The translations under genes were made by a program, and so were the position numbers. The notes under the pieces were generated by a model. That model ran no database searches, was not told the origin of the DNA, and worked only from the letters and a program-made list of their open reading frames with translations. A DNA stretch of 64,000 bases from Ignavibacteriota bacterium (GTDB lineage: Bacteria; Bacteroidota; Ignavibacteria; UBA10030; UBA6906): NCBI GenBank assembly GCA_963801355.1, contig CAWDEM010000004.1, positions 832,001 to 896,000 of the forward strand, given 5' to 3'. Within the stretch, counting starts at the first letter, position 1, and each line of letters starts with the position of its first letter. This document shows, piece by piece, positions 1-64,000 of the stretch.

Positions 1-1
1 A

Positions 2-2413
2 ATGACCGAGAGCAAGCCGTCATTCTACAAGAGAAAGGCTGAATGGAGGAAGATCATCGATGAATACTGGGGCCCTGGATTGCCGTATCAACAGAAGTTG
101 CAGGTGTTCAACACGTTTGCCGATTTCGTCCAGACCAAATTCTCCGCGTTCAACGGGCTTGGGATCAATTGGGATTCACTCCGCACCTACTATCGCAACC
201 AGATCACCGACTCCACAAGTCACGGCAGATTCTCCGGAATCATGAATGCCCTGGCTTACAGTCTGCGGGAGGCGCATACCATTGTGTTGGACAGCACCTA
301 CTTCAAGGTCGACATGGCGGCAGGCAGGGTCATCTATCCTCCCTGGGGGACCCCGGTTCTGGTAATGTACGGTGTGGACGCGAATCACTTTGGGGCGACT
401 CTTTCCCCATTGCCAGACAGCTCACTTCTGGTGATACGGACGATACCGAACCATCCGCTCGGACTGGTCCCGGGTGACGTTGTCCTGGGGTATGAGGGGT
501 CTCCATGGAGGTATCTGTGGAAGGAACTCCTAGCCATGGAGATGCCCTCCTTTCTACTGTTTGGCGGCTCCTGGAGTTCGCAGGAACATCTATGGCTTGC
601 GGCCGCGGGGATGAACTGGCACTTGTTCGATACCATCGATGTGGTGAAGTACCCGACGGGAGACACGCTCCACCTGCCAGTGGACACGCTGAAAACTCTG
701 AACGTGTCCCAACTTGTGTACAACAACCAGTCACTGGCGATTGCCGGAGTTCCTGAGCCGGACTACAAGCACCCTTTCTATTTCAACACGAGGCCCGTTA
801 CCTATGGCAGAGTCCAGGGAACGAACGTCGGCTATGTCTATGTCACGGCACACACCAAGCCCGCCACCCGCGATGAGTTTGTTCGGGCAGTCGATGCGCT
901 GTGGGATACGGATGGCATGATCATTGATATCCGTCATGACACTGGAGGAGAAACGCTGTACCATCTCGGACAGGGTCTTGCGAAAATGATGAACTTCAAG
1001 ACATACACGTTCGACATGTATCGGCGTGCTTCCGCTTCGGATTATTTCGCACTCGCAAAGTTCCTCCCACCCCCAGGGTCTGCAGGCGGAAAAGACTGGT
1101 ACATTGACGCCGACCCTGAGACGGTCTATGACCGGCCGGTTGCTGTGCTCGTAGGCCCGGTCTGCGCGAGTATGGGTGACGTGTCTGCGTACATGTTGAA
1201 GCATGTTCCGAATGCACGGTTCTTCGGGAAGCCCACACGCGGATGCATGGCCGGACACTGGGACGAGGAACTGCTGCGAAACCTCTTTGGTTTCGACATG
1301 GATGTGTCAGACGTAATCTGTATGGACTACTATAGCCCACCACGCATGCTCGAGCGCGCTGACTTTCCCGTTGACGAGGAGGTCTGGCTGACACAGGAGG
1401 ATGTGGTGAAAGGGGAGGATACCGTCGTCAAGCGCGCACTGGCGTGGATCCGCAGCGTCGCTCATGCCCACGATGTGGTCGCTTCCGCACGGTTCTGCAA
1501 ACCCGGCAGTGATACCATTCAAGTGACTACTCACGCAGAAAACCCGAGCGATCATCTGATATCGCTTATGGCCTACTTCGAGGCAGATTCCATTGCTGTA
1601 GATTCCGCTGCGTTCGCTGATGACGGTCTTCACGGCGACGGGGCGAGTGGCGATGGCGTCTGGGGGACATCCTGGTCTGTACCTGCGGGTGAACGATTCT
1701 ACAACGTTGGATTTCGGGTGGCCGATCCGACTGATCCATCGACGTATCCGCTGCCGTACGCTGCCCGGTTCACCACCGCGGGTCCCCTCATGTTCGCCGG
1801 GTACACGTTCTCAACTTCTGATACCGTAGCAGGCCCCGGGAAGACCATGAGCTACCAAGTTGCGCTGAGGAATCGTGGAACCACGGCAACGGTGCCGAAC
1901 GTCACTGCGAGGGTACGTTCGCTGGATACAACCGTATTAGTCCAGAACGTTGAGCTGGGGTATGGAGATCTTTCGGCAGGCCAATCGTCTGCCGGGACGG
2001 TCGCTCAGAGAGTGCGTTATTCAACATCCCGCCCGGGAAACTACGTAGTCCAGTTTGTGGTCGACATCTCGAGCAATGAAGTGCTCTACTGGAATGACAC
2101 GTTTGCAGATCTTGTTACTGGCGTTGGTCAGCCTGAACAGGTTCTGCCCAAGGTGTTTGCGCTTGACCAAAACTATCCCAACCCCTTCAACCCATCTACG
2201 ACCATCCGTTACGGCCTGCCGAACAGGGCAACGGTTCGACTCACTGTTTTCAATACTCTCGGTCAGCAGGTCATTCTTCTGCAGAATGGGGAGCAAGACG
2301 CAGGGTATCACGAGGTCAAGTTCGACGCCTCGGGGTTGTCAAGCGGAGTGTATTTCTATCGACTGCGAGCCGAGAATTTTGTATCCACGAAGAAGATGTT
2401 GATTTTGCGATAG
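2..2413 (+). CDS. S41-family peptidase with a DDGxxGD anchor-like domain and T9SS C-terminal sorting domain; probably 5'-truncated by the window edge
   Basis: S41 motifs GMIIDIRHDTGG and VLVGPVCASMGD; FADDGLHGDGASGDGVWG; CTD LDQNYPNPFNPST...VSTKKMLILR; no signal peptide at the ORF start. Confidence 0.8.
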   Translation: MTESKPSFYKRKAEWRKIIDEYWGPGLPYQQKLQVFNTFADFVQTKFSAFNGLGINWDSLRTYYRNQITDSTSHGRFSGIMNALAYSLREAHTIVLDSTYFKVDMAAGRVIYPPWGTPVLVMYGVDANHFGATLSPLPDSSLLVIRTIPNHPLGLVPGDVVLGYEGSPWRYLWKELLAMEMPSFLLFGGSWSSQEHLWLAAAGMNWHLFDTIDVVKYPTGDTLHLPVDTLKTLNVSQLVYNNQSLAIAGVPEPDYKHPFYFNTRPVTYGRVQGTNVGYVYVTAHTKPATRDEFVRAVDALWDTDGMIIDIRHDTGGETLYHLGQGLAKMMNFKTYTFDMYRRASASDYFALAKFLPPPGSAGGKDWYIDADPETVYDRPVAVLVGPVCASMGDVSAYMLKHVPNARFFGKPTRGCMAGHWDEELLRNLFGFDMDVSDVICMDYYSPPRMLERADFPVDEEVWLTQEDVVKGEDTVVKRALAWIRSVAHAHDVVASARFCKPGSDTIQVTTHAENPSDHLISLMAYFEADSIAVDSAAFADDGLHGDGASGDGVWGTSWSVPAGERFYNVGFRVADPTDPSTYPLPYAARFTTAGPLMFAGYTFSTSDTVAGPGKTMSYQVALRNRGTTATVPNVTARVRSLDTTVLVQNVELGYGDLSAGQSSAGTVAQRVRYSTSRPGNYVVQFVVDISSNEVLYWNDTFADLVTGVGQPEQVLPKVFALDQNYPNPFNPSTTIRYGLPNRATVRLTVFNTLGQQVILLQNGEQDAGYHEVKFDASGLSSGVYFYRLRAENFVSTKKMLILR

Positions 2414-2431
2414 ATTCCTAGCAAACCGGAG

Positions 2432-2560
2432 ATTCGGCCCGGTGATGATTATTGGGCGCACAGCAGTCTCGTAAAGGGTATGGTCTCGTGGAAATGCAGA
2501 AGAAATCCGAAGCTCGTGCAGCTGTCAACGGGCTGCAGGCCCAACGCATATCTATCAGCA
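2432..2560 (+). pseudogene. Remnant of an RRM (RNP-1) RNA-binding protein gene
   Basis: SRKGYGLVEMQKKSEARAAVNGLQ resembles RNP1 (KGFGFVEM...EA..AI.GLN); no intact start and no complete domain. Confidence 0.45.
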
Positions 2561-2700
2561 GAAGCCCCGGAAATGCACTTCCTGATTGGGGAAGGCGAAA
2601 TACCACAGACGTGCGATTGACTCTTGCCCAGCGCCGACGCAGTTTAGCTCCAGTTGTGAAGAATGATGCAGCCTTGTGCCCTTTAGCGGAGGACAGAGAA

Positions 2701-4929
2701 ATGAGACCAGTGAAGTTGCTATGCATCGCGCAGCTTGCCGCCGTCGGCTTCTTGTCAGGACAAGAGAGCTGGCATTTCCAGAATCCAGTGCCGACCTCGA
2801 GCCATTTGCGTTCTGTATGCTTTGTCGACGAGAACACAGGTTGGGCGGCTGGGTGGTACGGTACCATAATCAACACAACAGATGGCGGCAGAACCTGGCA
2901 CTTCCAGGAGGCGTGCAATGCAGATTGGATCGGCCAGGTATTCTTTGTCGACGCCAAGACAGGATGGGCCACTGGCGGAAGGCTAACAGGCGGGGAATCG
3001 TGGTATGCTCCAGTATACGAACCCGTTCTCCTTCACACAAAGGACGGCGGTTTGCACTGGTCACTCCAATTCTCTCTTGATACGTCGGCCGGTGATTGGG
3101 GCCGAACACCTATCTTTTTCACGGATGGGCACACTGGATGGATGGTTGGGTCTGTCGGGAAACTGGAGCACCGCTCGATTCTCAAAACTACTGACGCGGG
3201 TGAACACTGGTCGATACAGGGAAACACAGGATGGGGGACCCTCTCGCTCTTCTTCGTTGACACGCTCACAGGATGGGCAGTTGGTGGCGAATCAGAAATG
3301 AGTGCAGTCAGCATTCTGAAGACCTCCGATGGCGGTGAACACTGGATCTCTCAATCAGGCGGGGTCAATGGTTTCCTTGAATCGGTTTTCTTCGTTGACG
3401 ACACCACGGGCTGGGCTGTTGGCGCACCCAACATCACTCTCAAAACAACCAATGGAGGAATGGACTGGACCCAACAGTCGGGCAACGTTTCCGCCAGCTC
3501 TGTCTACTTTGCAAACGCGGATCGGGGGTTTGCCACGGGATGGGGAGGTTTCTTTCTAACCACTGACGGCGGGAACCATTGGGAGGTGCAGCCAACCGCT
3601 ATGACAGCTCTTTCAGTTTGCTGCGTCAACAACGACATTGGCTGGCGTGTCGGGAATAACGGGACAATCCAGAAGACCACCGACGGGGGGTGGATGTGGG
3701 AATTCCAGAGCAAGACCTTCACATCTGGCGATTTGCGGGCCGTCGATTTTGTAGATCAACTCTCAGGTTGGGTGGTTGGGGAAGGGTGGCCAGGCATCTA
3801 TCACAGTAGCGATGGGGGGGGCACCTGGGAGGCGCAAGACTCTACTTCGTCAACAATGCCATATTTCACCGATTTGAACGACCTTTTCTTTTACGATTCA
3901 ATGAATGGCTGGGCAACAGGGAGAAAGGCCGTATCGGGAAACCATGATATTCTTATTCTTCACACGTCCAATGGGGGCAAGTATTGGGAGGAACAAGCTC
4001 CCAGTATTCGGGGAAATCTGTACGCTATCACGTTCGTCGATCAAAACACTGGATGGGCAGTGGGCGAGGGGGGGACAATCCTGTACACAAAGGATGCTGG
4101 TAGCCAGTGGAGCAAACAAGAATCCGGCACCACCGAAATACTGTTCGACGTTGATTTTGTGGACTACAGCCACGGGTGGATCGCTGGATATGGAGGTGTA
4201 CTTCGTACGGAAGACGGCGGCGTGAACTGGGAAGGCTCATTGGGGGGAGCTTGTCCACAGTCAATAGACTTCGTTGACTCGGTCCATGGATGGGGTGCCC
4301 GATCCTATTCTCCTAACCCGATCGCACTGGGCAAGAGTGTTCAGAACGTCCTTGGCGATAGAAGCGTCATTTGGAATACGAATGACGGGGGAATGAGCTG
4401 GACGGTTCAATGTGGGGGTAACCGCTCTACAAGATCTGTCATGTTCCTTGACAGTTTGGTTGGCTGGGCCGTGGGATCAGAGGTGCTCTACACGGCAGAT
4501 GGGGGGCGGACCTGGAAGCGTTCCCGCATCCCTGTTGGGTCCATCTACTCAATTGATTTTGTTAATGCAAGGAGTGGATGGCTCGTAGGTTGGGACGGGG
4601 CTATCATGCATACGTCGGATGGCGGCGTGACCTTCTTCGAAGGGACCGCTCCGAGAGACATTCCGCGCCAACTCCATCTCAGTCAAAACTACCCCAACCC
4701 GTTCAATCCGAGCACGACCATCAAGTACGAATTGCCGAAGTCCTCGGAAGTTAGGTTGAGTGTCTACGACATGCTTGGCCGCGAGGTATCCGTGTTGGTG
4801 AATGACAGAATGGACGCTGGAGTTCACGAGGTTAGGTTCGATGGTTCGAATCTTGCGACTGGTGTGTACATGTCTCGTCTGACGGCGGGAAGTAACGTCC
4901 AATCGCGCAAATTACTTCTCTTACGTTGA
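2701..4929 (+). CDS. YCF48/BNR-repeat beta-propeller secreted protein with T9SS CTD
   Basis: Repeated F(V/F)D..TGWAVG..G.I..T.DGG..W units; start moved to ATG 2701 (GGAGG upstream, signal peptide); CTD LSQNYPNPFNPST. Confidence 0.85.
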   Translation: MRPVKLLCIAQLAAVGFLSGQESWHFQNPVPTSSHLRSVCFVDENTGWAAGWYGTIINTTDGGRTWHFQEACNADWIGQVFFVDAKTGWATGGRLTGGESWYAPVYEPVLLHTKDGGLHWSLQFSLDTSAGDWGRTPIFFTDGHTGWMVGSVGKLEHRSILKTTDAGEHWSIQGNTGWGTLSLFFVDTLTGWAVGGESEMSAVSILKTSDGGEHWISQSGGVNGFLESVFFVDDTTGWAVGAPNITLKTTNGGMDWTQQSGNVSASSVYFANADRGFATGWGGFFLTTDGGNHWEVQPTAMTALSVCCVNNDIGWRVGNNGTIQKTTDGGWMWEFQSKTFTSGDLRAVDFVDQLSGWVVGEGWPGIYHSSDGGGTWEAQDSTSSTMPYFTDLNDLFFYDSMNGWATGRKAVSGNHDILILHTSNGGKYWEEQAPSIRGNLYAITFVDQNTGWAVGEGGTILYTKDAGSQWSKQESGTTEILFDVDFVDYSHGWIAGYGGVLRTEDGGVNWEGSLGGACPQSIDFVDSVHGWGARSYSPNPIALGKSVQNVLGDRSVIWNTNDGGMSWTVQCGGNRSTRSVMFLDSLVGWAVGSEVLYTADGGRTWKRSRIPVGSIYSIDFVNARSGWLVGWDGAIMHTSDGGVTFFEGTAPRDIPRQLHLSQNYPNPFNPSTTIKYELPKSSEVRLSVYDMLGREVSVLVNDRMDAGVHEVRFDGSNLATGVYMSRLTAGSNVQSRKLLLLR

Positions 4930-5119
4930 CGAGCAAGAGATCCGCAGGCGAAAGAAACAGGCTTGGAACTGATTCCAAGCCTGTTCTTCATTGTGATACC
5001 GGGGATCTGTCTATCGAAGCAATGAAGTGTTCTTGTAGAGAATTCCTCGTCCGTGAGGTCAAACGTGCTGTACACGCCTTGTTTATGCTCCTCAACACCC
5101 ACTTTCCCGCAGGACACCT

Positions 5120-5362
5120 ATGATGAAAGCGATGGCTTGCTCTTTCGCCGCCGTGTGTATCCTCTGCCCCGCATTGGAAGCACAAGTTCAACCCCAGACT
5201 CTCCAAGACAGCACGCTGACAATTGAGATCCAAGGAAATCATTATGAAGTGGCATCAGCGCCTGCACTGAACAGTGCTCTAGCGAAACCTGGGAGATGTG
5301 CTGCTCTGTTCTCGTGGGGCTCCCGACAGTATGTGCGAAAGAGCATTGTTGGAAAGGTTTAG
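5120..5362 (+). other. Small ORF with a signal-peptide-like N-terminus; possible truncated secreted-protein gene
   Basis: AGGA upstream; MMKAMACSFAAVCILCPALEAQ; remainder unrecognisable. Confidence 0.25.
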
Positions 5363-5557
5363 AGGGTTCGCTGATGCATCGGATGATGCCCCAGCCAGAG
5401 GAGGGAAAGATTACATTGAGGAGCGGATTTCTTCAAAGTTGTGAAGAAATATCGAAAACCGCCATACTGCCCTTCAATCTCTGCCAATCTGCAGGGTGAA
5501 CAAGAAGAATATCGAGCCGGTCTTTTGTATCTTCCAGCATCATCAACGGGAGACAGC

Positions 5558-6973
5558 GTGAACAAGACAGCGTATCTCATCATGATATGTCTGATTTCCA
5601 CCCTGGGTGGATTCCTCTTCGGGTATGATACAGCGGTCATCTCCGGGACTCTGACATTCGTGCGGACACAATTTCAAATGGACGCCCTGCTCGAAGGGTG
5701 GTTTGTTGGATCAGCACTGCTGGGATGTGTCGTCGGTGTGGCCTTTGCGGGAATTCTCGCAGATCAGTTTGGTCGTAAAATGACATTGGTCCTCTCTGCG
5801 ATTCTCTTGCTTGTGTCAGCTGTCGGCTGCATGATCGCCGGTAATCTGACCGCCCTGATTCTCTACCGGTGGATAGGTGGTCTTGGCGTCGGGGTGGCGT
5901 CCATGCTGTCGCCTCTGTTTATCTCGGAGATGTCCGGGCCGGGCATCCGGGGCCGGATGGTATCGCTCTATCAACTGGCAATCACCATCGGGATTCTCGC
6001 CGCGTATTTTGCCAACGCAGAACTCTTATCGCTGGGCCAGGCCACGCGGTTCGAGGAGGGTGGATTCTGGCAATGGACGATCTCGGCGGAAGTCTGGAGG
6101 GGGATGTTCGGGGCGGAGGCTCTTCCCGGAGTCCTCTTCCTCATGCTGCTCTTCTTTGTGCCTGAAAGCCCGCGCTGGCTCATGGTACGGAAGAGGGAAA
6201 CAGAGGCGCGTGCTGTACTCAACCGCATCATGAGTGAGGAAGACGCGGAAAGGGAAGTGGGAGAGATCAGAGGGATCCTTGCTCAGGAGCAGATTTCATG
6301 GAAGCAGTTGCTTGCTCCGGGAATCCGTAGCGCTGTCCTTATCGGTATGGCCCTCGCGATTCTATCGCAGTTTTCCGGCATCAACGCCATCATCTACTAC
6401 GGCCCTCGCATCTTCGAATCAGCCGGATTCGGGGTGGGGGGATCGTTGAGTGGGCAGGTCATCATCGGGGTTGTGAACGTACTTTTCACTCTGATCGCAA
6501 TATGGAAAATCGACCAGATGGGGAGAAGGGTCCTTCTGATAGCGGGATGCGTCGGCATGATTCTGTCCCATTTGGCAATCGGGACTGTGTTCTATACCGG
6601 GCAGACTGGCGGGCCTCTCTTGATGATCTTCATTCCCATGTTCATCGCATTCTTCGCCTTCTCGTATGGGCCGGTGATCTGGACGCTTCTGTCGGAGATC
6701 TATCCCAACGCGGTGCGGGGCCGGGCCATGTCGATTGCCACGTTGACGCTCTGGGTTGGTACGTTTATTATAGGTCAGACCGTACCGTGGATGCTTGAGA
6801 CTTTACAGCCGTATGGAACCTTCTGGCTCTTTTCGCTCATGCTGGTTCCAGCCATCTGGATCACGTGGAAATTGGTTCCGGAAACCAAAGGCCTGACGCT
6901 CGAGCAGATAGAACGCTACTGGCTCTCCCGCTCACATGGGGAGACTCAAGAACTTCTCTCAGGTCGCCGCTGA
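5558..6973 (+). CDS. Sugar porter family MFS transporter (XylE/AraE-like)
   Basis: GFLFGYDTAVISG, D.FGRK, PESPRWL, QFSGINAIIYY, PETKG; GTG start after GGGAG. Confidence 0.92.
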   Translation: MNKTAYLIMICLISTLGGFLFGYDTAVISGTLTFVRTQFQMDALLEGWFVGSALLGCVVGVAFAGILADQFGRKMTLVLSAILLLVSAVGCMIAGNLTALILYRWIGGLGVGVASMLSPLFISEMSGPGIRGRMVSLYQLAITIGILAAYFANAELLSLGQATRFEEGGFWQWTISAEVWRGMFGAEALPGVLFLMLLFFVPESPRWLMVRKRETEARAVLNRIMSEEDAEREVGEIRGILAQEQISWKQLLAPGIRSAVLIGMALAILSQFSGINAIIYYGPRIFESAGFGVGGSLSGQVIIGVVNVLFTLIAIWKIDQMGRRVLLIAGCVGMILSHLAIGTVFYTGQTGGPLLMIFIPMFIAFFAFSYGPVIWTLLSEIYPNAVRGRAMSIATLTLWVGTFIIGQTVPWMLETLQPYGTFWLFSLMLVPAIWITWKLVPETKGLTLEQIERYWLSRSHGETQELLSGRR

Positions 6974-6985
6974 GACTGGCGCCAA

Positions 6986-7073
6986 TTGATTCCCGCCCCA
7001 CTCCGTTGTATATTGCCGCCGTACTGCTGGGTCTTCGTGCCGTCGGGATTATGTCCTCCCATGTAGGCTTCCA
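6986..7073 (+). promoter_or_regulatory. Kinase-associated promoter and conserved leader, copy 1
   Basis: TTGATT(6986)-17-TATATT(7009), then GCCGCCGTACTGCTGGGTCTTCGTGCCGTCGGGAT; shared with the copies at 33897 and 50074. Confidence 0.75.
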
Positions 7074-9704
7074 ATGATCGGCCACACTGTCTCTCACTAC
7101 AGAATCCTCGAGAAGCTCGGCGAAGGGGGGATGGGGGTTGTCTACAAAGCCGAGGATCTGAAGCTCACCCGTACGGTTGCCCTGAAGTTTCTTCCCCATG
7201 GTCTCGGTACCGACGAGCCTGAACGGGCGCGTTTTCTGCAGGAAGCTCGCGCCGCCGCCGTCCTGAATCATCCTAACATCTGCACCATTCATGACATCCA
7301 GGAGTATGACGGAGAGCAGTTCATCGTAATGGAATACGTAGAGGGGAGGACTCTCCGCGAAATCGTTCCCGTGAAGAAGATGCAGGATGCGATCACGTAT
7401 GCCATCCAGATTGCCGAAGCCCTCCAGGAGGCGCACACACACGGAATAGTCCACCGCGACATCAAGGCGGAAAATATCATGGTCAACACGAAGAACCAGG
7501 TGAAGGTCATGGACTTCGGGTTGGCCAAGCTCAGGGGATCGCTTAAACTCACCAGAACTTCAAGCACCGTGGGAACACTGGCCTATATGGCACCTGAGCA
7601 GATCCAGGGAGGAGAGGTGGATGCACGGAACGACATCTTCTCATTCGGAGTACTACTGTACGAGATGCTCACCGGTCGCCTGCCGTTCCGGGGGGAGCAT
7701 GAAGCGGCAATGATGTATTCGATTGTGAACGAGGAGCCGGAGCCCCTGCAGCATTATCTCCCGGATGCGCCATCAGAATTGCTGCACATACTTGACCGGG
7801 CACTGGAAAAGGATCGGGAGGAGAGGTACCAGACGGTTCATGATATGCTGATAGACCTTCGCAGGGTGAAGAAGCAGACATCGCGAGTTTCTCGAGTTCC
7901 TGCGCAACCTCTCGCAGTGATCGAAAGGGGTGGAGCCCCCCCTGAAGAACAACAATCGCTGACACCGAGCAAAAGGAAGAAGTCCCCAAGAGCACTCATT
8001 TGGACAGCTTTGGTCGGCCTTCTTGTGCTTGTTGTAGCGATTATTCTCTTTGTCGCTTTGCCGTCCCGAGCACCACGGCTGAATCCCAATATGACCTTTC
8101 ACCCTCTAGAAATTCCCCACAACCAGATAAGCTACCCCAGTCTGTCACGCGACGGCAACTGGATCGCCTTTGGTGCCTGCGATGATGACAAGAGATGGTC
8201 GGTGTATTTCACAAATGCTACCAAAGGCACTCCTAAGAAACTTGTCACTGAACCCTATTACAAAATAGAATCGGTGGATATTTCTCCCGACGGCAGCGAA
8301 ATCCTCTATTGTTGTAGCCAAACGAATATGCCGGGAAGGATCCATGTGATTTCTTCATCAGGTGGACCAAGCAGGAAAATCGCTGAACCAGGGTCCGATG
8401 GTAGATGGCGACCGGACGGCACGAGGATTGGATATACATGCCTTGCGCATGTCACCCAATCCGGTAAACGTGAGTTCAGAACGGTGCGACCGGATGGAAG
8501 CGACGATCGTATCGAATTTGTTGACAGTCTACGATATGTGTGGGGATCGTACGGTTTTGATTGGTCTCCCAATGGGGAATCGGTTGCCTGGCTACGGTCG
8601 TTTGCGAACTCTGAAGAAATCATCATTCGCGATCTGGTATCAGGAGAAGAACGTCGACTGACTTCTTATCGGAAGCCCATTGATGATATTGCATGGTCAC
8701 CGAATGACCAGATTCTCTTTTCTTCAGGCAAAGGCGGCAACGTGAACATTTGGATGGTTGCCGCGAAGGGAGGAGAACCAGTGCAGATCACCAGGGGTAC
8801 AGGACCAGATGTAGGGATGAGGGTGTCGGGTGATGACCAGCGCCTGCTATATCTGGAAACACGATACAGTAGTAACATATGGAGTGCCGACGCAGATGGC
8901 AGGAACGCGCGACAGTTGACTTCTGATGAAAGATTAGCCACCATTCCGACATTTTCACCCGATGGAAAGCAGATTGCCTTCTCAATGAATACTGGGGATT
9001 TGAGGGATCCTGGCAAGAAAGTATTTATCATGCAGAGTGATGGATCGAACCGTATACAACTTCCAACCGGAGAAGGCAACTATGTCAATGCCAGGTGGTC
9101 TCCCGATGGGAGGTTCATTACCACTTCTTTGTGGGCGCCTTATGATTCTGGCCTGGTGTTTCTCATCGAATCACGCAACCCGAGTACACCTAAACTCATT
9201 GGCAAAGGCATCGGTACCTGGTGGATAGATTCACTGAAGTTTGTCACGATCGCTCCAGCGCCAAATGTCTTTACTTCTTTGTACTCCGTTGATAGACCAG
9301 AACCGATAAAGGTGAGTGAGAATTTCACTTGTGAGTTTCCTTTGCCGGACGCGAGACACATACTCGTGGCAAGCTCAAGGAAAGGACAGGAAGGGTGGTG
9401 GTTGAAGCGGTCGGATCGGGGGCAGGACACGGTTGCCACACTGCTATTAGGAAGAGAGTACTTTGGATCTGCCTGGCCAACGGTCAACCTCAGATATCTG
9501 TTGTATGTCAAGCCCAATGGGGAGGTGTGGCGCTTGTCGCTCCCTGACGGTCACCAGCAACGCCTGCCTGCAGTCTTCAATGGTCTGAACCCGTTCCGCA
9601 TGGATTTGCAGCTGAGTTGGAACGATAAACAGGTAGTCTTCAAAAAGGTGCGGGAGAAATCAAGACTGATACTTATCGAGAACCCATTCGATCGAAGGAA
9701 TTGA
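7074..9704 (+). CDS. Hanks-type Ser/Thr kinase with a TM helix and extracytoplasmic TolB-like PD40 beta-propeller
   Basis: GEGGMGVVY, VALK, HRDIKAEN, DFG, GTLAYMAPE; TM segment; repeated (W/F)SPDG. Confidence 0.92.
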   Translation: MIGHTVSHYRILEKLGEGGMGVVYKAEDLKLTRTVALKFLPHGLGTDEPERARFLQEARAAAVLNHPNICTIHDIQEYDGEQFIVMEYVEGRTLREIVPVKKMQDAITYAIQIAEALQEAHTHGIVHRDIKAENIMVNTKNQVKVMDFGLAKLRGSLKLTRTSSTVGTLAYMAPEQIQGGEVDARNDIFSFGVLLYEMLTGRLPFRGEHEAAMMYSIVNEEPEPLQHYLPDAPSELLHILDRALEKDREERYQTVHDMLIDLRRVKKQTSRVSRVPAQPLAVIERGGAPPEEQQSLTPSKRKKSPRALIWTALVGLLVLVVAIILFVALPSRAPRLNPNMTFHPLEIPHNQISYPSLSRDGNWIAFGACDDDKRWSVYFTNATKGTPKKLVTEPYYKIESVDISPDGSEILYCCSQTNMPGRIHVISSSGGPSRKIAEPGSDGRWRPDGTRIGYTCLAHVTQSGKREFRTVRPDGSDDRIEFVDSLRYVWGSYGFDWSPNGESVAWLRSFANSEEIIIRDLVSGEERRLTSYRKPIDDIAWSPNDQILFSSGKGGNVNIWMVAAKGGEPVQITRGTGPDVGMRVSGDDQRLLYLETRYSSNIWSADADGRNARQLTSDERLATIPTFSPDGKQIAFSMNTGDLRDPGKKVFIMQSDGSNRIQLPTGEGNYVNARWSPDGRFITTSLWAPYDSGLVFLIESRNPSTPKLIGKGIGTWWIDSLKFVTIAPAPNVFTSLYSVDRPEPIKVSENFTCEFPLPDARHILVASSRKGQEGWWLKRSDRGQDTVATLLLGREYFGSAWPTVNLRYLLYVKPNGEVWRLSLPDGHQQRLPAVFNGLNPFRMDLQLSWNDKQVVFKKVREKSRLILIENPFDRRN

Positions 9705-9722
9705 ACCAATGAACCTCCGTAC

Positions 9723-12647
9723 ATGATAGGCCAAACTGTTTCCCACTACAGGATCCTTGAGAAGCTCGGCGGTGGAGGAATGGGCGTAGTCTACAAAGCC
9801 CAGGACCTCAAGCTCGACCGCCCCGTCGCCCTGAAGTTCCTCCCTCCTGACCTTATCCGTGACCCAGAATCAAAGCAGCGGTTCGTGCACGAGGCGAAGG
9901 CGGCCTCTGCACTCGACCACCCGAACATCTGCAACGTGCACGATATCGGCGAGACAGATGATGGGCAGATCTTCATCGTCATGGCCTGCTATGAGGGAGA
10001 GACGCTGAAGAAGAAGATTGAACGCGGACCGTTGAACATTGAGGAGACTGTCGACATCGCCATTCAGGTCGCCCAGGGCCTCGCCAAGGCACACGAGCAC
10101 GGCATTGTTCATCGCGACATCAAGCCGGCCAACATCATGATCACTTCGGAAGGGGTGGCCAAGATTGTCGATTTCGGGCTGGCAAAGCTCGGCGGACGAT
10201 CGATGCTGACCAGGGCTGGCTCAACGCTCGGCACAACAGCCTATATGTCGCCTGAGCAGGCGAGGGGTGAGGAAGTTGATCGGCGCACGGACATCTGGTC
10301 GCTGGGAGTGATACTGTATGAAATGCTGTGCGGACAGCTTCCGTTCAGAAGCGAGCATGATGCTGCACTCATTTATTCCATACTCAATGAAGATCCGAAA
10401 CCGATTGCACAGATCCTACCAGACGTACCGCAGCAGCTGTCAAAGATTGTCCGGAAAGCACTCCAGAAGAACCCCTTGGAACGGTACACGCATGCCGCAG
10501 ACTTTCTTGCCGATCTTGCCGGATTCAAGAGCACCCTCCTCCAACCTGCGACAGCCCAGGAGAACCTTGTGGGTCTTGCACGGAGGTTCATGCATCCGAA
10601 GATACTCGTACCGCTGATTGGAGCAGTGATTGTGATTGCCGGTGCACTTGCCTGGTACGCAGACAGAGCCGGGAAGATCCAATGGGCAAAAAGCGAAGCG
10701 ATCCCCGAAATCAAACGGCTGACAGAAGAAGCGCGTATGACTGGAACGTGGGCCAGATATCAAGATGCATTCAAGATTGCCAGCAAGGCGGAGAGGTACC
10801 TCCCCGACGACTCCGCACTGGCAAAGCTCTGGCCGGAGTTTTCAATTCGAATGAAGGTCTCCACAGATCCCCCGGGTGCCAAAGCTTACTACAAAGAGTA
10901 TTCGTCTCTGGGAGGTGAATGGGAATATGCTGGAGTGACCCCATTAGACAGCATAAGGGTACCCACAGGCTTCTTCCGTTGGAAATTCGAGAAAGCAGCC
11001 TTTGACACCGTGATGGCAGTGTCCCTCCGGGAAGACTCGCTCTACAGGAAATTGGACACACTGGGAAAGACACCACGGGGAATGGTAAGGGTGTCCGGGG
11101 GGAAGTCGAGCGAGATAGAAGACACCGTGGTGACTTTTGGCGAGTTCTTCATTGACAAATATGAGGTCACGAACGCTCAGTTCATGGAGTTCATCGAGGC
11201 AGGAGGGTACAAGAACCCTCAGTATTGGAAGTATGAGTTCACCGGGGACGGGAAGAAGCTCTCTTGGCAAGAAGCGATGGAGCAATTCGTTGACGCGACC
11301 GGGAGGCCGGGCCCCTCGACATGGCAAGCGGGAGACTATCCGGATGCACAGGGAGATTATCCGGTGTCCGGGGTGAGCTGGTATGAAGCCGCAGCCTACG
11401 CAGAATTCTCGGGGAAGGATCTCCCGACCGCATACCATTGGTACCGTGCTGCAGGCTTAGTGATGATCTTTCAGGGCATTGCGACCAAGATTGGAAACCT
11501 CAGCAACTTCGGTGGCTCTGGCCCTTCTCGCGTCGGGACCCACGAGGGGATGAGTTCATTCGGGGCGTATGATATGGCGGGGAATGTACGGGAGTGGTGC
11601 CTTAACGAAACGAAAGGGGGTCGATGCGTGCGGGGAGGCGCATGGAATGATGCCTCCTATATGTATGGCCACTTGAGTCAGGCTCCGGCGTTTGATCGCT
11701 CTGCAAAGAACGGGTTCCGATGCGTTCGATATGTGGAAAAAGCGAAGATCCCTCATCGAGCATTTGGTCTGGTGGACTGGCCGACAAGAGACTACAAGCA
11801 TGAACAGCCAGTATCAGATGCGATCTTCCATGTGTATGCGGATCAATTTGCCTATGACAAGACTGACCTCAACCCTGCCGTCGAGAGCAGGGACGAGGTT
11901 TCACCGGACTGGGTCCGAGAGAAGATCACATTCGATGCGGCCTATGCGAGCGAACGAGTTGTTGCCCTCCTGTTCTTGCCCAAGAAATCTGTAGGGCCTT
12001 TTCAGACGGTCATCGTGTTCCCCGGCATTTACGCTTTCTGGGAGCCGACGAGCGACGAAATCGATGCTGAGTCCGAATTCGATTACATATTGAAGAGCGG
12101 ACGCGCTGTGGTCTACCCCATCTACTATGGAACATACGAACGGAACAAGATAGACTTGAATTTTTTTAAGGCCTGGCCAAAAAAGAAATATCAGAATGCG
12201 TACACTGAGCTCCTGATCAATTGGGTCAAGGATTTCGGCAGGACAATCGACTATCTCGCGACGAGGAAGGACATAGACACTTCAAAGCTTGCGTATTTGG
12301 GTATCAGTTGGGGTGGGCGATTGGGAACAATCTTCACGGCAGTTGAAGGGCGCTTGAAAGCAAGCGTTCTCATCCTGGGCGGATTTGCCGCTGACGCTTC
12401 TCCCCGGCCGGAAGCGGACGAATTTAACTATGCTCCCCGTGTGCACATCCCGACGCTAATGCTCAATGGGAAGTACGACATGTTTTTCCCCTGTGACATT
12501 GCAATTCAGCCGATGTACGAACGCCTAGGCACTCCGCGAGCACAGAAGCGCCTTCTGCTGTACGATTCTGATCACTATGCACCCGCCAAGGACGTAATCA
12601 AAGAGACACTTGGCTGGTTCGACCGGTATCTCGGGCCGGTGAAGTGA
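9723..12647 (+). CDS. Ser/Thr kinase - TM - FGE-sulfatase (SUMF1-like) domain - alpha/beta hydrolase fusion
   Basis: Kinase motifs [16 protein letters not shown]; FGE motifs [28 protein letters not shown]; GISWG nucleophile elbow with later D and H. Confidence 0.9.
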
Positions 12648-12721
12648 AGGCCCGGCGATGATCGGCACAGCGGTGTCGGACTAATCTGCTGTTTGGAACC
12701 ACACTCACGAAGGAGGTTGTC

Positions 12722-13252
12722 ATGCAAAAGTCGAATTTCATTGTCTATGTCGTTATTGGTCTTGCACTCTTGTTCTCATCATGTCAGCGCAAGGTTGATA
12801 TCGACAAGGAAAAGGAAGCGATCAGAGCAGTCATTGAAGCTGAGAAAAAAGGGTTCTTCGACAAGAGTCTGGAACAGATGGCTGCCACCTGGGTGCAGAA
12901 ACCTTCATCGGTGAAGATGTATATGTCGCAAGAAGGAGAGATGGACCTGTTTGGCTGGGTGAGCATCAATGAACGGAGCAAGCAAGAGATAGCGAGAATT
13001 GACTCAGAATATGAGAACGTTCATCTTGAATTCTCCGACTTCCAATTCAATATTTATGAGACAAATGCCTGGGTAATCTTCAAGGCGAAGTGGGATTTGA
13101 CCTACAAGGGTGAGTCGACTCTATGGGAGCAGACCAGAATTATGGCATTCGAGAAGGTCGATCGGGAATGGAAAATCACACTGATGGCGATATACGCCGT
13201 TCCCACTGCAAAAGAGGCAGCACAGTACACGACAGAAAAGGGCTCGAAGTAA
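12722..13252 (+). CDS. NTF2/SnoaL-like lipoprotein
   Basis: AAGGAGG RBS; lipobox FSSC; DIDKEKEAIRAVI...FEKVDREWKI. Confidence 0.75.
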   Translation: MQKSNFIVYVVIGLALLFSSCQRKVDIDKEKEAIRAVIEAEKKGFFDKSLEQMAATWVQKPSSVKMYMSQEGEMDLFGWVSINERSKQEIARIDSEYENVHLEFSDFQFNIYETNAWVIFKAKWDLTYKGESTLWEQTRIMAFEKVDREWKITLMAIYAVPTAKEAAQYTTEKGSK

Positions 13253-13378
13253 TCTGTTGCAGCGCAGGATTTACCCCGATGGTACTCTGGAAGCATCCTC
13301 GACGAGCCTTTCCGATCCCGATTCTTCCCTGAGGATCTCCATATGATCGGGGCGACCATAACAATACCGGAGGTCACT

Positions 13379-13864
13379 ATGTTTATCGGACGGGTTTCCA
13401 CGCTCTTATCATGCGTGTGCCTTGTTCTCATCGGATGCACCCACAGACCGCCGGTTGACATTCGTGCTGAAGCTGATGCAATACGCAGTATCGATGCTCA
13501 GTGGACTGCTGCATTCAAGGCGAGGGATATCGACAACTTGGTCTCTCTCTATGCGTCGGATGCTGTGGCGATAGCTCCAGATGCCAAAATGCGGGTTGGC
13601 CACCAAGCCATTCGAGAATCACTGCAATCTTGGCTTGCCGACACTGTTGAATCTGAAACCTCCTCCGGCACAATAGACGCCGTCGAGGTGGCGGCTTCCG
13701 GCGACCTTGCATACGCCCGCGGCTCTGGTCGCTTCAGCCAAAACACGCCAAAGGGGCTTGTAGATTGCTCGGAAGAATGGGTTACTGTCTACAGAAAGAT
13801 GGATGGAAACTGGAAGATTATTGTAGATATCATCACCAACGACAAGCCGGTAAAGGGTGGTTGA
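13379..13864 (+). CDS. DUF4440/SnoaL-like (NTF2-fold) lipoprotein
   Basis: GGAGG RBS; LIGC lipobox; SGDLAY; YRKMDGNWKIIVD. Confidence 0.8.
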   Translation: MFIGRVSTLLSCVCLVLIGCTHRPPVDIRAEADAIRSIDAQWTAAFKARDIDNLVSLYASDAVAIAPDAKMRVGHQAIRESLQSWLADTVESETSSGTIDAVEVAASGDLAYARGSGRFSQNTPKGLVDCSEEWVTVYRKMDGNWKIIVDIITNDKPVKGG

Positions 13865-13881
13865 AACAGGGTGGTTGAAAC
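13854..13881. repeat. 14-bp perfect tandem duplication AGGGTGGTTGAAAC x2
   Basis: Read directly; overlaps the stop codon of the upstream gene. Confidence 0.85.
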
Positions 13882-13894
13882 CTCTTCCACCAGG

Positions 13895-13933
13895 TTGACA
13901 TTCCTTTTTGTTGATGCTATATTCATCAGCATC
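13895..13933 (+). promoter_or_regulatory. sigma70-like promoter of the RND operon with an overlapping inverted repeat
   Basis: TTGACA(13895)-17-TATATT(13918); GATGCT...AGCATC flanks the -10. Confidence 0.7.
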
Positions 13934-13977
13934 TATTCTCCCCGGATCCTCTCCCCCACATGCCTCGAGTTCGATCG

Positions 13978-15036
13978 ATGAAAAAGCCTATGACAAAGCT
14001 GACGATGATTGCCGGCACACTTGCCCTCATTATCATTGCCGGGATCGCAGGTTGCCGGAAAAACGGAGAACAGACTCAAAGTGCCATAGCCACCGAGGTG
14101 CCGGTCTCTGTGACAGTGGTCAAGAAACAGAAGCTCGTAAGCAGTCTCTCCCTTGTCGGTACCGTCAATGCGCGCATGGATGTCGACGTCGTTTCGGAAA
14201 CACAGGGTGCGGTGACCGCTGTTCGTATGAAGGTCGGTTCGCACGTCGCTCCGGGAACCGTCATTGCGGAGGTCGACGACCAGATTCCGCGTTCCACAAA
14301 GGCCGCTGCGGAGATCAACTACCAGAAAGCGCGACGCGACTACCAACGGGCCGAGGAGCTCTACCAGGAAAATTCGATTTCCGTTTCGCAGCTTGACGCA
14401 TCACGCCTTGCCATGAAGGCGGCGGAAAACCAGCTTGACATCGCCCGCCGGCAGCTGGAGAACACGCTGCTGAAGAGTCGGATTGCCGGCACGTTGAACA
14501 GCCGCTTCGTCGACGTTGGCACGATGGTGCAGCCGGGAATGGTGGTGGCGAATATTGTCGATATCAGCTCGCTCAAGGTGCGCGTCAATGTACCGGAGCG
14601 CGAGGCGTTTCAGCTCAAGCCCGGGGACCGGGTGGAGATCGGCACGGACGTGTATCCGGGCGTGACGTTCAGCGGCAAGATTGACAACATTGCTGCGAAA
14701 GCAGACGAAGCGCACACCTATCCTGTAGAGATCGTCGTACCGAATAGCACCAAAAACCCGCTCAAGGCAGGCATGTTCGCAAAGCTGCTGTTCAAGTCCA
14801 TTGCGCCGACGGACGCCCTGGTCATCCCGCGTATCGCATTGATCGGGAGCGTCAAAGATGCACGGGTGTTCCTCATCCGCGGGCAACAGGCACACCTCGC
14901 AGCATTCGTCGTCGGCCAACAGGCTGAAGGGCAGTATGAGGTGGCCTCGGGCATTGCTGAAGGCGACACCGTCGTGATCAGCGGCCAGAATAACCTCGTG
15001 GACGGGGCGCGTGTGCAGATAGTCTCGAAGCAGTAG
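13978..15036 (+). CDS. RND efflux periplasmic adaptor (membrane fusion protein), lipoprotein
   Basis: IAGC lipobox; G.V..V.+K.G..V..G lipoyl motif; LKAGMFA; G+AEGD.VV.SG; start could also be 13990. Confidence 0.9.
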   Translation: MKKPMTKLTMIAGTLALIIIAGIAGCRKNGEQTQSAIATEVPVSVTVVKKQKLVSSLSLVGTVNARMDVDVVSETQGAVTAVRMKVGSHVAPGTVIAEVDDQIPRSTKAAAEINYQKARRDYQRAEELYQENSISVSQLDASRLAMKAAENQLDIARRQLENTLLKSRIAGTLNSRFVDVGTMVQPGMVVANIVDISSLKVRVNVPEREAFQLKPGDRVEIGTDVYPGVTFSGKIDNIAAKADEAHTYPVEIVVPNSTKNPLKAGMFAKLLFKSIAPTDALVIPRIALIGSVKDARVFLIRGQQAHLAAFVVGQQAEGQYEVASGIAEGDTVVISGQNNLVDGARVQIVSKQ

Positions 15037-15062
15037 CGCCCACACCTGGAGGCGAAACCGTT

Positions 15063-18000
15063 ATGACCATTACTGAACTTTCGATCAAGCGCCCTACGCT
15101 GATCATCGTCGTGTTCCTCGCCCTCGGATTACTGGGTGTGTTCGGGTATTTCCAGCTGCGGTATGAGCTGCTCCCCAAAGTGGCTCCTCCGTGGATCGTC
15201 ATCTCTACCGTCTATCCCGGGGCGTCGCCGTCCGAAGTGGAAAACAGCGTCACGAAGGAAATCGAAGAAGGCGTCGCCTCCGTGGAGAAGCTGTCGAACA
15301 TCTACGGCAATTCGTACGAAGGGCTTTCGGTTATCAGCCTCGAGTATAAATACTCTGCCGATGTGGACCAGGCGATGCAAGAAGTGCAGCAGAAGGTCAA
15401 CGGGCTGCTGATGAAGCTCCCCAGGGACATCCGGACGCCGGTGATACAGAAATTCTCCTTTGACGAGGTGCCGGTGTTAAAAATGGGCGTCTCCGGTGAC
15501 CTTCCGTCCCGTGACTTCACGCAGTTCCTGAAAGACGAGATTGAACCATCGTTTGGAAAAATCGATGGCGTGGGGAAGATTGATCTCGTCGGTGGCGATA
15601 CTCGTGAGATCAGAATCAATCTGGATCTGCAGAAAATCCGGGCGTACGGATTGTCCATCGCGGGGATCACCCAGATCGTCCGCGCGTCGAACCTGGATTT
15701 TCCCACCGGAGCCGTCAAAGGGCAGGAGACACAATCCATCGTCCGCATCTCGGGGAAATTCGTATCGATTGAGGATATGAGGAATCTGGTCGTCTCGCGT
15801 TCGAAGGGAGGCGGCGAAGTACGTCTTGGCGACGTCGCAGAAATCGAAGACGGCCGTCAGGACCCGACCACGATCTCGCGCTTGAACGGCCGAAACTGCG
15901 TCGGCATCAACGTCCTCAAGCAAACTGACGCGAATGCCGTGGAAGTCTGCAGAAAGGTGAAGGAATCGATCGCCGGGCTGGAACGCGCGCACCGCGATAT
16001 CAACCTCACATTCGAAATCGTGGCGGATGCGTCGTTGTTTACGATCGAAGCCGCAGATGCCGTAAAGGTGGATTTGCTGATGGCGATCGTCCTGGTTGCC
16101 GCGGTGATGTTTCTGTTTCTGCACAGCGTCCGCAATTCCATCATCGTCCTCATCGCCATCCCTGCTTCGCTCGTGGCGTCCGCGCTTGCGATGTGGGCCC
16201 TGGACTATTCACTCAACCTGATGACCCTCCTGGCGCTGTCTCTGGTGATCGGCATCCTCGTCGACGACTCCATCGTCGTGCTGGAGAATATCCATCACCA
16301 CCTCGAGCTGAAGGAGCATCCCTGGGAGGCAGCGCTCAAGGGAAGGAACGAAATCGGGTTTGCTGCGCTCTCGATCACGCTGGTCGATGTGGTGGTGTTC
16401 GTCCCCCTGACGCTGATCGTCGGGCTCGTGGGGGATATCATGCGGGAATTCGCGGTTGTCGTTGTCGTGTCGACGCTGATGAGTCTGTTTGTCTCTTTCA
16501 CGTTGACCCCGATGCTGGCGTCGCGGTTCGCGAGACTCCAGGAACTCTCTCGCCGTTCGCTCGGAGGCTGGGTCGCCGGAACCTTTGAAAAGGGGTTCCA
16601 GCGCTTGGTCGAACGGTATCTCGTCCTTCTCAGAAACAGTCTGAACAACCGCTGGAAATACTTTGCCGCGGCGGTCCTGTTGTTTGTTGCCGCGCTGGCA
16701 CTGCCGGCGGTCGGACTTGTGGGATCCGAGTTTATCAAGGCGTCTGACCGCGGGGAGTTCATTGTGAATCTGGAGGTACCCCCCGGATCCACGCTCGAAC
16801 ACACGAGCAGGATCGCTCAGCAGATTGAGCGGATGATAGGGGAGATGCCTGAAACACGAAAGATTATGTCGAACGTGGGACTGGGGACAGCCAACACGAT
16901 GGCAAGCAATGTGGCATCGATCTATGTTGCTCTTACGGATCGGGACAGGCGCAAGCGGTCGACCGATGATGTGTCCAACGACATCAAGAACAGGTCAAAG
17001 GAGATCCCCGGAGTAAAGGTGTACATTGACCAGATCGCCATCACCGGCGAGGCTGCTGGAATCGGCGTCACCGTGATGGTCCGCGGGAGTAACCCCGATT
17101 CTCTGCTCGCGATGACCAACCTGGTCGCAGCCGCAATGCGGAAGACTCCAACCGTTACAGATGTGAAGTTTTCGTATGAGCAGAGCAATCCGGAAACTCG
17201 CGTGGATGTGGACCGGCAACGAATGGCGACGTTCGGACTGACAGTGTATGACGTAGGAACAACCCTCCGCGTCGCGCTGACCGGCGATGATGAGTCGAAG
17301 CTCCGGGAAGGGCAAAAGGAGTACCCGATCAGAGTTATCCTTGACAAGTTCGACAGGTCGAACCCGGACGACGTTGCCCGTCTTTCATTCCTCACACCCA
17401 TGGGCCGGCAGGTGGAACTCCGGCAGTTTGCCGACATTGTGGCAGCGTCGGGTCCCACCAAGCTCGAGAGGTACAACCGGTCTTCTTCTATCACGATCAC
17501 GGGCTACGTTGACAACACCATGCCCTTGGGGAATGTGACGGCGGAGTTTCAGAAACAACTTGGTTCGGCGCACGTCGAGGGAACGCTCGTGGAGTTCATC
17601 GGCGACGAGAAGAACCGCAGCGACAGTTTTGGTCAGATGGGGCTTGCCCTGTTCGCAAGCATTCTCTTTGTCTATCTGATTATGGTCGCCCTCTATGATT
17701 CGTTCGTCTATCCGCTGGTGGTGCTGTTCTCCATTCCCCTCGCGTTGATCGGGGCCATGATTACGCTGGCGCTGACGGGAAACGCTTTGAGCATCTTTTC
17801 CATGCTGGGTATTATCATGATGGTGGGCCTGGTCGCCAAGAACGCTATTCTGCTTGTGGACCGTGCCAACGAGAACAAGGAACGCGGACTCTCGACGCGG
17901 GATGCGTTGATTGAGGCGGGCCAGATGAGAATCCGCCCGATTTTCATGACAACACTTTCGATGGTCTTTGGCATGTTGCCGATTGCGCTGGCAAAGGGAG

Positions 18001-18212
18001 CCGGCGCGGAGTGGAAGAACGGTCTTGCCTGGGCTCTCATCGGCGGGCTCACGAGTTCCATGTTTCTCACGCTGGTAATTGTTCCCATCGTGTATACCTG
18101 GATCGACCGCTGGAGAGTACTCGTCCCGGCATTCTTCCAGGGGCCGTTCGCCATGCTCCGGCTCCGTCGGATGAGAGCGCGCAGGCGGGAATCAAAGGAG
18201 GCCACGATATGA
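15063..18212 (+). CDS. RND efflux permease (AcrB/AcrD/AcrF family)
   Basis: IKRP, YPGASP.EVE..VT..IE, GILVDDSIVVLENI, KNAILLVD, RIRPIFMT. Confidence 0.95.
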   Translation: MTITELSIKRPTLIIVVFLALGLLGVFGYFQLRYELLPKVAPPWIVISTVYPGASPSEVENSVTKEIEEGVASVEKLSNIYGNSYEGLSVISLEYKYSADVDQAMQEVQQKVNGLLMKLPRDIRTPVIQKFSFDEVPVLKMGVSGDLPSRDFTQFLKDEIEPSFGKIDGVGKIDLVGGDTREIRINLDLQKIRAYGLSIAGITQIVRASNLDFPTGAVKGQETQSIVRISGKFVSIEDMRNLVVSRSKGGGEVRLGDVAEIEDGRQDPTTISRLNGRNCVGINVLKQTDANAVEVCRKVKESIAGLERAHRDINLTFEIVADASLFTIEAADAVKVDLLMAIVLVAAVMFLFLHSVRNSIIVLIAIPASLVASALAMWALDYSLNLMTLLALSLVIGILVDDSIVVLENIHHHLELKEHPWEAALKGRNEIGFAALSITLVDVVVFVPLTLIVGLVGDIMREFAVVVVVSTLMSLFVSFTLTPMLASRFARLQELSRRSLGGWVAGTFEKGFQRLVERYLVLLRNSLNNRWKYFAAAVLLFVAALALPAVGLVGSEFIKASDRGEFIVNLEVPPGSTLEHTSRIAQQIERMIGEMPETRKIMSNVGLGTANTMASNVASIYVALTDRDRRKRSTDDVSNDIKNRSKEIPGVKVYIDQIAITGEAAGIGVTVMVRGSNPDSLLAMTNLVAAAMRKTPTVTDVKFSYEQSNPETRVDVDRQRMATFGLTVYDVGTTLRVALTGDDESKLREGQKEYPIRVILDKFDRSNPDDVARLSFLTPMGRQVELRQFADIVAASGPTKLERYNRSSSITITGYVDNTMPLGNVTAEFQKQLGSAHVEGTLVEFIGDEKNRSDSFGQMGLALFASILFVYLIMVALYDSFVYPLVVLFSIPLALIGAMITLALTGNALSIFSMLGIIMMVGLVAKNAILLVDRANENKERGLSTRDALIEAGQMRIRPIFMTTLSMVFGMLPIALAKGAGAEWKNGLAWALIGGLTSSMFLTLVIVPIVYTWIDRWRVLVPAFFQGPFAMLRLRRMRARRRESKEATI

Positions 18213-20653
18213 AACGCCTGATCGGCCTTGCGATTGTCGTCGCCGTCGTCGCGGGAGCTGCAACAGCTGCGCACGGCATGCCGCTTCCCCGTCAAGTCCG
18301 CATTGCAGTCGTGAGTGATGGCCCCTGGGAGCGTAACGGCGAAATGAAGGAGCTTCTTGACAGGAGCATCATGGAGGTATTTGGAAAGGAAGCCGCTGTC
18401 GCAATCGACCCCGGAAAGATCTTTGTCGGCGACTGGACACTGGCCGGTATTCGGGCAATAAACAACCGACTTCTGGCTGACCCCGATGTGGACATGATTC
18501 TGGGCATGGGATTGATTGCTTCCCAGGACCTGGCTACGCGCGGCCCGTTGCCGAAGCCCGTGATTGCTCCTGTGGTGGTGGATGCCGCACGCCAGCACAT
18601 CCCCCTGGTGAACGGGGCTAGCGGCGTAAAAAATCTGAGCTATCTGGTCTATCCTCAAACGTTTGTTCGGGATCTTGAGCTTTTCAGGGAGGTGGTGCCG
18701 ATCCGCAAGCTCGTGAATATAGCCAGCAGGCCGTATGACCGCGTTCTCCCTCCCGGGCCCGAGCCGATGCAGCGCATCGGTCAGCGGCTTGGACTGGAAA
18801 TTACCGAGCTCTTTATTGACTCGTCAGCCGGCGAAGTGCTGAAGAACATACCGCGGGACGCAGACGCGGTCTTTGTCGAACCCATTCCGAACCTCCCGGC
18901 GATGGAATTCGACAAACTCGTTCAAGCATTCATCGAGCTCCGACTCCCCAGCTTTTCCTACTTTGGCGATACCGAGGTCCGCCGCGGTATCCTTGCATCC
19001 GCCAACCCCGATATCCTCCCGCGGCTTGCACGGCGTATCGCGCTGACGGTGCAACGCATTGTGGGTGAAGGGGAAGAGCCTGGGTCTCTGCCGGTAGTGT
19101 TTACACCGGGGAAACGCCTTTCTCTCAACCTGAATACGGCGGATGCGATAGGCGTCTCTCCACATTGGAATATGTTGCTGGAAGCGGAATTGGTGGGAGG
19201 CGATTCGACGTTGCCGGGCGCGTATACGTTTACATTGGCGGAGGCCATCCGGATTATCGCTGATCGCAATCTGGAGATCCGGGCAAAGATTCGTGAGGTT
19301 CGTGCAGAGAGTTTCAACACAGCCATTGCCCGGGCTGCGTTGTTTCCGAAGATTGATGTCAGTGCGACAGGGCTCCAGATCGACAACGACCGTGCGCTTG
19401 CTGGCGGACAGCCTGAACGCAGCGCGACGCTCGAAGCGTCCGGGTCACAGGTGCTTTTCGCTGAACCTGTACTCGCGAATCTCAGCATACAATCGTCCCT
19501 TCAGGATGCCCGCATGCAGGATCTGGAAACCACCAAACTCAACACGATTGTTGAAGGCGCGCAATACTACTTGAATTACCTCCGCATTCGACGCATGTAC
19601 TACCTGTTGCTCGATAACTTGAAGCTTACAAGAACGAATCTCGAACTGGCACGCGTGCGTCAGGCGACCGGCGCAGCCAGCCCGGAGGAGTCCCTCCGGT
19701 GGGAGGCGGAGATCGCCAGTCTTCGCAAAACCACCATGGACATGCAGTCACAGATGAACCAGGCGCTCCTCGCGCTTAAACAGATTCTCCGAATCCCCAT
19801 GCTGAACCAGGTGAATGTTGTCGATGTTCCCGGGGTCGACACCACGATGTTCATTACAAACAAGGATGTTCTGGCATGTCTCGATGAGCCGGTCGGATTT
19901 GAATTCCTGAGCGAATTCCTCCTCTCTGAAGCTTCCCGATTGTCGCCCGAGCTTCGCCGGCTCGACGCGGTGCTCGAGGCACAGAACCGCAATCTGACGT
20001 CATTGGAGCTGAGTTCCATTCTTCCGACAGTGAGCGCCTTCGGAACGTACAGTCGCCGGTTTGCGTCTTCAAAGATCGTTTCTCCGTTTCAACTTCCCGC
20101 TCTCAGCAGCGCTCCGGCTCCGGGGACCCCCGGCGAGGCGTTTCTCTATACGGTTCTTGGCTCCCTTTCTCCTGCTCTTCCTGATGAAAACAACTGGAGC
20201 GTCGGCATACAGCTGTCATTGAACTTGTTCAACGGAATGGGAACGAGGGCAGCGCAGGAGAAGTCGGCAATTCAGATCGAGCAATATGGGATACAGCGCG
20301 AGGCGATTTCGGAGAAGGTGGAATTGCGCATCAGGGCGGAGATGGAACACGCCAAAGCGTCGAAATTCGCGATGGATCAAGCAACACGGCAACAGGAAGC
20401 TGCGAGGAAAACACTCAATATCGTCACCGAGGCCTACTCGCGTGGCGGTGTATCGATACTCAGTCTGCTTGATGCACAAAATGGTGCATTACAGGCCGAT
20501 CAGGTGGCGGCGAATGCGCTGTACGATTTCTGGATATCGTCGCTTCTTGTGCAGCGGGCGATCGGTCGATTCGATGTCCTGATGACTCCACAAGATAGAA
20601 CAGACTTTCTGAATCGCCTCGGCAAGAAGATTGCCTCGGGCAGGAAACGTTGA
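18209..20653 (+). CDS. TolC-family outer-membrane efflux protein with an N-terminal periplasmic-binding-protein-like extension
   Basis: ATGA overlap with the permease; signal peptide; N-half resembles the ABC substrate-binding family (LPSFSY, LSLNLNTADAIG); C-half has OEP repeats (P.+.+.A, Y..G..S+L.LLDAQ). Confidence 0.8.
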   Translation: MKRLIGLAIVVAVVAGAATAAHGMPLPRQVRIAVVSDGPWERNGEMKELLDRSIMEVFGKEAAVAIDPGKIFVGDWTLAGIRAINNRLLADPDVDMILGMGLIASQDLATRGPLPKPVIAPVVVDAARQHIPLVNGASGVKNLSYLVYPQTFVRDLELFREVVPIRKLVNIASRPYDRVLPPGPEPMQRIGQRLGLEITELFIDSSAGEVLKNIPRDADAVFVEPIPNLPAMEFDKLVQAFIELRLPSFSYFGDTEVRRGILASANPDILPRLARRIALTVQRIVGEGEEPGSLPVVFTPGKRLSLNLNTADAIGVSPHWNMLLEAELVGGDSTLPGAYTFTLAEAIRIIADRNLEIRAKIREVRAESFNTAIARAALFPKIDVSATGLQIDNDRALAGGQPERSATLEASGSQVLFAEPVLANLSIQSSLQDARMQDLETTKLNTIVEGAQYYLNYLRIRRMYYLLLDNLKLTRTNLELARVRQATGAASPEESLRWEAEIASLRKTTMDMQSQMNQALLALKQILRIPMLNQVNVVDVPGVDTTMFITNKDVLACLDEPVGFEFLSEFLLSEASRLSPELRRLDAVLEAQNRNLTSLELSSILPTVSAFGTYSRRFASSKIVSPFQLPALSSAPAPGTPGEAFLYTVLGSLSPALPDENNWSVGIQLSLNLFNGMGTRAAQEKSAIQIEQYGIQREAISEKVELRIRAEMEHAKASKFAMDQATRQQEAARKTLNIVTEAYSRGGVSILSLLDAQNGALQADQVAANALYDFWISSLLVQRAIGRFDVLMTPQDRTDFLNRLGKKIASGRKR

Positions 20654-20665
20654 CACTCCCGAGAA

Positions 20666-23470
20666 TCATTTGACAACCGCCATTCTCTTCACCGCGACGA
20701 ATGTTCCCGCCGTCATCCTGTACAAATATACCCCGCTGGCCTGGTTGCGCGCGTCGAACATCACCGGGTAGTACCCTGCTTCCTTCCATTCATCCACCAG
20801 CGTCGCCACCTCCCGGCCGAGCAGGTCGTATACGACCAGGCGCACACCACCGCCCACCGGCACCTGATACCTGATTTCCGTTGCCGGATTGAACGGATTC
20901 GGATAATTCTGCTCCAGCCCGAATTCCTTCGGGACGTCACATGTTGTGCTCTGACCTGCGCTCGTTACCGTGAGCGGAAGGCTGAACTCTGAGGTGTTTC
21001 CATCTTTATCTCTTGCGGTGGCTGTGAGATGGGAGAACGGCGGAGCACTGACGAGACTTACCGTCCAATTGCCCCCTGCGTCTGCTTTTGTTGCACCAAG
21101 GAATACCGCACCTTGCGTCCCATCGTCTGCAAAGAGCTCCACGCTGTCGAGCGCTGCAGTTTTGCCCGAAACAAGAAGGCCGGTTTTCGAGAGAATGGAC
21201 GGCACCGCATACTCGGCATTGCCGCCGTTTGTATTGTCGATTCCCAGACCCTTGTTGGACCAGATGCGATTACGCGTGATGCTATTGTGTAATGAAGGCG
21301 ATCCATCCACCAGAATTCCCACTGTGCCACTGAAGGCAACGTTGTTTGCACGGATCGTGTTCTGTTCGCTGTTGAGTATGGAGATCCCGGTGAAGGCTTG
21401 ACCGAGGTCGGTAGTTCCCAGGGTATCGCATCCAATCCAGTTGCCCTCGACGCGGTTTCTCCTTGCCTGTCCGTATATCATTATTCCGTCCCGGTTTCCG
21501 CCTACGAGGTTGCCAAGGATCGTGTTGTCAGGGGAGGCCATTACGCTAATAGCGGTGAAGTTGTTCCCGAGTTTGACGCTTCCGGTGCGGTCGAGCCCTA
21601 TGATATTCCCTCGCACGGCATTGTTGCTCGAGGAGTCCCGTATGAAGATGCCATTGTAGTTTCCGGAAATGAGATTTCCGGGATACAATGGGCCGTCTGC
21701 GCCGATGACGACATGCCGCGTCTGGTCGTGGAGAGTCACGCCATTGGTGTTTGCTGCCGCCGTGCTTCCGGTGGGGTCTGTGCCGATATAGCACCCTGCC
21801 ACGTGGCCGCCGTCTGCAGAGACATACACGATGCCATCTCGTTCGAAGCGGTTGATTGCCATGCCGAGCACATCCACACCGGATGCAGCGATGGAAATGC
21901 CCATGTACGGGCCAGCCAGGCTTCCATCGAGCTCGATTTCCGGTCCGAGTGGGTTGGCATCATAGCCGAGACTCGTGGACTGCGAGAAGCCGTCGATCAC
22001 GAGAGGACCGTCGCTGACATACTGCAGCGGAGACCGTGGCGTGATCGTCCAGGTGCCGGTCAGGGAATTATAGCCGGGGTCAATTGGAGGGATTGCAAAC
22101 CGTATGGTGTCTGGACCCTTGTGTGTGTTTATGCATGTTATGGCGAGGCGGAGAGAACCGTTGCCGCTGTCGGCCGTCGTTCGTACGACATACACACCCG
22201 TGAGTGAGAATGGCGCCGAGAACATCGAAGTGTTGTTGATGGAAGTGCCGGCCATGGTATCGACCGCGACGGCAGTCACATAAGGGCCCTGCACGGAACC
22301 GCTCCACGAAAAGTTGCCGTACCAGTCCGAGTATGTTGTGGCAAAATATTCCTCCCCTTCGTCTTCCGGATCTCGATAAAGCAAGACCATGGCGTTCGGC
22401 TCAGCCATTCCCGCCACGTGAACGGCGTCTGCTTCGGTAACAGTTGGTGCGGGCATATTGGCATTGCCATTGTCTTCAAGAAGAATCCCGGGCCGGTCGT
22501 TGTGTGTGATCGAGCCTGCTCCAAGAAAGTTTCGCCCTGTCGCCGATCCGCTCACCCGGATGCCTGCACCCTTGTTGTTGCGGATCACGACGTGATGCGG
22601 GAAATCGAAACCAGTGACTGCGTTGTCGGATGCCCCGTCGAAGAAGAAGATGCCGTCGCTGTCATTTCCGAGATCGCGTGTGTGCGTCGTGTCCGTCCCG
22701 ATGCAGTTTACTGATACCAGGTTGAACTGCGTTGAGGATCCTGCAAACGTGACCCCGGCCATACCATTTCCACCAATGATATTCCCCAGTGTGGTATCGG
22801 GCCACCCGATGGCGTTCCACGATGACTCGTACACCCAGACACCCGATTCTCCATTGCCGGCTTTGCTTTTCGCATCCGGGCTGACGCCGAGGTAGCAGTT
22901 GACGATGAGATTCGCACTGATGCCTGGACCGAGGATCTTGATGGCGTTCCCACCAAATCGATTGATTGCGAGCCCGCGCACCTGGTTCCAGGATGATTTC
23001 AGCACGATGCCATCGGGGTACACTCCTGCAAGACTGCCGTCGATCTGGATTTCCGGGCCGGCTGGGTTAGAGTCTCCCGAAGCCCATTTCTGGCTTAGTC
23101 CATCCACCAGCGTGCCGTCGTTAGAGATAGAAGGGAAGGGCGTGAGCGGTTTTATCGTCCAAATGCCTATTGCCGGGTTGTACCCCGGATCAGTGGTGGG
23201 TATAGCGAACGCAATCGAGTCAGGGCCCGGGTTGAGGTTCGCATCGACGATAGCCTGCCGGAGTGAGCCGGGGCCGGCGTCGGTCGTGTTCGTAACCATC
23301 ACTGCCGGTCCGAACGAAAGTGCCGATATGAGGCGAGGTGAAGGGACCGCCGTCCCGGAGCGGGTAGGGTTGACGACCGCGCTGCCGCCGTGTCCAGCTG
23401 CCGAGATGAGCCCGGCGGAAAGCGTCAGAAGGATGGCGACCGCTGAGAAACCTCCACTGTGTCTATTCAC
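20666..23470 (-). CDS. Secreted right-handed parallel beta-helix repeat protein (two tandem modules) with T9SS CTD
   Basis: Two D.G.GSLR.AI...N...GPD.I.FAIP modules; N.IG.D..G repeats; CTD LEQNYPNPFNP; GTG start after GGAGG. Confidence 0.85.
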   Translation of the reverse strand: MNRHSGGFSAVAILLTLSAGLISAAGHGGSAVVNPTRSGTAVPSPRLISALSFGPAVMVTNTTDAGPGSLRQAIVDANLNPGPDSIAFAIPTTDPGYNPAIGIWTIKPLTPFPSISNDGTLVDGLSQKWASGDSNPAGPEIQIDGSLAGVYPDGIVLKSSWNQVRGLAINRFGGNAIKILGPGISANLIVNCYLGVSPDAKSKAGNGESGVWVYESSWNAIGWPDTTLGNIIGGNGMAGVTFAGSSTQFNLVSVNCIGTDTTHTRDLGNDSDGIFFFDGASDNAVTGFDFPHHVVIRNNKGAGIRVSGSATGRNFLGAGSITHNDRPGILLEDNGNANMPAPTVTEADAVHVAGMAEPNAMVLLYRDPEDEGEEYFATTYSDWYGNFSWSGSVQGPYVTAVAVDTMAGTSINNTSMFSAPFSLTGVYVVRTTADSGNGSLRLAITCINTHKGPDTIRFAIPPIDPGYNSLTGTWTITPRSPLQYVSDGPLVIDGFSQSTSLGYDANPLGPEIELDGSLAGPYMGISIAASGVDVLGMAINRFERDGIVYVSADGGHVAGCYIGTDPTGSTAAANTNGVTLHDQTRHVVIGADGPLYPGNLISGNYNGIFIRDSSSNNAVRGNIIGLDRTGSVKLGNNFTAISVMASPDNTILGNLVGGNRDGIMIYGQARRNRVEGNWIGCDTLGTTDLGQAFTGISILNSEQNTIRANNVAFSGTVGILVDGSPSLHNSITRNRIWSNKGLGIDNTNGGNAEYAVPSILSKTGLLVSGKTAALDSVELFADDGTQGAVFLGATKADAGGNWTVSLVSAPPFSHLTATARDKDGNTSEFSLPLTVTSAGQSTTCDVPKEFGLEQNYPNPFNPATEIRYQVPVGGGVRLVVYDLLGREVATLVDEWKEAGYYPVMFDARNQASGVYLYRMTAGTFVAVKRMAVVK

Positions 23471-23636
23471 TGTTTCCCCCTCCTGGAAGAATGAACGAAC
23501 CCCGGACTGTAGTGAGTGTGGCAGCTTCAGTAGCCGCAAGAACGGGGAGAATTAGTGAAGATGCAAGAGGGGTATGCGACGCACAAGACTTTCAGTTAGT
23601 ATCGGCTGACACTATCTACTATAGGGCCAATTGTCC

Positions 23637-26528
23637 CTATCTCATGAGGACCAGTCTTTTTGTCTCCATGAAGGTGTTTGCCGTCAGCCGGTACAAATAG
23701 ATACCGCTTGCATATTGGTGTCCATTGAATGCCGCGACATATCTCCCGGGTTCGCATTCCCCTTCAAACAGCGTTGTCACTTCCTGTCCGAGAACATCGA
23801 ACACCTTCAACGACACGAAACCAGACCTGGCGATGTGATACTCGATTGTTGTGGACGGATTGAATGGATTAGGGTAGTTCTGTGCCAGCGCATATGTGCT
23901 CGGCACGGGAGAGCTGTTCTTCGCATCGACTGACGTGCTGACCGTATTCTTCCTCCCCGGTGAGCCGTGTCCGAGAGAGGCCTTCCAGTTAGATCCCAGG
24001 GCGTTGTCACGTGCCGGGTTCACTAATTCCAGAGATGCGCCTAACCCATCGGCTTCTGTAGGCCATGGTAGTTGGTCATCGTACTCGAGGGAATCAACCG
24101 TATGGAGCGCGTCATCCATGAGCTTCATGGATTCACCCGAGCCGCTGAGACCGAACCCCATCCCTCCGAAAAAGTTCGTCACTGCGGGAAAACAGGACGT
24201 AAACAACACGCTGTCTTCCGAGAGTACCAGATACTGGTCCGGACCCAGAATGGTCCCGGCTGGAAACGTAAACACATGAGTCGGGTCGCTGTCAGTGAAC
24301 CTCCAGCCGCTGATGTCGATGTCCTCCTGGCTCCCGTTGTAGAGTTCTACCCAATCACCGGAATCGAATTGAGGGGATGAGTTGTAATTGATCTCGTTGA
24401 TCACAACGCTGATGGTGCTGCTGCCGTCGGGGGAAAACGCCGCCGTCAATCCTGTTGTATTGACGACGTTCAGCGTCAGCGAGTCATCCTGCGATGTCAC
24501 CGCTCCGCTCCACCCGTCAAACTTGTACCCCGGATCGGGAATCGCCTTGACATGAATGGCATTCCCCTGGAAATACACTCCTGTGAATGGCAGGGCCGTA
24601 CCCTGTAGCGTGAGTGTGTTCAGCCGTACAGTTCCCCCCTCCGTCGCATTGATCGTGAGTGTTCCGTCACTGCCGCAGCCAAAGTAGTTGCGGACGTGTG
24701 TGCGCAGGTATGCCGGCCGGTCCTGGGCAAATGTGGTGAGTTTCGTGAGATTCTCACCTGTGAGATTCCAGCGCGCTCTGTGTCGTACGAGTTCAGTGGC
24801 GATATGATTTGCGATGGTGTTGATGACAGTGACGACTCGTGAACTCCTGAAGTTCGTATTCAACAGATCGGCGATCTGATTGATGAATCGGTTCCGGATA
24901 ACGGGGTTCTCCACCAGCTTGCGCTGCAGCAGCGTCGCCCAGGGCGGATTGGAATAGCGGGTTGGTGTGGTAGCGAACATGAATGCAATATGGTCTTCCC
25001 ACGCGCCATGAGCATACAGCCCGAATCCGAAATCCAAATCGAACAAAATCCACCGCCATTTGCCGGATGGAGTGCGCGGCCTCCAGTATTTGAGGTTGGT
25101 TCCGGGCCAGTCCATGTTGTCATAGTAGGCCTGCGCGGCAAAATACAGAATACACTCATCCAGGTCTATCACGGAATCAAGGTAGGCGTACGCGGCCGGC
25201 GTCGACATGTCGTGTGTACTGATAAAGTCGAGCAGTCGCCGGAAGTGCAGGGAGTCGCCGTAAATGACCGACATGTTGTTCTCAATCATGTCGATATTGT
25301 CGGGATCCGCTCCGTAACGATGTTCGACGTAGTGCTCGCTCACTTTCTCGCGGATATTGTAGATTCCCCAGTACTGGCCATTGATGAATGACGTGGCAGG
25401 ACGATACTCCAGGTAGTCAATATCGAGGTCCTTGACGAGCATTTGCATCATCGCATCGCGCATATGCGTATACTGCCAGTCATTGCCGGAGTTCCGCAGG
25501 ACGAAAGAATCGAAGGTGGTCACCCGGAAATCGGGGAAGAGAGGGTATTCGAGCGTCGAACGGCCATACGCCTGTTTGAACTTCACCGCAAGAGACTTCT
25601 GCGCCCACTCTGCACTCTGGGCACCGTGTATGTTGATGCCGCAGTCTTCAGAAAATCCCGGGCTTTTGTCGTCCTCAAAGAACTCAATATGAGCAGGGCG
25701 CTCCCAATCCTTTGTATAGTTTACATAGATGCCCGAATCGGGATCAAAAAGATCAAACGGAGATGCGGAAAGAGAGATCACTGGCAGCGTTGATGCCACA
25801 TTGATGAAATAGGTGTGAGTGATGGGGCGGGTGGGCAGGTACGCGTCTTTGGTGCTCATTGCTTTGAGCACGGTGGTTGCCGCAATTGTAATAGGCCCTG
25901 TGTATGCGGTCTTCGTGGAATCGGGCCTGCTTCCATCAAGAGTGTAGAAGATCTTGCTGTCGCCCGCTGAGAGCGACACTGTGATTGGTGAAGAGTAGAA
26001 ACCGCCGCGGTGTGAGGGCGCAATCGAGTCCGCCCACCCCGCGATCGTTGAGCCCGTGTTCTTCAATCCCGGCGTTGGTATCTGAAAGCCCCAGGCAGCT
26101 CCCGCGTCCGTTATCCTCGCATACGATATGTCGGTCGCACATGCCGGAACTGCGATTCTGTCGAGGATCACCCCATTGCTGCCGGTAAGCACAAGCGTTT
26201 CACCGGACGCACTGATCTTGAAATTCGTGTGGAGTTGTGCGCCGTGACGGTTTTTGTCCGATGCGAAGACGATGAGATATCCGCCGGCCGGCATCACTGT
26301 GTCGCCGAAACGCCACTTCAGGCTGTCCAGAGGATCGTCGCTGAGGCCGTACCCCGTGAGAGTGGCGGGATCACTTCCCGGATTGTACAGCTCAATCCAA
26401 TCGGACGCATCTCCATTCTCATCAAAGAATGAGGTTTGATTCGAAGACATGACTTCGTTGATAATAATGTGCTGGCCGAGAACCGCCGGCGGTAACATTA
26501 TGAGAAGAAAAAGCACCGCTGTTTTCAC
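23637..26528 (-). CDS. CotH-kinase family protein with lamin-tail domains and T9SS CTD
   Basis: IINEVMSSN/DWIELYN and VINEINYN/DWVELYN (LTD); YTLDGS.P; LRNSGND, NGQYWGIY.IREK, DWPG.N.KYWR, WRWILFDLD. Confidence 0.88.
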   Translation of the reverse strand: MKTAVLFLLIMLPPAVLGQHIIINEVMSSNQTSFFDENGDASDWIELYNPGSDPATLTGYGLSDDPLDSLKWRFGDTVMPAGGYLIVFASDKNRHGAQLHTNFKISASGETLVLTGSNGVILDRIAVPACATDISYARITDAGAAWGFQIPTPGLKNTGSTIAGWADSIAPSHRGGFYSSPITVSLSAGDSKIFYTLDGSRPDSTKTAYTGPITIAATTVLKAMSTKDAYLPTRPITHTYFINVASTLPVISLSASPFDLFDPDSGIYVNYTKDWERPAHIEFFEDDKSPGFSEDCGINIHGAQSAEWAQKSLAVKFKQAYGRSTLEYPLFPDFRVTTFDSFVLRNSGNDWQYTHMRDAMMQMLVKDLDIDYLEYRPATSFINGQYWGIYNIREKVSEHYVEHRYGADPDNIDMIENNMSVIYGDSLHFRRLLDFISTHDMSTPAAYAYLDSVIDLDECILYFAAQAYYDNMDWPGTNLKYWRPRTPSGKWRWILFDLDFGFGLYAHGAWEDHIAFMFATTPTRYSNPPWATLLQRKLVENPVIRNRFINQIADLLNTNFRSSRVVTVINTIANHIATELVRHRARWNLTGENLTKLTTFAQDRPAYLRTHVRNYFGCGSDGTLTINATEGGTVRLNTLTLQGTALPFTGVYFQGNAIHVKAIPDPGYKFDGWSGAVTSQDDSLTLNVVNTTGLTAAFSPDGSSTISVVINEINYNSSPQFDSGDWVELYNGSQEDIDISGWRFTDSDPTHVFTFPAGTILGPDQYLVLSEDSVLFTSCFPAVTNFFGGMGFGLSGSGESMKLMDDALHTVDSLEYDDQLPWPTEADGLGASLELVNPARDNALGSNWKASLGHGSPGRKNTVSTSVDAKNSSPVPSTYALAQNYPNPFNPSTTIEYHIARSGFVSLKVFDVLGQEVTTLFEGECEPGRYVAAFNGHQYASGIYLYRLTANTFMETKRLVLMR

Positions 26529-26945
26529 GATCAGTTGCCTGTTGTGAAGTACGACATATGTAAAACGTCCGCTTGGTGGAGGCGCGCAACTACTAAAGCA
26601 CACCCATTGTGATGCCATGGGGTCGCCCTCAGTTCCTCAATCAAGATAGCGTGCTGTTCTACGGGAAGCAAGACGCGAGCATCTAAGGCCCTCCGCCCCT
26701 CAGCGTGTCTGTTGCCTCGTTGAGAAGTCCGGTCCGATGCTGATACGGTTGCTGCCTCATTAAAAAAAGTGAGTCCAAGTGGCTGGGAGACCGTCTCGGT
26801 TGGTGAATTGGCATCGGCAGCCCCATAGACAACAGAGAAATGGGTATATTACAGTACCCCTGTTTCATAGAGTGCACGATCAACTGCCACGCACTGTCGG
26901 CGGATCCTGCGCTCACCTCTGTCACACGCGAGAGCAAGGAAAATC

Positions 26946-28355
26946 ATGAGCGGATTTTTCGGCAGTGTCTCAAGAACAAGTTGTGTCCACGATGTCTTTT
27001 ACGGAACCGATTACCACTCTCATCTCGGGACCAGGCGGGCTGGGATGGTTGTGTACTCCCCCGAAAATGGTTTTCAGCGATCAATCCATAGTCTTGAGGC
27101 AGAGTATTTCAGAACCAAGTTTGAACCTACCCTGAGCGAGTTCTCCGGCAATCTGGGGATGGGTGTCATCAGCGACTCAGAAGCCCAGCCGATTGTCCTT
27201 ACTGCCCACATGGGCCGTTTTGCAGTCGCCACGGTGAGCCGGATCGTCAACATCGCTGAGCTCGAGAAGCGGTGCCTTGAGCAACGGCGGACGTTTTCGG
27301 AACTCAGTCACGGATCCATAAATTCCACAGAACTCGTTGCCATGTTGATCGCGGAGGGGGAAACAATCGCGTCGGGGATCGAAAATGTCTACAGGCTGGT
27401 GAAGGGATCATGCTCCATGCTGATCCTCACGGAAGAGTGCCTCATAGCGGCGCGTGACAGACTCGGAAGGACACCGATCGTTATCGGCAAGAAACCGGGA
27501 GCGTACGCTGCCGCCTTCGAAACCTGTGCGTTCCCCAATACGGGATTTGAGACTGAGAAGTTCCTCGGACCGGGAGAGATTGTCCGGATCACCGCCGACG
27601 GACTCGAGCAGTTGCGAAAGCCGAATGAAGAGATGCAGGTCTGCGCATTCCTCTGGGTGTACTTCGGCTATCCCCCGTCCTTCTATGAGGGGATCAATGT
27701 CGATGAGTGCCGCTTCCGTTGCGGCGCAGCGCTCGCGCAAAACGATACTACCGAGGCGGACTTCGTCGCTGGAGTGCCGGATTCCGGCATCGGGCACGCG
27801 TATGGATACAGCAGCGCTCGGGGTATCCCCCTGAAGCGGCCGTATGCGAAATACACACCCACCTGGCCCCGCAGCTTCATGCCCCAGAGCCAGCAGATGC
27901 GGGAACTTGTGGCGAGAATGAAACTCATCCCGAATGAATCCGTGATCAGGGGGAAGAAGGGGATCCTTCTGGACGACTCGATCGTCCGCGGCACGCAACT
28001 GAAGGACAACACCAGCGCCCTCCATGAGGCGGGAATGAAAGAAGTGCACATGCGGATCGCGTGTCCGCCTCTTACCTATCCGTGCGAGTTTCTGAACTTC
28101 AGCCGCTCCCGATCGAACATGGAGCTTGCCACGCACATCGCGATCAAGGAACTTGAGGGGAAAGTAGAGAAAGAGCTGCTGAAGGAGTATTCCGAGCCCG
28201 GCAACGGCGAGTATCAGACGATGGTGGATCAAATCAGAAAGCGGCTGGGCCTGACGACGTTACGCTATCAGAAGCTCTGCGATTTGGTTGATGCCATCGG
28301 CCTGCCTAAGGAGAAACTCTGCACCCATTGCTGGGACGGATCAAGTCATTTTTAG
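26946..28355 (+). CDS. purF: Amidophosphoribosyltransferase, variant lacking the N-terminal Cys nucleophile
   Basis: GVPDSG, PRPP-binding LLDDSIVRGTQL, EVHMRIACPP, LCTHCWDG; N-terminus MSGFFG instead of (M)CG.FG. Confidence 0.88.
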   Translation: MSGFFGSVSRTSCVHDVFYGTDYHSHLGTRRAGMVVYSPENGFQRSIHSLEAEYFRTKFEPTLSEFSGNLGMGVISDSEAQPIVLTAHMGRFAVATVSRIVNIAELEKRCLEQRRTFSELSHGSINSTELVAMLIAEGETIASGIENVYRLVKGSCSMLILTEECLIAARDRLGRTPIVIGKKPGAYAAAFETCAFPNTGFETEKFLGPGEIVRITADGLEQLRKPNEEMQVCAFLWVYFGYPPSFYEGINVDECRFRCGAALAQNDTTEADFVAGVPDSGIGHAYGYSSARGIPLKRPYAKYTPTWPRSFMPQSQQMRELVARMKLIPNESVIRGKKGILLDDSIVRGTQLKDNTSALHEAGMKEVHMRIACPPLTYPCEFLNFSRSRSNMELATHIAIKELEGKVEKELLKEYSEPGNGEYQTMVDQIRKRLGLTTLRYQKLCDLVDAIGLPKEKLCTHCWDGSSHF

Positions 28356-28379
28356 GGAGGGTGAAGCTCTGATCCGGCC

Positions 28380-28739
28380 TTGGGCGAATTGACCGGGACA
28401 GGCGTCGCCATTCCGACCAACCAAATCCCGCAGACCTACACTCTCGAACAGAACTATCCGAACCCCTTCAACCCGAGTACGGCCATCCGCTATGGTCTGC
28501 CCAATCGTTCGCACGTGAGTTTAGCGGTATTCAACACGCTGGGTCAGCAGATAGCACTTCTTCAGAGCGGGGAACAGGAAGCGGGGTTTCACGAGGTTAA
28601 GTTTGACGCATCAGGACTCTCGAGCGGTGTGTACTTCTATCGCATACAGATGCGCCCTCTAGAGTCCACCGTCGGGCCTGAATCCGAGAGCGGAGTGGGG
28701 GAGTTCGTGCAGACGCGCAAGCTCGTGCTCGTCCGCTGA
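28380..28739 (+). pseudogene. Orphan T9SS CTD with no signal peptide or passenger, carrying a diverged palindromic insert
   Basis: LEQNYPNPFNPST...YRIQ-MRPLESTVGPESESG-VGEFVQTRKLVLVR; begins 25 bp after the purF stop. Confidence 0.7.
28650..28694 (+). repeat. 45-bp in-frame palindromic CTD insert, diverged copy
   Basis: ATGCGCCCTCTAGAGTCCACCGTCGGGCCTGAATCCGAGAGCGGA aligns without gaps to the other three copies. Confidence 0.8.
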
Positions 28740-28781
28740 CGGTTGCTGCCGAAATTAGAGACAAGAAGCTTACTGGAGAAA

Positions 28782-28808
28782 AAAATGCCCCGATGTCTGG
28801 GGCATTTT
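28782..28808. terminator. Bidirectional intrinsic terminator
   Basis: AAAATGCCCC-7nt-GGGGCATTTT. Confidence 0.75.
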
Positions 28809-28911
28809 GAGTTACATTTGGGTTATGGTTAATGTAACTTACGGCAGTCACATGTCATGACCCTGGCGGAACGATTCGTACCATCCAAACCCTGTTCTTG
28901 CGGAGTCACCG

Positions 28912-30489
28912 ATGAAAACAACAGTGTTCTCGCGCTTTATCCTGCTTGTGCTCGCGGCAGTCGCGGTCCCGGAAATTCTCGCACAGCCATCCCTCCCCCC
29001 TGATCTGGACGCTTACGTAGAGCGTGTCCGGAAACAGTTTGACGTCCCCGGGATCAGCCTGACGATCGTCAAAGATAGGAAGGTGCTCCTCGCCCGGGGG
29101 TACGGTCTCAAGAAGATGGGGACGCCGGGTGCGGTAGATGCCGGGACCGTCTTTGCGATTGCCTCAAACACGAAGGCATTTACGGCTACAGCGCTGGCCC
29201 TCCTTGTCGAAGAGGGTAAGCTCGAATGGGATGTGCCGGTCATCCGCTACCTCCCCTGGTTCCGGCTCTCCGATCCGTATGTCACCGCCGAGCTGACTGT
29301 TCGCGACCTCCTGGTGCACCGGAGCGGACTGGGTCTTGGTGCCGGAGATTTGCTCATCTGGCCCGGTAGCGATTTGGATCAGCGCGCCATCGTACAGCGG
29401 CTGGCGAAGGTCCCGCTCTCGACTAGCTTCCGCAGCGCGTACGCTTACGACAACGTTCTCTATCTTGCAGCCGGCGAACTCATTGAAGCGGTTTCCGGAC
29501 GGAACTGGCACGATTTCGTCAAGACGCGTATCCTCGACAAACTCGATATGCAGGAGACCGGAGTCAGACATTCGGACATCGAGCGGCTCCCCAATGCCGC
29601 CTCGGCCCACGCTCGCGTGGATGGAGTAGTCAGACCAGTCAATCCGTTCGTGAGTGAGAATTCAGACGCTGCGGGAGGAATTGTCACCAACGCCCGTGAT
29701 ATTGCGAAGTGGCTCTTTGTGCAGCTGGATTCCGGCCGGACCATAACCGGGACGCGACTCTTCAAGCCTTCCACTACGCGAGAGCTCTGGTCGGTCGTAA
29801 CACCCCTGGCCGTCGGCCCTCCGCCTCCGGAACTGGCGGCACTCCGGTCCAATTTCGCCGGCTACGGGCTCGGTTTCGGACTCCGGGAGTACCGCGGGTA
29901 TAAGCTTGTCAGCCACACGGGAGGCCTGTCGGGGTTCGTCTCCCGCATCGCGATGATTCCCGAGCTCAGACTGGGCGTCGCTGTCTTCACGAATCAGGAG
30001 TCTGAGGATGCGTTCATGGCGCTTACGTGCCGGATCCTGGATCATTACACCGGAGCCGGCGATACTGACTGGATCAGCGGGTTCGCGCGGGTCAGAGCGC
30101 GTGCCGACTCACTCCGCGCCGCCCGTGAACGCCAGACCAAACTTGTGCGCGACAGCCTCTCCCGCCCGTCTCTGCCTCTGGACAAATACGCGGCCGCATA
30201 CGAGGACGCATGGTACGGGACGGTATCGATTGCGAAGGAGGACAAAGGGCTGGTGATGCGGTTTTCACATTCTCCCGGGATGGTCGGCGATCTCGAACAC
30301 TGGCAGTACGACACCTTCATCGTCCGATGGCGGGATCGTGAGTTGAGAGCTGACGCCTTTGTAACATTCGCCCTGAGCGCCGAGGGGGCGATCGACCGTG
30401 CGACCATGAAAGCGGTCTCACCCGCGACTGATTTCAGCTTCGATTTTCAGGATCTCCTGTTGAAACCCGTTCCGGTGGGGAAGAAGTAA
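28912..30489 (+). CDS. Serine hydrolase (beta-lactamase/AmpC-like family) with C-terminal DUF3471-like domain
   Basis: Signal peptide; F.IASNTK (SxxK), LLVHRSGL, YAYDN, HTGG; Y....YG.+.I, LEHWQYDTF. Confidence 0.88.
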   Translation: MKTTVFSRFILLVLAAVAVPEILAQPSLPPDLDAYVERVRKQFDVPGISLTIVKDRKVLLARGYGLKKMGTPGAVDAGTVFAIASNTKAFTATALALLVEEGKLEWDVPVIRYLPWFRLSDPYVTAELTVRDLLVHRSGLGLGAGDLLIWPGSDLDQRAIVQRLAKVPLSTSFRSAYAYDNVLYLAAGELIEAVSGRNWHDFVKTRILDKLDMQETGVRHSDIERLPNAASAHARVDGVVRPVNPFVSENSDAAGGIVTNARDIAKWLFVQLDSGRTITGTRLFKPSTTRELWSVVTPLAVGPPPPELAALRSNFAGYGLGFGLREYRGYKLVSHTGGLSGFVSRIAMIPELRLGVAVFTNQESEDAFMALTCRILDHYTGAGDTDWISGFARVRARADSLRAARERQTKLVRDSLSRPSLPLDKYAAAYEDAWYGTVSIAKEDKGLVMRFSHSPGMVGDLEHWQYDTFIVRWRDRELRADAFVTFALSAEGAIDRATMKAVSPATDFSFDFQDLLLKPVPVGKK

Positions 30490-30707
30490 CGCAAGGCCAA
30501 ACGCTCGAGCCCAGCATCGAGCTGCACCCTGTGCCCTAGATCCCCTCTCTGTTCACAATTGGTCACCTGAGAAGCTGGATAAGGAGCACCGATTCGCTCA
30601 TACAGTCTGGTGTCCGCTGCCCCACAAGAGTTTTGGTCGTGACAGTTCGCGCTCGAGAACTGGTGATTGCCGCCCTAGCAGCAAAATGAGTCAACCCGTA
30701 GTTACAA

Positions 30708-30796
30708 TTACCGCTATAAGAAGATTATGCTTGACATAGTACTGCCAAAGCAGTATTATGATATGACAGTGACCAATTAATACCGCCATAACGGTA
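30708..30796 (+). promoter_or_regulatory. Promoter and putative autorepression operators of the hip operon
   Basis: TTGACA(30731)-17-TATTAT(30754); palindromes TACTG-N6-CAGTA (30740-30755) and TACCG-N6-CGGTA (30781-30796); half site TACCGCTATAA near 30709. Confidence 0.7.
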
Positions 30797-30800
30797 AACA

Positions 30801-31046
30801 ATGAACTCGATCAAAGAGATAGGCAAGGTTACACGATACCATAGAAGGAAGGCAGGTTTGAGTCAACAAGAGCTTGCCAAGCTTGCCGGAATCGGCAAGA
30901 CGGCTGTCTTCGACCTTGAGAAAGGGAAGGAATCGATCCAACTCGACACGTTGTGGAAGGTCCTCCAGGTCCTGAATATTACAGTCAAGCTTGAAAGTCC
31001 ACTCATGGAAAAATATGCCAAGGAGACCCTCGGTGAGACAGGCTAG
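30801..31046 (+). CDS. HipB-like XRE-family HTH regulator/antitoxin
   Basis: RRKAGLSQQELAKLAGIGKTAVFDLEKGK. Confidence 0.88.
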   Translation: MNSIKEIGKVTRYHRRKAGLSQQELAKLAGIGKTAVFDLEKGKESIQLDTLWKVLQVLNITVKLESPLMEKYAKETLGETG

Positions 31047-31344
31047 GGTGTTTGTGAAGGGAATCCCAGCAGGAGTGTTCATAGAACGCAATCGAGGGAC
31101 GGAGTACGTGTTCAGGTATCTTGATGACTATCGTGGCGATCCAGTCTCGTTGACCATGCCGGTCAAGATCAAAGAAACAACATTTGATCGTTTCCCGCCC
31201 TTCTTTGATGGGGTTCTTCCGGAAGGGATCATGCTGGAAGGTCTATTACGTCAGAAAAAATTAGACAAGGATGATTTCTTCGGTCAGCTCATTGTTGTCG
31301 GAGAGGATCTCGTTGGTGCAGTGACCGTCGAACAAATGCCATGA
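31033..31344 (+). CDS. Stand-alone HipA N-terminal domain protein (HipS-like)
   Basis: YVFRY, PVSLTMP, PPFFDGVLPEG, D.FGQL..VG.DLVGAV; GTG start after AGGAG. Confidence 0.85.
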   Translation: MRQARVFVKGIPAGVFIERNRGTEYVFRYLDDYRGDPVSLTMPVKIKETTFDRFPPFFDGVLPEGIMLEGLLRQKKLDKDDFFGQLIVVGEDLVGAVTVEQMP

Positions 31345-32363
31345 ATCGTTGTCTCATAACATATGAAGAAATCCCTTCCGGGACGCGATACTCATCAGCC
31401 GGACTGAGAATCCTGTCGCGCAGGCTCAGAGGACTTCAGGTCCTCCCATATTCTGCAGAGCAACAAAGACATGAGGCGGTTGCCCGAGCCTCGAAAATGT
31501 CGATCCAGGGAATACAACCGAAGCTCAGCGCTCGCCTCAATGTCACCGAGGGGATATTCGAAATTGTTGACACTGGCGGAGAATACATACTCAAGCCACA
31601 AAATGATTTTCCCGAAGTGCCGGAGAACGAGGATTTGACGATGAGGCTTGCAGCATCAATTGGAGTTGAGATACCCATTCATGGCTTACTGTGTTCAAAA
31701 GACGATTCCCTCACATACTTCATCAAACGTTTTGACCGCACAGGTCAAGGGAAAATAGCCGTTGAGGACTTCGCGCAGCTTTCAGGCAAGACGAGGGATA
31801 CAAAATATGATTCCAGCATGGAACAGGTAATACGCATTATCGATACGCACTGCACCTTCCCGTCTGTCGAGAAAGTGAAACTGTTCCGGCTCACCCTTTT
31901 CAACTATCTGGTAGGCAACGAAGACATGCATTTGAAGAACTTCTCACTTGTACGAAGAAATGATAAGATTGAACTTTCGCCCGCCTACGATCTTGTGAAT
32001 ACCACCATTGCTTTGAAAGGTGTCCAAGAGGAAATTGCACTGCCCATAGATGGCAGAAAGAGGAATCTGTCTCGGCCACTCCTTATTGACTATTTTGGCA
32101 AGGAACGACTTGGCTTAGCGGACCGTGTTGTTGATGATGTGCTTGCCAGACTCGAGAACGCCGTTGGAGAATGGGAAAGAGTTATCAAGATGAGCTTTCT
32201 TTCTGATACAGCACAGACAAACTACGTAACCCTTTTGTCAAAGCGTGCACGATACTGCTGTCCGGAGCCTGACTACTGGACAACATCGCTATCGGGATAT
32301 TGTGGTTTATTGGTGTTGTTCTCTCGTCGAACGTTTATCTGGGTAGTTGACCTGGTTAGTTGA
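31341..32363 (+). CDS. HipA kinase-domain toxin (HipT-like); C-terminus possibly extended by a frameshift
   Basis: MSIQGIQPK loop, ILKP, ENEDLTM, KRFDR, EDFAQL, GNEDMHLKNFSL, LSPAYDL. Confidence 0.88.
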   Translation: MNRCLITYEEIPSGTRYSSAGLRILSRRLRGLQVLPYSAEQQRHEAVARASKMSIQGIQPKLSARLNVTEGIFEIVDTGGEYILKPQNDFPEVPENEDLTMRLAASIGVEIPIHGLLCSKDDSLTYFIKRFDRTGQGKIAVEDFAQLSGKTRDTKYDSSMEQVIRIIDTHCTFPSVEKVKLFRLTLFNYLVGNEDMHLKNFSLVRRNDKIELSPAYDLVNTTIALKGVQEEIALPIDGRKRNLSRPLLIDYFGKERLGLADRVVDDVLARLENAVGEWERVIKMSFLSDTAQTNYVTLLSKRARYCCPEPDYWTTSLSGYCGLLVLFSRRTFIWVVDLVS

Positions 32364-32395
32364 CCTTGGCGTCCTGTTTGACCTTGGCGTCCTGT
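32360..32395. repeat. 18-bp perfect tandem duplication TTGACCTTGGCGTCCTGT x2 at the left IS boundary
   Basis: Read directly. Confidence 0.85.
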
Positions 32396-33683
32396 TTGGT
32401 AAAATAGAAAAGGCCTCACTTTCGTGGTGGTGTAGATATCCGTACGTTCCGGATAACCAAAGTGACATCTCACCGACGAAAGGAGGCCCGTATGCGTGTC
32501 CAGAAGGTAACACGAAGTTTTGACAGTGGCAAGTCCGCTATCCTGTACGATCAGTATGTCGGCCTTGAATGGTCTCTCAAGACGATGGCGATCGCGCATA
32601 TGTCGCGTCATGATGATCATCCCCGGATCTTCGAACGTGAGCCCGACTTGAAAGAGCTGAAGCAATACCTCGGGTCGTTCAAGGGTCACACGATCATGAC
32701 GCTGGAGGAATCCGGGACTGCGCACTGGTTGTATCTGGAATTATTGGATTGTGTAGCAAGGATTATCGTCTGTGATCCATTCCACAACAGATTGTTGTGG
32801 CACGGCCCGAAGACGGATAAGATCGACGCGGGAAAGCTGTGCGAGCTGCTGCGGGCAGGACTTCTCAAGGAGGTCTACCACAGCGACAATGGAGTGTACG
32901 AACTCAGAACACTGGTCAGCGCGTATCAGGATGTTGTCTGTGCCGGAGTTCGCGCCCTGAACCAGAAGAGGGCCCTCACACTGGGGCACCGCGACAAGGG
33001 GAAGAGCGCCTCCTTTATTGGGGAAATGCTCCAGGAGAACATCGACCTCTATCGGCGCAGCAAACAGCAGTATGAGCGACGTCTCGCCGATGTGGCCCGG
33101 CGTAACACGCTGGTCCGCTACCAGAGAGAGATCGATGGTATCGGTACGATCGGAGCAGTGAAGGTCGTAGCCACGGTGGTGGATGCGAGGCGATTCCCCT
33201 ATGCAGGAAAGTACCTCTGTTACTGCGGACTCGTCACACATGAAAAACTCAGCGGCGGGCGCAGCTACGGTCAGCGAAAGCCGCGGTACAACAGAGTCCT
33301 GAAGTCCGTCTACAAGACTGCTGCCCTGGCCTCTATCAGGGGGGCGAATCCGATCCGAGCATATTACGATCATCTCCTCGCTCGAGGTATCGCCGAGCAC
33401 AACGCACGTCACGCTGTTGCCCGTTACATCGCACGGATCAGTTACGGGATGCTGAAGAGTGGCACACGCTACGAACCGTATCGTTGGAAGGACGAGGTAC
33501 AGAAAGTCATATAAAAGAGTCTATCATATTGTCGCCGCACGGTGCACTGGTCTGAGAGCAGCCCAGCGTGGATCTGAGAGATCCCTGAACATCGATGGGT
33601 CTTCTCCAGTTGGAGGGAGAGTTCACGATAGTCAATGCGCGCCTTATCTGCTTTGCAGCAGAGGCAAACGCCAGTTGTTTGGT
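32393..33683 (+). mobile_element. IS110-family insertion sequence (ends tentative)
   Basis: Transposase ORF; TGTTTGGT at both 32393 and 33676; structured noncoding region of about 170 nt after the ORF. Confidence 0.7.
32492..33514 (+). CDS. IS110-family transposase/recombinase
   Basis: AAGGAGG RBS; YVGLEWS (usually GLD), LEESG, KTDKIDA, IDGIG.IGA, RF......YCGL......SGG, AVARYIARI.YGML. Confidence 0.9.
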   Translation: MRVQKVTRSFDSGKSAILYDQYVGLEWSLKTMAIAHMSRHDDHPRIFEREPDLKELKQYLGSFKGHTIMTLEESGTAHWLYLELLDCVARIIVCDPFHNRLLWHGPKTDKIDAGKLCELLRAGLLKEVYHSDNGVYELRTLVSAYQDVVCAGVRALNQKRALTLGHRDKGKSASFIGEMLQENIDLYRRSKQQYERRLADVARRNTLVRYQREIDGIGTIGAVKVVATVVDARRFPYAGKYLCYCGLVTHEKLSGGRSYGQRKPRYNRVLKSVYKTAALASIRGANPIRAYYDHLLARGIAEHNARHAVARYIARISYGMLKSGTRYEPYRWKDEVQKVI

Positions 33684-33896
33684 TAACCCCCTCCCGTGTA
33701 TACTCGAATTTGCCGTAGCCCATAGAGAGCTCAGATAATTGAATAGAACACGTACCCGCGCAAAGTAAAGACTCTTCAAGAACAGGGACACGAGTCCATA
33801 CATTGCGCTCAGCCCGAAAGTGTGGCGGAATGTCAGAAAACGAAGCCCGTTCTCCGTTCAGGGTGAATTATTTCTTCTTGACATTCTTTTCTATAA

Positions 33897-33984
33897 TTGA
33901 CTATCCTTCCACGCCGGCGTATATTGCCACCGTACCGTTGATACCTCGTGCCGTCGGGATCACGCGCATACGTGCAGGTCTCCC
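33897..33984 (+). promoter_or_regulatory. Kinase-associated promoter and conserved leader, copy 2
   Basis: TTGACT(33897)-17-TATATT(33920) GCCACCGTACCGTTGATACCTCGTGCCGTCGGGAT. Confidence 0.75.
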
Positions 33985-34098
33985 ATGATCGGGCACACGA
34001 TCTCCCGCTACAAAATTCTCCAGCAGCTTGGTGCAGGTGGAATGGGCGTTGTCTATGAAGCCCTGGACCTGAAGCTCGACCGGACTGTTGCGCTCAAA
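33985..34098 (+). pseudogene. 5' stub (about 38 codons) of a Ser/Thr kinase gene
   Basis: [38 protein letters not shown], then homology ends at the RBS of the next gene. Confidence 0.85.
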
Positions 34099-34114
34099 TC
34101 AAAGGAGGATAGCC

Positions 34115-34495
34115 ATGACACTCAAGACCCTCATGATCATCAAGGCGGTTGTTTGCGTGGTCTTCGGACCCATTCTGCTCTTTCTTCCTGACCCGTTGCT
34201 GACTATGTTGGGGAGCTCGTTCGGGCCCGGAGCCGCAATCACTGCCAGGGAATACGGAGCGGCTCTCGTGGGTAATTTCCTGCTTGTCTGGCTTGCCAGA
34301 AATGCCGAAGAATCGGTGGCGAGGCGGGCGATACTTTGGGATTTGTTCGTGTATGATGCCATTGCATTCATTGCCATGCTACTGATTCAACTCTCCGGCG
34401 GAATGAATCTGCTCGGGTGGAGTATTGTGGCCATCTACCTCTTCTTCGGGGTTGCCTTTGGGTATTTCTTACTGCCGCGACAGAGGGTTGCCTGA
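34115..34495 (+). CDS. Small integral membrane protein (about 4 TM), unknown function
   Basis: AAGGAGG RBS; four hydrophobic segments. Confidence 0.75.
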
Positions 34496-34549
34496 ATGTT
34501 TGATGCTTTTCCTTAACCCTACTTGCGTCGATTATCCAAAGGAAGCGCG

Positions 34550-35335
34550 ATGGATGAAAAGTTATATGCTGTTGGCGCAAAGTACTACGATGGCGCCTAC
34601 CAGAACAATCCGAACCTCGACGATGTACCCTTCTATCTGGACCTCGCCCGGCGCTATGGCGGGCCGGTCCTCGAAATCGCGTGCGGCACGGGACGTGTTC
34701 TCCTCGAGATCGCTCGAAATGGAATTGAGATCTGGGGAATCGATTTTTCAAAAGAACAACTGACAGTCCTTAACTCCAAGCTTCTGAAAGAACCGGAGCG
34801 AATAAGAAATCTTGTGAGGGTGTTCAACGGTGACATGCGTACATTTTCACTCGAAAGGAAGTTTCCCCTCGCCATCATTCCTTTCCGGCCGATGCAACAC
34901 ATGTATACAATCGAGGATCAAATCAGCGCGCTGAACGCGGCAAAGGCTCATCTTCTGCCCAAAGGTATTCTTGCATTCGATGTGTTCTATCCAAGCTACT
35001 CGGCTTTGCTGGAACCATTGGGTAGTGAAACGCCCGAACTCGAATGGCGCGCTCCGGAGGATGTCGGGCGTCGTGTGCGCAGGTACTTTAGGAGGACCGG
35101 GGTGAACTTTCTCCAGCAGTATTTTGAGGGGGAGTTCGTTTTCCGCACGTTCGATGGAGACCGGCTCATCAAGGAAGAGCGGTCACCATTCAAGTTGGGA
35201 TACTACACCTACCCTCAACTTCTTCTCCTCTTCCGGCATTGCGGGCTTGAGGTAGTTGAACAATACGGCAGCTTCAAACGAGAGCCCATCGACATCTGCA
35301 AGGAGATGATATTCCTCCTGAGGCCGGCAAGCTGA
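34550..35335 (+). CDS. Class I SAM-dependent methyltransferase
   Basis: DVPFY, GPVLEIACGTGRV, GIDFS, GDMRTF, HL.P.G.LAFD. Confidence 0.9.
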   Translation: MDEKLYAVGAKYYDGAYQNNPNLDDVPFYLDLARRYGGPVLEIACGTGRVLLEIARNGIEIWGIDFSKEQLTVLNSKLLKEPERIRNLVRVFNGDMRTFSLERKFPLAIIPFRPMQHMYTIEDQISALNAAKAHLLPKGILAFDVFYPSYSALLEPLGSETPELEWRAPEDVGRRVRRYFRRTGVNFLQQYFEGEFVFRTFDGDRLIKEERSPFKLGYYTYPQLLLLFRHCGLEVVEQYGSFKREPIDICKEMIFLLRPAS

Positions 35336-35371
35336 AGAGCCCACCCGGGCCGGGCTCCACATAGGTGATCC

Positions 35372-36787
35372 ATGATGAGAAATGTTCTATTGCTCCTCCT
35401 TGCTGCAACACTCCCGGGGATTTTATCGGGTTCGCGCGACACACGCCCGTACGATGTGAGGGTCAAAGAGATGCTCTTCGCCACCCCCAGCTCCACCATC
35501 GCATTTTCGGGACAAGATGCGCTGCTCGCAAGCACGCCACCAATGGGCTGGAATAGCTGGGATGCGTATGGAACCAACGTGCGCGAGGAACAGGTGAAAG
35601 CAAATGCAGACGCGATGGCTCGCGACCTTGCACCTTTTGGCTACCGCTATGTTGTGGTGGACATCCAGTGGTACCAGCCGACGGCGCATGGACACGAGTA
35701 CATCCCTGGAGCGTCCCTGGCAATGGATGAGTACGGGCGCCTGATACCTGCCGTGAACAGGTTTCCCTCTTCGGCGAATGGGGCAGGATTCAAGCCGCTT
35801 GCCGATTATGTTCATGCCCTTGGTCTCAAATTCGGCATCCATGTCATGCGGGGTATCCCGCGTCAGGCGGTTAAGAAAAACACACCTATTGTGGGGACCC
35901 CATACCGTGCCGCTGACGTCGCGGACACAACGAATGGATGCGCTTGGAACCCGGACATGTGGGGGATTGACGTACGGAAGCCGGGCGGGCAGGCGTACTA
36001 CGACGCGATCGCGCAACTCTACTCGTCGTGGGGAGTCGACTTCGTGAAAGCCGATGACATGGGAAGCCATCGCTTTCAGCCACTCGAGATTTCCGCCCTG
36101 CGTCGCGCGCTTGATCTCACCGGCCGGCCAATCGTACTCAGCATCTCACCGGGTCCCGCGCCCCTCGATTCCGCCTCCTTCCTCGCACAGCACGCTCAGA
36201 TGTGGCGCATCTCAGATGACTTCTGGGACGACTGGATACTCGTGCGCGGGCAGTTTGACTATGCGCGCGATTGGGCCCGTTTCGTCGGTGACCACAACAC
36301 TTGGCCTGACGCTGACATGCTGCCCTTCGGCCAACTTCGCCTCACCGACTCGGCTGGCCAAGGCACTCCCACCAGGCTTACACCGGATGAGCAGCGCACG
36401 GTGATGACCCTTTGGAGCATCTTTCGCTCACCACTCATCATTGGCGGCAGCCTACACACGCTCGACGGACCAACCCTCGCCTTGCTCACCAACACCGAAG
36501 TGCTCAGCGTCAATCAACACGGGCAGGCGCCCCGTCAGATGCTTGAACGACCCGGCGTGCGCGTCTGGCGCTCCACCGTCCCAGAGAGTGCTGATCAGTA
36601 CATCGCTGTGTTCAACATTGATTCCGTAGCTCGCCAATTCAACTTCACCTGGAAGGATGTTGGCCTCAGCACGGGCCGCCATGCCATCCGTGACCTGTGG
36701 AATCACCGCTCGCTGGGCAAGGCCGGGCGACTACACGTCGAGCTCTCCTCTCACGCAAGTGCGCTTTTCCGCATCGACGGTCAGTGA
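35372..36787 (+). CDS. GH27 glycoside hydrolase (alpha-galactosidase/arabinopyranosidase-like)
   Basis: TPPMGWNSWD, VVDIQW, GLKFGIH, WGVDFVKAD, MWRISDDFWD, WPDADMLP. Confidence 0.92.
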   Translation: MMRNVLLLLLAATLPGILSGSRDTRPYDVRVKEMLFATPSSTIAFSGQDALLASTPPMGWNSWDAYGTNVREEQVKANADAMARDLAPFGYRYVVVDIQWYQPTAHGHEYIPGASLAMDEYGRLIPAVNRFPSSANGAGFKPLADYVHALGLKFGIHVMRGIPRQAVKKNTPIVGTPYRAADVADTTNGCAWNPDMWGIDVRKPGGQAYYDAIAQLYSSWGVDFVKADDMGSHRFQPLEISALRRALDLTGRPIVLSISPGPAPLDSASFLAQHAQMWRISDDFWDDWILVRGQFDYARDWARFVGDHNTWPDADMLPFGQLRLTDSAGQGTPTRLTPDEQRTVMTLWSIFRSPLIIGGSLHTLDGPTLALLTNTEVLSVNQHGQAPRQMLERPGVRVWRSTVPESADQYIAVFNIDSVARQFNFTWKDVGLSTGRHAIRDLWNHRSLGKAGRLHVELSSHASALFRIDGQ

Positions 36788-36837
36788 TTGTGTTCTGCAC
36801 CCGGTCACGATATCGCCGATTCCGGGAGGTCCGGCAG

Positions 36838-38298
36838 CTATCTCAAAAGTAACATGCGTTTGGTGAGGAGGGAATTCTGCATTTCCAGAGAGCAAAAATA
36901 CACGCCGCTGCCATACTCCGATGCATTCCACACCACTGAATGTGTTCCTGCATCCAATTCCTTGTCCACCAACCTGATGATTTCGTTGCCAAGCACATCA
37001 TGAATTGTCAACGCAGCGTGCGTTCGTTTTGACAAGCCGAAGGTGATCGTGGTCGTTGGATTGAACGGGTTGGGATAGTTCTGTTTTAGGGAGGATTCTG
37101 CTGGTTGTGAACGCGCATTCAATATTCCCATGTCTGCGCCGGAGGGCGTGGCATCGACTGCTCGAATAATTGCCTGGATAATCTCCGGATATGCCTTCGC
37201 ACCGGTGGACCGATTGAAAAGTCCCATAGCATTGTCACCGGTATAGCCATTGTCCCAGTAGAACGGTACAAGCCCATGCTTGCAGAGGGATCCGGTGATA
37301 TACTGGATGTAGTATAGTCGGTATCCGGCGTGTTCGGCATTGAGCGCTGCACTCCCCAGATTCAAGCGGGCCTGGGCACCGTACTCGCCCAGCATCACCC
37401 CATACCCTTTGTCGATGAAATTGGTCTTCATCTTCTGGAATTGTCCATCGGCGTACGCTTCGTTTGCCCAGCTTTCGCTCTTTGGTGCGTTCTGCCCCCA
37501 CTGATAAACGGTGCTGCTGGAATTTATTGTGAAATTGTATGGATCGTAGTAGTGGACTTCGACAATCAGTCTATGTGGCACGACATCAGCGGGCACGGCA
37601 AAATAGTTCACAGTGTGATCGATGTTCGTATTGAATCCCTGTACCGCCAGGTGGCGATAGTAGTTCCGCCCGCCTGTTGATCGCACCGTGGCCACGAATG
37701 TCTGATTGTAACTATTCTGGACGGTATAGTATTCTTTCGTCGGTGTCCCGTAGTTGCCGGTCACCATGACTTCATTGGTCCCTGCAAAAATCAGATGGTC
37801 GTCATAGTCCCGAAAGTGGACTGCAATCTGGCGCCACATCGCCGCCAGCCTGTTGTTCACATACGACTGATAACCATACCTCGGTTGAATCCAGCCGTTG
37901 TCCCAATGTTCATTGATGATGGCATACATGCTGTCACTGAGAACGTAGTTGACCACCTGTTCCACGCGCGCCAGCCAGGCTGGGTCAATGGAGTATGTTG
38001 CTGTATCGGTGAAGCGGCTCCAGGCCACCGGTATACGCACGGCACGAAATCCCGCTGCCTTGATTGAATCGATGAGTCTCTGCGTGATGAGCGGATTCCC
38101 CCATGCTGTCTCACCGCCGATGGCCTCCAACGAGTTGCCGACGTTCCAGCCCGGAACCATCTCCGGGGCCAATTCGACGGATGTCAGGTTGCGCATTCCC
38201 GTGGGGTCAGGCGGAATGCTATCTTCAAGTACTCTTGAGTTCGTCTGGGCAATGCCCACAACTGGAACGAACAGCAGCACAATGAGAATGTTCTTCAT
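36838..38298 (-). CDS. GH5 endoglucanase/xyloglucanase-like enzyme with T9SS CTD
   Basis: GWNVGNSLEA, ETAWGNP, VRIPVAW, INEHWD, GTNE (acid/base), VHYYDPY, GEYG (nucleophile), YWDNG; CTD. Confidence 0.92.
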   Translation of the reverse strand: MKNILIVLLFVPVVGIAQTNSRVLEDSIPPDPTGMRNLTSVELAPEMVPGWNVGNSLEAIGGETAWGNPLITQRLIDSIKAAGFRAVRIPVAWSRFTDTATYSIDPAWLARVEQVVNYVLSDSMYAIINEHWDNGWIQPRYGYQSYVNNRLAAMWRQIAVHFRDYDDHLIFAGTNEVMVTGNYGTPTKEYYTVQNSYNQTFVATVRSTGGRNYYRHLAVQGFNTNIDHTVNYFAVPADVVPHRLIVEVHYYDPYNFTINSSSTVYQWGQNAPKSESWANEAYADGQFQKMKTNFIDKGYGVMLGEYGAQARLNLGSAALNAEHAGYRLYYIQYITGSLCKHGLVPFYWDNGYTGDNAMGLFNRSTGAKAYPEIIQAIIRAVDATPSGADMGILNARSQPAESSLKQNYPNPFNPTTTITFGLSKRTHAALTIHDVLGNEIIRLVDKELDAGTHSVVWNASEYGSGVYFCSLEMQNSLLTKRMLLLR

Positions 38299-38850
38299 AC
38301 TTCTTCTTCCGGTGAGAAACAAAGAACGAACCGATGAAGCCGTGCCTCTCCAATGGGTCGATGTATGAAACATAGCGAATCGGCATCGCAATCGCCAGTT
38401 GGTGGAGCATATCGAGGCAGGAATGAAAGTGCATCGCGAGGGTCATGGTCTGGTTGCCGACGAAATCATCGAGGTCAAGGAAGGAATGTAACATAAAGTA
38501 GTATGCAGACGTGGGCTCAATGGCCTGAAGTAATTGCCTCCCACAAGTTCGTGTGTCTGCGTCTGGATCTCGATCGAGAGGAGACCCTGGTGGAAAACAG
38601 CGATTGACGCTGAACTGAAGTAGCGATTTGAGTTTGGATTCGCTATGTTGCACACGTGCGGAGTTATGAAGAGGCACAGCCAATTTGCCCTGCTTCTCTA
38701 TGGCCAATTCAACCCCCAAGAGCTATTGTGTCATTGTCTTCTTTTCTCTTCTCGTCCTGCCTTTCGCGACCCCGGTTGTGCAACACCAATCCTCCCGAAG
38801 TGAGCCCGAAGTTATAGAGGCAAACAATGCTGAGGACAACACGCTGGCCG

Positions 38851-38955
38851 ATCGGTCCCTGACGGCTTCCTCAGCCCAAGGGCCGCCGCTCTGGTCCCCA
38901 TTCTGGTCCCTCCGCTCAAGAACCCTCTCCGGCAACTTGCAGAGCGGGGCCATTG
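38851..38955 (+). repeat. Conserved island leader element, copy C
   Basis: ATCGGTCCCTGACGGCTTCCTCAGCCCAAGGGCCGCCGCTCTGGTCCCC matches 53957-54005 and about 60845-60890. Confidence 0.8.
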
Positions 38956-39128
38956 AAGTCCGTCCGGACGACGTCGGTGGTTGCGTCCAGCGGCGTGACA
39001 CTGTGGCTATCATTACAACCGATCGTAGCTCCGCTTCTCAGCAATTGGAGGAGCCTCTGATGAAATCCCGAGGCATCCACCGGCTCTTTTGAGAAGTTCA
39101 AATTCAAAAGGAAGGCATCCCACAACCC

Positions 39129-41447
39129 ATGAACCGACGCGAATCGTTGAAAAATCTGGCGGCAACGTTTGCCACCGTACAGCTGGCTCATTTACCTCCG
39201 TTTGAAAGGTTCGAGCATATGACTGCCACGATCGATGAGAGCATTCTCACGCGTCTGGATCTGCTCCGGACGGAACCGCCGTGCCGATCGGAGATCCTGA
39301 TCGAGCGAGGGGGCGCGCGACTGTTTCTCAACGGCAAGGAGGAATTCCCGTTCTTTGCCGTCAGCTCCAGTTCACTCCGCACGGCGAAGAGTTATCGGGA
39401 AGCCGGAATACGCTTTCTGCATCCGTTGATCGGCCTTGAAGACGGCTGGATTGGTCCGGGGAAGTACGACTGGACACAATACGATAAGTATTTCGCGAAG
39501 CTCCTGGAGATCGTTCCCGATGCGTTTCTCTTTCCACGCATTCACCTTTATGCTCCGGTGTGGTGGAAAGAGGCACATCCTCAGGAACTCATCACGTGCG
39601 GACTCCCTGTACCGCCTGAGGAATACAATGTTCTCCCACAGTATGTCGACAGGGACTCGGGACTGAACTGGTCGCTGAACGATCCATATGGCGCATCGTT
39701 TGCCTCCGAGATCTGGAAGAAGGAGACTGCGGAGACACTCCGGCAATTCCTGAGGCATCTGGAATCGTCGCCCTTGAAGAGCAGAATGATGGGATACCAC
39801 GTGTCCGGTATGCACACCGGTGAGTGGCATTACCTCGGATGCCGTTGGTTTCCCGACTACAGTGCGCCGATGCAGAAGGTGGCTGGACCAGTGCCGTCGG
39901 TTGAGCGTCGAATCGACAAGGATGGACCGTTGTTGCGCGACCCCGAGACCGACGGGGATGTCATCGATTTTCTTAGAAAGTACCACGCAAACACGGCAGA
40001 GACGGTGGCAGTGTTTGCAAAGATTGTCAAGGAAGAGACCGGGAGGCGGGTCATTTGCGGTACGTTTTTCTGCTATGTTCTAGAAAATGTCATGATCCAG
40101 GAAGCTGGGCACCTCGTGCCGGACGCGGTGCTCCATTCTCCCGACATCGACTTCATCGCGACACCGTATACATATCAGCGGAGCAATGTCCCCGGCAATC
40201 AGCGATGGGATAGCGACGTGATCGATGACGCGGGCAACTGGCTTGGCCGTGCCCGTGGGGTTGGTGGCGACGGCGCATACCGTGTGCTGAGCGAGTCCAT
40301 ACGCCGAAACAAGAAAATGTTCATATCAGAAATTGATTGCAGTACCTACCTGGAGCCGTACCGGCGGAGCGAGGGCGGTTCCGGTTCGGATACAATCGAA
40401 GGAACACTCAAGATCCTCCAACGTGATATCGGTCAGGTTTTTGCCACAGGTCATGCCGGCTGGTTGTTCGACTTCGGACACCTCAGCCCACCATTCAAAG
40501 CCAACAAGAGCTGGTACGATGATCCTCCAATGATTCACGAAATCAGATCGCTTCTAAGTCTGGGAGAAAAAGAGCGCCCGATACTCGATATCAGTCCGAT
40601 CTCCGAGATCGCCGCGGTCTATGAACCGAAGTCATGGCTTGCGACGAAGAGTTGGAAGGCCGAAGAACCGTGGGAGCACCACGGTATTGTCATAAGCGAT
40701 TTTATCGGCCACTGGATGGTAAACTCACAGGCGCGCACAATCAACCGGATTGGTACGCCAGCGGATTTTCTGTACCGTTTTGATCTCACCCCCGATGACC
40801 GTTCTCGATTCAAGCTCTTTCTCATGGTCAATACATTCTTCCTGACAGGGGATGAAGTGCAACGGCTCCGGATGCTTTTCAAAGGATCAGGTGCAACGGT
40901 CCTCTGGTTCTACGCGCCGGGCTACATTGGTCAACATAAGTTCGAGCCGTCGCAGATGGAGGAGTTGACCGGTTTCACATTCAGGCGGATGGATGCACCT
41001 GGCCCGATGATGATCCGGTGCAAGATCGAAGAGAATGAACTGAAGTACTTCCGGGAGTTTGGTGTGCAGAAGCCGCATTACCCGCGTTTTACGGTCGTAC
41101 CGCGCGAGGGTGAAATGCTCCGCATCCATGGCACCTGGAGTGACAGTCAGGAAATTGCATTTGCGAGCAAGGAATACGATGGCTTCACGTCGATCTACGT
41201 GGGAACGGGACCGATGCCGGTAGAATTGCTCCGGTGGATTGCAGGGCGGGCGGGAGTGAAGCTCTGGAGTTCCAAACCCGACAATGTACGGGCCACCAAG
41301 GACGCAGCAATGCTCGTCGCGACCGATGAAGGTGAACGGGTCTTCAGGCTGCCGCACCCGATGGCTTCCGTGGAGGGAGGTGCTGCGGCAATCGAACACA
41401 GGCTCTCAATGCAGTTCGGGGAAGTGAGACTCTTTGTGAAGGCTTGA
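39129..41447 (+). CDS. Putative beta-galactosidase-like (clan GH-A) glycoside hydrolase with a Tat-like N-terminus
   Basis: NRRESLK; W..PG.YDW...D, PR+.L.AP.WW...HP.E, SFAS..W, GYH......GEW, EID..T; family not resolved. Confidence 0.6.
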   Translation: MNRRESLKNLAATFATVQLAHLPPFERFEHMTATIDESILTRLDLLRTEPPCRSEILIERGGARLFLNGKEEFPFFAVSSSSLRTAKSYREAGIRFLHPLIGLEDGWIGPGKYDWTQYDKYFAKLLEIVPDAFLFPRIHLYAPVWWKEAHPQELITCGLPVPPEEYNVLPQYVDRDSGLNWSLNDPYGASFASEIWKKETAETLRQFLRHLESSPLKSRMMGYHVSGMHTGEWHYLGCRWFPDYSAPMQKVAGPVPSVERRIDKDGPLLRDPETDGDVIDFLRKYHANTAETVAVFAKIVKEETGRRVICGTFFCYVLENVMIQEAGHLVPDAVLHSPDIDFIATPYTYQRSNVPGNQRWDSDVIDDAGNWLGRARGVGGDGAYRVLSESIRRNKKMFISEIDCSTYLEPYRRSEGGSGSDTIEGTLKILQRDIGQVFATGHAGWLFDFGHLSPPFKANKSWYDDPPMIHEIRSLLSLGEKERPILDISPISEIAAVYEPKSWLATKSWKAEEPWEHHGIVISDFIGHWMVNSQARTINRIGTPADFLYRFDLTPDDRSRFKLFLMVNTFFLTGDEVQRLRMLFKGSGATVLWFYAPGYIGQHKFEPSQMEELTGFTFRRMDAPGPMMIRCKIEENELKYFREFGVQKPHYPRFTVVPREGEMLRIHGTWSDSQEIAFASKEYDGFTSIYVGTGPMPVELLRWIAGRAGVKLWSSKPDNVRATKDAAMLVATDEGERVFRLPHPMASVEGGAAAIEHRLSMQFGEVRLFVKA

Positions 41448-41635
41448 TTGTTTCCTTTTCCGATTGATCTGGTTTGCAATTGCCTTCCGCAGGCTGGCGC
41501 TGCTCCATATTCATTGAAAGCGTGCTGCCTCCGGAACTCGGCAAGTTTGTAGCGAGTTGACCACAAATTCACTATCTTTCGCCCCGACACCGAGACTTCG
41601 GTTCCACCGTATCCCAATGAATGACTGGAGGTCTT

Positions 41636-43846
41636 ATGCGGCGGACTCTCGCAGTTGTTGCCCTCCTTCTCCTCTTCGTCATCACTGGATCAGCACAGAT
41701 GGTATGGGACTGGGCGGCCTCTTTCGCTTATCCCGGGTATCTCGCAATCCCATCAAGCCCGACTCTCCAGTTCAGCGGGAGTATCTCTGTCGAATGTTGG
41801 GTCAATGCCCCTAATGTGTCCACGTCCGGGGATCAGGGCCTTCTGTGCAAATACAGCACACCAGGGACAGGCTTTGCGCTGGCCCTCCGCAGCGGACGAA
41901 TCCTGTTTGAAATCGGCGGATCTCCGGTGTTCCTTGGAAAAGCGGTGCTCCCCGATGGTCAGTGGGCCCACGTTGCGGTGGTGTACGATTCATCGGCGAA
42001 GACAGTCACAAGCTACATCAACGGCAATCTTGACACAGTGCGTACAAGTGTGAATTCCCCGATACGTTGGAACCAGGACTCACTCTTCGTCGGGTTTCAC
42101 ACGAACAATCCTCCTATGACCCAGTTCACCGGTCTCCTCGACGAAATCCGGATATGGAATAGGCCATTGAGTTTGACGGAAATCCAACGCAACAGGTTCA
42201 TGACCCTCGCCTACGTATCCGGCCCATACTCAGGAGTGGTGCTTTCCATCACGTTCCAATTCTTGGCACAAGCGCCTATACCATATGCGCCCCAGGACTT
42301 CTCCGGGAATGATTTAACCGTGAGAATCCGGGGGAATGTGTCTGGCGCAAGTGTGGGAACCGGGCCATCCAGGAAACTCATCCCCAACGAAGCTGTCCGT
42401 TTTGATGGGGGCGGGTATCTCTCGACACCGAGCTCGACCATCAACAACTTCAGCTCATCCCACACGCTGCAGTGCTGGGTATGGCCCGACACGATTCAGA
42501 CGGGGATCATCCTCCAGAAACGTGAAGGGGCTCACATAGTCGGGTACACACTCTATCTCGATGGAAATAGAGTCGCCTTCAGGATCAACAATCCCACCGT
42601 GTTGGAGTCTCGGCGGCCGATTCCCATTCGCGAATGGACTCACATAGCCGCGATATACAACGACACAACCAGGACTGCAACGCTGTATCTCAATGGATCG
42701 CTTGATACCAGCGCGGCCCCTGCGGTGGCATCTTCCCCCATCGCAAGCAGTGATTCTCTTTTCATCGGAACGGGTTACAACGGACCATTCCGTGGCTACA
42801 TAGATAACGTCGTGATATCACCTGGTATATGGACAGGAAAACAGATCGCCACATGGATGGCGGCCGGACTCGACGTTTGGCACAGGGGGCCGGACTTGCC
42901 GCCCTTGAGCATCTACAACTTTGACGGCTCCCTGGCATCAGGGATGTCTTCGGACCTCCGCATGAGATTTAATGGCACAGCCCGGTTCAGTCACCCGGCA
43001 TATTATGGCAGCGTCCCGACTTCTCCTATGTTGCGTGCAGACGATCTCGGCTATCCCTACGGCTTCATGTTGAAAGCCTCAGACCGGCGAATCCCGGCAG
43101 CAGAAACGCGAGGGAACATGATCGAAGACTCGCTCTCGGTAGTCGACGAACCGACGATTTCGAGTATGCGCCTCGCGCTCACAATCAATCACACGATGAC
43201 GACGGATCTCATCGTTTCCCTTGTCCATCCAGCCGGAGATTCCGTCATCGTGTTCAACAGGGGACAACTTCTCCACCCTCTGGAGAACATCAATGCAATT
43301 TACGATGACTGGGCTGACAGCGCGACTGCATATGATAAATCGGTTGGCTGGCTCCCACGTGTGAAGCCGTGGGCCTCGCTCAATGGGACATTTGGGGGGA
43401 GGAGCGCGAAAGGCATGTGGAGACTGCGCGTGAATGATGTCTCAGGTGGGGATGTTGGTCGCCTCTACATTTGGGGACTGCAGTTCAACAATCAGGCTGC
43501 GACCGGAGTAGCGCAGCATGGTACTTCTGATGTTCCCGAGAAAACGAAGCTCTTCCAGAATTACCCGAACCCATTCAATCCATCGACGGTGATTCGCTAT
43601 CAGGTGGGATCTGCCGGCATGGTACGGCTTGCCATCTATGATCTGCTCGGTCGTGAGGTGTCGGTGTTGGTAAACGAAAGGAGGGAAGCCGGAATCTACG
43701 AGGCGAACCTTGACGCGTCGAGGCTTTCCAGCGGAGTCTACCTCTATCGGCTGGAGGTCCGCCCTCTGGACTCCGCCATCGGGCGTGACTCCAAGAGCGG
43801 AGCGGGCGATTTCGTCCAGGCTTGCAAGCTGGTCGTCGTGCGGTGA
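41636..43846 (+). CDS. Secreted protein with two LamG-like domains, a proprotein-convertase P-domain and T9SS CTD (with palindromic insert)
   Basis: W.HVAVVYD...YING, F.G.LDEIRIWN; I.HT...DL..SL.HP.G...G.W.LRV.D...GD.G.L..W.L; CTD. Confidence 0.85.
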   Translation: MRRTLAVVALLLLFVITGSAQMVWDWAASFAYPGYLAIPSSPTLQFSGSISVECWVNAPNVSTSGDQGLLCKYSTPGTGFALALRSGRILFEIGGSPVFLGKAVLPDGQWAHVAVVYDSSAKTVTSYINGNLDTVRTSVNSPIRWNQDSLFVGFHTNNPPMTQFTGLLDEIRIWNRPLSLTEIQRNRFMTLAYVSGPYSGVVLSITFQFLAQAPIPYAPQDFSGNDLTVRIRGNVSGASVGTGPSRKLIPNEAVRFDGGGYLSTPSSTINNFSSSHTLQCWVWPDTIQTGIILQKREGAHIVGYTLYLDGNRVAFRINNPTVLESRRPIPIREWTHIAAIYNDTTRTATLYLNGSLDTSAAPAVASSPIASSDSLFIGTGYNGPFRGYIDNVVISPGIWTGKQIATWMAAGLDVWHRGPDLPPLSIYNFDGSLASGMSSDLRMRFNGTARFSHPAYYGSVPTSPMLRADDLGYPYGFMLKASDRRIPAAETRGNMIEDSLSVVDEPTISSMRLALTINHTMTTDLIVSLVHPAGDSVIVFNRGQLLHPLENINAIYDDWADSATAYDKSVGWLPRVKPWASLNGTFGGRSAKGMWRLRVNDVSGGDVGRLYIWGLQFNNQAATGVAQHGTSDVPEKTKLFQNYPNPFNPSTVIRYQVGSAGMVRLAIYDLLGREVSVLVNERREAGIYEANLDASRLSSGVYLYRLEVRPLDSAIGRDSKSGAGDFVQACKLVVVR
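43757..43801 (+). repeat. 45-bp in-frame palindromic CTD insert
   Basis: Differs by 1 nt (synonymous) from the copies at 60342 and 63062. Confidence 0.92.
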
Positions 43847-43981
43847 TTTCACCCTCCATGTGAGATGGTAATATGAGTGATTTCACCTGGGAATCGGCCT
43901 CTTCTCCATTGTGGAGAATAATGATTTTTTACCGTAGCTTATATGCAATGGGAGTGGAAACGATTGAGAGGAAGGCTTGCG

Positions 43982-44209
43982 ATGGCAACAGCACATCAGT
44001 TTACGGCGATCATTGAGCGGGAAGACGATTCTTACGTTGCGCTTTGTCCCGAACTCGACATCGCGAGTCAGGGAGCAAGCGTTGAAAATGCGCGCCTGAA
44101 CCTCAAGGAAGCAATAGAGCTTTTTTTTGAATCCGCTTCTCCTGAGGAAATTCGTGAGCGGCTTCATGATGAAATCTTTATCACCCGCCTTGAGATAGCC
44201 GTTGCCTAG
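43982..44209 (+). CDS. hicB: HicB-family antitoxin (short form)
   Basis: FTAIIERE.D.YVALCPELDIASQG.SVE.A..NLKEAIELF. Confidence 0.9.
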   Translation: MATAHQFTAIIEREDDSYVALCPELDIASQGASVENARLNLKEAIELFFESASPEEIRERLHDEIFITRLEIAVA

Positions 44210-44422
44210 CTCCGCATACTCTGCGGCCGGGACGTCTGTCAGATTCTCTCCCATCACGGCTTCGTGGAGGTGCGACAACGAGGCATTCACATTGTCATGC
44301 AGAAGAGGATTCCCGGCTCGACCATTACTGTCCCCGTCCCCAACCACGCCGAGATCAAGCGTGGAACGCTCAAATCGATCATCCGCCAGTCGCAGTTGCC
44401 CATAAGCGAGTTCGAGGGGTAG
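44202..44422 (+). pseudogene. hicA: HicA-family toxin, frameshifted at codon 3
   Basis: TTG CCT AG- then the frame LRILCGRDVCQILSHHGFVEVRQRGIHIVMQKR...VPVPNHAEIKRGTLKSIIRQSQLPISEFEG*. Confidence 0.85.
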
Positions 44423-44516
44423 GCCAATAGCTGTCTCGCTCTCCTCACGAGAATGACTTGCGAAACCTCGCCCGCGGAAGGATCAATCATAACCGAGGAT
44501 GTTAGGAGTAATCCTC

Positions 44517-44530
44517 GTGCCCGGAACCGG
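44517..44530 (-). repeat. Degenerate tRNA-Leu 3'-end copy (putative att site)
   Basis: GTGCCCGGAACCGG vs tRNA GTGCCCGGAACAGG (13/14), intergenic. Confidence 0.55.
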
Positions 44531-44771
44531 TGGACCCTGTGGCTGCAACAATAACCAGGCCTCGGATACTGGACGAAAATTGCTCATCGCCAGAAGAACA
44601 GAGGTTAATCCCATATTCATCCTATAGATCGATTGACCCGTCGCTTTCTTATAGGTAGGATGGATATAGTTGGCGGCCAGGCAAATAGCCTGACTCGAGA
44701 AAAGTGTACTTACGTGACTAATGGTTAATAACGGAGTGCCAAACCATCTACCATACGCCAATGGGGACCGC

Positions 44772-46397
44772 ATGCGCTTTCCCCGCAGCAGACTGCACGA
44801 GGCCGCTCTGGCATTGCTGACCTTCCTGCAGTTCTGCCCATCTACACTCTTCCCGGCTGACCCTCCGCTTTACATCGACAAGATCGAGATTGTGCGCAAA
44901 GATATCTTCGACACCACGAAAGTCGAAGACCGTCACTTCCTGGGTTCGGTTGTCAACGGTCTCCATGTCCTGACGCGCGAAGACGTCGTGCGAAGAGAAC
45001 TTCTTTTCAAAGAGGGGGACGCGCTTGATGAAACAGTCCTTCAGGAATCAGCGCGGAATCTTCGCGCACTCGGATACCTGGGCGACGTGACGATCTCCTC
45101 ATATGCAATATCAGAAACATCCGCCGTTGTTGCCGTGGTGACACAGGATCGCTGGAGCATCGATATGCTTCCCGCGTACAAACAGGAGGGTGGAGCCACA
45201 GCACAACGCTATACGCTGAAAGACGACAACTTCCTTGGTGGGGGGCATAGCCTGAGTCTGAGCTATTCTTACCGGACGGACCGTCCATCCCCCCACGGGA
45301 CGGAAGTGGTATTGCGGGAAAGGAACCTCTTCGGAACCAGACTGCAGGCACTCCTTCAGCAAAGAAACGGATGGGACCAGCAAAGAACTACCGTCGGTCT
45401 TGAGCAGGCGTACTATTCCGACAGGACACCCTGGGCTGGCGGGATCAGTGCGGAGTTCGGCCGCCAGAAACAGGTGTTCTATCGCGATGGCATGCTGGCC
45501 TATGATGAAGAGACGGAAAGACAAATGCAGTGCGGATGGCTCTCGATGTCCTTCGGATCCCGCGCTCTCGTGCGGCCGGCAATCAGCTACCTGCGCATCC
45601 GGACCAACTGCATCGAGCCGCGGATCTACGATAACCTTGATCTCGTCACCATCAGCACAAGCTACCTGGATCGGGCGTTTGTCGAGCGCTCCAATCTCAA
45701 CAGCTCCGGACGCACCGAAGATATGCCCGTGGGGTTCTGGGCAGGAGTGACGCTGGGAAGAAACTTCCTCGTACAGGGAGTATCTGCGCCTCTTTACGTG
45801 GGAGGCGTGACGCTGCAGCATGCTATGCTTCTCACGGATCGATTCTACATGGGATGGAATGCGTCTTTCCAGGGCTACTGGGGCGGCTCTCGGAAAGAAG
45901 AAGCGACGGTCTCTGTTCTACTCCTCCACCATCTGAAGATCTCAGCGTTTCAAACCCTCGTGGCGCAGGTGAATGCTGTTGCAGGTATTGGATGGTCAGG
46001 GCGGCGCCAGCTCCTCCTCGGCTCGTCAACGGGCCTTCGGGGGTATGGTGAAAGGAGCTTTGCGGGCGACAGGATGATTACCTACAGCCTGGAGCATCGG
46101 ATCTTCACCAACCTGAACCTGCTCTTCTTCCGGGTCGGGGGGGCTCTGTTTCTGGATGGCGGGACGGTCTGGTCAGGGGATGCTCACCCCGGAAGACAGC
46201 GATTCTCCAATGCCGCCGGTGTAGGGCTCCGCATTGAGAATACGAAAGTCCAGGGTGCGGGCCTGATCAGAATCGACTGGGCGATGAACCTCGATGAACA
46301 GAAACCCGGTCAGATCATTATCTCCAGCAAACTGCCATTCAATGCGTTTCTCAATCTCGACGGCGTCTCGGGGCTCGGGTCACCGGGGGTGGAGTAA
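44772..46397 (+). CDS. Omp85/BamA-TamA family outer-membrane protein with POTRA domain
   Basis: HVLTREDVVRRELLFKEGD...ESARNLR; NFLGGG, NLFG; GLRGY; F.DGG.VW; G.GLR; RID.A. Confidence 0.85.
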   Translation: MRFPRSRLHEAALALLTFLQFCPSTLFPADPPLYIDKIEIVRKDIFDTTKVEDRHFLGSVVNGLHVLTREDVVRRELLFKEGDALDETVLQESARNLRALGYLGDVTISSYAISETSAVVAVVTQDRWSIDMLPAYKQEGGATAQRYTLKDDNFLGGGHSLSLSYSYRTDRPSPHGTEVVLRERNLFGTRLQALLQQRNGWDQQRTTVGLEQAYYSDRTPWAGGISAEFGRQKQVFYRDGMLAYDEETERQMQCGWLSMSFGSRALVRPAISYLRIRTNCIEPRIYDNLDLVTISTSYLDRAFVERSNLNSSGRTEDMPVGFWAGVTLGRNFLVQGVSAPLYVGGVTLQHAMLLTDRFYMGWNASFQGYWGGSRKEEATVSVLLLHHLKISAFQTLVAQVNAVAGIGWSGRRQLLLGSSTGLRGYGERSFAGDRMITYSLEHRIFTNLNLLFFRVGGALFLDGGTVWSGDAHPGRQRFSNAAGVGLRIENTKVQGAGLIRIDWAMNLDEQKPGQIIISSKLPFNAFLNLDGVSGLGSPGVE

Positions 46398-46576
46398 ATC
46401 CGCTTCACAAGTCCTCTAAGCATGAAAACTTCCTAGATTCCTACAAGTGAATCAGTGGAGGATCGTTATCTTGGCAGCTGCCGTCACCTCTGTCTGGCGT
46501 CCGTGACCCGGACGTAGTCCCACATCACACCGACCGTTCATGTTGATTTAGAACTTCGGGTTGCCTATGTTTTCGC

Positions 46577-48775
46577 ATGAGCTCCAGACCGCCTCATTTC
46601 CCCTGTGCCGTCCTTTTCCTGTTGATCGTCCCGTTGGGTTTTCCCTTTCGGGCCATAGCCCAGACGTCGTTTTCCGACAGCTCGTTGTTGCGCCACGCGT
46701 CCTACGTCCGAGAGGCCATACAGGAAATTGATAATGCTCGCCTGTGGAATTCGATTGACCTCGACCGCTCAGACATCCAGGACCTCCGCAAGTCTGTGAG
46801 TGCCGGAGATTTCGAGCGGGCGGCAATCGCGTGGGGTGCGTACTGGTCGGGGAAAAAACAGCCCGCGTACATAACCTCGATGGACCATCTTCTGCAGGAT
46901 ACTGACATGCTGGAATCCCCGATGGATTTCCGGGATGCGATGCTCCAGTCTGCGGACGAGCGGGACACGATCATTGCCCGCGCAGACCTGATACTGCAGA
47001 ACACGATCCCGACGTGGGGAGACAACGTTATCACGTTTGGAGAGAAGTTGGATTTCAACAGAGATATGGGGCAGTCGGGGAAATACGGTTTTCACTATTG
47101 GACTTGGTCCCGTCCGCTTCTCATGGCCTCGGTACTCACAGGTGATGAGAAATACCTGGAGAAGTTTGATAAACTGTTCAACGCGTGGTACGAGCAGCGC
47201 AACTCGATCACCCGGGGGTTTCCTTCCCTGGATGTTGTTTACTATGAGCTCGGGCTGGGGATGCGGAACCGGATGTTCATCGAGTACTACCTTCTCCCTC
47301 GCCGGCAGCGAAGCCCCGAGTCCCAAGTGCGGCTGCTCAAGACATTCCTTGCCGCAGGGCGCTGGCTCTATCAACTGGAGAAATGGGAAGGGTACAGGCC
47401 GGGCAACTGGCAAGTCCACGGCTCATACATGCTTGTCCAGCTCGCGCTTGTGTTCCCCGAGTTTCGCGAATCGGCACAATGGCGGCAGACAGGTCTGCAG
47501 CGGATGATGGAACACCTGGAGCAGGACTTTTTCCCCGATGGCGGACATTCCGAGCGCTCCCCCCGAAACTACACGATGGCGACATACCTGAACTACCGCA
47601 ACCTGGCATACCTCCTTGCAGCGTACGAGACCGAGCAGGGAGCCGCGAGGCGCATCCATGCATCCATGGGCCGCACGTTCGAATGGTGGAGAAACATGCT
47701 TACTCCGACGGGCGAGGTTCCGGCCATCAATGACAGCCATCGAGGGCTCTTTCCGGAGAGAATCACGCGCGACCGAAAACGGCTTTCCGCAGGCGACAGC
47801 GGTGCCCGTCCGCGATACACCTCCCGCCATTTGCCCGCGTCAGGATTCACCGTCATGCGAAGCGACTGGTCGCGGGATGCATTGTACATGACGGTCAATT
47901 ACGGCCCGTCCGCAGGATTTCATACTCACCTGGACCTCCTCGATTTCGAGCTCTATGCTTACGGAACACCGCTCGCCGTGGACGCAGGCATCGGCCTGAC
48001 CTACGACGACTCCCTCTATCTCACCTGGTACAGATCGTCGCCGGCACACAACATGGTTGTCGTCAACGACAGCAACGTTGAACGGGAAGGGTTGCGGGGA
48101 GAGAACATTCAGTGGGCTTCCACCGCCACCGTGGACTATTTCGCCGGAGAAGAAAACGGATACCGGCGATTCCTTGTCCGCCATCGCAGGCAGATTGCGT
48201 TCGTAAAGCCTTCCTACTGGCTTGTCGTGGATGACCTTCACTGCAGCCGCAGCAATGACACTCTCTCCTGGTACTTTCATTCTCCCACTGTTCTTCTTCC
48301 CGCTGGTACGGGATTCGAAAGCGAATCTGCTCCCGGGATCCGGATTATTCCAGTTGGTGTGAACTGTACCAGCCGGGTCGGGAAAGGAATGGCGGCAAGT
48401 ACAAGTGACCGGGTGCCGGGTAGAACAGAGGAGATCAATTGGGTGAGGTTCGACCAGCTCAGCCTGGCAGACTCTGCCAACCAGTTTCCCATCCTCCTCT
48501 TTCCATTCCGTGCTGCCAGCGACATCCCCCGGGTGGCCAGGCTTTCTGCGCAACACTTCGTCGTTCAACATGCTGGATCAGTCGACAATCTGCATTTTAC
48601 ATCCGGGGCGTATGCGGACGACACGATGCAAACGGACGCCTCGTTTGTTCTCATCAGGAAAAGAAACGACGGCCGGCTATCGTATGTTGTGGTAAACGGC
48701 ACGTTTCTGAGGTATCGCACAAAGATTCTCTGGAGCTCTTTTTCTGCAGGCTCCGGCGAGGGGGAAGTGCCGTAG
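46577..48775 (+). CDS. Heparinase II/III-like polysaccharide lyase
   Basis: Signal peptide; GNW, PDGGH.ERSP.NY, P.INDS, SGF.VMRSDW, H.H.D.L.FELYAYG..L.VDAG, AHN.V.VN. Confidence 0.85.
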   Translation: MSSRPPHFPCAVLFLLIVPLGFPFRAIAQTSFSDSSLLRHASYVREAIQEIDNARLWNSIDLDRSDIQDLRKSVSAGDFERAAIAWGAYWSGKKQPAYITSMDHLLQDTDMLESPMDFRDAMLQSADERDTIIARADLILQNTIPTWGDNVITFGEKLDFNRDMGQSGKYGFHYWTWSRPLLMASVLTGDEKYLEKFDKLFNAWYEQRNSITRGFPSLDVVYYELGLGMRNRMFIEYYLLPRRQRSPESQVRLLKTFLAAGRWLYQLEKWEGYRPGNWQVHGSYMLVQLALVFPEFRESAQWRQTGLQRMMEHLEQDFFPDGGHSERSPRNYTMATYLNYRNLAYLLAAYETEQGAARRIHASMGRTFEWWRNMLTPTGEVPAINDSHRGLFPERITRDRKRLSAGDSGARPRYTSRHLPASGFTVMRSDWSRDALYMTVNYGPSAGFHTHLDLLDFELYAYGTPLAVDAGIGLTYDDSLYLTWYRSSPAHNMVVVNDSNVEREGLRGENIQWASTATVDYFAGEENGYRRFLVRHRRQIAFVKPSYWLVVDDLHCSRSNDTLSWYFHSPTVLLPAGTGFESESAPGIRIIPVGVNCTSRVGKGMAASTSDRVPGRTEEINWVRFDQLSLADSANQFPILLFPFRAASDIPRVARLSAQHFVVQHAGSVDNLHFTSGAYADDTMQTDASFVLIRKRNDGRLSYVVVNGTFLRYRTKILWSSFSAGSGEGEVP

Positions 48776-48822
48776 ACCCCGGTTCTGTATCATTCAATAA
48801 ACCTTGACGAAAGTGCCTCTCC

Positions 48823-50049
48823 ATGTATCGACGTGAATTTCTGAAGACGAATGCATCCGCACTCTGCTTGGGGCTTGGCTCAGTAGTGCCAGGATCAATG
48901 TTCCAGGAATTGTTCTATTACGCATGGAGCTGGGACAAATGGCGGGCCCTGACCGGAACAAAACCACAGCGGTACCTGTCCGATCAGATTGGGCAGCATG
49001 AGCTTGTTGACCTGCTAACGGTGGGAGGCCGCAGGATTGTGAGCCCCGAAGAATGGCTCACGAAGCGGGAAGAAATCAAGCACATCCTGTTGCAGGTCCT
49101 GGGAGATCTTCCTCGTGCCACACCCCCGCTCAATCCGAGAATCGTGGAAGAGAAGGACTTTGACAAGTATGTGCGCCGGAAAGTCGTCTATACGGTGGAA
49201 TCAGGCGACGACGTTTCTGCCTATGTCTTTCTCCCGAAAGATGGCGTCAGGAGGCATCCCGCAGCGTTGTGCGCACACCAGACGAATCCGTACGGCAAAC
49301 GCGAAGCTGCCGGCATCGATGGAAATCCCGCGATGGCATTTGCGCCCGAGCTGGCAGAGCGGGGCTACGTTACCATTGCGCCGGATGAAATCTGCTTCGG
49401 CGAGAGACATAATCCGTTGCTTGGCCATTACGGCGATGCCATTGCGTTCTATGAAAAGCATAAGGAGTGGTCCATTGCGGGAAAAATGATCTGGGATAAA
49501 TCACGGGCGATTGACTACCTCCAGACGCTGGACGAAGTCGATCCGGAGCGGATTGGCGCGATCGGGCATTCGCATGGAGCGTACGGATCGCTGCTTGCTG
49601 CCGCGTTTGACAGCCGCATCAAAGTCGTGATCTCAAGCTGCGGTTTCGTCCCATTCCGCACCGACGGCAACACGTTTCGCTGGTCGCATGCCACAGCATT
49701 AATACCGAAGCTCGGGTTCTTTCTCGGCGGAAGAGAAATGACTCTGCAAACCTTCCAGAATATCAGACTCAAAGAAGTGGATCAGACTCCCTTCGATTGG
49801 CATCATATTCTCTCTCTCATCGCTCCGCGGGCGCTCTTCCTCTCCGTTTCGCTGGATGATGAGGTTTTTCCCGGCGGCGAAAGTATCAGGAGCCAGGTGG
49901 TACCTCGCATCGAGCCAATCTACGAACTGTACAAGCATCGCGAGAACTTTGCAGCGCATTTCTTCCACGGAGGACACACCATCCCTCAGGAAGCCCGGGC
50001 AAAAGCGTTTGCGATGCTGGACCGTTGTCTGATGGATAACACGAAGTGA
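48823..50049 (+). CDS. Tat-signal alpha/beta hydrolase (dienelactone hydrolase/acetylxylan esterase-like)
   Basis: RREFLK; LAERGYV.IAPD; AIDYL...EVDPERIGAIGHSHG; LIAPR; GGH. Confidence 0.85.
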   Translation: MYRREFLKTNASALCLGLGSVVPGSMFQELFYYAWSWDKWRALTGTKPQRYLSDQIGQHELVDLLTVGGRRIVSPEEWLTKREEIKHILLQVLGDLPRATPPLNPRIVEEKDFDKYVRRKVVYTVESGDDVSAYVFLPKDGVRRHPAALCAHQTNPYGKREAAGIDGNPAMAFAPELAERGYVTIAPDEICFGERHNPLLGHYGDAIAFYEKHKEWSIAGKMIWDKSRAIDYLQTLDEVDPERIGAIGHSHGAYGSLLAAAFDSRIKVVISSCGFVPFRTDGNTFRWSHATALIPKLGFFLGGREMTLQTFQNIRLKEVDQTPFDWHHILSLIAPRALFLSVSLDDEVFPGGESIRSQVVPRIEPIYELYKHRENFAAHFFHGGHTIPQEARAKAFAMLDRCLMDNTK

Positions 50050-50073
50050 CGGCACCGAAGAATTCGCGCGCAA

Positions 50074-50160
50074 TTGACTCTGCCCCCAACCCGTTGTATA
50101 TTGCCGCCGTATTGTTGGTACCTCGTGCCGTAGGAATCATACATGCGCGGGGGAGATTCC
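50074..50160 (+). promoter_or_regulatory. Kinase-associated promoter and conserved leader, copy 3
   Basis: TTGACT(50074)-17-TATATT(50097) GCCGCCGTATTGTTGGTACCTCGTGCCGTAGGAAT. Confidence 0.75.
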
Positions 50161-52509
50161 ATGATCGGTCAGACGGTTTCCCACTACAAGATTCTTGAGA
50201 ATCTGGGAGAAGGCGGGATGGGCGTCGTCTACAGAGCCCAGGACACTCGCCTCAAGCGCACCGTAGCCCTCAAGTTCCTTCCTCCGAATCTTACCCGCGA
50301 CGATGAAGCCAAAACCCGCTTCATGCACGAAGCCCAGGCCGCGTCAGCCCTCCAACATCCTAACATCTGCACAATCCACGATTTTGATGAGACCGCAGAT
50401 CACCAGCTGTTCATAGTGATGGATTGCTACGACGGAGAGACGCTGAGATCGCGAATCGCGAAGGGGGATTCACGAATTGGAGATGCGATTGACATCGCCA
50501 TTCAGGTGGCGCAAGGGTTGGAGAAAGCTCACGAAAGCGGGATTGTACACCGCGACATCAAGCCGGCCAATATCTTCGTCGACAGGGATGGTATCGTGAG
50601 GATTCTGGATTTTGGAGTGGCGAAGCTCTCGAGCCAGACGGTGCTGACCAGGAGCGGCGGTACCGTCGGTACGGCAGCATACATGTCGCCGGAGCAGGCG
50701 CGGGGAGAACAGGTCGATCAACGGACGGACATCTGGTCATTGGGCGTCACACTATATGAGATGATCTGCGGCAAGCCTCCGTTTGCCGCGGACTACGAGC
50801 AAGCCCTCATCTACCTGATCCTCGGTGAGGAACCCCAGCCGATGCGGAACGCGCAGGAACATCTTCCCGTCGAGCTGGAACGCATCGTGGAGAAGGCCCT
50901 GGCCAAGAATGTCGCTAAACGCTACCAGCACGTCGGCGACATGAAGGCAGACCTGCAGGCACTCAAACGACAAGTCGAGGCAGGCACAGCAACGTCGCGA
51001 ACGTTTACCCTGAGAATCCCGCGGAAGAAACGGCCTTACGTATATGGTGCCTTGGTTCTCATGGTAATAACGATCGTGGTTGCGGTGCTCGTTTCCTTGG
51101 GAGGTGGGAAGGAGGCGATAGATTCCCTGGCCGTCCTTCCGTTCGAGAACCTCTCGGGCAATCCCGATCAAGCCTATCTGGCGGACGGAATCCATGAGAC
51201 ACTGATTACTGACCTGGCCAAGCTCAGTGGGTTCCGGCGTGTCATTGCAAGATCATCCGTCAAGCGGTTTGCCAATACTTCGTTGTCGCCGCGGGAAATC
51301 GCAGAGCAACTTGGCGTGAGGGCATTGCTGACCGGATCGGTTTCGAGATTCGGGGACGAGATTCAGGTGACGGCTCACCTGATCAATGCGCCAACGGAGA
51401 ATACCGTCTGGTCCGAACGCTACATTCGAAAAGCCGGAGATGTGCTTCCCCTGGTGAACGAGATCGTCACTACGCTGGCTCGACAGATCGAACTCCGTCT
51501 GACGTCTGCCGAGCAGGCACGGCTTCAGGTCCCTCGAAATGTGAAGTCTGACGCGTTCGAGGCGTACCTGCAGGGAACGTTTCACTATACCAAGCAGACG
51601 AAGGAAGATCTCGACAAGGCGGAACGATATTTCAATCTGGCTCTGGAAAAAGATTCCACCTTTGCCCTTGCATACGGCGGACTCGCGAGGGTCTGGGCGA
51701 TACGGGCGGACGCCGGTTTCCAGCCCCCCCGTGAGACGTTTCCTAAGGCAGAAGCATTTGTTGCCAGGGCACTTGCGATGGATTCTACGATGGCGGAACT
51801 TCACGTTGATCTCGCCAATATCAAGAATGCGACGGACTGGGACTGGGGAGGTGCAGAGCTGGAATTCAAACGGGCGCTCGCCATCAATCCAAACCTGGCC
51901 GATGGGCATTTCTTCTATGCTGACTTTCTTCATTACCTCGGTCGGTCGAAAGAGTGGGAGATTGAGATGGAGCGCGCCCTCGAGCTGGATCCTTTGAATG
52001 ATTTCAAGCGTACCTACTACGGGTGGAACCTCAATTACGCGGGGCGCTACGACGAGGCCATCCCCATTTTTCTCAAACTCCTCGAAACGGGTCCGAATAA
52101 GTCGGCAAATTATCTAGGCCTCTGGGGAGCTTATTATAAGAAGGGTAGGTACGGGCAAGCGCTGTCAGAAGCAAAGAACTACTTCCTGACGAGCGGTGGC
52201 GGCGAATTTGGCGAGTCTTTGAGCGCAGACAGCGTGGTCAGCGAGGCCGCGTACCGCGCTGCAATGCGGCGTACCGGGCAAATCATGGCACAACGTTCGG
52301 CCCAAAGACACGTTCCAGCTATCCGGATCGCGCGCATGTTCGCTCATGGGGGGGACAACGACAAAGCCATGTTTTGGCTGGAACGGGCATATGAGGCGCG
52401 CGAGTCTCCCCTGATGCGGCTTGCCGTGTTCTGGGACTGGGACAATTTGCGTTCCGACGCACGCTTCCAGGACCTGCTGCGACGGATGAATCTACCGGTT
52501 GGAAACTGA
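50161..52509 (+). CDS. Ser/Thr kinase with TM, TolB-N-like domain and TPR repeats
   Basis: Kinase motifs; SLAVLPFENLSG.PDQ.Y.ADG; A+EAYL.G, AL.+NPN, ALELDP; LRSD.RFQDLLRRM. Confidence 0.92.
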   Translation: MIGQTVSHYKILENLGEGGMGVVYRAQDTRLKRTVALKFLPPNLTRDDEAKTRFMHEAQAASALQHPNICTIHDFDETADHQLFIVMDCYDGETLRSRIAKGDSRIGDAIDIAIQVAQGLEKAHESGIVHRDIKPANIFVDRDGIVRILDFGVAKLSSQTVLTRSGGTVGTAAYMSPEQARGEQVDQRTDIWSLGVTLYEMICGKPPFAADYEQALIYLILGEEPQPMRNAQEHLPVELERIVEKALAKNVAKRYQHVGDMKADLQALKRQVEAGTATSRTFTLRIPRKKRPYVYGALVLMVITIVVAVLVSLGGGKEAIDSLAVLPFENLSGNPDQAYLADGIHETLITDLAKLSGFRRVIARSSVKRFANTSLSPREIAEQLGVRALLTGSVSRFGDEIQVTAHLINAPTENTVWSERYIRKAGDVLPLVNEIVTTLARQIELRLTSAEQARLQVPRNVKSDAFEAYLQGTFHYTKQTKEDLDKAERYFNLALEKDSTFALAYGGLARVWAIRADAGFQPPRETFPKAEAFVARALAMDSTMAELHVDLANIKNATDWDWGGAELEFKRALAINPNLADGHFFYADFLHYLGRSKEWEIEMERALELDPLNDFKRTYYGWNLNYAGRYDEAIPIFLKLLETGPNKSANYLGLWGAYYKKGRYGQALSEAKNYFLTSGGGEFGESLSADSVVSEAAYRAAMRRTGQIMAQRSAQRHVPAIRIARMFAHGGDNDKAMFWLERAYEARESPLMRLAVFWDWDNLRSDARFQDLLRRMNLPVGN

Positions 52510-52590
52510 TCGACAAAGCGAATCTCAAGCGTCAATCGCGATGCACCATGATTCAAACAAGACTCTCCACCACAACACAGGGAGGTAATC

Positions 52591-53169
52591 ATGATACGCG
52601 CGGGCCTAATAGGCTTGTCCGTGATCGCGTTTCTGCTCTTGACTCAGCCATCAACCACATGCGCCCAGGGTAACGAGGTGCGTCCCAGCCTCCAGGCCGG
52701 CGTCATGCAGAGACTCGGGACGAATACCGATATCACCATTCAATACGGCAGACCGGGAGTCAAAGGAAGAAAGATCTGGGGCGGCCTCGTGCCGTATGGC
52801 ATGGCTCCGGGAAACGAATACTCCGGGGGAAAGCCATATCCGTGGCGGGCCGGCGCCGATGAGAATACGACCATTGAACTGAGCAAGGATGTTCTCATCG
52901 AAGGAAAGAAACTGGCGGCGGGCAAATACGGCATCCACATGATCCCTTCGGAAAAAGAATGGATCGTTGTTTTCAGCAAGAACAACTCCAGCTGGGGAAG
53001 TTATTCCTACGACCCCAAAGACGATGCGCTGCGGGTCAGTGTGACTCCCGTTGAAACCCCGCACATGGAGTGGCTCACATACGGCTTTGATGACCTTAAA
53101 GGAACCTCGGCAACCGCTTTCCTCCACTGGGAAGGTCTGAAAGTGCCGTTTAAGATTGAGCTGCCGTAG
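52591..53169 (+). CDS. DUF2911 family secreted protein
   Basis: RPS, I.YGRPGVKGRKIWGGLVPY, WRAGA.ENT, L.AGKY, D.LRV. Confidence 0.88.
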   Translation: MIRAGLIGLSVIAFLLLTQPSTTCAQGNEVRPSLQAGVMQRLGTNTDITIQYGRPGVKGRKIWGGLVPYGMAPGNEYSGGKPYPWRAGADENTTIELSKDVLIEGKKLAAGKYGIHMIPSEKEWIVVFSKNNSSWGSYSYDPKDDALRVSVTPVETPHMEWLTYGFDDLKGTSATAFLHWEGLKVPFKIELP

Positions 53170-53234
53170 GGATAGAGGCAATCTCAAGAACAAAGGAACA
53201 GCGAAGCAGAATGGAGTGAAATGAACGAAACACT

Positions 53235-53272
53235 CGCCCCGCCACTCTTCGATGTGGTGGGGCGCCTTTTTT
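53235..53272 (+). terminator. Intrinsic terminator
   Basis: CGCCCCGCCAC-loop-GTGGTGGGGCG followed by CCTTTTTT. Confidence 0.8.
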
Positions 53273-53295
53273 GTTGAGGTGGGCTGAGTCGAAGG

Positions 53296-53328
53296 GTCGA
53301 GGGCCCTAGTATGTCGAGGGCCCTAGTA
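53296..53328. repeat. 16-bp direct repeat GTCGAGGGCCCTAGTA x2 (17-bp period)
   Basis: Read directly. Confidence 0.8.
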
Positions 53329-53425
53329 CCCTCAGAAGTTGACTATCAGCCTTCCCTGCAATATCTTGCCGCCGTGCCGCTAGATTTTCTTGCTGTCACT
53401 ATCGCACACTCTCGCGCTAAACCCC

Positions 53426-53570
53426 ATGCTTGACAAGGTCGTCTCCCACAATCACGCGCAGACGCCCGCGGATCTCTCGACATTCGAACGCACGACCTAC
53501 CGCAAGGTGACCTGGCGGCTGATTCCCTTTCTCTTCTTCCATATCCTGTCATACGTCGACCGCGTCGTAC
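53426..53570 (+). pseudogene. 5' stub of an anion:cation symporter-type MFS transporter
   Basis: ERTTYRKVTWRLIPFLFF.HILSYVDRV, then homology is lost. Confidence 0.75.
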
Positions 53571-53676
53571 TTCTTGGTAGTACAAGTGGATTTGGAGTGC
53601 CAGCCGCCGACTGTATCCTGGTAGCGAATGAAGTAGTTGTCGGTGCGCGGTTCTTTGAGAGAAAGGGGTGGTGGAT

Positions 53677-53733
53677 AAAAAAGCCTCCGAATTTCACGTA
53701 TACCGTTACGTATACGGCATACATTCGGAGGCT
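53677..53733 (-). terminator. Long hairpin with U-tract on the minus strand, downstream of the tRNA fragment
   Basis: AAAAA-AGCCTCCGAAT...ATTCGGAGGCT with inner CGTATAC/GTATACG. Confidence 0.7.
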
Positions 53734-53772
53734 AAGGCCGCTAACCTCACTGCTCTAAGTCATTGTCTTCTA

Positions 53773-53790
53773 TGGTGCTCGGAACAGGAC
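53773..53790 (-). repeat. tRNA-Leu 3'-end copy (att site) including encoded CCA
   Basis: TGGTGCTCGGAACAGGAC; 53775-53790 is 15/16 to 63222-63237. Confidence 0.8.
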
Positions 53791-53915
53791 ATGTCAACTG
53801 TGCGAAGTCAATCGACGATCAGCTCGGCTCCTGGTGGATTCTGAAGGAAATGCCCCTTCGGTAGTGGCGTCCTTGGCACGGTCTAGAGTGACCCCGTTGC
53901 GCCCTTCGATACCCC

Positions 53916-54060
53916 TTGCGCGTTCTCCTACGCTGGTGTATATTTCTGGCACAGACATCGGTGCCTGATGGCTTCCTCAGCCTGAGGGCCGCCGCTCTGG
54001 ACCCCGTACCAGTTGCCCCGTTGTAGAGTCCTCCTCGACGACCCCGGGCTGACATTCCGA
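53916..54060 (+). promoter_or_regulatory. Island promoter and conserved leader, copy B
   Basis: TTGCGC(53916)-17-TATATT(53939); GGCACAGAC; GGGCCGCCGCTCTGGACCC (53986-54004). Confidence 0.75.
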
Positions 54061-54151
54061 TAATAAGGCAGGGAAGGTCACATCTCAGTGCCTCGGATGT
54101 TACCGGAGCCCTGATGCAATCCCCATGCCTCGCACGTAGGAGCCACCTGCA

Positions 54152-57100
54152 ATGGAGAAGCATCCGCCCCTCGTTTCGGATCTCTCGTGGATCCTTGGAG
54201 TCCTACTCTTCCCCTGCGTGCTCCAGGCCCAGGAGGTTCATCCGCGGTTTGAGGATTACAAGAACATCTTTCCCACCTGCGTCTACCAGGACTCGTTCGG
54301 ATTTCTCTGGATTGGCACTCAGGTCGGCCTGACTCGCTACGATGGGTACAGCTTCAAGCGTTACACGGTTGCTCTCAATGATTCCAATGCGATCTCGAAT
54401 CTCTGGGTGACGGATATCGACGAAGATCACCGTGGGAATCTTTGGATCGGGACCTATGGAGGCGGCCTCAACTACTACGATCAGAAAACCGGCCGCTTCG
54501 TCCACCATGCACTCACCAACGCGGCTTCGGGAGGAGTGGCGAGCGACTTCATCAACGCGTTGACTGCAGACGACGACGGCTCAGTCTGGCTGGGCACCGG
54601 AGATCGAGGTGTTATTCACCTGACCGTGGATTCCGGGGGGACCCCGCGCTGGAAAAGATACGACCTCACCGACCCCGCGTCGTCCACCCCACCCAAGGGG
54701 CAGAACTTCATCCTTGCCCTCCACAAGGACCGTGAGGGATATGTCTGGGCAGGTACAATCCGGGGTGGTTTGACCAGGATTTACCCCAGGACGGGCGATG
54801 TTCGCCACTATCGCAATGAACCCGGTAATCCACTTAGCCTCAGTCATAACACCGTGGGTTCCATCTGCGAGGATGAAGCGGGAAATCTCTGGATCGGCAC
54901 GGGCTTCGAGGCGATTCCGGACGGCGGGGGGATCAACATGTTTGACCGCAACACTGAGCAATTCCGCCGCTTCAAGCACGATGCTTTGGATCCGACTTCG
55001 CTCCCCTCCGACAGGATCGGTTCCCTCCTGATAGACCGCGGGGGGACTCTATGGATCGGTACACTGGATGAGGGACTGGCGTCGATCCCCTTGCATGGAC
55101 TGGCGGTCGGGAAGAAGACCTCATTCACAAGCTACCCGGATCTGCGGAAGGAGATCATCGTGTCGCTGTATGAGGACCGGTGGGGGAACGTGTGGGCTTC
55201 CACGTTCGGGTCATTGCTGTACAAGCATGACTCCCTTCAGAACCCCTTCATCCACTACCGGAGGTATGCGGGGAAAGCGAACAGCATGAGCAGCACGGGC
55301 GTGCAGAGCGTGTTCTTTGACCGATCGGGAAATCTCTGGTTCGGGTTCTACTCTACCGGCCTCGACAGATACGACCCCCGCCCTGGTCGCTTCACACACT
55401 ACCGGCATCGTCCGGATGACCCCCGCAGTATCGGTGCAGACCGTATCAATGGAATCTGCGAAGATGACAGTGGCTACGTCTGGCTCGCGACGAACGGTGG
55501 GGGGCTGAACCGGCTCGACCCCCGTGACGGAGCCGTGCTGCAGCTGAAAGGAATCAGGAAATACCCCGGTGAGGTCGCCTCGAATTTCCTCAGGGCCATT
55601 CTTGCGCGACGCGGCGGCGGTTTCTGGGTGGCGCTGCAGAATTCCACCCTCCGGCTCTACGATAGAGTGGTGGACCGTTTCATCACGGTCGATCTCCCCA
55701 CCAGAAGTGGGCCGGTCGCAGAAATTGCCTCACTCTGCGAGGATCAATCCGGAGCACTCTGGGTGGGAACCATGGGTGAAGGGATTCTCCGTGTCCGGAT
55801 GGAGAAAGATCGGCCCCTGGATGTGAAACGGTTCGTGCGCATTCCCGGCGAACGAAATTCTCTGAGCTATAACGGTGTAAACGACATCATCAGAGCGGGG
55901 ATCCTGGACACCAATGCGCTGTGGATCGCCACGGATTTTGGGCTGAATCGACTGGACCTGGAGACATCTACGTTCACACACTTCTTTGAGCGCGACGGGA
56001 TGGCAAGCGATGTTGTGCTCAAGGTGCTGGAGGACGCCCGGGGGAATATCTGGTGCTCCACGATAGAAGACATTTGCATGTATGATGTCCGTCGCAAACA
56101 CATCACCAGCTACGGCCTGAGCGACGGCCTGCCGTTCATCGACTTCGGCGGTGCCCGCCAGAACGCCGCTCGAGCACCCGACGGGCAAATGGTGTTTTCC
56201 GGCGCATCGGGATCTCTGGGGTTCTATCCCGAGCGGCTCCGCCGCAACACGCGTGTCCCACCCGTGTACCTGACAGACATCCGGGTCTTTCACGAAAGTC
56301 TTGATCTCGACACCGCCGTTCAGTTCACTCATCGGGTGACTCTCTCGCACTCTCAGAATACCCTCTCCATTGAGTTCATAGCATTGAGTTTCACACACTG
56401 CGAAAGGAACCAGTACGCGTACAAGCTGGAGGGTTTTCAGGACGAGTGGACCTACTGCAGGACAGAGCGGACCGCGAGCTTCAGCAATCTCGATCCTGGC
56501 AGGTATGTGTTTCGGGTCAAAGGATCGAACAATCACGGTGTATGGAACGAAGAAGGAACATCGCTTCTTATTACCATCACGCCCCCCTGGTGGAGGTCAC
56601 GCTGGGCGTACGCTGGATATGTTCTCTTGGCCGTTGGGACCATCGTGGGGGCCTGGCGGCTGCAAACACGCCGGCTCCGAACGAGGCACGAACTTGAACT
56701 GAGGCGGGTGGAGGCGGAGAAGATGAGGGAACTGGATTCGCAGAAGTCGAACTTCTTTGCGAACATCTCGCATGAGTTCCGAACCCCCCTGACATTGATC
56801 CTTGGACCCGTTTCGCGGTTGCTTTCCCGGCCGCGGAACGAGCTGGATCGCCAAGATCTCGGGATCATGGAGCGGAACGCACGACGCCTTCAGCGGCTCA
56901 TCAACCAGCTTCTGGACCTCGCGCGCATCGAAGCCGGAAGGCTGAAGCTTCACGCCCACCCGGTTGATCTGGTGCGTTATTTGAACAGAGTCGTCGCCAC
57001 GTTTGAGTCTCATGCGCGATTGCGGGACATTGATCTCTCGTTCACCGCGATCCCTGACCGCATCGAGGTCTTTCTGGACCCGGAGAAGTTTGAGGATGTG

Positions 57101-58345
57101 ATCTACAACCTTCTCGCCAACGCATTCAAATACACGCCGGATGGTGGGAAGGTAGAGGTGAGAGCTGCGCTTGGGGCGCATGATGGTCGACACGACGGCG
57201 GTTCCAAAGGGCCCTCCTGCGTGGAAATCACGGTGTCGGACACCGGCATCGGGATCCCGCCCGAAAGCCTGGACAAAGTGTTCGAGCGGTTCTACCAGGT
57301 TCAGGAACCGAAGGCGCGTGAGCTAGGGGGAACCGGTATCGGGCTGGCCTTGGTGAAGGAACTCGTCGATCTGCATCACGGAAGCATTTCTGTGGAAAGC
57401 CATGTGGGAGGGGGGACGACATTCAGAATCCAACTGCCCATAGGGAAGGGCCAATTCGGTTCAGACGAGGTTGCGGAAGACGAACTTGATCAGGACGAAG
57501 TCCAGGGGCCTTCTGTGGAGGTTTCTGAGGTCCCTCGAGCCGAGGCGGAGTCGACACGGAGTGCCCGGGAGGCTAGAGATCGGCAAAGGGCGCTCGTGCT
57601 CGTGGTGGAGGATAACCCGGATATGCGCACATACCTTACCGGGTCCCTGAAGGCTGACTATCGCGTCGTCGAAGCAACCGACGGGGAGGCAGGTCTTCAG
57701 GTGGCGATAGATGGGATCCCCGACCTCGTGATCAGCGACGTAATGATGCCGAGAATGGACGGGTTCGAGCTCTGCAGGCGACTGAAAGACGACGACCGGA
57801 CCAGCCATATTCCGGTCATTCTCCTGACAGCCCGCGCGACCTCGAGGGATAGGCTGGAAGGACTGGAACGGGGAGCCGATGATTACATCATCAAGCCGTT
57901 CGATGTTGGGGAACTCAAGGCTCGTGTGGGGAATCTCATCGCCCTCCGACGGAAACTGAGGGAACGCTTTGTCCGTGAGGGGCGATTTCTCCTGGAGAAT
58001 GCTCCTGTCACGTCTCTGGATAAGGTTTTTCTGCGAAAGGTAATTGAGGCTGTGCAGCAGCACCTTCGAGACGACCAGTTTGGCGTTGAATCCCTCGCCC
58101 GGATTGTTGGATTCAGTGTTTCGCAGCTTGAGCGAAAGCTCGAGGGCATCGCAAGCCAGCGTCCCAATGAGTTCATTCGTGCGATCCGGCTCGAGCAGGC
58201 GCGGCACATGCTCGAGGCACGAGCGGGAACAGTCTCTGAAATCGCCTTTGACGTCGGTTTCAACAACCTGTCGTATTTTGCACGATCCTACAAGAAGAAG
58301 TTCGGTTTTTCCCCCTCCAGAACCCCTGAGGCAACCCGCAAGTAG
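54152..58345 (+). CDS. Hybrid two-component system (Reg_prop propeller, Y_Y_Y, His kinase, receiver, AraC HTH)
   Basis: D..G.LWIGT repeats; Y.YKLEG; FFANISHEFRTPLTLI; NLL.NAFKYT; GTGIGL; ISDVMMP.MDG; VGFNN.SYF. Confidence 0.95.
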   Translation: MEKHPPLVSDLSWILGVLLFPCVLQAQEVHPRFEDYKNIFPTCVYQDSFGFLWIGTQVGLTRYDGYSFKRYTVALNDSNAISNLWVTDIDEDHRGNLWIGTYGGGLNYYDQKTGRFVHHALTNAASGGVASDFINALTADDDGSVWLGTGDRGVIHLTVDSGGTPRWKRYDLTDPASSTPPKGQNFILALHKDREGYVWAGTIRGGLTRIYPRTGDVRHYRNEPGNPLSLSHNTVGSICEDEAGNLWIGTGFEAIPDGGGINMFDRNTEQFRRFKHDALDPTSLPSDRIGSLLIDRGGTLWIGTLDEGLASIPLHGLAVGKKTSFTSYPDLRKEIIVSLYEDRWGNVWASTFGSLLYKHDSLQNPFIHYRRYAGKANSMSSTGVQSVFFDRSGNLWFGFYSTGLDRYDPRPGRFTHYRHRPDDPRSIGADRINGICEDDSGYVWLATNGGGLNRLDPRDGAVLQLKGIRKYPGEVASNFLRAILARRGGGFWVALQNSTLRLYDRVVDRFITVDLPTRSGPVAEIASLCEDQSGALWVGTMGEGILRVRMEKDRPLDVKRFVRIPGERNSLSYNGVNDIIRAGILDTNALWIATDFGLNRLDLETSTFTHFFERDGMASDVVLKVLEDARGNIWCSTIEDICMYDVRRKHITSYGLSDGLPFIDFGGARQNAARAPDGQMVFSGASGSLGFYPERLRRNTRVPPVYLTDIRVFHESLDLDTAVQFTHRVTLSHSQNTLSIEFIALSFTHCERNQYAYKLEGFQDEWTYCRTERTASFSNLDPGRYVFRVKGSNNHGVWNEEGTSLLITITPPWWRSRWAYAGYVLLAVGTIVGAWRLQTRRLRTRHELELRRVEAEKMRELDSQKSNFFANISHEFRTPLTLILGPVSRLLSRPRNELDRQDLGIMERNARRLQRLINQLLDLARIEAGRLKLHAHPVDLVRYLNRVVATFESHARLRDIDLSFTAIPDRIEVFLDPEKFEDVIYNLLANAFKYTPDGGKVEVRAALGAHDGRHDGGSKGPSCVEITVSDTGIGIPPESLDKVFERFYQVQEPKARELGGTGIGLALVKELVDLHHGSISVESHVGGGTTFRIQLPIGKGQFGSDEVAEDELDQDEVQGPSVEVSEVPRAEAESTRSAREARDRQRALVLVVEDNPDMRTYLTGSLKADYRVVEATDGEAGLQVAIDGIPDLVISDVMMPRMDGFELCRRLKDDDRTSHIPVILLTARATSRDRLEGLERGADDYIIKPFDVGELKARVGNLIALRRKLRERFVREGRFLLENAPVTSLDKVFLRKVIEAVQQHLRDDQFGVESLARIVGFSVSQLERKLEGIASQRPNEFIRAIRLEQARHMLEARAGTVSEIAFDVGFNNLSYFARSYKKKFGFSPSRTPEATRK

Positions 58346-58418
58346 CACCCGAGCAGGCTGACCCGTCTCCTCAGAGGTAAGATCCACCGGGGCGTGTAGG
58401 CTCCGGATCCAGCCGCTG

Positions 58419-58447
58419 TGCCGAATAATTGCAGGTAGATGCTGAAT
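58419..58447 (+). promoter_or_regulatory. Putative AraC-type tandem binding site
   Basis: TGCCGAAT (58419) and TGCTGAAT (58440), 21-bp period, between the HTCS and the next gene. Confidence 0.4.
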
Positions 58448-58580
58448 CCGTGTTAGCTTTCCGGAGCCGCATGAGCGTACCTTCCGAACACAGGTCGACG
58501 GTTGTTGTGTGCGCAAGCCGCCCTGCACAAACCACAACGAGAAGTCCTTGCCGGGATTACACCACGTGCGGAGGTATCAT

Positions 58581-60431
58581 ATGAAACCTTATCATTTCCT
58601 TCTGGTGTCCGTCGGGGCCGTGGCGTTCTTCGCTGCATTCAACGATTCATCGGCGGCCATTCGGCGCGTACCATCACAGTACGGCTCCATACAGCGTGCT
58701 ATCGAAGCGGCCCTCGACGGAGATACTGTTCTCGTGGCAGACGGCACCTACTATGAGAACATCAGATTCATGGGGAAAGCCATCACGGTAGCCAGCCACT
58801 ATCTCATCGACATGGACGCGAGGCACATCGACAGTACTGTCATCAATGGGAGTCGGCCGGCCAGTCCCGACTGGGGTTCCACCGTACTCTTCATCAATGG
58901 CGAGGACACGAGTTCTGTACTCTGGGGGCTGACCATCACGGGCGGAACAGGCTCTGTGAACCCCTCCGGCTACCGCGTGGGTGGTGGTATCTGGATAAAG
59001 GCGGGCTCCGGCGCTAGAATCTGCCACAATAGGATCATTTCCAACAACGTGTCTCAGCTCACGTTTGCGCTTGGAGGGGGTGTTTCCGCCGGATCCCCAT
59101 ATCAGCCCGGGGGCTGGCTTATTCTTGAAGACAACGAAATCTCCCGGAACACCGTCACAGGATCAGAAGGCGTTGGAGGGGCCGGTGTGCTCTGCTCGCT
59201 ACCTGCGAGGATCCAGCGGAATCGCATTGAAGGCAATGAAGGTTTCACAGGGGGAAGCGCTGACGACGGCGCCGGGATAAGCTGCTGGACAGATGTTCAA
59301 CGAGGGAAGAAGGAACTGCTCCTGTGCGGGAATATCATTACCAGAAACAAGTTCACTTCAACGGGTGTAGATCAGTACGGTCAAAGCGGTCTCGCCGGGG
59401 GAATGTCCGTTGTTGGATACCGGGGGATTGTCGAGCACAATGTCATCACTGAGAACGAACTCGAGGGACCTGCGGCGTTGTACGGCGGGGGTGTCTTGAT
59501 AAGCGACTGTAATGACTCTACGGAATTCCGCAACAACAGAATCAGCGGAAACAAGTTGATCGGGAACGGGGAGCAACGGGGTGGGGGAGTGTGCGTCTGG
59601 GAGTGCAGCCCGAAAATCTACAACAACATCATTACGGGCAATGAGGGGAGGATGGGGGGAGGGGTCTATGTGGGTGGGACCGCGTCTACGGGTCGGCCGC
59701 AGATGATCAACAACACCATATGCGAGAATCAAGCGTCGTCTGGATGTGGCCTTTACGCAGATTCTTCATATCCGGTTGTCATCAATTCGATCCTGTGGGA
59801 TCAGAATCAGGACACGGAGGTCTGGCAGGTGGGAGGACAGGTCACGATCGCGTATTCGGATGTCAGGGGTGGCTGGCTAGACACGGGGAATATAAACGCC
59901 GATCCGCTTCTTTTGCCAGGGGATTCAATGTGTAACCTGATGTCAAGTAGTCCTTGCATCGGACGCGGCATTGACTCCATTCAGATTGGTGGAGTCTGGT
60001 ACCATGCGCCAACAAGCGACTACGACAGGACGGCACGCCCAATGCCGACGGAAACTCATCCTGACATGGGTGCGCAGGAGGAGCAGATCACTGTGGATGT
60101 TGAGACCCAGGAGCTTGTGCCCTTGACATATCAGCTGTATCAGAACTACCCCAACCCCTTCAACCCCTCAACCACTATCCGCTACGATCTCCCGAGCCGC
60201 TCCCATGTGATCCTGACCGTCTTCAACACACTCGGGCAGCAGGTAGCCACGCTCGTCCAGGGGGAACGGGAGGCTGGGTATCACGAGGTCAAGTTTGATG
60301 CTTCAGAACTTGCGAGCGGAGTGTATCTGTACAGGATGCAGGTCCGCCCTCTGGACTCCGCCATCGGGCGGGACTCCAAGAGCGGAGCGGGAGAATTCGT
60401 CCAGACGCGAAAGTTTGTCCTTCTGCAGTAA
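58581..60431 (+). CDS. Secreted parallel beta-helix (pectin-lyase fold) protein with T9SS CTD (with palindromic insert)
   Basis: VP..Y.SIQ.AI..A.DGDTVLV..GTY.ENI.F; GGG+/N.I..N repeats; GNI.ADP; DMGA.E; CTD. Confidence 0.85.
   Translation: MKPYHFLLVSVGAVAFFAAFNDSSAAIRRVPSQYGSIQRAIEAALDGDTVLVADGTYYENIRFMGKAITVASHYLIDMDARHIDSTVINGSRPASPDWGSTVLFINGEDTSSVLWGLTITGGTGSVNPSGYRVGGGIWIKAGSGARICHNRIISNNVSQLTFALGGGVSAGSPYQPGGWLILEDNEISRNTVTGSEGVGGAGVLCSLPARIQRNRIEGNEGFTGGSADDGAGISCWTDVQRGKKELLLCGNIITRNKFTSTGVDQYGQSGLAGGMSVVGYRGIVEHNVITENELEGPAALYGGGVLISDCNDSTEFRNNRISGNKLIGNGEQRGGGVCVWECSPKIYNNIITGNEGRMGGGVYVGGTASTGRPQMINNTICENQASSGCGLYADSSYPVVINSILWDQNQDTEVWQVGGQVTIAYSDVRGGWLDTGNINADPLLLPGDSMCNLMSSSPCIGRGIDSIQIGGVWYHAPTSDYDRTARPMPTETHPDMGAQEEQITVDVETQELVPLTYQLYQNYPNPFNPSTTIRYDLPSRSHVILTVFNTLGQQVATLVQGEREAGYHEVKFDASELASGVYLYRMQVRPLDSAIGRDSKSGAGEFVQTRKFVLLQ
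60342..60386 (+). repeat. 45-bp in-frame palindromic CTD insert
   Basis: GTCCGCCCTCTGGACTCCGCCATCGGGCGGGACTCCAAGAGCGGA, identical to 63062-63106. Confidence 0.95.
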
Positions 60432-60453
60432 TGACCGTCAAGCCGAAAATTGA

Positions 60454-60488
60454 AAGAGCCCTCATCTCTAACGAGATGGAGGGCTCTT
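60454..60488. terminator. Hairpin terminator, homologous to 63171-63206
   Basis: AAGAGCCCTCATCTC-loop-GAGATGGAGGGCTCTT. Confidence 0.8.
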
Positions 60489-60502
60489 CTGTAAGTTGAC
60501 CC

Positions 60503-60518
60503 AGTGCCCGGAACAGGA
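60503..60518 (-). repeat. tRNA-Leu 3'-end copy (att site)
   Basis: AGTGCCCGGAACAGGA, identical to 63221-63236. Confidence 0.9.
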
Positions 60519-60800
60519 AATGTCGACTCTGCGAAGCCAATTGGGGATACGGAGGGCTCCTGGTGGATTATCAGGGAGATGCCCTTGGACCCCCCGAAGC
60601 CACGGCGGAAAAGTAACGAAAAAGGTAACGTTACTTTGAGGTGACGTTACTGATATCCTCGCCATCGTTTAGTACCGTTCAGTTTTCGGATTCCCTCCCA
60701 GTCGTAAGGACAAGCGTCCGTCCGACGCATGAACTGAACCAGCAACAGAGGGCTTCGCCGCCCCGGGATGGGTGACGCGGTTCCTCCTTCCTGAAAGACC

Positions 60801-60945
60801 TTGCGTGTACACCTTTGTCGGCGTATATTGCCGGCACAGACTGTTTGGCGCCCAATGGTCCCTTAGCCTCTGGGCCGCCGCTCTGGACCCTGTATCAGTT
60901 CCTCCGCCTTAGAGCCCACCCCGACGACTCGCATGAGGATTCCAT
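60801..60945 (+). promoter_or_regulatory. Island promoter and conserved leader, copy A
   Basis: TTGCGT(60801)-17-TATATT(60824); GGCACAGAC; GGGCCGCCGCTCTGGACCC (60872-60890). Confidence 0.75.
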
Positions 60946-61039
60946 GTGCAGCGGTGCCGCCTGGGGGGCTGACGCCTCGTCGCATGCCTAGATCCCCGAA
61001 GAGCCCCACGGTGCATATCCCTTTTTGGAGGAGGACAGG

Positions 61040-63151
61040 ATGACAAGATCTCTCGTTCACCTCGCGCTCGCTACTCTGCTAGCGTGCTCTTCTGCATCCA
61101 CGCAATGGCTTCAGACGAGCGGCCCTGAGGGCGGAGAGGTAAATTGTTTTGCCGCCAGCGGCGAGTATCTGTTTGCCGGAACCGAGGTCGGTATACTTCT
61201 CTCAACCGACAACGGCACGAGCTGGGTGTACACTGCACTGAGGGGGACGGTTCTGTGCCTTGCCGTCAAACCCAACAGTGCATCGGCAACTTCTCTCTTT
61301 GCCGGGGGTCCTTTTGGAGTGGGTCGCTCCACGGACAACTGGAATAGCTGGGCTCATGCGGATGCCGGTCTGGGAGACAACGGCGTGAGGAGTCTCGCTG
61401 TGAAAGACACCAATATTTTTGCGGGGACGGACAGCGGTGGCGTTTTTCGTTCGAGGGATGAGGGTGCAAGCTGGTTTCCCGTCAATGAAGGCTTGACCAA
61501 TATCTTCGTCAACTCTCTTGCCGTGATCGACAGAGATCTTTATGCTGCAACCGATAGTGGACTATTCCGTTTTTCAGATGACGGCACCAGTTGGGCGTTT
61601 ATTGGACTTGCCGGGAAGATCGTCAATACTGTTGCCGCCATCGACACGAGTCTCTTTGCGGGAACCGAACGTGACGGTCTTTTCCGCTCGACTGATGTTG
61701 GGAGGAACTGGAAGGCGGACACCATTGCCGGCATGGATCCGTCTGTCAGAGCGTTTGCCGTGACCCCTCCGTATCTCTTTGCAGGCACGCCGGGCGGGCT
61801 CTATCGCACACCTGACGGCGGACGATCCTGGTCCCGCTTCGATGCGGGTCTGAGCAATCCAAACGTGAAGGCGTTGTGTATCAAAGGTGTGGTTCTCTTT
61901 GCCGGGACCTATGGTGGAGTCTTTCGTTCAACGGACGGCGGAGAGCACTGGAGCAAAACCAGCGCCGATATGAAGATCGTGTTTGTGGAAGCCCTTGCGA
62001 GCAGGGGTGAAACTCTCTATGCAGGGGGTATTAACGGAGTGTTTCGTTCGACTGACCGCGGTGATAGCTGGTCCGACGTTGTGAGTTGCTGGGCTCGTTC
62101 GCTTGCCATCGAAGGGATGAAGCTCTACTTGGGGACCACGGAACATGTGTTCTACTCATTCGACGACGGTGCCACATGGAACTTTCTCTGGTTGGGCGTG
62201 GCCGAAGGGCTGGTGTATGCCCTTGCCGTCAACGGTACGGAGCTTCTTGCAGGGATGGCGAGGGACGGGGTGCTGCGCATTGGGATTCCCACTCCGGGTG
62301 CCGGGATTGTTACCACGACGGACCTGAAAGATACTGCTGTCTATGCCCTCGCTGTCAGTGGAACGAATCTCTTTGCCGGGACTGAGAGGGGCGTGTTTCG
62401 CTCAACGAATGGCGGAATCAACTGGACTGCCGTCAATAACGGGCTGACGAAATTCGAAGTCCTGGCCCTCGCCGTTCAGGGGTCGCACCTCTTTGCGGGT
62501 ACGAAAGAGGGAGGCATGTTCCTTTCGACAGACGACGGCGGCACTTGGACTCCTGCGGATAGCGGACTCACTGACGCGGATATACTGTCTTTCGCAATCA
62601 GTGGCAACAATCTCTTCGCGGGGACCTGGCAGGGCGGCGTCTTCCTTTCATCGGACAACGGCACGAGCTGGAATGCCGTCAATGACGGTTTAACGAATTC
62701 ATCTGACCAGGTTTCTTCCGTCGTTCATGCCCTGGCAATTGTGGGTACAGATCTGTACGCTGGGACCCGGGGGGCCGGCGTATGGCGACGTCCACTCTCT
62801 GAGATGGTAGTGTCGGTGGAGAATACGCCAACCGAATTGCCCTCATCGTATTCTCTGCACCAGAACTACCCCAACCCCTTCAACCCGAGCACGTCCATCA
62901 CGTACGAGTTGCCTATCAGCGCGGACGTGAGGTTGGCCGTATACGACGTGCTTGGCCGCGAAGTATCAGTTCTTGTGCAGGAAAGGAAGACGGCCGGAAT
63001 ACATAAACTCATGTTTGAAGGAGGAGGCCTCTCCAGCGGAGTTTATCTCTACAGGCTGCAGGTCCGCCCTCTGGACTCCGCCATCGGGCGGGACTCCAAG
63101 AGCGGAGCGGGCGATTTCGTCCAGACGCGAAAGCTTCTCCTTCTGCAATGA
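61040..63151 (+). CDS. Secreted BNR/Asp-box beta-propeller protein with T9SS CTD (with palindromic insert)
   Basis: GGAGGAGG RBS; signal peptide; repeated LFAGT..GVF.STD.G.SW...N.GL; CTD. Confidence 0.88.
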   Translation: MTRSLVHLALATLLACSSASTQWLQTSGPEGGEVNCFAASGEYLFAGTEVGILLSTDNGTSWVYTALRGTVLCLAVKPNSASATSLFAGGPFGVGRSTDNWNSWAHADAGLGDNGVRSLAVKDTNIFAGTDSGGVFRSRDEGASWFPVNEGLTNIFVNSLAVIDRDLYAATDSGLFRFSDDGTSWAFIGLAGKIVNTVAAIDTSLFAGTERDGLFRSTDVGRNWKADTIAGMDPSVRAFAVTPPYLFAGTPGGLYRTPDGGRSWSRFDAGLSNPNVKALCIKGVVLFAGTYGGVFRSTDGGEHWSKTSADMKIVFVEALASRGETLYAGGINGVFRSTDRGDSWSDVVSCWARSLAIEGMKLYLGTTEHVFYSFDDGATWNFLWLGVAEGLVYALAVNGTELLAGMARDGVLRIGIPTPGAGIVTTTDLKDTAVYALAVSGTNLFAGTERGVFRSTNGGINWTAVNNGLTKFEVLALAVQGSHLFAGTKEGGMFLSTDDGGTWTPADSGLTDADILSFAISGNNLFAGTWQGGVFLSSDNGTSWNAVNDGLTNSSDQVSSVVHALAIVGTDLYAGTRGAGVWRRPLSEMVVSVENTPTELPSSYSLHQNYPNPFNPSTSITYELPISADVRLAVYDVLGREVSVLVQERKTAGIHKLMFEGGGLSSGVYLYRLQVRPLDSAIGRDSKSGAGDFVQTRKLLLLQ
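63062..63106 (+). repeat. 45-bp in-frame palindromic CTD insert
   Basis: Encodes VRPLDSAIGRDSKSG between YRLQ and AGDF. Confidence 0.95.
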
Positions 63152-63170
63152 ATGTTACACTGGAAAATGA

Positions 63171-63206
63171 AAGAGCCCCCAATCTCGCTACGAGATGGGG
63201 GCTCTT
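63171..63206. terminator. Hairpin terminator between the convergent cargo gene and tRNA
   Basis: AAGAGCCCCCAATCTCG-loop-CGAGATGGGGGCTCTT. Confidence 0.8.
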
Positions 63207-63222
63207 CTGTATGGTGATCTAG

Positions 63223-63306
63223 TGCCCGGAACAGGACTTGAACCTGCACGACCTCGCGGCCACTAGCTCCTGAAGCTAGCGCGTCTGCCAATTTCGCCAT
63301 CCGGGC
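63223..63306 (-). tRNA. tRNA-Leu (anticodon CAG), CCA not encoded
   Basis: Reverse complement GCCCGGATGGCGAAATTGGCAGACGCGCTAGCTTCAGGAGCTAGTGGCCGCGAGGTCGTGCAGGTTCAAGTCCTGTTCCGGGCA: cloverleaf with a long variable arm. Confidence 0.97.
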
Positions 63307-63578
63307 GTCAAAAATGCATTCTTTTCAGTACCTCGGCTAACCCAAAACCCAAACCGTGACGAACGAATGTGAGGATTTGCAACCGGGGTCAAATACGCTA
63401 ATCGGCTTATGTAGAAATAATGTAAGGAAAAGTCCGGAGAATGCCAAGAGGCAAAAAAACCATCGGGACGGCGTTGTCGCCCGGTCCGCGGTCCTCTATA
63501 ATTGTTTTACAAATTGGTGACAGGAAATTCTTCACATGTGAGTATCTTTCCCACACGGAAACGGGAAAGGGATTAGGA

Positions 63579-64000
63579 ATGAAAACGCACATTCTTGGTT
63601 GTTTGGTTGGTGCGGCCATGTTTTCCGGCTGCTTCTGGGGCCACATTGAGAGATCTCAGACTCTGACCAAAGAAAATGCCACATCTCTTGTGGGGAAAGA
63701 AGCAACGGTCATGCTGACAGACTCCGTCGAGCACGAGGCCAGCATTCTTGAGATCACTGCTGATTCCGTTGTGCTTAGTGTCGCCGACTCTAACTTGCAC
63801 ATTCCCCTGACGAACGTCGAATCCATTCTCATTCAAGGTTCAGATTTAGGCCGTCCCATCGGAGCCTCCGTCGGTACTGTGGCAGTAATGGCCGTGGGCA
63901 TGGCGAACATGAGTTCATCAAACGTGCTTTCGACCCGTACGCATAGGACCGAGGATTGGGTGTGGATTGCCGCTGCACTCCTCGCCACGAACGGCGGCGC
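63579..64000 (+). CDS. Putative lipoprotein, runs off the window
   Basis: MKTHILGCLVGAAMFSGC lipobox; open frame to the window end (absent from the ORF track because it has no stop). Confidence 0.6.
   Translation, partial: MKTHILGCLVGAAMFSGCFWGHIERSQTLTKENATSLVGKEATVMLTDSVEHEASILEITADSVVLSVADSNLHIPLTNVESILIQGSDLGRPIGASVGTVAVMAVGMANMSSSNVLSTRTHRTEDWVWIAAALLATNGG

Follow-up and report, generated by a model that had tools for sequence, protein, structure and literature searches.

Elements driven by large serine recombinases (LSRs) offer a close parallel to the locus described here. Attachment sites of the Bxb1, phiC31 and SPbeta type are short and have a small identical core, which the core found here resembles, and the classic examples target protein-coding genes. 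The recombinase in relatives of our organism has Resolvase, Recombinase and Zn_ribbon_recom domains, as do those of LSR prophages and integrative elements of this type, and it is encoded at the extreme terminus of the element, as in Bxb1-type elements. The locus departs from the Bxb1, phiC31 and SPbeta type in that its target is the 3' end of a tRNA gene, and in that attP would lie inside the recombinase's own reading frame, with a C-terminal tail that would alter on integration. A literature search returned no description of attP within a serine recombinase's own reading frame.

In the archaeal 'suicidal' (SSV-type) integrases, att is situated within the gene for the integrase, where it overlaps with a tRNA gene, and integration leaves two gene parts at the element ends; these are tyrosine recombinases, divided into a short N-terminal and a catalytic C-terminal part, and according to a review they are confined to archaea (PMC8371274). 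Our case differs, since it concerns a bacterial serine recombinase that would lose just its last 30-45 residues and gain about 14; the integrated form may well still be active. Although att does lie in the recombinase's own gene in the relatives, the enzyme there is a serine recombinase and not a tyrosine recombinase of the SSV, pTN3 or pT26-2 type. The likeness is confined to the working principle. A second parallel comes from mycobacteriophage BPs and its relatives, in which attP lies in a coding region, and the protein of the prophage has another, shorter C-terminus than that of the virus, a change that acts as a switch; in this integration-dependent immunity it is the repressor gene that is altered, and what the protein loses is an ssrA-like degradation tag (PMC4557955). 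At our locus, in contrast, the gene concerned would be the recombinase itself, and any role of the tail is putative.

Two further comparisons concern the array as a whole. With integron arrays it shares one- or two-gene units stacked at one site, copies of the recombination site between them and a cargo that varies by genome. It differs from them in having neither an integron integrase nor an attC-type site, in giving each unit its own promoter and in lying at a tRNA gene; none of the eight tyrosine recombinase genes of the genome is near the locus (C4:885-896 kb), and no consensus structure is seen in the arm. At tRNA hot spots, integrative elements and cis-mobilizable remnants can also accrete in tandem, and several neighbours without a recombinase are then likewise bounded by att copies at one tRNA. 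As far as is known, the described cases of such accretion involve tyrosine integrases, whereas the scar found here can be recognised as part of a serine recombinase gene.

Two units beside tRNA-Leu(CAG)

The window is the whole 64-kb stretch of DNA that was analysed; all features given below lie on its plus strand except the tRNA-Leu(CAG) gene, which is on the minus strand at 63222..63306 and is the sole copy in the genome. The att is formed by the final 15-16 nt of this gene. One copy (53775..53790) corresponds, in reverse complement and with 1 mismatch, to the terminal 16 nt of the gene, another (60504..60518) is identical to its 3' end in 15/15 positions, and direct repeats of the core, starting at 53775, 60504 and 63222 (the last being the tRNA 3' end itself), bound two units stacked beside the tRNA: unit A at 53775-60503 and unit B at 60504-63221. 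Core repeats at both element ends, one of them in tRNA-Leu, also occur in the genomes G007, G070, G208, G220, G211 and G018. The earlier note on this DNA had proposed two islands with common left and right ends. The repeats on which it based this are real and lie where it placed them, and an origin of the islands, flanked as they are by copies of the tRNA-Leu 3' end, from mobile elements is supported.

Its count at the left ends is also exact: 53790-53855 and 60519-60584 are identical in 50 of 66 positions, ungapped. The block is wider when the core is included, with 64 of 81 positions identical between 53775-53855 and 60504-60584 (blastn E 7.5e-13). We call this left end the arm; arm A spans 53775..53864 and arm B 60504..60644. 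Directly behind arm B, at 60610..60655, follow GTAACG / GTAACGTTAC repeats, which the alignments show to be kept in G070, G208, G217 and several metagenome loci. Behind both left ends there is indeed the same putative promoter and leader that the note had read there. The promoter-like strings, found by regular expression, are TTGCGC-17-TATATT in unit A (53916..53944), which in an alignment falls on the TTGAC..TATATTT ahead of other leader copies, and TTGCGT-17-TATATT in unit B (60801..60829); TTGCG-17-TATATT has just these two occurrences in the window. Leader A (53957..54042) and leader B (60843..60928) are members of one family of about 21 copies in the genome, three of them in the window, and together with their promoters they are 75.6% identical over 131 columns (E 1e-17). 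A simple scan for sigma-70 promoters and terminators called neither these promoters nor the hairpins behind the CTD genes.

The interiors of the two islands are unrelated, as had been claimed. Unit A carries a gene for a hybrid two-component system (HTCS; 54152..58345) with Reg_prop, Y_Y_Y, HisKA, HATPase_c, Response_reg and HTH_18 domains, followed by a gene for a beta-helix protein with a T9SS C-terminal sorting domain (CTD; 58509..60431), in which a 15-aa insert is encoded at 60345-60386; unit B carries a single gene for a BNR/sortilin-type beta-propeller with a T9SS CTD (61025..63151, insert at 63065-63106). A LamG/P-domain protein further left in the window (41621..43846, insert at 43760-43801) has the same CTD subtype. 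Against the PF18962 (Por_Secre_tail) cut-off of 27 bits, the beta-helix protein scores 32.3, the LamG protein 31.6 and the BNR protein 24.5 bits, the last just below the cut-off, with a Pfam match that ends ahead of the 15-aa insert. On this domain evidence these CTD proteins are predicted T9SS substrates.

At the right ends, 60315-60518 and 63035-63236 are 86.4% identical over 206 columns, in agreement with the repeat reported before, and the similarity extends further, to 60135-60518 versus 62855-63236 (74.6% over 389 columns, E 8.6e-63). The repeat starts within the CTD, crosses the stop codon and a hairpin and reaches the att copy. Paralogs of the CTD are very numerous, with 208 copies in the genome, 34 of them with the 15-aa insert, and the tail seen here represents one subtype among them. 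The hairpin and spacer abutting the second att copy (60432..60503) are 86% identical to those abutting the tRNA (63152..63221), and this flank recurs before att in G070 and in the metagenome loci L047, L057 and L088. The same type of hairpin and att stands behind different passengers, a BNR protein in L047 and a beta-helix protein in L088. The hairpin and att of both right ends are a flank type that recurs before att in other genomes. Neither unit has an LSR remnant at its right end; in both, the hairpin of the CTD gene abuts att.

The left arm and the serine recombinases of relatives

Conservation sets in sharply at the first base of att. Across 30 unique loci it rises from 0.0-0.5 bits before this base to 2.0 bits after it, and the left flanks of the att and arm junction are unrelated among these loci. 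Read in the frame of the GTG within att, the arm encodes a conserved peptide of 29-50 aa, VPGTGHVDSAK..SWWIVKEMPLDP..PRRK followed by a stop (41 distinct arm peptides). This frame is retained despite indels in 27 of 28 anchored arms, and codon changes in it are synonymous to nonsynonymous in a ratio of 45:65, whereas the alternative frames give 14:83 and 22:84. By these patterns the arm is protein-coding, in frame with att, and the coding signal is moderate.

Other readings of the arm were tried and dropped. A decayed tRNA or structured RNA is not suggested by the alignment, whose two strands both lack a consensus structure (alifold -2.7 and -2.4 kcal/mol), and the covariation that a hairpin in the arm seemed to have by eye is codon variation. 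The arm peptide was also compared with larger known proteins of which it might be the C-terminus: among proteins of 82-2000 aa in a large collection there were four candidates, none of which scored, which is weak evidence.

The relatives supply the gene to which such a peptide belongs. In G018, Resolvase, Recombinase and Zn_ribbon_recom domains are found together in an ORF of 605 aa; its end reads ...RNIV followed by VPGTGLEPARPRGH and a stop, and it crosses the core into antisense tRNA-Leu in the same frame as the arm. A second core lies 61 kb off on the same strand, followed by VPGTGMDDVAKSGLANAWWAVREMSPY and a stop. In G043 and G083, too, the gene running into the core beside tRNA-Leu is a serine recombinase. 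The core is read as VPGTG in three of the four intact or near-intact LSRs adjoining tRNA-Leu (L101, L102, L110 and L103); the exceptions in frame are L103 itself and L119, the second LSR of G018, which cross the core otherwise. In G211, a 46-kb element has beside the tRNA an LSR tail remnant, ...PESPISLRRVA followed by VPGTGLEPARPHGH and a stop, paired with a canonical arm, and the same pair of canonical arm and LSR tail remnant beside the tRNA is seen in a 2.1-kb island of G007 and a 7.2-kb island of G220. At L058, L059 and L068 the LSR tail, the core and the arm are contiguous. No case was found in which a canonical (HVDSAKS-type) arm directly continues a complete LSR gene; the best one, L058, has 150 codons open up to the contig end. 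In sister clades the LSR target is tRNA Met-CAT and others, while here it is Leu-CAG.

Arm A, VLGTGHVNCAKSIDDQLGSWWILKEMPLR and a stop, would then be a 29-codon remnant of the 3' end of an LSR gene, given its coding signal and the LSR frame in relatives, and arm B, VPGTGNVDSAKPIGDTEGSWWIIREMPLDPPKPRRKSNEKGNVTLR and a stop, a 46-codon remnant, given its coding signal. The earlier note had taken the left arm for the end of an expression vector; with its coding frame, and with LSRs reading through into it in relatives, it is better described as a displaced fragment of a recombinase gene. The window holds remnants and not elements, because there is no serine recombinase in the window or in the genome: tblastn with the G018 LSR found none, PF07508 and PF00239 gave 0 matches, and the genome is 100% complete. 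In the relatives G018, G043 and G083, a recombinase gene of the element's own, with Resolvase, Recombinase and zinc-ribbon domains, does stand beside the same tRNA. Among the nine arm-bearing genomes of the family, none has an LSR at E<=1e-10. Units A and B are immobile, recombinase-less remnants stacked at an integration hot spot.

Explanations of the array

In our opinion it is probable that the 3' end of tRNA-Leu(CAG), the attB in this scheme, is, in this Ignavibacteria family, the chromosomal attachment site for a group of LSR-driven integrative elements that carry attP inside the LSR 3' end, and that units A and B are their remnants. With attP inside the final part of the LSR reading frame, integration would give the LSR a new end of about 14 codons, read from the antisense strand of the tRNA, on the tRNA side, and would strand its original last 30-45 codons, with the 15-16-nt core copy, at the far junction as the left arm. 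Later integrations would have pushed older elements outward, which would give the array and its order of insertion. The recombinase genes would since have been lost, presumably by deletions bounded by the essential tRNA, leaving units A and B with the arm-proximal part, that is promoter, leader and one or two genes.

Several observations speak against this explanation: no clean excised form is seen, there are arm-bearing genomes without an LSR, the right ends of A and B lack an LSR remnant, the frame has exceptions, the coding signal is moderate, and some arms lie away from tRNA-Leu. Simple decay does not predict that the right ends match at 86% across their non-coding part; an extra event is needed for this, for example duplication of the flank or gene conversion.

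We consider it unlikely that the units are instead a separate class of element, small cassettes without a recombinase (att, arm, promoter, leader, cargo, CTD and hairpin), moved by a recombinase in trans, which supply expression and T9SS export signals while their passengers are exchanged. Full units, about 2.7 kb long and with their parts in the same order, do exist in G070, in G208 and in this genome (unit B), a comparable tandem junction is present in G217, and in G013 two single-gene CTD cassettes with another arm type stand in tandem at tRNA-Leu. The frame is also 83-92% identical in nucleotides between genera, against 71-75% for core genes, the cargo being 44% identical in amino acids, and there are the single hairpin and att type behind two passengers at L047 and L088 and the 13 of 21 leader copies in the genome that precede a CTD protein within three ORFs (C-termini judged by eye). 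But each module is also found alone, and the arm stands ahead of other kinds of genes as well: with the leader, ahead of kinases, a DUF1295/PEMT membrane protein and an OMP with a beta-lactamase-like protein, and without it, ahead of an RND pump, peptidase S41 and esterases. The junction of hairpin, att and arm is furthermore an attL-type hybrid site, which to our knowledge serine integrases do not recombine with attB. Public sequencing runs, all with small shares (at most 0.19), showed neither an excised form nor an empty site; all joints in them are leader-to-leader or CTD-to-CTD with short sides, and are repeat-to-repeat artefacts. One of these runs (X1) has contigs of the organism at low depth, and another (X2) a relative carrying the genes of unit A; the RNA run yields no usable sign of transcription. 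Because synteny with the closest complete congener, G004, is undetectable around tRNA-Leu apart from CTD matches, no empty site can be defined there either.

A tandem duplication in place of one ancestral arm-to-att unit beside tRNA-Leu, with later replacement of the interior genes, is very unlikely. It would account for parts that follow in the same order and have diverged to a similar extent between A and B (arms 79%, promoter and leader 76%, right ends 75-86%), but arm A is nearer to G217 and G007 (86% each) and arm B to G208 (87.5%) than the two are to each other, leader B and its 5' UTR are almost identical to their counterpart in G217, the att and arm junction has unrelated left flanks at the 30 unique loci, and the interiors of A and B have nothing in common. 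That the arms are not each other's closest relatives argues for separate insertions of A and B. Barely credible, in our view, is that these are ordinary tyrosine-integrase tRNA islands whose integrase was lost. Integration at tRNA 3' ends with short direct repeats is typical of such islands and the genome does have eight genes of this kind, but none stands beside tRNA-Leu(CAG) in the window or in annotated related loci, it is a serine recombinase gene that enters the core in G018, G043 and G083, and the arm continues the frame of a serine recombinase gene.

Distribution and implications

The arm is patchy and clade-restricted. It is present in 9 of 68 genomes of the family, in 7 of 29 genera and in none of the four congeners; in a sample of the order it occurs in 6 of 201 genomes, all of this Ignavibacteria family. 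An exact-pattern scan found it at 8 genome loci, 36 metagenome loci and 0 loci in viral contigs. No tRNA-Leu is near the further arm copy in the genome of the window (contig C8, 382797), nor within the stretches examined around the arms of G005, G119 and G208. A CTD gene stands to the left of the arm at just 8 of 44 loci, and the leader is missing behind the arm at 19 of the 33 loci long enough to judge.

These data bear on the central proposal of the earlier note, a mobile expression-and-secretion vector. What stands is that in about 40% of arms the leader follows at a constant spacing and precedes cargo that varies, and that a conserved block of arm, promoter and leader does precede differing cargo in different genomes; between genera this block is 83-85% identical in nucleotides, against 71-75% for syntenic core genes, while the cargo is 44% identical in amino acids. 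What does not stand is the unity of the frame. It is not one element, and two of its modules occur independently, the CTD in its 208 copies and the leader in 18 of 21 copies (nhmmer matches including three seeds) that lie away from any att. Promoter and leader are a genome-wide 5' module that often precedes T9SS substrates. The passengers behind arms also include proteins that are not secreted, namely Ser/Thr kinases, an RND efflux pump and membrane methyltransferases.

If elements of this kind are indeed LSR-driven, the succession of a tRNA 3' end and a short conserved ORF is a simple, searchable scar, which flags a past serine-recombinase integration after the enzyme is lost and accounts for the orphaned look of these islands. 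A clade of LSRs with tRNA targets and with their own 3' ends spanning attP would extend the principle of att inside the recombinase gene from archaeal tyrosine to bacterial serine recombinases, and the natural pairs of LSR isoforms, with free and integrated tail, would be candidates for directionality control. The arrays beside tRNA-Leu are sites of fast turnover of T9SS substrates and regulators among related genomes, with a conserved leader ahead of many of these genes. A bolder and, in our own estimate, doubtful idea is that tRNA genes of this family act as integron-like landing pads, where an element whose LSR gene straddles its own attP delivers genes with promoter and leader, the exchange of the LSR's C-terminal tail works as a lock-in switch, and reshuffling of the stranded cassettes through leader and CTD homology, once the LSR is lost, diversifies the T9SS secretome. 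If true, this switch would be the bacterial serine-recombinase counterpart of both the archaeal 'suicidal' integrases and integration-dependent immunity.

Several attempts were made to assign the leader itself. It has no Rfam match: within the window, the tRNA alone reaches the gathering threshold, and 53700-54200 at E<=10 gives one chance-level match. RNAalifold on 28 copies yields -3.2 kcal/mol with no compensatory pair, and a three-hairpin structure drawn by hand, with 78% of positions paired, is no better than shuffles and has no covariation support. A small ORF is contradicted by in-frame stops in copies A, B and others. BLAST against 300 genomes of the phylum (two candidates scored per genome, six genomes of the same family) found no leader outside this genome, a result of little weight with that coverage.

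The earlier note had also pointed to a third unit, and part of it holds. There is a leader copy at 38851..38936, and the CTD tail of the LamG protein is 78-89% identical to the others, but the promoter string is missing and there is neither an att nor an arm at this leader. The att-like match at its far side, GTGCCCGGAAC (44517..44527), is 11 nt long, was found by eye and is weak, with no arm behind it; such a match is expected by chance about 0.03 times per window by simple arithmetic. Between the LamG gene and this match lies a hicB-like gene with hicA (43943..44419; HicA 66.3 bits, HicB-like below the cut-off), 92% identical in nucleotides to a module that adjoins att in G070. To the right of the tRNA, a block is syntenic with G070 and G208 at 71-75% nucleotide identity. 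The hicBA module (92%) and an IS (98%) common to this comparison lie far above that level, an excess that shows recent exchange of mobile DNA at these loci.

Conserved ends at tRNA-Leu(CAG)

In our opinion the locus is best read, and rather probably so, as a stack of recombinase-less remnants of large serine recombinase (LSR) elements at tRNA-Leu(CAG) (63222-63306, minus strand), the sole gene of this kind in the genome. The last 15-16 nt of this gene, the att core, are repeated at 60504, where unit B begins (60504-63221), and with one mismatch at 53775, where unit A begins (53775-60503); they recur at position 382797 of another contig, C8. The repeats reported in the earlier note are confirmed as a whole. 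The count of 50/66 identical positions between 53790-53855 and 60519-60584 is reproduced exactly, and a wider left block, 53775-53855 against 60504-60584, is identical at 64 of 81 positions (E 7.5e-13, blastn-type comparison). The string TTGCG-17-TATATT, proposed as a shared promoter, occurs within the whole window only at 53916 and 60801, and the shared 86-nt leader indeed lies 3' of both, with a third copy at 38851. The right-end repeat (86.4% over 206 columns) starts within the T9SS C-terminal sorting domain (CTD), takes in its stop codon and the hairpin behind it, and extends as far as the att copy; a longer alignment of the two right ends reaches 74.6% over 389 columns (E 8.6e-63). A simple promoter and terminator scan called neither kind of signal in units A and B. 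Domain annotation agrees with the cargoes as described, a hybrid two-component system (HTCS) with a beta-helix protein in A and a beta-propeller in B. The third unit resembles these two only in part: it has no promoter string and no arm (the conserved stretch beginning with att), and its att-like match at 44517 is only 11 nt long.

Left of the first att copy, 53390-53775 holds gene debris with a long hairpin at 53680-53735; read by eye, part of its translation looks like the start of an MFS-type transporter (~45 codons), with no Pfam match. The copy on C8 (382797-382839) comprises 42 nt of att and arm at 88-90% identity and follows another CTD gene at a distance of ~300 nt. There is no tRNA-Leu in its vicinity; a tRNA-Ser lies 4 kb off.

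The left arm and its probable origin in a recombinase gene

In 30 unique loci aligned on att, the sequence left of it is not conserved at all, and conservation sets in at the first att base. Translated from the GTG of att, the arm gives a conserved peptide, VPGTGHVDSAK..SWWIVKEMPLDP..PRRK*. This frame is kept in 27 of 28 arms. It shows 45 synonymous and 65 nonsynonymous codon changes; the other two frames give 14:83 and 22:84. A relative's genome, G018, encodes a 605-aa LSR (Resolvase, 3.6e-20; Recombinase, 2.4e-19; Zn_ribbon_recom, 7.2e-14) that crosses the core into the antisense tRNA-Leu exactly in the arm frame, ...RNIV|VPGTGLEPARPRGH*; a second core, 61 kb off on the same strand, leads into a homologous arm, VPGTGMDDVAKSGLANAWWAVREMSPY*. 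LSRs of two further relatives (G043, G083) end in the same way. The 46-kb element of G211 has kept an LSR tail remnant at the tRNA, ...PESPISLRRVA|VPGTG..., and carries a canonical arm at its other end; the same remnant of 37-40 codons lies beside the tRNA in G007 and G220, at a distance from the arm of 2.1 kb and 7.2 kb, respectively. LSR tail, core and arm are contiguous in three metagenome loci (L058, L059, L068). This evidence from relatives places attP within the recombinase gene, at its 3' end, so that the arm is a piece of that gene stranded at the distal junction. Two results count against reading the arm as an LSR end: one of four LSRs at tRNA-Leu, as well as the second LSR of G018, crosses the core in another frame, and among the loci examined none was found with a complete LSR running into a canonical arm.

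Sister LSRs of the same bacterial family end at tRNA genes other than Leu, namely inside antisense tRNA-Met (L105, L107, L111, L113, L114, L116, L117) or adjoining tRNA-Gln/Glu (L104, L109); their characteristic tails include ...AGTGLEPATFGL* and ...SGDRT*. Immediately behind arm B, at 60610-60655, are GTAACG / GTAACGTTAC repeats, conserved in G070, G208, G217 and many metagenome arms, which could be bound by an element regulator or directionality factor.

The arm is present in 9/68 genomes and 7/29 genera of the family, and in none of four other species of the genus; a sample of 201 genomes across the order has it in six, each of them within this family. An exact-pattern scan found 8 genome-collection and 36 metagenome loci and none in viral contigs; these loci are labelled as Ignavibacteriota or Bacteroidetes MAGs, one as Acidobacteria. 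LSR homologues occur in 18/68 family genomes and in none of the nine that bear the arm, and a search of the window's whole genome found no serine recombinase whatever. The arms are therefore fossils.

As for known systems, two sources describe attP within the coding region of the mycobacteriophage BPs repressor, with a C-terminal switch (PMC4557955), and archaeal 'suicidal' tyrosine integrases with att inside their own gene, which the second source, a review, calls exclusive to archaea (PMC8371274). Searches of literature listings and abstracts, with subscription journals outside their scope, turned up neither T9SS cassette arrays at tRNA-Leu nor a serine recombinase that targets a tRNA gene and has attP spanned by its own 3' end.

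Frame and cargo

The 44 scanned loci, counted without dereplication, include 33 that extend at least 450 nt right of att. The leader lies 290-355 nt inside the arm in 14 of these 33, and in one shorter locus; a CTD gene ends at most 400 nt left of att in 8 of the 44. Behind arm and leader we found BNR propeller-CTD proteins (unit B, 61025-63151; G070, G208, G217), HTCS with beta-helix-CTD (unit A), Ser/Thr kinases (L056, L057, L073), a DUF1295/PEMT membrane protein (L059), a beta-helix protein (L060) and an OMP with a beta-lactamase-like protein (L070, L083). Leaderless arms precede an RND efflux operon (G220), a peptidase_MA-like protein (G007), and peptidase S41, esterases and others. G013 has a tandem pair of single-gene CTD cassettes with another arm type.

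Each module was searched for across the own genome, a 100% complete assembly of 4.8 Mb in 8 contigs. A profile search gave 21 copies of promoter and leader including three seeds, at 38851-38936, 53957-54042 and 60843-60928 in the window and 18 elsewhere. The leader, ~85 nt, follows a TTGAC-type promoter with TATATTT, matches no Rfam family and has no covariation support in structure tests. The genes after it are diverse: a CTD protein is within the next three ORFs for 13/21 copies (C-termini judged by eye), and other copies stand before kinases or before small proteins that are exported or SnoaL-like. For the CTD itself, tblastn gives 208 copies that align over 60 aa or more, 34 of them with an RPLDSAIGRDS insert. 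The post-stop hairpin plus att is common to A and B only. The idea of a mobile 'expression-and-secretion vector' holds in part: the frame is conserved and the cargo differs, but leader (21 copies) and CTD (208 copies) show no genome-wide linkage, and the supposedly built-in T9SS export tag is no obligatory part of the frame. The shared frame combines a recombinase scar with modules that occur all over the genome.

On contig C4 (~1,593,500-1,595,020) a tyrosine integrase adjoining tRNA-Asp has another leader copy shortly downstream, with a CTD protein next; this is a second context with a leader near an integration module.

Whole unit B is also present in G070 and G208, which right of the tRNA are syntenic with the own genome at 71-75% nt. 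The arm-spacer-promoter-leader block is 83-85% identical to theirs overall and 85-92% in its middle, whereas the BNR cargo protein is only 44% identical. In G217 the same leader and cargo (86%, first 146 aa) follow a different spacer, and in locus L047 an 86% ortholog of this cargo sits left of att and arm, with the same hairpin. The locus is therefore a mosaic in which the non-coding frames are conserved and the genes change fast or are exchanged. The first gene of the third unit (39129-41447; 772 aa, no Pfam family) is 88% identical to the gene after att and arm in G005 (L029, 4549-6867), in flanks of unrelated DNA. A hicBA module (92%) and an IS (98%), far above core level, are common to the own genome and G070. 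The hicB-like/hicA pair lies beside att copies in three genomes (window 43943-44419; L027 ~11560-12290; L043 ~3461-3620), with 92% nt between window and G070 and ~75% for core genes. A DDE_3 transposase gene is 98.3% nt identical between L027 14747-15921 and own C6 23625-24799, which, compared with ~75% for core genes, points on sequence identity to a recent IS exchange between two genera.

Right ends of units A and B

Both units end in a CTD hairpin abutting att, with flanks 86% identical, and neither right end retains any piece of an LSR. Decay by deletions that stop at the tRNA, which is essential and single-copy, could have removed the LSR, but it does not explain the flank identity. Arms A and B are each nearer to arms of other genera than to one another, which argues against a simple local duplication. 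Possible sources of the matching flanks are a duplicated attB flank, a flank captured when an element excised imprecisely, and gene conversion among paralogous CTDs.

Within the CTD, between its last strands, lies an in-frame block of 42-45 nt, RPLDSAIGRDSKSG, bearing an inverted repeat and present in 33 genome copies (60345-60386, 63065-63106, 43760-43801 and 30 more). It is the most conserved CTD part at the DNA level: its mean identity is 0.86, and the neighbouring 30 nt reach 0.53-0.75. The block is missing from the G070 ortholog of cargo B, and a 26-nt pattern of it has no copies in 25 other relatives, 31 in the own genome, 1-6 in each of four congeners and three in G013. Gene conversion may be behind this pattern, or the spread of an in-frame module.
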